Positions 1 through 47,938 are shown, numbered from the whole stretch's first letter. The stretch: 47,938 nt of DNA, filler included, from Catajapyx aquilonaris (GCA_000934665.2; 2 parts of 2 records of this genome joined end to end with filler, not necessarily neighbours in it), one strand, 5' to 3'. Program-made: numbers and translations. Notes: a model not told the origin generated them from the sequence alone.

Positions 1-96
1 TATAGCCATAATTATTGCAAAGATTACTACCAAATCAATGGGTCACTCCTATGGAAAAGTATTTCATAACCCGAGCAACGCCGGGTATCCTGCTAG
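1..96 (+). mobile_element. Helitron 3' terminus (element extends upstream of the window)
   Basis: Hairpin ACCCG-AGCAACGC-CGGGT (69-86), followed 6 nt later by CTAG (93-96) and a host T. This is the canonical Helitron 3' end. Confidence 0.7.
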
Positions 97-1869
97 TTAA
101 CACTATAAAAACATCTTTCGTGTGAACAAATGGTAAAGAAAGTGTGATACGTTATAAAACTAATTTTAAATGAAACACTACTTCAACCCGGCACAAATAA
201 TCAAACGATCATCTAGTGATAAAATGTACGTGGAGATAACACGTGGTTGCACTCTTTTAGTGATATAAATAAGTTAAAATTGTGGAAAGCTATTACGCAA
301 TAAGACACAATCTTTCTCAGGTTTTTTGCTTGGACTTGGAAGGAAATCTCAGATGACCGTGTAATTACCATTCATGTCTGAATGAATATCCAGGTGAAAG
401 AGTTCACTGTCACTTTTTCTCTGCATTAATTCCAGCTGCCAAGGACAAAGGCTTTTAGAGGTATGCGGACATCACGCACATGCTAGATTAATGGATTGAG
501 GATTAAGTAGCTTAATTTTTTAAAGGTAATATTCCCTTTCTTGCAGTATGTTATACTGGTTTATGCAGGTATCAAAATGCATTTGATAATGAGCAGCAGT
601 CAGGTCTTTTTAAAAGAAGCAACTCTTTAAGAAGGACTAAAATTATCTGGGTTTGTTATCTCTCTCTTAATGAGTATGTACTTCAACAACGTAAGCAGTC
701 CATAATTTTTCCTCTCCAACATTCTCATCTTTATAATTATAATACTGTGCTGTTTGGTGCTGTTATATATTATTGGAATGCAGAAATATCATAGCTACAA
801 AATTATCTAATGATTTCTATGAAAAGTTTTAAAACTATAAAAGGTTTTTTGAGGAGGTGGACATTGTTGTAGGAGACTTTAATATCAAGAGCAGGTTAGC
901 TTATCGATCATAAAATATGAGGTTATGACTGTTTTAAAAAAATGCCCTAATCAATTTCGACCAAAATATTAATCTGACGATATTAAGGAAGTTTGAAATA
1001 CATAATGCTCAAAATCATATTTTGGTTATTTTTGGAGCATGAAGATTTGAAGTTTCAAAATTGCATTATTCAATATCGACCAATATAATTTTTCAAACGT
1101 TTCTCTCGGCGGGCTCTCAGTTTTCTGCTATTGATTATACGGAGGATTTTACCTCAGAAATTATTATTTAATTACGTCTACTACATTTTATAAACATGTA
1201 ACACCATTTCTATCGAAATTTTAACACTGATTGTTCTGAATTTCAAATTTTCATATGCTGCATTTTAATGAGTAATATAATAAATCATAAAAACAAGACA
1301 GTGCCGAACAATAAAAAATATCGAATAAAGCGTACGAACGAGTACAAAGTATCGCTTTCATTGGACAGCAATTGAAGCAGAAGTTAGCTCACATCCAAAT
1401 CGGCAAAATTTTGCGAACAGTAATTTTCACTTGCCTCAGCGACCTCACCTTCAATCCACTAATTTTGAACGGTGTACAAGTTATTTCCGGTCCATTTAGG
1501 CGCCGGACGGGCATTCCATCGGAGGTAACACTTATACAAGTATAGTACCATGGGTAGCTTCAATGAAAATCTATTTTAATATGTCTGAAATGTTAGAAGT
1601 AAACAACCCTTTGGTTAAGCTCTACCTTCGATGTCCAAGAACTGGGTGTTTCAACTATAAATTAAAGGTCAGACAACACCTGCAAGTGATAATTATTTCC
1701 CGTGAAATTTTTACAGGCACATTGAGATGAGACTTGCCGTATTTCCTGCTAGTCTTACCTCGGTACGGTAATTATGGTTCTGCCTCCAAAGATCTTCATC
1801 ACGGGTACATCATGGGTAAACCACGCGAATACTTCTCCGAGTTCTTTCCATGTGAGGCCCAACCAGGAT

Positions 1870-2260
1870 ATCATTCTAATATAGGACCCTATGTGACACC
1901 GTGCCACCCTCGCTTGTAAAGTATTACGTATGTTGAATGGGAACATTTTATTCGGGCTGTGAATTTCCGATGGAGTGACCCCTTTTGATCAACTATAACT
2001 GTGGTAAATAGCAGGAAGTATAGGATATCAGATGCTTATCCAGATAGGGCAAGTCATACAAGCGTTTAAGCAAATCTGGCCAAATCTGCTCCTTTTTAAA
2101 ATGTAACTTTGTATAATTTTACTATTATATTACATTTCATCGACGAGATGGACCAGGGTGTGACTCTAATTTGACTAATTGTGGAATTTTCGTGTCCGCC
2201 ATAATAGGGTGGTGAGGAGCATCTTGAATACGAAAGCATGTCAAAGGCTGTGCTCAGGCC
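1870..2260 (-). pseudogene. Highly degraded LINE reverse-transcriptase remnant
   Basis: Minus strand gives GLSTAFDMLSY (compare DLSKAFD) and, downstream, HGVT*GPIL (compare GVPQGSIL), in the expected order. There is no intact ORF. Confidence 0.4.
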
Positions 2261-3564
2261 TGTTCTATATACGTACATTCAACCCATACATTTTTTTAAA
2301 CGTCGATTGTTTGCTCCATGAGATCCCAGATTTTGTGAAATGAACTCTAGGAATCTGATTAATCAATCAGGGTTATATATGCTCCCAACCTGTCTCCCTT
2401 CGAGACGAGGCAAGATATGATACGAAGGATGACGATGAAGTGTGTTTCAAGGATTCAATATGTATCTACCAGGAAACGTGCGCTCAAATAAATATGAGTA
2501 CAAAATAACATTTTGCTCTATCGTTTTTTCACACTTTGTGGTTTCTCATTTTGCTTCCCAGAAGAAATCTTAAACCACTGAAACCGGCCGCTGCCCAAAG
2601 ACCAGTTGATAGTTACTGCGAGTTATCGTTGTACAGTACATGCAAGAAGTTTCTGGCATAACCACTAATCACTTCTAAACGAGGCGTAACCGATAATAAC
2701 CTAATGAGTAGAGCTCATTGGACTTGCACCGACTGCTTCTCGTGTACTGTCTTGGAATACGAGTTAAAATTATGGGTAATAAAAACAATTCATGATTGTT
2801 CCTTAACAACCATCACCTGGAACATGTCTTTTTGAAGACCTCGATGGTCTCCCAAATCTTCGTTTTAAACTACGTTATTTGTACGATAAATTAGCATGAA
2901 CAAGCTCCAAGAGAAATAGCTCAATATTAAAACATTTATAATGATGTTTCTGCATACCATGTACCATTACATATATCCCAGCTATTAAATAGTCGCCAAA
3001 GCATTGCACCTTACAGCAGGTATAATAAATTCTGGCATTACTTCATGACATTTCCACATCACATCATTCACAGCTGAATTACATTACGCAAATTTCAGCT
3101 ATGGTGTTATGTAATAATTACCGAAATACTTCCACCCCAGCACTAACCTGCCCCACCCAAATCACTCAGCGTCACTAATTTATGAACAGCTTCAAAAGCG
3201 ATGTACAAATCGACATCGAAAAGTTACACGTATTGCCTTTAGGTAAGTTGACATTGCAGTTATTACAGAAAATTGCACTATCAGACTACACCCTTTTCTA
3301 AACAAATGAGCCATGTAATCTGAGAGAAATCGCGCCAAGCCTTCTTTCATCTCCTTCCCTTCACATACGCTCACTTACACATCCGAATATCTCGTTCTAA
3401 TTTCCACGCTCGCCGGATCGGTTGGATCCGGAGAGCACATAATGCCTATGTTAGGAGCATGGTTTTCGTGGGGGAGCCACCTCTTCTTTGCGTTTATTGC
3501 CTCATTGTCTCTATGGCTTCCGGCCACACATTCTTAACTTTCCATTTCTTTACTTGGCTCTGTG

Positions 3565-3599
3565 TATAAAAGAGGTGGTCTGCTCTTCTACACCTCAGT
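3565..3599 (+). promoter_or_regulatory. Core promoter: TATA box plus arthropod initiator
   Basis: TATAAAA at 3565-3571 and TCAGT at 3595-3599 (A at 3597, 32 nt after the TATA start), about 50 nt before the ATG at 3648. Confidence 0.85.
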
Positions 3600-3647
3600 G
3601 GGATTCTTGGGATACAAGCACAAGTCGCACAGTTTTTGGAGGAAGAG

Positions 3648-3659
3648 ATGGTGAACATG
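3648..3659 (+). CDS. Gly-rich/PV-repeat cuticular-type protein, exon 1 (MVNM)
   Basis: ATG GTG AAC ATG followed by the donor GTAAGG at 3660. A very short first coding exon is typical of insect cuticle genes. Confidence 0.8.
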
Positions 3660-3746
3660 GTAAGGAAAAAGCTGTGGTTTCCTCAAACTGAAGAAAGGAC
3701 TGGCCAAGTTGAGTGCATTATTTTTGAGTATGTTGTACATCTACAG

Positions 3747-3950
3747 TTGGTACTGGTGGCATCGGCCGTATTGGCCGTAGCATCGGCTGGGGAATATGGA
3801 GACTACGGAGACCTGGCTGATTACGGAGGTCATTCCGGCGGAGGGTACCATGGAGGTCATTCTGGTGGAGGACATTCTGGAGGAGGATACCATTCTGGAG
3901 GAGGATATTCGGGTGGATATGGCTCAGGATGGGCTTATGTCAAGGCTGCA
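3747..3950 (+). CDS. Gly-rich/PV-repeat cuticular-type protein, exon 2 (signal peptide and GGHSGGGY repeats)
   Basis: Acceptor ctacag at 3746. Encodes the hydrophobic signal LVLVASAVLAVASA, then GEYGDY...GGHSGGGY...GWAYVKAA. Donor GTGCGT at 3951, phase 0. Confidence 0.9.
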
Positions 3951-4247
3951 GTGCGTATTTACAACTCAGGACGTACAAAGTGACCATTCTTCAAAGTGTT
4001 GCACTGCACAAGTCCCCACAGTCCAACAATTAATGCTGGCGACACAGATAGTTCATTCATAAGAAGAAACAATCACGCCAAGTGCATGTAGTCGTGATTG
4101 TTGCTTCCAACTTGTCTTCGGGGGGTATCCTATTTTAACATAAGCAGTGTACCACCCTGTAGATGTGGCACGCGACGAAATTTCCATCACGTGTAGACCC
4201 CCCCAAAAAAGTTCCATATTGATATAAACATGGTACATTAATTTCAG

Positions 4248-4586
4248 CCTCAGAAGACCCATCACCATGTCGTTCCGGTGTACGTGAAGTACCCAGTATA
4301 CGAGAAGGTGCCGGTGTATGAGAAGGTGCCAGTGATTCAGAAGTATCCAGTGTACGAGAAAGTTCCGGTGTACCAGAAGGTCCCTGTGTACAAGAAGGTT
4401 CCAGTCATCCAGAAGGTTCCAGTCATTCAAAAAGTCCATGTGCACCACAAAGGCCACCATGACGGTGGATACGGAGGCGGAGATGGTGGCTATGGCGGGG
4501 GCTACGACGGAGGACACGACATAGGACACGGTTATGACGGAGGACACGGTTATGACGGAGGACACGAATATGGAGGGCATCACTGA
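4248..4586 (+). CDS. Gly-rich/PV-repeat cuticular-type protein, exon 3 (CPLCP-like; 184 aa in total)
   Basis: Acceptor tttcag at 4247. Encodes PQKTHHHVVPVYVKYPVYEKVPV... with about 9 hexapeptide repeats, then GGY/GHGYDG repeats, ending at TGA 4586. Confidence 0.9.
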   Translation, partial: PQKTHHHVVPVYVKYPVYEKVPVYEKVPVIQKYPVYEKVPVYQKVPVYKKVPVIQKVPVIQKVHVHHKGHHDGGYGGGDGGYGGGYDGGHDIGHGYDGGHGYDGGHEYGGHH

Positions 4587-4681
4587 TGCCTTTTCTGTAT
4601 TGTACAAATCTTGAATCGAAACATTGTCACTTGTCCGGTTATCTCTCGCGTCCACTGTTGTAAATACCTCCATACTGTGAT

Positions 4682-4687
4682 AATAAA
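4682..4687 (+). terminator. Polyadenylation signal of the cuticular-type gene
   Basis: AATAAA about 95 nt after the stop codon. Confidence 0.7.
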
Positions 4688-6188
4688 AAACTGCTGGGAA
4701 AATGAGTACACAAGTAAAATAGCCATGACCTTTCGAAGTTTTTATAAGTGTCGTTATAAATCCAAAAGGTGAATAAAATTACTTGAAAATAGGGATGTCA
4801 AATAGTCAATCATTTCAGTACGTTTAAGGATATGTTTCAAAAGAAGAACAACTTCAAAGTACATCTCGGGACATCTTCAGTCGTCACCATTTTAGCGATA
4901 CGGTCACAACTGCAGAATTGGGGTGCATTTAACATTTAGGCTGTTATTCCATCGACGTGAAGTTTATTACTATGCCCGATTTTTTTGCCAAGTAATAATG
5001 ACATTGATTTCGCCAATTATCGAATTAATAGGATGGCGAATTTTCATAACTTGCTCAATGTAATTACAGTATTACAATTACTAGTAGCCTAGTCATTGTG
5101 TGGCTCCGAGGGCAAATGGGCATGTTAATGTCAAAGTTAGAGCGATCGAACTTTCATACAAATAATTACGAGCCGACAATTAGCTGATAAAGAAATCAAC
5201 ACTTATCATATCAGTAATCTTGGATTCTTGACAAATTAGACATATATGCTACGGTATTATGTTCACATCAGCAATCTTAGTCTAATCTACTTTTTCTTAT
5301 CAAAAACCCTCAGTAATATATTGTGGTTAAGCCGATTATTAATATTATGGCAAAATAAATTACATTCATACATTTCTTCAAGGCATTGTCCCAAGCACGG
5401 GGTAGTCATCTATGACGTAATGTAATCGTATGGCAAAATACGATTTATAAAATGTCACACGAACTCGATTAAATTTAAACTAGGAAAACCCTCGCTCCGC
5501 TCGTATTTTCCTAGGGCGCTGGCCTAGAAAACCGCTCGCTTCGCTCGCTCTTTTCTAGGCCTGCGGCCTACAGTGCCCACCATATTTTCAATCGCTTCGG
5601 ACTTACATTGCCAGTGATGATGCCAATCACATCCACACCCCCCACCCTCACCCGTTCCTCCGTGTATTCACATATATGTGATTCCCTATATACCCTGCGA
5701 CCAATCTGCTATCCCACCTTTGCATTGGCTGGGAAATATGCATTTGCCCACCTCAACATACCCATACCTTTGCAATTTAAAAAAAAAACATTTATTATTG
5801 TATGAACAAAAATTCACAACCTCTACCGCCTCTATTCGCATGCACTCGCACATGTATCTAAATTAATCATATGCACGCTTTCCGACCACGTTTTTCTAAC
5901 TGCTCATAACTTCCCTTTACTATAATAAACAGCCAATGGAACTTGGCAGTGTCTGTATTAGATCAGTGGTTCCCAACCTGGGGGTCGCGAAGCCGTCTCC
6001 GTGGGTGTTGAGGGTGGCCGCGATTATTTTAATAAATTAAAAATAACTACAATTAAAAAATAATATTGCACGATCAAAAACTGGTTTAATTCTTCCCGAC
6101 ACTTTCTTTTGACGTTCTCGGCCTATGCCCGGGTTCAGTGTTGAATATCGCGGCTAATCCTGCAACTCTTCCCACTGGGGGATGCCAG

Positions 6189-6426
6189 TACTGCAGTCAG
6201 ATGTGAGAGAACCGTAACTCATTATCCACTTCCCTTGCGGCGAGAAAAGAAAGCAAGTGTTACCGACAGCATCCAAGAGATGGCGTTGGGGGAAGGGGGA
6301 AAAAGGAACGGCATCCCAACTCCACCTGTTGGCTGCTTTTGGTACCACTGTTTTTTTCTCTCCGCAAGCGGCGCAAGGGGAAGTGGCCATTGAGTTACGG
6401 TCTTCTCATATCTGACGGGAGCAGTA
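6189..6426. mobile_element. Old, degenerate foldback MITE
   Basis: tactgcagtcagatgtgagagaaccgtaactca...tgagttacggtcttctcatatctgacgggagcagta: imperfect arms along the whole length, TA at both ends. Confidence 0.55.
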
Positions 6427-7493
6427 AGGACCTCGTTTAAAAACCCGGAATTATTTTACTTTGTTCATAAACGTCCGTGGAGTTTATATTGGCACCATTG
6501 ATAAACAACAGATTCCGACCTTGGCCAACATTCGATTCGGTTTGTTTACGGCACGTTCCATTCCCCCCTCCTCTCCCCCTCCCCTGTTGTGAGGTCACCG
6601 TGAAGACGTGCGGGCGGAGGAAGGTGGAAGGGTGGAGGGNCCCCTGTTGTGAGGTCACCGTGAAGACGTGCGGGCGGAGGAAGGTGGAAGGGGCAGAGGG
6701 GTCTTCACGGGAGAGGAGAATGATGTGTCCTTGTTGAAGTCCAGCAAGCGACTGTGGCGTTCTTCCACCCATTGCGCATGCTCGGAACGGGGGCCAATCG
6801 GAGGCGTCGTGGTAACAATGCTTGTTGAATACGTCGCGGCAACAATGGACGGGGGCCAATGGGGAGGTGGCGGCAATAATACGGGGGCGGACCAATCGGA
6901 GGGCTCGGCGGCCGTCCGCAAGCATTTTAATATTATAGATAATTTTTTTAAACAATATATTTGAAAATAAAACAATCGACCCATGAACACATGACTGGAG
7001 CACTTCTGACATAGAGTCAAAACACACTACAGTATAGGCACTTCTCTTATTTTTCCTTGTGTATTGTGGCAGCGTTTACAGTACTGCATTGTTGGTCTCT
7101 GCCCTCCCCCAAGTACTCGAACCACTGTTACAATGTACTACATGTACTGCAGTTCTTGCCCAAAAAGGGAAAGGAACCCTCAGAGCCTGATGACCCTCAG
7201 CCTGGAACCTCCTATTAACCCTTTCGCCCCCAGCCATCTAAAATCTAGGCAATGAGAACTCGACTGCGCAGTACCAGCTATACGTGCCATCGCCTAGTTT
7301 TCCGCTTAGCCGTGCGCTGAAGATACAAACAAGATATTTTACAAATAATAACAGCTATACTTACCATTTCGGGGAAAACACTATGAATGTGTTGAAATCT
7401 TCCTCCCATAGAAGTCCCTAAATTAATTTCCAAAAATATCACTGTAAAACCTCGCAATTAGAGTACTGCCAGCCAACTGTTAGGCTGATTTAA

Positions 7494-9052
7494 CCCAGAT
7501 ATGCCGAGTGTCCCCTATAGGGGACACCTGCACAGTTGTTATATTTCAATTTTTTTGCACTGGTTCTTCTGCTGCTAAAGAGCTAAAGAGTCACGGGGAT
7601 TCAGGAGAGTCCCAGCTAACGATGCAAGTTCAAACCTGCTCAAATATTGCTTCAACGTTTTAAGATACAGGTGTTTGAATTTTAAGTCAGGAAATAATGG
7701 CTGCACCTTCATGTTCCAAATATGATTAGTAATTAATATCGAATATTGATTAATGTTATGAGTTATTTATTGTGTGTAATACTTAATACTTAGAAAACTT
7801 ATGAATGACGATGTTGATGGGGAAATATAGGAATGTTTTTTACCTTCCTTGTCGGAGAGTAGTGTTGAAATCTGGTGTCCCCTCTGGGGAACACAAGAGG
7901 CAAATGCACCCACATTTGGACAAGTAAAGTATGTATGTATATTTTGTACGCTTTGTTGAACTATATTTTAATGAATCCATACAATTAAAACGAGATTACA
8001 TGCCAATTGGTTAACATGGCAACCGTTGCAACAATCCTTGATTGTTGTTGATTGTTACTCAATGGGGAAGTAGCCTTCATTTTGGAAACTACATAATAAA
8101 TTCGCCCATATTTTTTGGATTTTTTTGGCATATTCCGTTTTAAGATATCAGTTTCCGTTCCGGAGATATTGGCGTTTTTATATAGGGAAATGGTGACGTC
8201 ACTGTTTCCCTAGAAAATGTTGACGTCACGCGAAGTGAAATGAACGCAAAAATGGTGTTATAGAACGCGCCCCGTCATTGTCGTAAAATGCTTCGCTGTT
8301 GTTAGCAACCGTCCCATTCCGTGAGCAAGATAGCGGCCGGGGCGCGTATTTCTTCCACGCCGCTCACATCGCTTTGTACGTGGCAGTGATGCCACCAGCT
8401 CGGAAATATCTGTCTCCCGAATTAGGCACATAAAGGCCCCCCTTCTCCACCTCGATGGCCTACAGCCCCCTTGCGAATGCTTTCCGTCGTGTCCGCGGTT
8501 AATTCAAAGTCAAATTCCTCATATCTCGCAGTCAACCAGGCATTTCAGTGTACCCTTTCGATTGGCACCACCCGGCTCCGCCGTTTTTCCCGCCAATTTT
8601 GAAGGCACTTTTAAATGTGCCGTAATTTATCCAGTAATGTCATTTTGATGCAACAGAGTGATGGAATGTATGTTTACAGGCATGGGCTAGCTAGTTATGA
8701 ACAAAAATCCCAAATCCCAGACCAAGGCTACTTCCCCATTACAACCCATTCTTTGCGCGGCCTGTTTCCAATGGTAATGCAATCGACAACAATCAATCAT
8801 TGATGATATTATGAAACTATGGATATTGCTGAATGTCACTCTTGCCATGGTAATGTAATCAACAACTGTTATAGCCATACTAGTAGGTTACATTTTCCAA
8901 GCATCCCATAATTATAGGGAATGGCCATTTTCTCGCAAACAAGCAGTCAGAAAAATGTTTTACCTCGATTTTTGTGTTTTGGGAACTAATATTAACTAAT
9001 AGAAACAAAAAAGTTCAAAAATTCAACAAAAACTTTTCCAGGCATATCTGGG
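7494..9052. mobile_element. Nested piggyBac-like non-autonomous element
   Basis: TTAA|CCCAGATATGCC ... GGCATATCTGGG|TTAA: perfect 12-bp TIR with TTAA TSD. Confidence 0.8.
8064..8737 (+). mobile_element. DNA transposon with AT TSD (ISL2EU/PIF-Harbinger-like), copy 1
   Basis: AT|GGGGAAGTAGCCTT ... AAGGCTACTTCCCC|AT. The internal sequence is homologous, in reverse orientation, to 11874-13408. Confidence 0.7.
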
Positions 9053-9481
9053 TTAATCATGAAATAGGTTGAAATATTAGGAATAACAATCTTGAAAAGA
9101 GCGCCAGATGAATTTGCTGACATCGTCGTAATTTTCGAGAAATAGGTAAATTTGGTAGAATTTTGTTCGAAGTGACAGGCAAGTTGCAGAAGAGTATTAA
9201 TATATTTCTCGGAAAGTACAACAATTTCAACAGTCTTCTGGCATGGTTCACAAGATATATACAAGAGGGGATTTTAATGTATTTCATAATTAAATCGACC
9301 GAAAAGTTGGCCGGTAGTACTTGAATTTTCATATTTTACAGTGATCTTTTTGGAAATTAATTTACGGACTTACAGCCAAGGAAAATTGTTTCCAATACAT
9401 ACATTGTGTTTTGCATGAATAGGTAAGTATAGCTGTTACTATTTGTAAAATATCTTGCCCTTACCTTCAGAGTACTTGTAC

Positions 9482-9638
9482 AGTGTTGGACATTAATTGC
9501 ATCGTACTGCTAGTGACATTTTCCGAAGCGGCAGAAAAAACAAATCGAAGCAATGGAGCAAAAGCCGTGAGCAAGATTCCTTCTTCTGCCGCTTCAGAAA
9601 ATGTCACTAGCAGTACGACATGATTAATGTCCAACACT
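9482..9638. mobile_element. Small hairpin MITE
   Basis: agtgttggacattaat...tactgctagtgacattttc.gaagcggcagaa pairs with ttctgccgcttc.gaaaatgtcactagcagta...attaatgtccaacact (arms of about 55 bp). Confidence 0.7.
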
Positions 9639-9971
9639 AAGTTGAACAGGAGGGAAAATCTAGGTGGAAATATAGCGGGTGTACTGTGTGACGATCTTTT
9701 TAAAAATTAATTTGCGGACTTCTATACGAGTAAAATTGTTTCCAACACATGCATTGTGTAGAGCATGAATGTAAAAGTATAGCTGCTGTTATTTGTAAGA
9801 TATCTTGTCCTTATTTGCAAGTGGAACGAAAGCGAAAAGAATCTGGGATTCTAGGAGATGGAGGTATAGCTGGTTCCTGGAGGTTTAGTTCTTATCACCT
9901 AGACTGAGCATTAAAAACACCAATATTAGTGTTGTCTGTTGGAAAGTTCTAGGAAATTTTGGCACCTATCT

Positions 9972-10340
9972 TTTTTTCCCCTTCTTTTTAAAATAAATAC
10001 CCTGTGATAGGGCCCCCAGGGCCCTGACAGGGGGTGGAATACCACCATTTAAAAAAAAAATCCATTCGATTTTTCTGATTTTTTCCCGATCACTGGTGCA
10101 GGGAAGAAAGGACATGAGGTAGGGATGGGGATTTCTGGGGAGGAGACAGGGGTCCAGGCGCAATGTCATTATACTGGGGTCATGTGCAGTTTCCCTGGAA
10201 GTTAGGTTGCCAGACACTTCCATGGCTTGGGTCAGAGACCCTCCCGACGCAGGCGAAAGGGAGCTCCTGGGTGGGGATCGAACCCGGGACCTTCCGCTCA
10301 GTAAGCCGAGTCGTTACCGACTCGGCCACCACGTCTCCCC
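9972..10340 (-). mobile_element. tRNA-derived SINE family A, copy 1
   Basis: Minus-strand head has A box TGGCCGAGTCGG and B box GGTTCGATCCC. The body is homologous to 31052-31392. Confidence 0.8.
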
Positions 10341-10619
10341 CGAATCTATCTAGTTTACTTCCATTATAAATTTGTTTCGTTTACGCCTTTTCACTTTACG
10401 CCACATGTTGCTGGAACCAATCCCCGGAGTAAAACGAGGAGTACCTGTATTGGGTAACAAAATGACTCGTACAAATCTGTTGGCAAAACATTTTGGTAAT
10501 TTAGGTGTTTAAAAAAAAGTGTTCAATACAATAGGGGATCCTGATATTAGCAAATCCTGTTGTGTTGAGGAAAGTTGTGGTATTGGTAGTTTCTGGACTG
10601 AATGATGATTCCATTACAG

Positions 10620-10788
10620 GGTGCTGGCAAATCCTGAGACTCCACCAAAGCTGGACTGGAGCATCTACAAGGCAAAAGTTGCCATCCCAGGGATGGTCGA
10701 TACCTTTCAGAAACAGTATGAGTCTTTGAAGATCCCCTATCCAGAAGACAAGGTTTCATCCCAGATTGATGCCCAGCAGAAGGAAGCA
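10620..10788 (+). CDS. ATPsynD: Mitochondrial ATP synthase subunit d, internal exon
   Basis: Acceptor ttacag|G. Encodes VLANPETPPKLDWSIYKAKVAIPGMVDTFQKQYESLKIPYPEDKVSSQIDAQQKEA, matching insect subunit d (VLANPE..P.IDW..YK...V.G.VD.FQKQYE.LK.PYP.DKVSSQ.D). Donor GTAAGC at 10789. Confidence 0.93.
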
Positions 10789-10807
10789 GTAAGCATTGTT
10801 ATAACTA

Positions 10808-11813
10808 CAGGGTGGACGGAAAGTTTCGGACCCCCCCAGGTTTTTTAACCCTACTTTTCACAGCGTCTTTTCACATCTTTTAAAAGTTCACAAGCAGTTC
10901 TAATGTACACTATCTTTTGAAGAATAATCTTGAGAACATCTGAGCACCTTTGCTCTGGCAATTCCATTAATAACTTCGCCTCTGTGACTCATCTAAACAT
11001 CCTATCTGTTTTGCGTTTATTTTGCTTGTTGCCTTGGAGGACCCCTGGTCATATTCTGCGTCAGATAATGTTTTTATGACCCTTTTCCATGAGTTCCCCT
11101 TCATGCAAATGTTGTGAACTCACTCCTGACCTTATTTTTCGCATTGGTCCATAACCTGGTCCAATAAAAATTTGAAAAGGAATGCATGAAATGGCGGACC
11201 CGGATGCATTACTTTTGAATTCTCACATTGGTACCATCACATTTGTCTCCATTTTTACTTTGTAATAATTTTTTGGTGCGAAAGGACGTGAACGAACGGA
11301 TGTGTCATGTTGATTAATTTACCAAGGTAGGACTGTTTACTGTCCTTTCCCACCAAAAAATTATTTTAAAGTAAAAATGGAGACAAATGTGATGGTACCA
11401 ACTCGAAAGTAATGCATCCGGGTCCGCCATTTAATGCATTCCTTTTCAAATTTTTATTGGACCAGGTTATGGACCAATGCGAAAAATAAGGTCAGGAGTG
11501 AGTTCACAACATTTGCATGAAGGGGAACTCATGGAAAAGGGTCATAAAAGCCTTATCTGACGCAGAATATGACCAGGGGTCCTCCAAGGCAACAAGCAAA
11601 ATAAACGCAAAACAGATAGGATGTTTAGATGAGTCACAGAGGCGAAGTTATTAATGGAATTGGGAGAGCGAAGGTGCTCAGATGTTCTCGAGATTATGCT
11701 TCAAAAGATAGTGTACATTAGAACTGCTTGTGGACTTTTAAAAGATGTGAAAAGACGCTGTGAAAAGTAGGGTTTAAAAACCTGGGGGGGTCCGAAACTT
11801 TCCGTCCACCCTG
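10808..11813. mobile_element. Tc1/mariner-type foldback MITE, near-perfect palindrome of about 1 kb
   Basis: TA|CAGGGTGGACGGAAAG ... CTTTCCGTCCACCCTG|TA. Arms are about 470 bp with few mismatches. Confidence 0.9.
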
Positions 11814-11873
11814 TATTTTTGCATCAGCAGGTATGAAGGTGCATTAGTGGGTGATGACTACTATTGGGGTAAT

Positions 11874-13408
11874 GGGGTCCTAGCCTTGGTCTGGGATTTG
11901 GGATTTTTGTTCATAAATAGCTAGCCCGTAGACACACATTCCATCACTCTGTTGCATCAAAATGACTTTACTGGATAAATTACGGAACATTTAAAAAGTG
12001 CCACCAAAATTTGTGGGAAAAACGGGGCGTGGCTTCTGAGCCGAGTGGTGCCAATTGAAGAGTACACTAAAATACCTGGTTGACTGCGAGAGATGAGGAA
12101 GTTGATTTTGAATTTACCGCAGACAAGACGGAAAACATTTGCATGGTGGCGGTAGGCCATTGAGATGGAGGAAGGGGACCTGCTGGGATCACTGCCGGGG
12201 AATCATATGCCTGAAGTGCATTGAGCGGCTTAGAGTAAAAACGCGCCTCGGGCCACCAACTTGTTTATACAGGGTGATTCTCTCGAATGGAAACCCAAAC
12301 ATTCCTCAATAACTTTTTAACTATGGTATGGTTCCCGATGAAAATTGACTTAGTACTTACCTTGTACCATGCCAAACAAGGTCCGACTAAAGAATATACC
12401 AAAAGTGGTCCCCTCCAGCATCCATGAATTTTTTAATGCGAGTCTGCATCTTTACCAAAGACTCCTGCCTACTGGCGGCGTGCATTGCCTCCATCTCCCG
12501 CCAGCCAAGCGCCGTAAAGGGGTTCACAACTAACTGACGGTAGCATACGAAACGAACGAAATGAAATAGTGGACCAATCAGAGCCCACTTGAGGATGACT
12601 AAAAGTGACTTTCACTTTTGGGCTCTGATTGGTCCACTATTTCATTTCATTCGTTTCGTATGCTACCGTCAGCTAGTTGTGAACCCCCTTACGGCGCTTG
12701 GCTGGCGGGAGATGGAGGCAATGCACGCCGCCAGTAGGCAGGAGTCTTCGGTAAAGATGCAGACTCGGAACATTAGAAAATTCATGGATGCTGGAGGGGA
12801 CCACTTTTGGTACATTCTTTAGTCGGACCTTGTTTGGCATGGTACAAGGTAAGTACAAGTCAATTTTCATCGGGAACCATACCATAGTTAAAAAGTTATT
12901 GAGGAATGTTTGGGTTTCCATTCGAGAGAATCACCCTGTACTATCTTCCACCTGTTGCTGCTGGACGTGCATCTGCTCCTCCCTGCTTTGTCAGTACCGT
13001 ACTGTCCGTACGTTGTGTACCTTCGGCATATCCGGCTGCCGTTCGTCTCGTCACATACCACATCTCGCAATAGAGCCAGGATTTGAGAAGGCTACCTCAA
13101 CCAACCTTCTGGACCCTCTGAACCAAGCTCTGCGAGGATCTGGGCCGGACATGCACTCACATGCACACACAGGCACCAGGAATAGGACGGCCGCTTACAA
13201 CAACGAACCATTTTACGACCATGCCGGGGCGCGTTCTGTAACATCATTCTTGCCTTCATTTCACTTTGCGTGAGGCAGCATTTCCTACCAAAAAAACACT
13301 AATAGCTCTGGAACTGAAGCTGATTTCTTAAAACTGAATACGCCAAAAATATCCCCCAAAAAAAGGGCGAATTTATGATGTAGTTTCTAAAATGTATGCT
13401 AGGACCGC
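11874..13408 (-). mobile_element. AT-TSD DNA transposon, copy 2 (interrupted by a mariner MITE)
   Basis: AT|GGGGTCCTAGCC ... GCTAGGACCGC|AT. 11880-12180 and 13220-13395 are reverse complements of parts of 8064-8737. Confidence 0.7.
12270..12938. mobile_element. Tc1/mariner-type foldback MITE
   Basis: TA|CAGGGTGATTCTCTCG ... CGAGAGAATCACCCTG|TA. Arms are about 315 bp with a loop of about 30 bp. Confidence 0.9.
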
Positions 13409-13799
13409 ATTCCAATGGAAATGAGACATGATCCAAAAATGAAGTCGCGTAGTGTGGGATGTTAGATGGCTTATTGAAAACAGATCATTATGTCATTTTG
13501 TCAGATGTAGTAGGTGTAGCAACGTTCTGCTACCAGATGACAGCAGAACCATGGAAAAGTCAAGATATAATAGATGTAACTGGCGCAACTTTTGACCGTT
13601 TGTTGCGTCAGTTACTTTAATCCTAATTTCTCCTGAGAACATGAACATGAATAGCCGTGGTCTAAAATAATCACAAAATTGCTCCTCGAGTGTAGATCAC
13701 ATTTCAGTTGTAACAATACTTCTAAACACATTCAGCTCACAGGGTTTCACGTTACTACAGCACCCTCCCAAAGAGCTTGTCTTTTTCTTGTTGGTCAGG

Positions 13800-13903
13800 T
13801 ACTATATCGCCCAAAAAGATAGAGACGATTTTGCATTTGACTCAAGTGCAAGTTGCACTTGAATCAAATGCCAATCGTCTCTATCTTTTTGAGCGATATA
13901 GTA
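13800..13903. mobile_element. Loopless palindrome of about 100 bp (TA-flanked miniature MITE)
   Basis: tactatatcgcccaaaaagatagagacgat...tgcaagttgca...atcgtctctatctttttgagcgatatagta. Confidence 0.75.
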
Positions 13904-14048
13904 CATTATGTAAATATTTTACAGAGTCCATTCAAGTTACTGTTGCGAAAATCTAAAAATATGGCAATAAGCTACCAGGAGGCAGCCACATGGGAATAAT
14001 TTTAAATTCCTTGTCCATTAATATTTACCATTGCAATAAATATAAGGA

Positions 14049-17000
14049 GGGGAGACCGGGGCACAATGGCTACAGGGCACAGTGCGGCAGAATCGGATAA
14101 AGCTGGCCAAGAACGAAAAATGCGAACTTTCTTTGAGATAATAAAGGAGGATCTTACCACAATCGAAAATGTCCAACCTATCAGACTGTCGAATATTTTC
14201 GACATGGGTTCCTTTGTTACGCCACAGTAACGTGTCAAACATGGGAGATTTTACGCTTCCTGTATCACAGGCAAAAGTAGCACCAAATAATATTTCATTG
14301 ATTCCGAAATGTGCGATACGGAATGTAAAGAAACATATGTGACAACATTAAGTATTGTGGGCTCTTTCTGTCCAATATTATGATATTTTTAAATCTTCCA
14401 TTATAAAGGCACAAAAAATTCAGAAGATAGCGATAATTTAACAGTGACATTTTCACACAAAGTTAGGCCTACAGTCCTTTCACCGCCTCTCTCCGCGACT
14501 TTTTGGTCAGTGGGTGATGGCCAATGTTATGGTTGAGCTTGCTCAGGCAAAAAGTATTGCACATGTTTGCACATAAGGATAAACGACGTATCTTTGCTCT
14601 TGGGTACGAATACGGATCTGCATCCAAAAAAGATGACAGAAGATCTGCGGTTCAATTGTGACCTGGGAAGTGCATGAATTTTCGAAATTGCCATTCAAGG
14701 AGCACATTTAATAGAATGTGCATGTGAATGAGTCATTGGAAGAACATGGCGGCCGTGGATCCAATATATGTATAGAGAGCCATAGTAAAACATACAACTG
14801 AAATCATCCCAAGACAATTTTATTCGGTCAAGGAAGCCATTGAAAATAAATGTGTCCTCTACTTAAAATAACCGAAATTGTTATTTTAAAAATGGCTATT
14901 TGCTCCATGCTATATATCTTACATTGTGAACGGTCGTCATTTTTAAAATAACATTTTCCCGTTGTTTCATGTAGAGGACACATTCGTTTGAATAACTTCC
15001 TACACCAAACAAAATTGACTTGGAATGATTTGGGTTGTATGTTTTACTATGGTTCTCGATACATATATGGGATTCAGTGCTGCCATGTTCTTCCAATGAC
15101 TCATTCACGTGCACATTCTATCAAAATGTGCTCCTTGAATGAAAATCTTGAAAATTCATGCACTTCCCAGGTCACAATTGAACTGGGGACTTCTGACCAG
15201 CTTTTTCCGATTCTGCCGCACTGTGCAGGGGTACAATGGCACAGTCAAATTTTTGAAGAGGCTATTAGGTTCACGGACCTGATGCATATGGCCATTTAAT
15301 ATTTGTCACTCAAGAGTAGGAGGACTAGAAGGGTTTTTAAATGCCAACAGGGCATGATGGCACATTTTGCTTGGGGCACGTCCCTACCAACCTTGGCAGA
15401 CCATGGCGACTATGGCAAACCATGGCAGCCACAACTGCCTCTCCCTTGTCACTTATTAGGCCAGGGCCATGCACTTTTCCCAGTTTCCTGCTACTTTCTC
15501 CTTAGCTGGAGGGCACGATATGTTATCCTGCAGAGCAATTCCAGCCTTACGGATGTTATAATTGCAAGCACAAAAGGGGAAAGATGGCTGCTTCCACGAT
15601 GGTGCATACAAGTGGTGATGAAATGGGTATGGCCAAAGGAACAATAATGATGTGTACTTTCATATACACCATGAACCGACCTCCTACATATACACACGAG
15701 AGGGACAGTCACGTTATTGTGCGCGTTACGGACGTTACCTGATTTGAACACTCTAATACGAGGGGGGTTAAAGTATATGAAATTCCTGCGAATTATGTAA
15801 GGTTATGGCACTTTCTTCCATAAGGTCCATTGCAAGAACGGTGTGTTCGTATAATGAATTGACTCGTAGAGCAATTGCAGCCATAGTTCGCCAACAATGG
15901 ACAAAATGTTCCTGCGTTACTGACGTTATGCTGGCGATATGGACGTTTTCGGCTCGACACAGGCATAACCACATTACTAAACAGGCTTGAGAAATCGATT
16001 CGTGTTCTAGCACTTTTCGGTGTGGAACGCGAAAATGACGATTAAATTATTTTATTGTCATTTTCGTGTTCAGCACCTCGAAGTTAGTCAAGATTGGCTA
16101 TTTTCATTTGATAAATCTTGTGTGTTGCCCAGTGTAATGGACACTGTAATGGAGGGTAATAATTTAAACCAAAAACATACATTCGTCATCAATCATGTCA
16201 GCAAGCTACTAATAAGGACAATGTGCATCATGACATGCTAAAATGTGCATGGCATACAAAAATATGTGACATAAAAATGTGACATACAAACATGCTGTAG
16301 TGCTGTACTGTGTCAGCTGCTTCTCCGACTCTTGTGCAAAGATGAACCTGCAAAGCCTTAATAGACAGTGCATCTACTCTAGTTGACTGCTCCGTGAGTT
16401 AGTGAAGTGATGGTTGCCTTATTGCATTGCATTTGATTTCCGTCTTTAATTGCTGCATTTGAATTGGCATAATATGGTGGCATTGTGTAGTCTTGATCAT
16501 GTTCATAACGTTTATTTGTTTTGGATGCAGTTAGATATTGAGCAAGTTCCGATACGTACGTAACAGCTCACGTCCGTAACGCACATTTGCCCATTAATCG
16601 ACATTAATTTCAGGATATTGTGTCATCATATCGGAGTCACATCGGAGTTAGATCCGCTGCCGTTTTAGGGCCGACATTGGCCATAGACTGGCTAGATCTG
16701 CCAAGCTATGCTGAGTTTCGCGACTATGGGCCAATATCGTGCCAATCATGGGCCGTTTTGTTGGGCTACCTGGGTCATTTCCCTTGATGATCCAAAATTA
16801 GATACGTCGAATGGTGGCGATCGACAACTTAACCCTCCATGTGACAGGAACTTTGTTGTGTTCGCGTTACGGACGTTATCCGTTCTAGGGAGGGATGACT
16901 GTTTATTATTGGTCCGTGTAGCTCTGGAAATATTTAATCTTGTTTTTCCGCATGTACATTTGCACAGTGATGATCGTAGATAACTATTCTGCGCGGATAC

Positions 17001-17583
17001 ATCTGAGCAAGTCACATGAGCAAATTGCAACAGCCGTTTCTTTATGTGCTTCCTCCGGGAGCTTGTGCACCCATGCAAAATGAGTGACATATGCACATTG
17101 TCTCCACACCTTCACACATGTACGAAATGAGAGTGTCTGTGTACTGCAATTAAATGTGGACTATGCCGTTTGTAAGTGCAGAGAAAATTTTCTCCTAACA
17201 TAAATTTTTTTCCATCGCTGTCATGTTGACATTTTCGTGGAATTGCTCTGCAGGCAAAAAGTTCTGAATGTCTTTGTAACATCTTGGTAATCTCTTGTAA
17301 CTATATGTAGATATGAATTGATAATGTCTGTGGAAGTGATTTTCATATATTATTTCATAAGCCCTACCTTAACCTTATACTACTGTGCTAACATGCCCCG
17401 TGCAGAGGCTTTTTAAATAATTTCTAGTGGATAGCATATCTAAAATGTAAACATATGAAAATATAAGATATATGCTCAAATATCTCAAGTATTTATCAGT
17501 ATAAAAATTACAGTAAATAAGTCTTAACCGGCCTCAGAAAAAAATTAAATGTAAAAAGTGTGCCATCTAGCCCCGGTCTCCCC
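14049..17583. mobile_element. Old TIR element (probably pogo/Tc1-like) carrying nested insertions
   Basis: Perfect 14-bp TIR GGGGAGACCGGGGC ... GCCCCGGTCTCCCC|TA. The left flank is GA rather than TA. Confidence 0.55.
14650..15183. repeat. Diverged foldback inverted repeat
   Basis: gttcaattgtgacctgggaagtgcatgaattttc... pairs with ...gaaaattcatgcacttcccaggtcacaattgaac. Arms are about 245 bp. Confidence 0.8.
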
Positions 17584-18035
17584 TACAGCATGAATCCCTT
17601 TCCAGGTGTTTTGTCAGTTATGGTGGAATTACCCATTGAGATTGTTGTTGAGCAAGTTGTTGTGATATGTTATCACAACAAGAATGTCATGGGAATAGGC
17701 AATTGGTGGGCAAGTTTTGGACCAGATTTCAGCCTCAAACTTGTTGTCCTACCCAATCCTGCCCACTGATACTTTATGAAGCAATACCCTTGGCATTACT
17801 ACTTGGGACAATATATCATACAAATGAATCACACTGTGTAAACATCCTCTCAGTTTTTCAGCACTGATTTCAATAGTGTCAGTGTTCAACAGAATATCAC
17901 CACTTATTGTGGTAGTTTGGTTTCATTTTCATTTCTGGTGACATGAGGCTTGTAGCTTATGGAGAATTAATTGTAAATTGAAATGGTTGGGTAGCATGAC
18001 TAAAGAGGAGACTAATTTATTATGTTATTTTATAG

Positions 18036-18173
18036 GCTCAGGCGATACAAGCATTTGTGTCATCTTCCAACAGTCGCATTAGTGCATATGAGAAGGAACT
18101 AGCCAACTGGAATGCCATGATTCCATTTGAGAAGATGACAATGGAAGACTACAAGGATGCTTTCCCCAAAGAA
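18036..18173 (+). CDS. ATPsynD: Mitochondrial ATP synthase subunit d, next internal exon
   Basis: Acceptor ttatag at 18035, phase 0 (compatible with the previous exon). Encodes AQAIQAFVSSSNSRISAYEKELANWNAMIPFEKMTMEDYKDAFPKE with the conserved P...MTMEDY.DAFP. Donor GTAAGT at 18174. Too short to appear in the ORF track. Confidence 0.93.
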
Positions 18174-18626
18174 GTAAGTTCATTGAAATTATTTTTGTAG
18201 ATTCACACAATAGATGATTAAGCCAATGTAGTGATCATGTGTGGTTTTACTTACAATGATGAAACTATGGAAGTAAGTTTTTTATAGAGTAGCACACTAA
18301 GGAATTCTACGTTTCCATGCTAGAAGTTCAGATAAGTGTCTCTGCAAAAGCATGAGATTGGCCAGAAATAGATGAAAAGTAACAGTCATGGGAGATTCAT
18401 AATGTCACGAGTAAAATGCGAATATGAGCCTTTGCTCATCATGAAAATAGGCAAAATTATGCTGGTGTAATGGGATTCCTCTAATCCCTGCAGTACTGGT
18501 AGTAATTTCATTGCTTGAGATTCTCAATTCCTGGTAAATGACTGGTGGCAGCTATTTCAATCCAAAAGTTGACTTTCATATACCTTGCTGAATTCCTCTC
18601 CCTCTGCCGCTAAAAGGTGTCATGAC

Positions 18627-19717
18627 TAAAGCCCGGATTTTCAGGCAATTGCCTATTTAGTTCCTTTGGTTTTGTGAAGAGATCTTGTCTTTTTCATAAG
18701 TGCAGGATGTGGAAAATGTAGGTTTCATAGTGCCTAAAATTGCTTATGTCAAGGTTTTGGGAACTATTTGGAAGCCTATTCTTGCTTGTTGGGCCTTTTC
18801 ATGCCTATTTGGGCTTTTTTGGGATAGGTTTTGAACTTCTTGTGCCTATTCCGGACCTATTCCTTCAGAGGCATGTTCGTTGCAGAGTATTTTTTGTGCT
18901 CCTGAAAGGGCCAAAATCGTTCAGAAGTATTTAGTTTCACTAATGAAAATCTAGAAAAATATTTGGTAACATACTGTGCAGGTGGGCTATAAGGGGGGGA
19001 TAAGGATAATCGGGACTTCTTCGAGTTCCAACTCTGGCCGAAAGCAGTGGATCCCACCCTCGCTACACAAAAGAAAGGTCACGTGTGCGGTTGACCATTC
19101 CCTCTAGGCACAATAAAAACCGTGAAAATTAGGGTTCCCCCAACTTCTATAGTTCTCAAATCAGTCAAATTTTGACAAAATTATTATTTGCGGAAATGTT
19201 ATAGCTAAATATAAAAATCGGAATCACGGGTCTGGAGCACCTCATTTTTCCGCATTTTTGGGTGTTTGTTACGACATGACTTAAAATTTTACGACGGCGT
19301 AAATTACTCCCGAATGCAAATGACTTTTAAAAATACTATATTAAGAATATGGGAAAAGTACATCACGCATGTGTAAGAGAGAGGTCAGTTACACTTCCAC
19401 AAAAAAAAATCGGTTCTGCTGTTGTTAGTTAGCGAGAACTTTACTCCCAAATTATCTTTATCCCCCCATAAGCGGTAGAGTCCACAGCAAGTGATACTTG
19501 CTTGCACTTTGTCTTTTGCCCAAGTTTTGTGATTTCCTGTCAGTTTATCATTGTTATTCAGTTTTTGCTCGGGTTTGTGACCTTATATTTATACATTAGA
19601 CCTATACAAATGTTGTCTAACTTTTTATTTTCTGTTATATTATTCTCCATACGCCTGCAAAAGAAATTTTTTTGTGCCTGTTTACGGGTATTTTCATGCC
19701 TAAAAATTCGGGCTTTA
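18627..19717. mobile_element. hAT-type non-autonomous element
   Basis: GTCATGAC|TAAAGCCCGGATTTT ... AAAATTCGGGCTTTA|GTCATGAA: 8-bp TSD with 1 mismatch, plus subterminal TGCCTA repeats. Confidence 0.75.
18993..19467. mobile_element. Nested TIR element (Kolobok-like)
   Basis: ATAA|GGGGGGGATAAGGATAAT ... ATTATCTTTATCCCCCC|ATAA. Confidence 0.55.
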
Positions 19718-19929
19718 GTCATGAAGTAGTGATGAGCCGTAATGAACCAAAGTGGATTCGCATGGATCCCATCTCGATCTGGGCTCCATTTGGAATAATT
19801 GAACTCCTCCCTGGAAGAAGGGTGTATGTGCAATTATTGTTTTAAAAGTAGTGAGCCTCCCTGTGAAGGAATGTCCTAGGTGAATGGTACTCTATCCCTT
19901 CTCTACGTAGTCCCCTGGAGTGTGATGTA

Positions 19930-20511
19930 CGAGGGGCATTCGAAAAGTCTTTACACTTAATTTTTTTGCCACAAATACAGTCAGCTCCAGGAGGGTTCCA
20001 TCGATAATGGTTACCTCATTATCAATGGAACCCTCCTGGTGCCGAATGTACTGGCATCATAGGTATGTCAACTTCTCCACGCCCTCCGGGAACCAAGCTT
20101 TGGAGGTGCAGTGCACACACTCCTGGACAACTGCTTCCGGTTCGCAGATGTCCTCAAAATGGCATTGGCAACTGGGTTTTTTCATGGATCCAAACAGGTG
20201 AAAGTCACAGGGGGCCAGGTCCGTGGAGTAGGGTGGGTGTGGAAGCATCCAAACCTGGGTCCATGAAAAAAAAAACCTTCACCAACGCCATTTCGAGGAC
20301 ATTGTTGACTGTGAGCAGTTGTCCGGGAGTGGGCATATGGCACCACAATAAAGTGGTTCCTGGAGGGCCTGAAGAGGTTGACATACCCATGATGCCAGTG
20401 CATTCGGCTTCAGAAGGGTTCTATAAATAATGTGTGCCTACCTGCCAACCTGCAAGGGCCCTGTATTTGTGGCAAAAAAATAAAGTGTAAAGACTTTCCG
20501 AATGCGCCTCG
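19930..20511. mobile_element. mariner-derived foldback element containing the transposase C-terminus in both arms
   Basis: TA|CGAGGGGCATTCGAAAAGTC ... GACTTTCCGAATGCGCCTCG|TA. Minus strand gives LPHPPYSTDLAPCDFHLFG (mariner YSPDLAPxD motif). Confidence 0.9.
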
Positions 20512-21740
20512 TACTTCTCCCAGCAGTGGTCCAGGCTTATAATATGAGATAAAGGCATGTGATTAGTGGCATTTTTTCATTGGTGTTCCTCATACAAACC
20601 ACATGTGTGAGGGGACATTCAGAATCCAGTGCACAATCAGGAACTTCAGTAGAAAGAGTGAAAGCAGTCTTAAGAGAACTGCTCTTTGCACTTGGAATGT
20701 GTGAAGGATACTTTGGAAGAGAACTTCCCCTTTATAGTGTGCGTGAATACTCATGTGGAAAAGGTTGTTCTGAATTGTTCAGATACATGGGCAGACTTAT
20801 GCAGTTAACACAGTTTCCCCTGACGAAAGCCCTGCACAATGAAATTACTGTCAATTCAAGGAAAAGGACCTTTTTAGCAATAATCCCTGGAAGATTCGAT
20901 TTCTTTTTGCCATGTGTTCCCCCACCAGCCAGGAAGGTGAAATTCTAATGCAAAGTAAAGTACTGTAGTACAATAGATGGATGGGAAAATCAGAAAATCA
21001 CCCCCGCTCCAAAATCAGTGCCTTCCTATGCATGGGAAGGTGATGACGGGTAATCAAAAGCAGCATGTTTTCCTACTAAGGGACCAAGAAATGATGAAGG
21101 TGAGGTGAGGTGAAAAATAAATCGGCTATATTGGAGTAAAAATACAAGTATGGACGTATGCAGGAACCAGCCTTTCGAGTCTTGTTATAACTGAGAGTCT
21201 GCTGTAGCCGAGGCTGTTACATCTGGAATCAACTGTAGTAGTACAGTAAAACTTCCATAAGTCGAATCTCAATGGGACCGGGAAAAAACTTCGAGTTATA
21301 GAAGATTCGAGTTAGAGAAGTTTGGAATTTTTAAAGCACATAACTCCATAAGGAAGCCTACCTTTATATCCAGCAACAAAAGGTGTTCAAAACTTAGCAA
21401 TATATGTCACTATCACACTTACAATGTTCCTCGTTGTTTTGTTGCAAAGAAATCTCTGTTATGGACATTTGCCAACTCTTAGATTGGCTCTCACTTTTAA
21501 TAAAGGACCAGGTACAGATGGCATGAGTTATTACTGGTAGACGGACAGGAAATTGAGCCTTTCTGTACATGTGGCCTACTCTCGACCCTTCGGCTGGGAA
21601 ATGAGAAAAAAATTTCCGTACTCGCCAACATGAACTTGGACTTAGGGAGACTGAAAATGCATTGATATCCCATCATAAGGCCCTGCCTGCACTTCAAGTT
21701 ATAATTATTATTGTGGGGGTAGTGCTTCACCTTTCGGCGA

Positions 21741-21909
21741 GGCGAACCGGTTTACTCCCATGTAGCCGCTGGGCCTACGATAGACCGGCCTTATCTGATC
21801 CGTTGTCGGGCGCAGCCCAGGCCTTTTGGATCGGGTGGTCTACCTAAGGCGATGGCCTTGCTTAGGAAGCCTGGGTCAGGCCGATTTTTAGTCCCATGTA
21901 AACGTACTC
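21741..21909 (-). mobile_element. Truncated copy of the GAG..CTC MITE (lacks the SINE C insertion)
   Basis: Reverse complement of 39694-40160 without the SINE insertion. Confidence 0.8.
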
Positions 21910-21919
21910 ATTGAGAAGC

Positions 21920-22116
21920 GCCTGGGCCCATGGGCAGGATGACAGGAGGGGATGTGCAAGGTGCAGTGCATCTGACACTGTGGCCATTTTTAGTGAACTC
22001 CCCCGGGTGGTTTAGTCTTGTGGAAATACCACCCGAGACAAAGCCAGAGGTGACCCTGAACTCTGCACGAGATGAAGGGGGTGGCCCCGGGTTGGGATCG
22101 AACCCGGGACCTTAAC
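21920..22116 (-). mobile_element. tRNA-derived SINE family B, truncated copy
   Basis: Near-identical to 36050-36250. B box GGTTCGATCCC on the minus strand. Confidence 0.8.
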
Positions 22117-22739
22117 GTCCCTAAGTCGAAGTTCTCGATAAGTCGAAGAAAATGATGAGCTTGGTTGGTCACAATGTAAAATAATAGGAAATAAACTTCC
22201 CTAACTCGAAGTTCTCCATAACTCGAAGTGCAGGCAGGGCCTTACCATGGGATATCAATGCATTTTCAGTCTCCCTATGTCGAACTTCATGTTGGCGAGT
22301 ACGGAAAATTTTCTCGTATTCCAGCCGAAGGGTCGAGAGGAGGCAACATGCACAAAAAGACTCAATTTCCTGATCTCCGTCTACCAGACATACCGAAATA
22401 AGTGTTTGACTCGATTGTGACAATTGAATCCTTGAATCTAAGAGTAGGCAAATGTCCATAACGGAAATTCTTTGCAACAAAACAATGAGGAACATTGTAA
22501 GTGTGATACTGACAGATATTGTTAAGTTTTGAACACCTTTTGTCGTTGGATATAAAGGTAGGCGTCCTTATAGAGTTATGTGCGTAAAAAATTCCAAACT
22601 TCTCTAACTCGAATCTTCTATAACTCGAAGTTTTTTTCTGGTCCCATGGTGATTCGACTTATAGAAGTTTTACTGTATGTGCGATATTGAACACTTACAA
22701 GGGAATGACCAAGGTCGGTCACCTCTGATTTGATTGAAA

Positions 22740-23002
22740 CTCGCTTGAGGGGCCACTTATGTGCAATAGACACGGTGGTGAAAGTCCTAGGTGCCACTAT
22801 CTATCCGTTTCCGAGATATGGCTCATATGAGTGACAGAAACATGAGAATTTTAGCCACGCATATAGGGGCCTTGCACTTGTCCCTTCCCGCCTGACACCT
22901 GTAGGCTACGTGCCGCCAAATATCGGATGTGTCTGTCACTCATATCTCGGAAACGGCTGGACAGTGGTAGCTAGGACTTACATGAGTGACCCCTTGAGCG
23001 AG
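22740..23002. repeat. Diverged foldback inverted repeat
   Basis: ctcgcttgagggg...aagtcctag...ccgtttccgagatatg...gagtgacaga pairs with tctgtcactcatatctcggaaacgg...ctaggactt...ccccttgagcgag. Confidence 0.65.
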
Positions 23003-23084
23003 ATATAGGAGTCGAAAGGTCAAAAATGGGACACTTCATGAAAGGCCCTGAGAAAGCTATCATCAGTGCTATCGGCGATATTTT

Positions 23085-23743
23085 TGGTCCGAAGGGCCAG
23101 CAACGATCAGTTTTGGAGATGTCAACCTTTGACATGGACGACGTCCATCCTTGCAAATGTGGATACCCCTGTACCGTGCCCTGCATTAATGGCTATGCAC
23201 ATACATCGCCACCTGTCCGAAAACAAGCGGAATTAGGCGTCGGTGGGTTGCATCCAAAATACTTGGAGAGCTCAAGATATTGCGGTGGATTCAAATGCTT
23301 GCTACAAAGATGGATCACAGCAGATCACAGATATATCTGTGGGATGAATTATAAGGCCATTGCGATTCCTATCAATGTATTGAGGTTGTGAACCAGTTAT
23401 TACACGGACCACGTGAATGCCTGGTAATCCACCACGATATCTAGAGCGGTCTCGTGAGCAGTCTTGAGATCAAAGTGTTTTGGGCAGAGCCCACCGACGC
23501 CTAGTTCCGCTCAATCCCGCCAGGTGGCGATGTGTGTGCATAGCCATTAATGCAGGGTACTGTACATGCCTGCATTGCTTGTGGCTGGAGCCAGTGGCTC
23601 TCACCCCCAAACCGTAGCTCAACTGCCTGGCTCCGGCAACCAGCAATGCAGGCAAGGGTATCTACATTTGCAAGGATGGACATTGTCAGTGTCGAAGGTT
23701 CAATGACTTCTCCAAAACGGATCGTCACTGTCCCTTCGGACCC
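23085..23743. repeat. Diverged foldback with a hairpin of about 87 bp inserted in one arm (about 23567-23654)
   Basis: ccctgcattaatggctatgcaca...catcgccacctg pairs with caggtggcgatg...tgtgcatagccattaatgcaggg. The tgcctgcattgc...gcaatgcaggca insert is present only in the right arm. Confidence 0.7.
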
Positions 23744-23924
23744 CATTCCTGGCTTCTTTCATAATACGCACACCCTACCACTTGTTGAAAATACAGTTTT
23801 TAAATCCCCTTCCCATCTCACCCCCCTTAAGGTAGTTCTTGCGCTAAGTCCATTCATTGACAATTTCGTGAAAATCACACCATCCATTCCTGGGCATGTC
23901 GCACATGCGCCTGTGAAGTTTCAA

Positions 23925-24024
23925 NNNNNNNNNNNNNNNNNNNNNNNNNNNNNNNNNNNNNNNNNNNNTTAATTAATTAANNNNNNNNNNNNNNNNNNNN
24001 NNNNNNNNNNNNNNNNNNNNNNNN
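23925..24024. other. Assembly gap or linker: N44-TTAATTAATTAA-N44
   Basis: Exactly 100 nt, with a central 12-mer that places stop codons in all six frames. Confidence 0.9.
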
Positions 24025-24513
24025 GGTGCAATTGCCCGATTGCCCCCCCCCCCCTCCCCTGGATCCGCGCCTGATCCTAAGACTGCTAGTGCGATCACAT
24101 CGCGCATTCCATCATTTTGGTCCAGGCCACAGAACAAAACAATAAAACATGGGCACATTGGTGTCGCGGATGGAACAATACAAAGTTGGCCATTATTATT
24201 TTTATTGCTAATTTCATTGATGAAAATGAACGAAACACCTTTTGGTCTTGTGCAAAGGTGATGCCAATAATGAAATTGGGCTGACAAAAGTAAACAGTCT
24301 ATATAAATTACAACAACCAGCAAAACTGTATACTTATGTAACGAGACGTTCATACTTAAATCGGAGCGAAGGTTAATTACACTGAACAGGTATCGGAATT
24401 AAAACGATTTATAAATGCTTCATAATAATTATGATGTGGCAACATTGTGACACGTTCCTCTTTTGGCTTAGTGCAGATTTGGAAGGTAAGGATATTTTTG
24501 TACTTGGTGTAAG

Positions 24514-24959
24514 CAAGGAGCATATACTACATAAGAGGCGCAAACATTCGATTTTTACGTCTCTCTGTTTATAGGGCGTTGCCAAGGCTGGCGGCCATCT
24601 TGAAGTGTGTGGTGCGCCAACGAGGTATAAATAGGGTACAGGCAGGCCGTCAAGGTCCGCGGGGGTCCGCCATCTTTGATGGTTTGGGCTGCCATGGCAA
24701 TACACGGCAATAACAATTTACTTACCCATTCCAATATCGAATTCAAATTCGCGCGTGTTCTTGGCGTGTAGTTCCCATGGCCGCCAAAAATCATCAAAGA
24801 TGGCGGACCCAATTTTTGCCTGTACCCTATTTATACCTCGTTGGCGCACCACACACTTCAAGATGGCCGCCACCCTTGGCAATGCCCTATAAACAGAGAG
24901 ACGCGAACATCAAAGGCGCCGACAGAAGTTTGCGCCTCTTATGTAGTATATGCTCCCTG
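24514..24959. mobile_element. P-element-type foldback MITE with 7-bp TSD
   Basis: GTGTAAG|CAAGGAGCATATACTACAT ... ATGTAGTATATGCTCCCTG|GTGTAAG. Arms are about 180 bp. Confidence 0.82.
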
Positions 24960-25084
24960 GTGTAAGTTTAACCGCCTAATAGTGCCGTTTATAGGGGGTG
25001 TGGACGTTTAAAAAATAAACGTTTGCTATAAAAAATAATAATGAACGATGCTCCCATTTTGCGCAAAAGAAGTTAATGGAACCC

Positions 25085-25292
25085 CATCAGAAAAATGATA
25101 GTTGTTTACGACACCGTCAGGCAAATAGAGGCATTCAGAGAGGGAGGAACCTGAGAATACCATGCGAATATGGAGCGAACCCATGTAACTCTTCCCACAC
25201 GAGAAAATCTTATGTCCGACTCGGGGTTAGTCGGGGATCGCACACGGGGCATCAGAGGTGAAAGGCCTTAACACCACACTGTCGGCTCCACC
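25085..25292 (-). mobile_element. Possible degraded tRNA-derived SINE
   Basis: Minus strand reads ggtggagccgacagtg...cctttcacctctg...gtgcgatcccc (degenerate B box). No second copy in the window. Confidence 0.3.
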
Positions 25293-28200
25293 AAAACGGG
25301 CACCTTGTCGCCTTAGCAATGCTACAGTGTAAGGTCAACACTTGTAGAAAATAATTGATATGCACAACATTTAAGTATGTTTGAGTCGCTACGATATTAT
25401 GCATTGCACATGGTACAAAATTCATATTGAAGAGAGACGAACAGGAGCACGAACTTATTTAATGATGATGATGATGATGTCACTCAATGCGCTCTTACGG
25501 AAGAATAGTGCAAAAAGTAAATGTAAGGGAAAAGAGTTAATCAAGTTTATTAGTTATAATTGACGGGGTAAGAATCGCGCGTATAACGTAAAGCGGTGAA
25601 TATTGTAGGTATGTCAGGCCATTGTCCGCGATTCCTGCGCCCTTGAACTGGTAACGGGGAAGAGAGTCGGCCGTTTCTCAGATCTAGGTCTACACAATCC
25701 GGCATACATACATGTACAGTGTCAGTCTGTAAGATGGCGGTCGTTGCTACCAGGCGGGCCTCCCACCCCACAGAGGCCAGCAACAATGGATGAGGAGCCT
25801 TGAGTGCACTTCCCTTTTCCAAGGTGTTCTCAAAGGCGCCTCGGGCTTTCCTGCTTCACTTTGTAGCCCAGGAATATGTAAGTAACTTACTGTACAATAC
25901 CTCCGTTACAAGAGATCGCCAGCGGTCATTCTTTAATCATGAATCCCCCCCCCCCCCCACTCTCTCTCCCCCTTTCTCCACCCTCTTTTAAACTTGTTCT
26001 TTCACATGCGTGCACAATATTATACTTCTCATTTCACTTTCTAATACAGGAGGAAAGTGTCACCAGGGACGCTCAATACAGGTACAATAAGTATTTTGTT
26101 ACGAAACTTCCTGTTAGAACAACACGTTACAGAGGCTGATACTTGGCACCACTTATGGGTATTATTTCGGCCGAATAATTGAAAAATTGAAAATAGTGTC
26201 GTTCAGGTACATCGTATACAGGGTGGTGCAATTGAACAGCTCGTTTTAGTTAGCGATTTTAGGTATTCGGTTGCTTATTTTTAAAGCAGTCACTTTGCAA
26301 CAATTACTTTTCACAGATATCAAAAGCATTAGCTGCTAATATTAGGTCGCGTTGACCATTCATCCCTGCAAGGGATGCAAAAAATCAAAATCAAAATGAA
26401 AATAAATAATGTTCTCCCATTGACGTTTGATTCATTTCGATTCAGGGCTTGGACAGATGATTATTTAATTCAGTCGAATATATATTAGCAGGTAATACAT
26501 TTGATTACTACAAACTACCGGAAATTATCTGCTTATAAGAAGCAGTTTGGTGCCGAGAGTCCGTAAAATTGACATTTCAATTGGAGCACTCTTTATCTAG
26601 GCCCTTTATTTTTTTAGATAACGGTGCATTGTTTTTATTCCTTCCATCTAATTATTAAGAAAAGGTTAATCGACTAGTATAAATGAAAAATAATACTGCG
26701 TCTCTCCACCATAATACAAGATATAAGACTGGTGGATTTATGGATATCATAAAGGGTGTGGCAGACACCAAGTCCTCATTCCAAGAGTAGGTGAATAGGT
26801 TACGTGTATAATTTACCCGAGTAACATGTTTAAAGAGAAGCAACAATCATGACCAAGTGAATGTGGCCCTGATTGTTGCTTCTACTCAAACTTGTTGCCG
26901 TATAATTAGTCTAAAACTATAGTCGCCCTCATGGGCTCTGGACTTTGGCAGTGCACAGCATGTGTAATTCTGCAAATCATTGTGTGCATAACGATGTTTA
27001 GGAGTTAGCGATTTGAAAAGCCGCTGCGACCTCTTTTATTTAAAACTATTCCGGCATCCTCTTGATATTGACCAAGAACTGCAGAAAACCTTGGACAAAA
27101 TAAATGACGTCAAAGATGGGACCCGGAACCAGCATCCCATCCTGAATGAAAGTGTAAATAAGACGTCTTTTACACACCGTCGCATCGGCGAGTCTTTGAT
27201 AATACGCATAACCATCACCTACATGCCACATGCCACATGCAAAAGAAAAGAAAAAAGGTTTGGAGGGATGAGGGGGGGGGGGGGCAGGAGATGTGGATAT
27301 CTCTCTTCATGCCAGAGAGAGAAAAGTTATGCTTAACCAGGGGGTTTGTACAGTTGTTTACGGAAAAAACAGTCCAAATATTGAGGGAAGGCAGGTTCTA
27401 GCACATAATTCTAGGATGTTGACTACCTTTTTAAGCACAATCCATACATAAGTGCGCCTCTTCATCTGTCAATACCTTATAACGTTATCTAACTGGATTT
27501 GCTGGAAAGGTGGCAACATATTGGACGTGACACGTCAAGCTTCTGTCAAAATTCTATAGAGTATTGGATAATGAAGGACAAAATAATGGCTTTCTGGCTT
27601 GTAGGCCTACCTTGAGCTGACGTCACTGAATAGTTTGCCAAATGTCTATATGAAGCACGGCAGTGGAAGGCTGTCCAAAGAATGAACAAAATACTCATTT
27701 TTTCCAAGACGAAACGAAACCAAGACGCGTTTTAGTGTGGATAAGTAAATACCTCTTATAGTGGATCATAGCTCGAGGTGAAGACGGTGGTGAGGTGTTC
27801 ATTATTCAGTCCGCGCCGCTCATCTGTACAGCCCTCGATGGAATCATCCTTCCTACCCATCAGCGTAACTTTCTCCTTCTTACAATATAATTGGGCGGCA
27901 ATGTTCTAGTGAATCAGCAAACATAGCAAGGAGTAAATCCCTGTACGGCAATATCTCTTTCTCCGCTCAACGCACACAATAGACCCTGAGCCGGCTCGGG
28001 GACCTTGGCCAATTTTCACTCGTCCTAACTAACATCTACTCGGTGCAATTAGGGAATGAAATCAGAGATCCGCCCGAGAAGGGGGGGAAAAATGTGTATG
28101 TCCTTCCAAGTGCAACATTATCTTGCTAATTGACCACTACGACTTTCCATGCGGGGTCTCGAGGTTTAGCCATGACTGCATGGGAAGTCCTTTACGGCCA

Positions 28201-28399
28201 CAACCTCACTTCCTACAGAATTGCACTGATTCACTTTCAGGACCACCTGCTCTATGCCTAGAAAATACGACTCTTTCGCCAATCAATATGTATCTCTGGG
28301 GGATTTGCCGACACGTATTTTGATCTATAAGCCATAACGGAAGAAACCTACGACATATTTAGAGAAGCGAATAATTCAGATCAGATTGATGAAGGGTCC

Positions 28400-28401
<2 letters not shown>

Positions 28402-28444
<43 letters not shown>
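28402..28444. repeat. (CT)n microsatellite
   Basis: About 21 perfect CT units. Confidence 0.95.
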
Positions 28445-28446
<2 letters not shown>

Positions 28447-29300
28447 GCTTTGATTTGAGAAGAATGTAGAGTTTACCTGAGCTACGATGTGTGTTGACAA
28501 CGTCCTCAGGCGCAGGCGGCCAAAGATGTGTAGCACCCGGAGTTTTTGGTAAAAAGGCCCGGATGAAACGGCCGCAGCCAACGGTTGAACCACGAGCACG
28601 TTGGTTTGTTTACACGCACGCGACTTTATAACCTCCTTAAATGCGCGCTCTCTGCTCCCTAGTGGCCACTGCTGACACTAGAGTTGGGATTCCTGTGCCC
28701 TTGAAGTCCATTCATCACACACTCCTCCTGTGCTTGCCCTTCTTCTTCTTCTTCAGGTGGGTGGGTGGGTGGGTGGGTGGCCAGTGGGAGGCTGGCTGGT
28801 TTAACCTGTAACTCGGGTTCTGTGCGGGCAGGAGGCACATAACAACATTTTTAGCATTTTGCGTGATCAAGCTGCCATTGAGATCTATCACTTACGTGTA
28901 GGCGGCTCGAAAGAGCAGGATATGATTTGTTTCAACCACCTGGTGCTGTGTCACTCGAGTTTCAAGTTATCTTTAGTAGCGTCAGCATGACAGTTGGAGT
29001 TACAAATAATGCCCATACAACTGCGAACATAATTACATGGCTGCATGAGCAAAACTGGGCTGTTGTCCGAACTTATTTTACACTTATAGTAGGCTACTGG
29101 GCCAGAGTGAATAGGTATTCGTCAGGTGAAGGATATTGATTCTCGCTGGGTGTTTCCCTTTGGTGTAATCTTGTTTTGGTCCGTCCAATGATTAGGACAT
29201 GCAGGGTGCGGAAATGTAACGTACTATCGGGTTCTTGAAGCAACACTTAGCACAGGCCCCACGTTAAGGTGGGTGTGGGTGTGTGTGGGTGTGGGTGGGT

Positions 29301-29570
29301 GGGCGGGTATTGCTATCCTTGTGAGGTATTTTTTACGCGTTTTCCTATATATCCTTGTGAGGAATTTTGTCATTACGAGGCAGTTTTCCTGCACCTCATA
29401 GTGAACACACGCCTCACCAGGATAGGGAAAAATCGAAAGAATACCTCATAAAGACAGTAAAAATATATTTCACCAAAATTTCGTGTGTTTCCTTGTAGGT
29501 TAGGTTAGGTTAGTTTTAAATTTTAAATTTTAAATTTTGGAAAAACCTCACAAGGATAGCAATGCGCTCC
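29301..29570. mobile_element. TIR element embedded in a GT-rich microsatellite, with internal (TTAGG)n
   Basis: attgctatccttgtgagg ... cctcacaaggatagcaat, with GT-rich repeats on both sides. Confidence 0.7.
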
Positions 29571-29592
29571 TGGGTGGGTGTGCGTGTGTGTG

Positions 29593-29958
29593 TACAGGTC
29601 TTCAATTAGCTCTGGGGACGGAAGTTTGTGCTTTTACTGTAGTTGTGGGGACAATTGTGGGGACATTTGTCGGTCCCCACTCATGCACACACGCGATGTG
29701 TAGGCCTACTATTACAGTGGGGGCATGTTTAAATTAGTGGGGACATGTCCCCACTATTTTCATTCGTAGGGTTTCACAAAAGTCCATTTTTCTCAGCCTA
29801 GGTTAGTTAGGGTAGGATAGGGTAGATAGGGTAGGGTAGGATAGAGTGGGGTGGGGTAGGGTAGGGTAGGGTAGGGTAGGGTAGGGTAGGGTAGGTTAGT
29901 TTACACTAGCTTCGAAAAGTTGAATTTTCACGTCCCCACAGCTAATTCAGGACAAGGC
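29593..29958. mobile_element. Second TIR element in the same (TG)n tract, with internal (GGGTA)n
   Basis: gtcttcaattagctctggggacg ... cgtccccacagctaattcaggac, flanked by tgtgtgtg, with GGGGAC subterminal repeats. Confidence 0.65.
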
Positions 29959-30305
29959 TGTGTGTGTGTGAAGGGTTACTTCAAGACCAGGATAAAGTGG
30001 CCAAAAGTATTTGAACCCGATAGTACCATCACTTTGGGGGATGATAGAGGGGTTCCCGTGGGTCTCCGTTCCCGAGACACTGTACAGTGTACATACTCCC
30101 GATTATTCAGGCAAATGACTGCACGGGTGTCGCCGGATTATCGGAAAACACGGATAATCCGAAAAGAGTTCTAGATATTGTAAAAGTCAGATGTTCAGAG
30201 ATTTCATAATGAACTACTCTAAATACTGTATTCTGCTTTAACCCTTTGACGGCGGGGTTTTTCGGGTCCTTTTCTTCTTTTCTTGGCTAAAATTTGTACT
30301 GTATA

Positions 30306-30867
30306 CAGGGTGTAAATGAATTCAACCGACAAACTTCTAGGGGTGATAGAGGGGACCAAGACAAACATTTTTGACATAGGAAACCGTGTCCGGAAACGCC
30401 ATCTAGAGGGGGTTCATAGACGAGGAACGGATGCGCTCAGACGCTTCACGCGAGAGGCGCAAGTCGAGCGGTCTGTTTTGTTGATAGATGGCGCTCGGAT
30501 AGTAACCAACGATTCGATGTGCCACAACGTGGCAACAGCAGAGCCATCTAGCAACTAAAGTCCGCCTCCTAGGAGACTCGCGGATAGTCAGCAGCGGTTC
30601 TGTTGTTGCCAGGTTTTGGCGTATCGTGTTGTTGTTTACTTACTACGACGCGATACGCCATAACCTGGCAACAACTGCGCGCCATCTATCAACAAAACAG
30701 TCCGCTCGACTTGCGCCTCTCGCGTGACGCGTCTGAGCGCACCCGTTCCTCGTCTATGAACCCCCTCTAGATGGCGTTTCCGGACACGGTTTCCTATGTC
30801 AAAAATGTTTGTCTTGGTCCCCTCTATCACCCCTAGAAGTTTGTCGGTTGAATTCATTTACACCCTG
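30306..30867. mobile_element. Tc1/mariner-type foldback MITE
   Basis: TA|CAGGGTGTAAATGAATTC ... GAATTCATTTACACCCTG|TA. Arms are about 190 bp and nearly identical. Confidence 0.9.
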
Positions 30868-31051
30868 TATAGTAGGAGTGATATTAATGAAAAACAATAT
30901 GGTCCAATATTTATCATTTTAACTCGTGGTGGTCCTTTTGAATGTAAAATGAAGAAAAATTCATCTACAGGTTGTTCCAGTAAAATATTTAAAGCGCAAT
31001 AACTTTAAATGTAATGAAATTAATTTTTAATTTTAAATTCGCTACAAAATT

Positions 31052-31392
31052 GGGAGGTGTGGGGGCCGAGATGGTAACATATCGGCTTGCTGTGAAAAGT
31101 CCCAAGTTCGATCCCCGCCTGGGAGTTCCCTTTCACCTGCGTCGGGAGGATCTATAATTATATGACCTGCACCTTGGAGGTGTCTGGCAACCTAACCTCA
31201 TGGGGGACTGCACATGGCCCAAACATAATGACAACGCAGTTGCACCCGTGTCCCTTCCCCAAAAATCCCCATCCCTACTCCATGTCCTTTCGTCCTTGCA
31301 CCGGTGCTGGAGAAAAATAAGAAAATGGTATTTACGGTGGTTCACCACCCCCTAAAAGAGCTCCGTTCTCTCTAATGGGGTAACCTAAAAAG
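31052..31392 (+). mobile_element. tRNA-derived SINE family A, copy 2
   Basis: Head gggaggtgtgggggccgagatgg...gttcgatcccc. 13-bp TSD tcgcta(c/t)aaaatt. Homologous to 9972-10340. Confidence 0.82.
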
Positions 31393-32422
31393 TCGCTATA
31401 AAATTGTTACTGTGGTTACAAAATACGTAATACTAAAACACTGTACTATGAGAAATTCCTAAGTGTCCAGACTTACGGCACACCCTGTTCTGACGCCGCG
31501 GGAGGGGGTATGTTTAGCTCACGCTCGGAGGGGTCGCCTGCCTAACCGCCAATTTCCTTTACCGCCAAAAGTCCTGAGCGTCAATTGTCCTGACCGCCAA
31601 AAGTCCTGAGCGTCAATTGTCCTGACCGCCAAAAGTCCTAACCGCCAATTGTCCTAAGCGCCAAAAGTCCTGACCGCCAATTGTCCTGAGCGCCAAAACA
31701 GGCCTGCCAACTGATTCTATCTGAGACTGAGAATATTCAGAAAGCTGTGACTGCTTATGGAAAAGTCGTATAAGCTGCTACAGTCCCACTTTCTAACAAT
31801 GCCGCCATTTTGGATCCGGATCTAGCAACTTATTTTCTACGGATTGAGCCTAATAACAGCTTAGAGTAAACCCTTGCGACTTATTTGGCTGCGTCACAGC
31901 GGTGGGATCAGCAGGGGAAAGGAGGTTGGCAAAGCCACAATAACGTTCGTTGGCCTGCGGCGCCACAAGACGGACAGTAAATGTTGCGGATACAGAAACC
32001 CACAATAAGCGCCCAGCTCCGCTGTCGCTCCGCAAAAACTAAAAATATCACGCACGGGCGACGAACCGTGCCTGGCGGGGCTACAACAGATGCCAGTATT
32101 GTTGCGGTAACAGAAAGTCATACAGCATCACCAAGACAAAGGGCAACTCCATCCCTCACGTTGCCGCGTCACTCAAATATGCCCATATCAGCTATTATTA
32201 GCTTTAATCATAACCTGCTACATTCGGATCCAAAATGGCGAGCCAATTGCAGCATGGGGCCGAAAATAACACCTAGCTGCTTTATCCGTAAGCAGTTACA
32301 GCTTTCTGAATACGTTCAAAGGATCGTGATTCGTGAGGTCTTCCCACAGTTGGCACCCCTCTAAAATAACCGGTTTTGGAGCCCTGTTCTGTTTGGCGCT
32401 CAGGACAATTGGCGGTCAGGAC

Positions 32423-33386
32423 CAGCCCCCGGACACTTATACTACATTTCGCCTGCCGAGGAGTTTTGCAGCGGGTGCTCGCCTGAGAGCGCCATGAGAC
32501 ATTTCCCGGAGCAATTATGTGACGCCCCTACCGGACTAGGCTGAACTTTATAGGTACAAACAACGAGATAGAATAGAATGGAGGCCGTAAAGGTCGGACA
32601 TCTTTGAAGCCATTTGGGGCCATCGGGCGGCCATGACACTTCACGGCAAGAACTTTTAAATTGTAGTATTTCTAACCCTGTTCTCCTCTCCTGCCTCCTG
32701 GCGGGACTAGGAAGAAAAGTCAGTCTGGTGAAAGCAACGAGGTATGAATAGGGTTAGAGGCCGTAAAGGTCCGCCATCTTTGAAGCAATTGGCGGCCATG
32801 CCACTTCACTGCAAAAGAGCATTGGTGGTATACAGAAGTAGACAGTAGCGCCATGCGGCCAGAGGGAAAACCAGCCATGAGTTTACCACCTCACGCGTGT
32901 TATTCCGTGAAGTGTCATGGCTGCTCAATTGCATCAAAGATGGCGGGACTTTACGGCCTCTAACCCTAATTTATACCTCGTTGCTTTCACCAGACTGCCA
33001 TTTATTCTCAGCCCCGCCAGGAGGCAGGAGTGTAGACAGAGGAGAACAGGGTTAGAAATGGACAATTTCAAATGAGCGCATGTTCTTGCCGTGAAGTGGC
33101 ATGGCCGCCAAAGATCACGTGACCTTTACGGCCTCTATCCTATTCTATCTCGTTGGGTACAAAAGGGAAGCGCTACATTGGGGGACCCAACAGGGGCGCC
33201 GGCGGCCATGTTGGGCCCACATGTAGCGCTTCCCTTTTGTACCTATAAAGTCCAGCATGGTCCGGTAGGGGCGCCACATAATTGCTCCGGGAAATGTCTC
33301 ATGGCGCTCTCAGGTGAGCACCCGCTGCAAAACCCCTCGGCAGGGGGTGGGTGGGAGTGACCTAACCTGAGTCTTCTATAACCATG
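32423..33386 (+). mobile_element. CA..TG element with 8-bp TSD, asymmetric ends and an internal inverted repeat, copy 1
   Basis: GTCAGGAC|CAGCCCCCGGACACTTATACTACAT ... TTCTATAACCATG|GTCAGGAC. Homologous to 41906-42283. Confidence 0.75.
32561..33155. mobile_element. P-element-type foldback MITE with 8-bp TSD
   Basis: GGTACAAA|CAACGAGATAGAATAG ... CTATTCTATCTCGTTG|GGTACAAA. It is absent from the paralogous site at about 42045-42055. Confidence 0.88.
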
Positions 33387-33656
33387 GTCAGGACTTATGG
33401 CGGCAACGGAAATTGGCGGTCAGGACTTTTGGCGGCAAAGGAAAATGTGTGTTGGCGGTAAATGAAATTGGCGGTCAGGCAGGCGCTCCCGCTCGGAGGT
33501 GGAAAATTTTATTATCACACGTCACGGTAGTTGAGCCGCCTTCCACGAGGTGGGAGGAGCAGTTTGAGCCTCAAACTGCTCCCGTCTAAACTCTAGCGCG
33601 CCCAGTTCAAAAACCAGCAGGGCATCATCCGATGTCCCTAGGCCTCAAAGGGTTAA

Positions 33657-34413
33657 AGGAAGGGTTCAGTGATTTTGCATGTTGAGCTTCAAAAATCGAG
33701 CAGGACTCTCTGATTCTGAATATCCGGTCCGTTTTGGTGGCAAATGCACCATAAGCGTAAAATTTCAAGTCAGAGTGGATTTTTTTGAAAATCAGCGCCG
33801 AACACGGGTTCCCTCTAGCCACAAGAGTGGAAGCTTCGATGCAGCGGTCGAAGCTTCCACTCTTGTGGCTAGAGGGAACCCGTGTCCCGTGAGAAGATGG
33901 CAGCCCCCAGAGACAAGCCGCATTCAAGCCAGATGGTTGGGTTTTCGACCCGAGTGGAACCTGCCCCGAGTGCCAAGGGCCATGGAAAGGCGGCGGGGAG
34001 GGCAGACGGAGGGCGAGAGGGAGAGACAGGCGCGAGCACGGGCGCGAGTGACCAAACAAAGCAGCCGACTACGAGTTATGCCTACGGGATACTTCCATAC
34101 CAGTTCGAGCCCTACCCCCACCTTCTTCCCTCTCACTTCCTTGTTCCAAATCCAGCCGCAAGCAGTTTCCTAGTTCAAAAATGGGCTTCGAGACTAAGCC
34201 AATCTCATTGGCCACGGTGGTGGCAGGTTACCGGAATTTCCGCGGGAGGCGCTGGCTGTACGCTTACCGTATCGAATATAGTAGCGGATATGGACTTTCA
34301 CCAAACGGCATTTGTTTACGCGGCGTCATATTCCAAAACTGACCACATTTTTGGAATCAGGGAGTCTTCCTTGATCTCTGAAGCCCAACATGCAAAATCA
34401 CTGATCCCTTCCT
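33657..34413. mobile_element. TTAA-TSD element with purine terminus (Kolobok-like) and an internal perfect hairpin at 33802-33885
   Basis: TTAA|AGGAAGGGTTCAGTGATTTTGCATGTTG ... CAACATGCAAAATCACTGATCCCTTCCT|TTAA. Confidence 0.8.
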
Positions 34414-34671
34414 TTAAGTAAGGTTCAATCAAAATAATGAAACTTCCCACATACCGTATTTTTAGTTTGTCTTCTGGAAAAAGTTTCTTGGTTTGCAAGA
34501 CTTACTGACGTTTTTTCGGACTTTTATTTATTTTCCTTTGTTTTGGCGAGCCACGGATAATCCACACCCGGATAATCGAGAGTGCACTGTAATGAGCATC
34601 AAATAAAGAGTGCGCTATACCAGCTTTTATGTCGCGGATACACTCTATGGCAATTCCATTGCCTGATACAT

Positions 34672-35734
34672 CTAACAAGCAAAGTAACTTTTCTTACCCT
34701 CCTGGATTTTGATAATTTTTATAATTTAAATTCTGCTTGGCCTATATTCTATAGTGTTGAGAAAACATCACCTCCGCTGCTAAATTCCACGTTAGCAGGG
34801 TGAAAATACAGCCTCAAGGCAATGTTCCGAAAGCCACAACACCAGCGTTCGGTCGCGAGGCGCTCGTCCCGGCTACCCCGGTCGCGGTCGCCTTTCACCG
34901 CGTCTGTAGCTCTCTCCGGTGCCACGAAGGAGAAGGGTCATCTCGCACGCTTTGAAGTTGAAGGCGATTATAATAATGGAGAGCCAGGACAGGGGGCATA
35001 ATACTACATATGAGGCGAAAACATTCGATTCGCCTGTCTCTGTTTGATGGGGCCAACGGTGGCGGCCATTTTGAAGCGATGCCAACGAGGTGTAAATAGG
35101 GTACAGGTAGGCCAAAGCTTCGCCATCTTTGATTGTTTTGGCGGCGGCCATGGCACTTCACGGCAAGAACACGGGCGAATTTGAATATTTTTGCCGTACT
35201 TACGGAATTAATACGTAGAAAAGTGCATTAAAGGAGCTCATACGGCAAAAAGATTCAAATTCAGCCGCCAAAACCATCAAAGATAGCAGACCTTTGGCCT
35301 GCCTGTACCCTATTTACACCTCGTTGGCCTCTCTTCAAAATGGCCGCCACCGTTGGCCCCATCGAACAGAGACAGGCGAATCGAATGTTTGCGCCTCATA
35401 TGTACTGTAGTATTATGCCCCCTGTCCTGGCTCTCCATTATTATAACCGCCTTCGACTTCAAAGCGTGCGAGATGACCCTTCTCCTTCGTGGCACCGGAG
35501 AGAGCTACAGACGCGGTGAAAGGCGACCGCGACCGGGCAGCCGGGACGAGCGCCTCGCGACCGAATGCTGGTGTTGTGGCTTACGGAACATCGCCATTAG
35601 GCTGGATTTTCACCCTGCTAACGTGGAATTTAGCAGCGGAGGTGATGTTTTCCCAACACTATAGGCCAAGCAGAATTTAAATTATCAAAATTATCAAAAT
35701 CCAGGAGGGTAAGAAAAGTTACTTTGCTTGTTAG
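34672..35734. mobile_element. Concentric palindrome of about 1.06 kb built around a P-type MITE (34990-35424)
   Basis: Arms are about 480 bp. The inner CAGGGGGCATAATACTACAT ends are homologous to the 24514 element. No TSD is visible at the outer ends. Confidence 0.85.
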
Positions 35735-35941
35735 TGGTTTTGTATACACTGTACGCTCTAGTGGAGGGTGACATGTTTATTACTGTTTATGTTAGTCTTA
35801 ATGAACCAATTTGAGCTCTCTCTCTCTCTCTCAAAAGCTAACACTAATAAACAATTTGGTGTGAGAGGCATATCACAGTGTTATTTCGATATATCTTTTT
35901 CTCTTCAAGTGACAGGACTTATTTCTTTGTGTTACATTTAT

Positions 35942-36295
35942 TATAATAATAATAATAATTCATAATTCTTGGGTAGTGCCTGACCCTATATAGGGTATGT
36001 GGCACGGACCTTTATTGTAAGTTGTAGTACATAGACCATATTTTTGAAATGCCCGGGCCCACGGGCAGGATGACAGGAGGGGATGTGCAAGGTGCAGTGC
36101 AATGTCTTTATGTGGCCATTTTTAGTGAACTCCCCCGGGTGGTTTAGTCTGTAGGAAATACCACCCGAGACGAAGCCAGAGGTGACCCAATGAACTCTGC
36201 ACGAGATGAAGGGGGTGTCCCCGGGCTGGGATCGAACCCGGGACCTTAACATCCGTGGGCGCATACGTTACCGCAGCACCACTCCGCCTCCCTCA
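35942..36295 (-). mobile_element. tRNA-derived SINE family B, full-length
   Basis: Minus-strand head gggaggcggagtggtgctgcggtaa...ggttcgatccc, (ATT)n-type tail and 13-bp TSD gtgttacatttat. Confidence 0.85.
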
Positions 36296-37195
36296 GTGTT
36301 ACATTTATAAGTACATTAATGTTACTTTATATTTGCTATCAACTTGCTGCATATTGCAATACATACATAATAAGCAATTATACATAATAATAGGTAATTA
36401 TAAAGAAATCCCTTGTCACATTGTTGACTAGTAGACGCCCAAGTCAATTAGCGAATAAGTGCTATGCACCGTTTTCGCTACTGTCTTTTGGCGAAACAAA
36501 CAATACAGAAAATTTTAATAATCAAACTCCAGTGAATGACTTTCTTTCGATAACAACGGAATTTCACCACAATTTAATATGGCCTTTTGTTTACTAGTTA
36601 TTTTTATTTATATTTACTGACATGTGCTTACTAGTTGCCATCATTTATTTTAGGGAATAATGGGTATAATGGGTTTCCAACGCAGGCGAGAGTGATCAGG
36701 TCAAGCCAATATTGCGTTTATGAAGGAAAGGGTTATTATGGATAATGAATGATGTAACGACATAGGAAAAGTCATGACTTACACTTACGTTTTTAACTGC
36801 CATAGCATGCATCCCTATTTTAAGCCTATTACACACGGGTACACTATTATTATAATTATGGAATATTTATTTATTTACCACCGGCCGGCTTATACCTTAT
36901 ATGACTAGTATAGCATAATGTAAATTGTAATTGCAACTGTTGGAAACATAATCTACTAACAAATCACAGCACCTTAGAGCTTCATTTTTCGTACATACTG
37001 TCACATGCATATTTCATGCACCCTCTAGTGTTTACATGTTACATGCACACAAAAGAAATCTGCTTTTATGGCCACAATCGATAGCTACTATAGCTTCATT
37101 GATATATCATACTATCTTTATATTGAATATTAATTACTGTCGACATTACTAATTGTTTATACTGCAGTTACAAACATCTCACTTCCCTTTAGTAG

Positions 37196-38878
37196 ATTCA
37201 AAATTACAGGGGGGTGGCGCTACTAAACGGGGTCTACAAGATTTGGGCCATGATTATAGAGGCGAGGATAAGGGCATGGGCAGAGGGGGAGGGCATATTA
37301 CATGAGGGACAGGCTGGTTTTCGGAGAGGGAGGAGCACATGTGACAACATATTTATATTAAACGCACTGGTACAACACAGGCTTAGGAGGAACAGGGGGA
37401 AAATGTACGCGATGTTCGTGGACCTCAAATCCGCGTTCGACGAAGTGGATAGAATCAAGCTTATGGCAAAACTGAGGAACCTAGGAGTAAAGGGCAAAGT
37501 GTGGAGGCTACTATGCAAAATGTACGAAGAGAGTATTAATACAATAGAAGGCGGGAAAGATTTTGGACAATGACTGGAGTGAGGCAGGGGTGCCCACTGA
37601 GCCCATTGTTATTCATAATACAGTATATGTAAATGATTGGTTGAACATGTTGCAGGAGGAAAATTCAGGGGGNNNNNNNNNNNNNNNNNNNNNNNNNNNN
37701 NNNNNNNNNNNNNNNNNNNNNNNNNNNNNNNNNNNNNNNNNNNNNNNNNNNNNNNNNNNNNNNNNNNNNNNNNNNNNNNNNNNNNNNNNNNNNNNNNNNN
37801 NNNNNNNNNNNNNNNNNNNNNNNNNNNNNNNNNNNNNNNNNNNNNNNNNNNNNNNNNNNNNNNNNNNNNNNNNNNNNNGGGGGGGGGGGGATACAGGAAC
37901 ATATCAAAGCGCAAAGACAGAAAGCATGGAGAGGGTTGCACAGGGTCAGAAGGATATGCAGGCAACCAAAAATTGAACAGTGGGGTTTGGTAAAGGTGTT
38001 GTATGGTAGCATGGTGAGAACGATCTTACTGCAGGGAGCCGAGGTGTGGGCGTGGAAGGTGGGAAGAGCAATGGAGTGTGTACAGTTGGGGTTCCTCAAG
38101 AGGTGGCTCGGAGTTTCCCAGAATACTCCGGGGTACATTGTACTGACGGAGACAGGAATGATGGCGGTGGAAGTGGCGGCATTAGAAAGGGCAGTTAGGT
38201 GGATTATGAAGGTGGAAAGGTTAGGGGAAGACAGACTGTTGCGAAGGATATGGGAAGAGATGAAGAAGGAAAGGGAGGGGGCTAGTAAAAATACCTGGTG
38301 GGAAGATGTGAGGAAGAAGGAACGTGAATGGGCGTGGAGCATGAGAGGGAGGAGAGAATTGACAACACGACTAACTGGCCCGACTACAGATTTGTAAAGA
38401 TAGAGAGAGAAGAAGACCGATATTTGGACAGAGAAAATATAAAATTTTTGAAGGTGTTGGCTAAACTCTGATGTGGGACACTGTGCAGGGCTAGCTGGTC
38501 GTGGCTGTCAGAAACGGAGAGGAACTGTATGGGGAGGGGGAGGAGAATATGGGGCACATTGTGAGCGACTGCAGGGTAATGAAGGAGGAGAGGAGGAAAT
38601 GGATACCGGCGGTGGAGGAGATGGAGGATGAAGAGGTGTATCGCCTTGTAAAGATAATGTAAGAAAAAGGGGTGCTCTGTGTAGGTATCTACGTAATGGT
38701 GAAAAAGAGAAGAAATACAATTTTGGAGAGACAGGGGAGGGGGTGAGTGAAAATGGAATTATGTAAATGTAAATGTAAATGTAAATAATGTCAACGTGTG
38801 AAGAAGGAGGAGAGTCGGCCACGCGGCATGTGCTGCAGGCCGACAAAGTCTAAATAAAGCAAAAACAAACAAACAAAC
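37196..38878 (+). mobile_element. 5'-truncated non-LTR retrotransposon (LINE; RTE/RTE-X-like RT), frameshifted and spanning a gap
   Basis: NYRGVALL, QAGFRRGRSTCDNIF, FVDLKSAFD, TGVRQGCPLSPLLF and LGVSQNTPGYIVLTETG motifs. AATAAA followed by a (CAAA)n tail. The clade assignment is tentative. Confidence 0.9.
37673..37878. other. Assembly gap (N run between poly-G tracts)
   Basis: About 206 N inside the LINE. Confidence 0.95.
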
Positions 38879-39693
38879 TTAACGTTCTTGATATAAGGAA
38901 ATTATGGGTATGATATGGAACTGGTAAAAAAAGTGGCACTGTTCATGACAACGTGTTCCCTGACTCCTTTCGCAGTGGGTACCTTGAAATTCAGTCAGCA
39001 GGCGACTGACCCCAGGACCCAACAAACGAATCCCTGGGAACCTGAAAGAGACATAGGTCACAAACTAGTGACCTTATGACCTCCTTCATGTTACCAATCG
39101 TCTCAGCGACCTCTAATTATGCGGAAATGACACCAACATTGCCATGGAGAGGCAATTTGGAATTTTCCAAATATATATGACCTTTTTTCCAAAACGGTCG
39201 CCATTTTGACCCCACAAGGTCAAGGGTCAGGGTACTGCTTGTCACATTGATCGCCTTAGTCTATGGAATGTTTGTGCAAGGTGGCTTGCTTTCTGTAAGA
39301 ATTTGCAGCATTTTATGCCGTTTTTTCAAGTGTACCGCTCAGACTAGCACGATGGCACCGCGCTAAGAGTACTATCAAATATTTTCAGTTTTTTAACAGA
39401 TGATCGCACAAATATGCCAGTGATATCGTTGTAAAGGTGAGAATGCGAGGAAGCCTTTTCCGTCCTACACATTTTGTCGGGTCTGCTGTGCGGAACGGAT
39501 TATTTTCATGTTTTCAAAAGTGCAAGGAGAAAATTCAAACTTGGCGGGCGTTTTCACGGTGACCTTGACTTGCAGATGATATGATGACCTGATAGTCACG
39601 TTGTGTATCCACTTGTAAACATTTTAAGAGGAATCCGAGCAAAATCGGACGAGTAGTTTCGATTTTATAGCCAATTTCAAGGCGAGTGTCAAT

Positions 39694-40203
39694 GAGTAAG
39701 TTTACATGGGACTAAAAATCGGCCTGGCCCAGGCTTCCTAAGCAAGGCCATCGCCTTAGGTAGACCACCCGATCCAAAAGGCCTGGGCTGCGCCCGACAA
39801 CGGCTCAGATAATAATTCATACCCCGTTATCAGCCTATCGGCTCTTTAGGGGGGAAGTTTTTTTTGTTTTGCCTGGAACTCTTTGCTTTCATTTTACTGC
39901 GCTTTTTGGGATAGGATAGGGACGGAAGGAAGTGGCTGTGGCCTATTAATTACGGAAGCAACTCCGGAATTTTCCTGGAAGGACCGTGGGAAACCACCGA
40001 AAACCACGGTCAGAGTTGCCGGCCCCGGGATTCGAACCCAGGACCTCCCGATTAGCAGTCGGACGCCTTATCCACTATGCCAACCTGCTTCGGTGCAACG
40101 GCTCAGATAAGGCCGGTCTATCGTAGGCCCAGCGGCTACATGGGAGTAAACCGGTTCGCCTAGCATAGGCTAGGCCGATTTTTAGTCCCATGTAAACGCA
40201 CTC
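39694..40203 (+). mobile_element. MITE with GAG..CTC ends and AAT TSD (PIF/Harbinger-related, possibly Pangu-like)
   Basis: AAT|GAGTAAGTTTACATGGGACTAAAAATCGGCCT ... AGGCCGATTTTTAGTCCCATGTAAACGCACTC|AAT. Confidence 0.8.
39813..40095 (-). mobile_element. tRNA-derived SINE family C inserted into the MITE
   Basis: Perfect 15-bp TSD CAACGGCTCAGATAA. Minus-strand B box GGTTCGAATCCC. The uninterrupted site is visible in the 21741-21909 copy. Confidence 0.9.
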
Positions 40204-40549
40204 AATTATGCGCTTCTTGAGCAAAAAACAAAAAAATGACGCGGACAGGGGATAGTCGGGGACTTTTGATATGTTGTTGAGCATGCCAAACAGAGCCTGT
40301 GTGCAAATTTTCAGCTTTACATTATTTATGTCCGGGTAAAAACCTAAAACTCCTGGGCTATTTTGCTCGTAGCTAGAGTTTAGTATAATAATTATTGTCC
40401 CATAGAGCGGAAACTTGTCCATTACAGGAAATATTTGCTGAATAGAGTGATTGCACACTCTTCTAGAGGCTGCTATCAGCAATATAGTTAAACATAACCT
40501 ACCTGATAAGCTTAGTCGCGTTATCCAACTGATGAGAGTAGAGTACAGG

Positions 40550-40639
40550 GCAAGTCTGAGATGAATAATTATTTTTTGAGAGAAAAGTGTCCTGATCATA
40601 GACACTTTTCGCTCAAGAAATAATTCATCTCAGACTTGC
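40550..40639. repeat. Hairpin of about 90 bp
   Basis: gcaagtctgagatgaataattattttttgagagaaaagtgtc pairs with gacacttttcgctcaagaaataattcatctcagacttgc. Confidence 0.75.
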
Positions 40640-41905
40640 ACAAGCATCGCTTAGCGCTTTCAATATGGGCGGCCGACATAATCCTTAACCTACCCCCAAG
40701 TTAGTGTCCGTACCTTTCCATGTCGAAAGTACATAATAAATGAATAATATTACATACCGTACTGTAGGAGACAGATTAAGTGTCACCCGTCGGGATTTTT
40801 TGTGACAATATTTTTTGTTGATTCGGAAAAGCAAGCCGGCAGTTCAGCAGCTTTGTCTGCTAGCTATTTGAAGGTCAAGGGCAGAGAAGGACAGCAGCAG
40901 GAGGCATCTGAAGCGAATGGCAAGAACATTCATTTACTGTCAGGTGGCAAAAAGTGGTAGTGCCTCTTTCCTGCTAGACATTATTTGTTTGCTCAAGAGT
41001 TGCGAGAATGCTACGTGAGGGGCTGTCAAGTCAGAACATACGTAACACCTGCTTGCATATTTGCCTATACGTGACACGTAGGCGCTTGTCAGAATGACGT
41101 GAGATACTTCACTCACGTTAGGGCATATGTTGCTCATGCAGAGATGCAGTGAAAATTCAGCGCGCATAAAAATATGTACAGATCATGGCCTCAGGACAAG
41201 AGGTTTCTATCTGAATAATTCACGCTCAGCTCCCTAAAAACCGCATCACCTCAGCAGAAACAATACAGGTATTTCCCAGCATGCTCTTACTATCCGTTTA
41301 TTTAATATAGACCCCTGTGTTTGACTAGAAACAACTTCCATACACATGATCCAATATATAATGCTATATCAGTATCGTTCGAAAGCTTCTTTAAATCCAC
41401 GTTACATATACGGTATGCGAGTTGTTTTCCCATCATAAGTGGGTCATTTTTTATCGCAAGAAGAAGGCGGAAAGGTGTCATTTTTTAACTAGTTGGCGAC
41501 GTTACGCCGCAAAATGAATTTTTATGACACTTCTCGGAGGTCAAAGAATTCCCCCCTCCCCCCTGTGAACCATGGATAGTGCAAATTTTTGTCTATCTAA
41601 TGTTACCGTATGTAAGTTCGAAACTTAAAAAATCGCAATTTGTGTAATCATACTGAAGTTAATTGCACACATCTGTTATTTGGGTCGTTTCTCATCCGAA
41701 TTACTTCGCGAATATATCGACGGCAAGCCAGAAATGTGCACCGTGCTCTATTACACTATAATAATAATATTTAAAATTATTTAAAAGTATCGCTGTCTAT
41801 TCCCGTCGGAAATCTGGCTGGGTACTTGCCTATTAAACTTAATAAACCAATATATGGCGCTCAAAAGGGGAAAATATCGTCAACAAGAAATTACATGGTC
41901 CAAAA

Positions 41906-42283
41906 CAACCCCCGGACACTTATACTACATTCTGATGTTATCGCATGCCGAGGCATTTTGCCGGGGGTGCTCACCTGAGAGCGTCAGGAGACATTTCAGA
42001 GCCCAGGTTAGTGGCGACCCTACCGGACTACGCTGAACTTTATAGGTACAAATGGGAAGCGCTGCACGCGGGCCCAAAATGGCTGCCGGCGACCGTGTTG
42101 GGTCCCCCAGTGTAGCGCTTCCCTTTTGTACCTATAAAGTTCAGATGTTCAGCGTAGTCCGGTAGGGTCGCCACTTACCTGGGCTCTGACATGTCTCATG
42201 GCGCTCTCAAGTGAGCACCTTCTACAAAACGCCCCAGCAGGGGGTGTGTGGGAGTGACCAGACCTGAGTATTCTTAGATCGTG
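41906..42283 (+). mobile_element. CA..TG element with 8-bp TSD, asymmetric ends and an internal inverted repeat, copy 2
   Basis: GTCCAAAA|CAACCCCCGGACACTTATACTACAT ... TTCTTAGATCGTG|GTCCAAAA. Confidence 0.8.
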
Positions 42284-42489
42284 GTCCAAAAAAACATGGT
42301 GTAGCCTAGTGATTTGTGATGTCAGTAGTGCGCGGTCACGATACGTCGGAAGTGCCGATAGATAGGCTGCGTTGCTTATCATCCAGCCCGCCAGCTCAAA
42401 TTGCATTTCCGCCACTCGGGAAAGTCAGCACTAGGTTTCCTTACTGTTAGTTAAGCAGTAAGTACCACGAGAATGGTGTACGCCGCACC

Positions 42490-45400
42490 CCGGGGAAGCT
42501 AGCATGAATATGCGGCATGAGTTCCGTCAAATCTGCAGTGCTACCAACTTATCATTTACTTCAGCGATTACACAGCGCAACAATCGGCGTGTTACTCGGA
42601 AACCACTATGTAGATCATGTCAGTAGGACACAAAGTAGCTGGGAAACGCCCGGGATTTCTCTCCCAAAATGTGCAGGGGGTCAGGGTGACCAAAAATCCA
42701 AAATATTCAAAATATTGACCTTTTTTTGGCCTATTTCAAGGTCGGGCAAGCACTGTAAGTTTCGGATTTTGTTTTTGCTGGTATTAGGTGTTTTCTGGGG
42801 CTAGTCTGAAGACACTAGGGTGTTTAAAGTCAATCTTTTATAGAAACTGTAGGTTTTCGAGGGTCCTTTTTATGGGAAAAATTCCGTTTTTTGGTACTTT
42901 TTCGTCTATTTTTGCAGAACAGTGTAAGGGCTTTTTTTTTATTAAAAACGTGTAGCGTAATGGGCTCTTTAGAGACCCTACAATCAAGGAATAATAGTAG
43001 AACTTTCCTATGCAACCCTAGTACGCGTGTGCAAAAGCCTAATCTTGGGTAAAATCGCGTTTTTTCGCATTTTTGGTGATTTGACTTTTTTCAACATTTA
43101 AAACCAAATATTCCTCGGCTTTAAAATAAATGAATTCTTCCAAGGAACACTATCCAAGTGTCACTCGCCGATTTTCATGAAATTTGGTACATTGGTAGCC
43201 CACCCCAAGGGATGAAAAACGCACCTACGGTTACCTGCTCAAAATGATCCTGTGACCCTTTTTTGAGGTTGCCAAATTTCAACTCGTAAAATTCAATCAT
43301 CACCGATTTTCTTGAAATTCGGTGCATTGGTAGCCCACCTCAAGGGATGAAAATCGCACCTAAAGTTACCTGCTCAAAATGATCCTGCGACTCATTTTTG
43401 AGGGGGCCAAAGGTCAGCTCCTAAAATTCCGGCATCACCGATTTTCATGAAATTCGATGCATTGGTTGGATTTATAAAGAATGACATTTTCTCAGGACAT
43501 ATTTATGTCAATAAAGAAGTGTTTGACACAAACAAAATGATGTCAAATACTGGACAAAACGTACTTGTGAAACAAAAAACAAGAGAGTCATTCCATGTCA
43601 AATCATCAAATAAATAATAAGTTTTGGATTTTGATGTCATGGATTTGGCTAATTTTTGGGAGACCTGTTCCTTCCCATCTGACATGGACAAAAATATATT
43701 TTAAATTTTTTTTTCCTGTCATCGGTTTTTGAATTTTGGAATGTTCAATAATTGCAAAACCTCCCAAAAACCGCTCACCGACAAACCTTTAAATATGATT
43801 TCCCAGAGAACCGTTCCAGATACAAGCTGGCAATGATCTCATTTTAAAGCCAATGAATAGGGCTTTCATATGATATATATGTAACATGTATTGTTATTCA
43901 GGACACATACGTTTTTCGGGACTTTTCAAAATTTCTTTTTACATTTTCCAAAAATAGGTATGATTTAAAATGTTCCTAAAATTCACACATATTGGTACAC
44001 ATCTACTGAAGGTCTAGTGAAAATTTCAGTGTGGGATCTCTATGCTGTCATACGAAAATGGAATTTCATTACATGTGAGGAAAATAATGATAGTTGGGTC
44101 ATTCCATCTCAATTCTGTTTCTGAAAAGTTGTGGCTTGACCCCTTCCGATGTAACTGAAAAAATCAAGTATGTAGGTATCCACACCTAATTGCGAAATCC
44201 TCAATTTGAGGCCGCTGGAGTCAAATCTCACGGAGATATAAAAATGGAAAGTTCAACAATGACGTCCATGTCAATTTTTAACTGTTCAGACTGTTCTCCC
44301 AACACCAACACGTTACATATCAAATGGAAGGTAATATAGAGAGGAATAATATGGTTGGAAAATATTCGACCTCACTCGAAAAACGACGTCGAAAAAAATT
44401 CGCACATTTATGTCCAAATCACCCTATATTCCCGATAGCCATAACTCATAACATTATGATTTTAACAAAGTGATATTTAGGATACAGGGCAATAACCTTT
44501 GCCTAAATGCACATGCATAACCTCATTGTGATAGGTCAAGCAGGGTTAGAAATAAAAAATCCGAAAATATGAATTACCTCATTTTGCCTATTTTCGAGCT
44601 GAAATTTCTCGAGGTATGCCTGGACCGATTTTGACATTTGGTATGTCAATCTGTTTCTTGGATCATCCCCTATTCAGAAATGCATAAACCATTCTTTACC
44701 CATGAGGGATAATTGATCAGTGAACTTCCAAACGTATGGGTGCATGATTCCGTGCACCTCCTTATGCACCCATACGTTTGAAAATTCGCTGATCAGTTAT
44801 CCCTGATGGGTAAAGAATGGTTTATGCATTTCTGAATAGGGGATGCTCCAAAAAATAGATTGACATGGACGTCATTGTTGAACTTTCCATTTTTATATCT
44901 CCGTGAGATTTGACTCCAGCGGCCTCAAATTGAGGATTTCGCAATTAGGTGTGGATACCTACATACTTGATTTTTTCAGTTACATCGGAAGGGGTCAAGC
45001 CACAACTTTTCAGAAACAGAATTGAGATGGAATGACCCAATTATCATTATTTTCCTCACATGTAATGAAATTCCATAGACGTCAGTAGATGTGTACCAAT
45101 ATGTGTGAATTTTAGGAACATTTTAAATCATACCTATTTTTGGAAAATGTAAAAAGAAATTTTGAAAGGTCCCGAAAAACGTATGTGTCCTGAATAACAA
45201 TACATGTTACATATATATCATATGAAAGCCCTATTCATTGGCTTTAAAATGAGATCATTGCCAGCTTGTATCTGGAACGGTTCTCTGGGAAATCATATTT
45301 AAAGGTTTGTCGGTGAGCGGTTTTTGGGAGGTTTTGCAATTATTGAACATTCCAAAATTCAAAAACCGATGACAGGAAAAAAAAAATTTAAAATATATTT

Positions 45401-47272
45401 TTGTCCATGTCAGATGGGAAGGAACTGGTCTCCCAAAAATTAGCCAAATCCATGACATCAAAATCCAAAACTTATTATTTATTTGATGATTTGACATGGA
45501 ATGACTCTCTTGTTTTTTGTTTCACAGGTACGTTTTGTCCAGTATTTGACATCATTTTGTTTGTGTCAAACACTTCTTTATTGACATAAATATGTCCTGA
45601 GAAAATGTCATTCTTTATAAATCCAACCAATGCACCGAATTTCATGAAAATCGGTGATGCCGGAATTTTAGGAGCTGACCTTTGGCCCCCTCAAAAATGA
45701 GTCGCAGGATCATTTTGAGCAGGTAACTTTAGGTGCGTTTTTCATCCCTTGAGGTGGGCTACCAATGCACCGAATTTCAAGAAAATCGGTGATGATTGAA
45801 TTTCACGAGTTGAAATCTGGCAACCTCAAAAAAGGGTCACAGGATCATTTTGAGCAGGTAACCTTAGGTGCGTTTTTCATCCCTTGGGGTGGGCTACCAA
45901 TGCACCAAATTTCATGAAAATCGGCGAGTGACACTTGGATAGTGTTCCTTGTTAGTCTAACAAACTGTCAGGGACCCCCATAGTATGGAAAAAGACTACG
46001 ATTTCCATAAGCAACCCATGTACGCGTACGCGTACAAAAAAAACAATACACGCGTTCATGGGTTGCTTATGGAAATCGTAGTCTTTTTCCATACTATGGG
46101 GGTCCCTGACAGTTTGTTAGACTAAAAAGAATTCATTTATTTTAAAGCCGTTTAAATGTTGAAAAAAGTCAAATCACCAAAAATGCGAAAAAAACGCGAT
46201 TTTACCCAAGATTAGGCTTTTGCACACGCGTACTAGGGTTGCATATGAAAGTTCTACTATTATTCCTTGATTGTAGGGTCTCTCAAGAGCCCATTACGCT
46301 ACACGTTTTTTATTTTAAAAAAAGCCCTTACACTGTTCTCCAAAAATTGACGAAAAAGTATCAAAAAACGAAAGTTTTTCCATAAAAAGGACCCTGGAAA
46401 ACCTACAGTTTCTGTAAAAGATTGACTTTAAACACCATAGTGGCTTCAGACTAGACCCAGGTAACACCTAATGCCAGCAAAAACAAAATCCGAAACTTAC
46501 AGTGGTTGCCAGACCTGGAAATAGGCCAATAAACGTCAATATTTTGAATTTGTCGGATTTTTGGTCACCCTGACCCCCTGCACATTTTGGGAGAGAAATC
46601 CCGGGCGTTTCCCAGCTACTTTGGGTCCTACTAACATGATTTACATAGTGGTTTCCGAGTAACACACCGATTTTTTTTTTGTTGCGCTGTGTTATTTCAG
46701 TAATCGCAACCTCTAGAGCGGCCATATTTGGCGGCCGTGACCTGGTGACCTTCCACCAGGATTTCCTAAAAATCGGCGAGGGTGCAAAACTCCTTACCTA
46801 ACCGGGGTCACCTCGAACTCTTGTTCAAGAAGACCAGCAGTAATAAAAACATGTCATTCACGGTCTTCGCAACTTCCAGAGTGGCCATATTTGGCAAGCG
46901 TGACCTGGTGACCTCCGACCACATTTTCTTAAAAATTGGCGAGGGTGCAAAACTCCTGACCCAGCCGGGGTCACCTCGAACTCTTCAGGCCCATGTTCAA
47001 GAAGGCCTCTGATAAAAACAGGCTTCTCGGTCATTCTCGGTCTGGTCTTCTTGAACAAGGGCTGTAGAGTTCGAGGTGACCCTGGCAGGGTCAGGAGTTT
47101 TGCACCCTCGCCAATTTTTAGGAATCCTGGTGGAAGGTCACCAGGTCACGGCTGCCAAATATGGCCGCTCTAGAGGTTGCGATTACTGAAATAATCACTC
47201 GAGTAAATGATAAGTTGGTAGCACTACAGATTTGACGGAACTCATGCCGCATATTCATGCTAGCTTCCCCGG
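42490..47272. mobile_element. Giant multi-shell foldback palindrome (about 4.8 kb)
   Basis: 42490-42560 pairs with 47201-47272, 42570-43140 with 46126-46690, and 43141-44275 with 44857-45951. Extra hairpins at 44644-44866, 45952-46125 and 46692-47194. Tandem repeat of about 134 bp at 43165-43465, mirrored in the right arm. Confidence 0.92.
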
Positions 47273-47638
47273 ATTTACCATGGTGCAATGGTGCACTTGC
47301 ACCAGGGCCCTAGGCCGAAGGGGGCCCCCCAATCACAACAAGAAAAAATAATTTTTTAACAATTTTTTTACCTGTTGTCAGCTGCTTTGAGCCGAATATG
47401 ATTGTACCGGTACCTGTCTAGCGGAAGTTGTAAGGGACCAGATGCCAAGTCATTAGCCCTAGACCCAAGGGACCTCCCCCCCCCCCCGATCATGTCCCAG
47501 AGTAGACTGCTTTTAACATATGCAGCGAAAGCCGGACGGGGAAGATCGCAGATGACTAGTCCGTACTGGGTTTCTGGGTACAATTAACGAAACGATAAGC
47601 CCAGGTTCCACGTCGGGTGGGGCCAGAGCCGGCCCTAT
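47273..47638. mobile_element. Probable hAT-type MITE fragment
   Basis: GGGCCC-rich subterminal motifs. The right end GCCGGCCCTA resembles the (C/T)AGGGCCGGC hAT terminus. The left end is truncated at the giant palindrome. Confidence 0.35.
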
Positions 47639-47938
47639 GTAGGGGAGGGCAACAGGGGGCCCTGACCGAGGCCCCACGATTCGGAAGACCATGGGTAATA
47701 CAGGAAATGTCCAAAACTGAGAAAGCCCCACACATTGTGATTCTTTCATTGGCCCACTTAAGAAAACATATTTTCTTGCGTCATAATGAAAGATTTTTGA
47801 AACGAACATATGAAGGCCTATACTTTGGTTATTTTTAAGAACTTGCATATACACGACTCCCCGGGCCCTTCGTTTGGCACTTCGGCTTCGATAAGAGAAG
47901 CGAGGCAGTGGAGGCACACTTGATCATCTCTGTGGGAT

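Follow-up and report, generated by a model that had tools for sequence, protein, structure and literature searches.

A three-layered nest of non-coding hairpin transposons without the usual insertion scars in Catajapyx aquilonaris suggests arm copying

Results

A palindrome in three concentric layers

We analysed a 47,938-nt stretch of the Catajapyx aquilonaris genome (GCA_000934665.2; two record parts joined with filler), referred to here as the window; all of the evidence presented below is confined to these 48 kb of draft assembly, in which N runs occur. The window carries two exons of the mitochondrial ATP synthase subunit d gene (10618–10785 and 18039–18173; best matched by insect proteins, with 60–75% identity) and a reverse-transcriptase fragment (RVT_1, 37196–37570), for which a protein search returned no matches at E≤1e-10; among the 157 ORF translations scanned, only the ATP5H exon and RVT_1 passed the curated Pfam cut-offs. 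ARAGORN found a single tRNA-Ser gene, at the same site as the tRNA-like match that was the only hit when RNA families were searched over the whole window at the gathering threshold. The window is also dense in whole-length palindromic repeats (24 of 67 self-comparison alignments were self-inverted).

At 34672–35734 lies a 1,063-bp palindrome built of three concentric layers. The left arm of the outer shell (34672–34989; 318 bp) mirrors its right arm (35425–35734; 310 bp). Within it, a second shell (shell 2) has a 93-bp left arm (34990–35082), which is homologous to 24514–24617 and bears the terminus CAGGGGGCATAATACTACAT with a GGCGGCCATTTTGAAG motif ~72 bp inward of that terminus, and a 98-bp right arm (35327–35424). 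Innermost is a 244-bp core element (35083–35326) with CAACGAG/CTCGTTG ends, whose arms (35083–35145 and 35264–35326) enclose an asymmetric centre (35146–35263) that carries a 26-bp GGCCATGGCACTTCACGGCAAGAAC module on the left side only. The centres of the three layers (35203, 35207 and 35204.5) agree to within 4 bp. Contiguous inverted-repeat segments of 75, 130, 132 and 141 nt, with 93–99% complementarity, run through the unit, and the fold predicted for its single-stranded DNA is a single long hairpin (dG −596.6 kcal/mol). An earlier, sequence-only reading had described this interval, including a mirror shell of about 320 bp around 34990–35424, and all of its structures and coordinates were found in the sequence.

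Palindromes are hard to assemble, and N runs occur in the window at 6640, 23925–23968, 23981–24024 and 37673–37878; we therefore considered whether the unit could be an assembly or cloning artefact, namely a fold-back chimera in the draft assembly. No N, however, falls within 34672–35734; its centre is asymmetric, its arms differ from each other by 21 substitutions and 3 indels, related composites are bounded by clean TSDs, and the self-inverted alignments of the window vary in their divergence. The unit is thus not a trivial fold-back artefact, as the arm differences demonstrate, and an artefactual origin of any kind appears extremely improbable.

Two related composites lie elsewhere in the window. 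One, at 24514–24959, is a second copy of the shell 2 plus core arrangement (inner core 24618–24843); the other, at 32561–33155, is bounded by ends of the core type, within which a mirrored spacer of 81 bp encloses an inner core at 32735–32983. Both are true insertions (see below), and concentricity across the three composites holds to within 4, 6 and 1 bp. Altogether, the 48 kb contain four copies of the core type, two of shell 2 and one of the outer shell, with element sizes of 226–595 bp (1,063 bp for the full nest), and eight of the nine occurrences of CAACGAG in the window form the pairs 24618/24843, 32561/33155, 32735/32983 and 35083/35326. The homology between copies ends exactly at the shell termini (e.g. 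35083–35326 vs. 32983–32735, and 34990–35409 vs. 24959–24523), and the shells are therefore separable modules.

Nested junctions are mirrored, and composites transpose as units

To score the junctions, we compared the direct 8-mers, the mirrored 8-mers and the mirrored 20-mers at each boundary. None of the four nested boundaries in the window carried a direct TSD; each reached only 2/8 in the direct comparison, with mirrored scores of 8/8 (20-mer, 20/20) for the core at 24618, 8/8 (18/20) for the core at 32735, 6/8 (18/20) for the core at 35083 and 8/8 (20/20) for shell 2 at 34990. The flanks just outside the cores were perfectly mirrored over 14–29 bp in three of four cases. These scores uphold what had been noted for the cores at 24618–24843, 32735–32983 and 35083–35326, namely that their flanks mirror each other and that a TSD is lacking. 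The true insertion with core-type ends at 32561 scored 8/8 direct and 2/8 mirrored (20-mer, 6/20), and the outer boundary at 34672 scored 3/8 direct and 3/8 mirrored (4/20).

The composite at 32561–33155 is flanked by a perfect 8-bp TSD, GGTACAAA, at 32553–32560 and 33156–33163. This octamer is present once at an uninterrupted paralogous site (42045–42052), which represents the empty site for the insertion: 32414–32560 aligns to 41897–42052 and 33156–33389 to 42045–42286, with an overlap of 8 bp. The composite at 24514–24959 is flanked by a 7-bp direct repeat, GTGTAAG, at 24507–24513 and 24960–24966, which becomes an 8-bp repeat (GGTGTAAG) if the last G of the element is assigned to the target. 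Both the core end type and the shell 2 end type, each of which the sequence-only reading had proposed as a true terminus at these very sites, are therefore working transposon termini; since the TSDs surround entire composites, each composite moved as a whole after nesting, and both are mobile as units.

The 32561–33155 composite also occupies an informative position. It sits in the left arm only of a palindromic host (H1, 32452–33344), 40–47 bp left of the host centre and with its exact 8-bp TSD, and an uninterrupted paralogue of H1 that holds the empty site (H2, 41946–42239) aligns to the H1 flanks. The H1 arms (32452–32560 and 33236–33344) are 94.5% identical, and to the right of the insert the residual host centre forms an 88-bp hairpin (33156–33243) that is bounded by the TSD and by the mirror image of the TSD. 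An intermediate with an insert in one arm only had been called for as a check on the idea of arm copying, and 32452–33344 is such a case: a stage before symmetrisation, and the single one-arm intermediate found. The premise that ordinary nested insertion leaves unrelated flanks fails where the host is itself a palindrome.

Two other ordinary insertions into palindromic hosts were seen in the window. A 503-bp palindrome (P2, 46692–47194) interrupts just one arm, the right one, of a 4.8-kb palindrome; its TSD is imperfect, with TTA to the left and TAA to the right, where the empty site (42567–42570) has TAA. A 367-bp insert at 44276–44642 carries an exact 8-bp repeat, ATGTCAAT. With the insertion in H1, all three (3/3) are off-centre, and exact, scarless centring therefore needs a separate process. 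One might instead suppose that elements inserted in the ordinary way precisely in the middle of palindromic hosts, for instance because they favour symmetric or cruciform targets, and later lost the TSD to mutation or to deletion of a small leftover hairpin, with no arm copying at all. The available text of one study (PMC4168063) reports palindromic target motifs in the P superfamily, and the loss of the 88-bp hairpin of H1 would leave mirrored flanks behind. The three observed insertions are nonetheless all away from the centre, none of the four nested junctions retains a direct 8-mer trace, and imprecise deletion rarely yields junctions that are perfectly mirrored over 14–29 bp, as three of them are; we consider exact-centre insertion very unlikely. 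Some templated symmetrisation of the arms offers the most economical route to perfectly mirrored junctions that lack a TSD. The earlier suggestion that an arm is copied across after insertion is thus supported in part; for shell 2 and the core-type outer ends, which bring working termini of their own, what it calls a captured flank is better read as an arm of a host transposon.

Inner arms are more diverged than outermost arms

We then compared the arms of each layer, counting substitutions per aligned site. In 34672–35734, identity was 96.5% for the outer shell (11/310; 299 matches and 2 indels), 95.7% for shell 2 (4/93, plus one 5-bp indel) and 90.5% for the core (6/63). In 24514–24959, it was 94.2% for shell 2 (6/103) and 89.4% for the core (9/85), and in 32561–33155 it was 95.8% for the core-type outer ends (3/71), 88.8% for the spacer (9/80) and 89.0% for the inner core (9/82). 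Pooled across the composites, the inner-core arms were more diverged than the outermost-shell arms (24/230, 10.4% vs. 20/484, 4.1%; p=0.002, Fisher test); within 34672–35734 alone, the core differed from the remaining layers at p=0.05 (6/63 vs. 15/403), and shell 2 and the outer shell did not differ from each other (4/93 vs. 11/310, p=0.76). Dating the layers by arm identity was accordingly set aside as suggestive only. Moreover, the spacer of 32561–33155 shows no higher preservation than the inner core that it encloses, and the identity gradient could instead stem from selection on working termini or from a long-standing asymmetry of the core arms.

Copy-specific variants are common to both arms of a copy. 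Arm identity within copies is 89–96% when only substitutions are counted, and identity between copies, with gap columns in the denominator, is 64–82% for the core and 67–76% for shell 2; these are two different measures. On the gap-inclusive measure, the four cores reach 77%, 71%, 87% and 90% within copies and the two shell 2 copies 84% and 91%, such that the core at 24618 (77% within vs. 64–82% between) and the outer ends at 32561 (71% vs. 64–79%) fall inside the range seen between copies. A signal of concerted arms is thus partly established: it stands out in shell 2 and, among the cores, in just the two copies at 32735 (87%) and 35083 (90%).

All four core copies (4/4) retain an ancestral, one-sided centre, in which the ACGCG-type sequence follows GAAC on one arm only. 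As a one-sided core centre is here combined with mirrored flanks, it would be the flank that was copied and not the whole element. A one-step fold-back of the entire palindrome about the core centre was likewise disfavoured, given the asymmetric centre and the greater divergence of the core arms.

The outermost shell

The outermost ends read c-TA-ACAAGC...GCTTGT-TA-g, with TA on both sides, and a direct TSD of 7 or 8 bp is absent outside them (3/8 direct). The sequence-only reading had stated that these ends lack a TSD, which stands for a repeat of 7/8 bp, whereas a TA duplication is possible. TA flanks cannot separate a TA-type insertion from a mirrored flank because TA is self-complementary, and TA on both sides is expected at about 1/16 of mirrored ends in any case. 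The TA-flanked elements in the window end in CAGGGTG and CAGT, which the ACAAGC terminus does not resemble. Even when the window was searched with 7-base words (E≤1), neither the outer shell nor the 81-bp spacer had a further copy, and no paralogous site empty of the 1,063-bp unit was seen; the subterminal motif common to the core and shell 2 is absent from the outer shell. Two origins are conceivable for this shell: it may have hosted the last cycle as a TA-type element, or it may be ordinary flanking sequence newly copied by fold-back.

The latter option leads to a broader alternative of pure outward growth, the strong form of the sequence-only reading, in which each layer is ordinary neighbouring DNA mirrored across a hairpin, no layer has to be a transposon and the 320-bp shell is the newest. 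It would account for outermost ends that lack a 7/8-bp TSD, for a shell with no common subterminal motif and no second copy in the window, and for outer arms that are the best preserved (96.5%), and the available text of a yeast study documents fold-back copying from long-stem hairpins near breaks (PMC7467729). Random flanking DNA, however, would not yield the ends of shell 2 and the core-type outer ends, which act elsewhere as working termini with TSDs; the outer shell is itself flanked by TA, as are many palindromic elements in the window; and the arms of shell 2 and the outer shell show no step in age (p=0.76, as above). Taken for all layers, we judge outward growth rather unlikely, and capture of flanking DNA that is not a transposon is plausible for the outermost 320-bp shell only, where it is a possibility.

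Element class

We class the core and the shell 2 composites as foldback-style miniature DNA transposons of the non-autonomous kind (hairpin MITEs). Inverted termini bound every layer, and the TSDs are 8 bp for the core type and 7 bp for the shell 2 type. A Pfam scan of 157 ORF translations gave nothing above the curated cut-offs inside the elements, and 0 of the 14 translations from the three composites and H1 (20 scanned altogether) reached a cut-off. No transposase was found in the window when ORF translations were compared with Pfam, and a protein search with the ORF in the right arm returned no matches. TRF reported no tandem sub-repeats in the arms other than a 9-bp unit × 2.4. Separately, an E-value-based RNA scan of 32300–35800 gave four miRNA-model matches, all well under the gathering scores, which we took as generic hairpin resemblance. 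The core terminus had 0 matches in a collection of prokaryote genomes, and a degenerate pattern found four prokaryotic loci that share no similarity past the pattern and were attributed to chance.

The candidate terminus sequences of the nest are CAACGAG (core) and CAGGGGGCAT. The core and shell 2 follow one module plan, a CA-purine-N-G start and then GCCATYTTGA / GGCNGCCATG 40–77 bp inward; in the window, GCCATYTTKR occurs 17 times (1.5 expected) and GGCNGCCATG nine times (0.27 expected), in part in other palindromes. Judged by sequence, these subterminal motifs may be transposase binding sites. The TSDs of the core (8 bp) and shell 2 (7 bp) match the 7–8 bp of the P superfamily. TSDs of 8 bp are also made by hAT elements, and a TSD of 7–8 bp is not diagnostic of P; hAT termini follow the pattern pyrimidine-A-purine-N-G, which CAACG, CAGGG and CAAGG fit, with one TSD of 8 bp and that of shell 2 possibly of 7. 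The 7/8-bp TSDs would thus fit the P superfamily and hAT equally, and the termini appear to fit the hAT pattern at least as well. The label 'P-type' in the sequence-only reading had drawn on the 7/8-bp TSDs and nothing further; with no transposase in the window and termini that follow the hAT pattern, we do not retain it.

The shared module plan and its motif excess also fit a top-down origin, in which the unit is a long-TIR, Galileo- or Foldback-like element with arms of reiterated, diverged end modules. The inner 'ends' would then be internal parts of a TIR, and so would have no TSD, and short elements would use an inner module as their terminus. In keeping with this, the outer ends at 32561 are nearest to their own inner core (71–79%, vs. 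64–71% to the other cores), which also fits duplication of an end module within one element, and both tandem and internal TIR extension are known for Galileo from the available text of two studies (PMC3573991, PMC4168063). The arms, however, hold no tandem sub-repeats beyond the 9-bp unit; shell 2 and the core are little alike beyond the short motifs; the 32561 spacer and the outer shell match nothing else in the window; and no transposase or coding remnant was present among the 157 translations scanned. A top-down origin, moreover, still requires a process that first reiterates the modules symmetrically, and we regard it as distinctly unlikely.

Discussion

We propose that the nest arose when a hairpin element inserted in an inverted-repeat host, arm-to-arm copying symmetrised the flanks and the composite then moved as a unit, a reading to which we assign a probability of roughly one half. 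The layers would be the 244-bp core (from a family with 8-bp TSDs), an element of ~435 bp with different termini (7/8 bp) and the 1,063-bp palindrome. A trans-acting transposase would cut at the termini of a layer and paste it elsewhere, an activity recorded by the TSDs and the empty site, and the hairpin element would land in one arm of a larger inverted-repeat element, as observed once for 32561–33155 in H1. The flanks of the insert would subsequently be made symmetric, with one arm serving as the template from which the other is copied; for this, intrastrand fold-back priming, template switching during break repair or replication, and arm-to-arm conversion are the likely routes. In this step the host centre would be lost and the direct TSD converted into a mirrored pair, such that an order of arm, TSD, insert, TSD and rest of host would become arm, TSD, insert, mirror of TSD and mirror of arm. 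The composite would then transpose as a unit on its outermost working termini, as the TSDs around both composites attest, and repetition of this cycle would add further layers.

The evidence in favour of arm copying comprises the mirrored flanks, the asymmetry of the core, the shared variants, the divergence of the inner arms and the one intermediate. We infer that symmetrisation was templated and that both shell 2 and the spacer shell formerly served as hosts, each with its own centre. The window records only about three independent nesting events, and neither shell 2 nor the outer shell was found in it free of an insert.

A related but still rather doubtful idea is that hairpin MITEs act as seeds, with the folded single strand priming mirror copying of whatever adjoins it. 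Were the neighbour a single end of another transposon, the copy would yield a new two-ended mobile palindrome; repeated, the process would build elements outward layer by layer, and the outermost 320-bp shell would be fresh and not yet mobile. If true, this would account for the many unrelated whole-length palindromes that are alike only in their terminal few bases.

We file the nest under a known kind, long-TIR/foldback MITEs with TIR extension, and not as a new category. A close parallel is Galileo, a P-superfamily element of Drosophila. According to the available text of the relevant studies, its TIRs lengthen as they expand in tandem and as they recruit internal sequence (PMC3573991, PMC4168063), and a secondary TE insertion in one TIR can later be transferred to the other (PMC4168063), which makes the comparison with Galileo offered in the sequence-only reading an apt one. 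The nest is like Galileo in its long, dynamic inverted arms and its 7-bp TSDs (PMC4168063, PMC3573991). It is unlike Galileo, which is an autonomous family with a THAP transposase and internally repetitive TIRs, in being non-coding and in having no tandem sub-repeats; furthermore, the inserts of the nest are present once, at the exact centre, and not once per arm, and its layering is iterated over two to three levels, each with its own terminus type.

Nested insertions of one MITE in another are known from plant and mosquito MITEs. These resemble the nest in that small, non-autonomous TIR elements lie inside one another, and 32561–33155 in H1, with its TSD, represents the ordinary case. Ordinary nesting produces a direct TSD and may take place at any position; the nested junctions, in contrast, are centred, mirrored and TSD-less in four of four cases. 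Like Drosophila Foldback (FB), the elements are palindromic over nearly their full length and have little or no coding capacity. FB arms, however, are made of tandem sub-repeats and FB TSDs are 9 bp, whereas the arms of the nest lack such sub-repeats (the 9-bp unit × 2.4 being the only TRF report) and its TSDs are 7–8 bp. We know of no description of a fold-back or template-switch route to layered mobile elements. In the literature covered, from which most subscription journals were absent, we found no account of MITE nests that are centred, iterated and free of TSDs.

As for the copying itself, template switching between imperfect arms homogenises and expands inverted repeats (PMC13100816), and fold-back inversions form via single-stranded hairpins (PMC7467729), as far as the available text of these papers goes. 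What the nest would share with such systems is a single-stranded hairpin that primes mirror copying of adjacent sequence; those cases, from yeast, differ from the nest in that they concern rearrangements of chromosomes or short inverted repeats in promoters. The available text of an Anopheles P-MITE paper proposes gap repair from ectopic templates and an advantage of stable secondary structure, and does not describe nests.

If arm copying is real and recurrent, it would offer a simple route by which new miniature transposon families arise and lengthen, complementing the standard view that such families derive from autonomous elements by internal deletion, and would tie transposon evolution to the fold-back repair pathways of yeast and cancer genomes. 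It would also account for concentric working termini, by which one locus could be mobilised at several sizes. Should the nest instead be a fixed family with layered TIRs, its bearing would be limited to ordinary repeat annotation. Long perfect hairpins of this kind could, in addition, give rise to small RNAs and make chromosomes fragile.

Motif and terminus sharing among the palindromes

GCCATYTT occurs at 17 sites in the whole window, against 1.5 expected. The motif lies in the core (the 244-bp hairpin element with CAACGAG ends, 35083-35326) and in shell 2, the layer around it (arms 34990-35082 and 35327-35424), and it recurs in several other palindromes of the window that are otherwise unrelated (14887, 20154, 31804/32230, 42074 and others); this recurrence hints that a single DNA-binding protein may act on a broader set of elements.

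We found that three long palindromic elements (10803-11818, 12268-12940 and 30302-30871) are alike solely in their terminus, TA + CAGGGTG, and unrelated in the rest, a pattern of one terminus with differing mirrored bodies. The element at 10803-11818 starts ~18 bp past an exon of the mitochondrial ATP synthase subunit d gene (plus strand; two exons, 10618-10785 and 18039-18173), whose 7.2-kb intron contains several whole-length palindromic elements; the database matches did not include the source organism's own protein.

The two copies of the host palindrome family H (41912-42280 and 32425-33376) have non-mirrored ends in common, and the left end, GGACACTTATACTACAT, is similar to the shell 2 terminus. 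Long direct repeats starting with GGTC (TGGTCCAAAA.AA, and GGTCAGGAC) lie on either side of the copies; such flanks are uncommon for a terminal inverted repeat element.

A 4.8-kb palindrome with asymmetric inserts

The multi-part palindrome at 42490-47272 spans 4.8 kb, with arms 80-95% identical, and inspection of its outer ends revealed no obvious target-site duplication (TSD). Its inserts are asymmetric, each being confined to one arm: the right arm alone carries a 503-bp palindrome with TTA/TAA flanks (46692-47194) and a 182-bp palindrome without a clear TSD (45948-46129), and the left arm alone carries a 367-bp insert (44276-44642) with the 8-bp repeat ATGTCAAT on its flanks.

Other repeats and hairpins

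A perfect hairpin (33802-33885; 38-nt arms, 8-nt loop) resembled miRNA precursor models only at scores below threshold; it lies within a ~765-bp unit that has an 85-bp inverted repeat at each end (33653-33737 and 34333-34417). We also detected a reverse-transcriptase fragment (37196-37570, plus strand; Pfam RVT_1, E=1e-14), for which a database search at E<=1e-10 returned no close relatives; a run of 206 N's (37673-37878) follows ~100 bp downstream of the fragment. Finally, a tRNA-Ser(GCT)-like sequence on the minus strand (40017-40088; Rfam, 39.7 bits) is probably a tRNA-derived SINE; related diverged copies occur at 21737-21881 and 39680-39812, one of which sits within the centre of the palindrome at 21242-22677.
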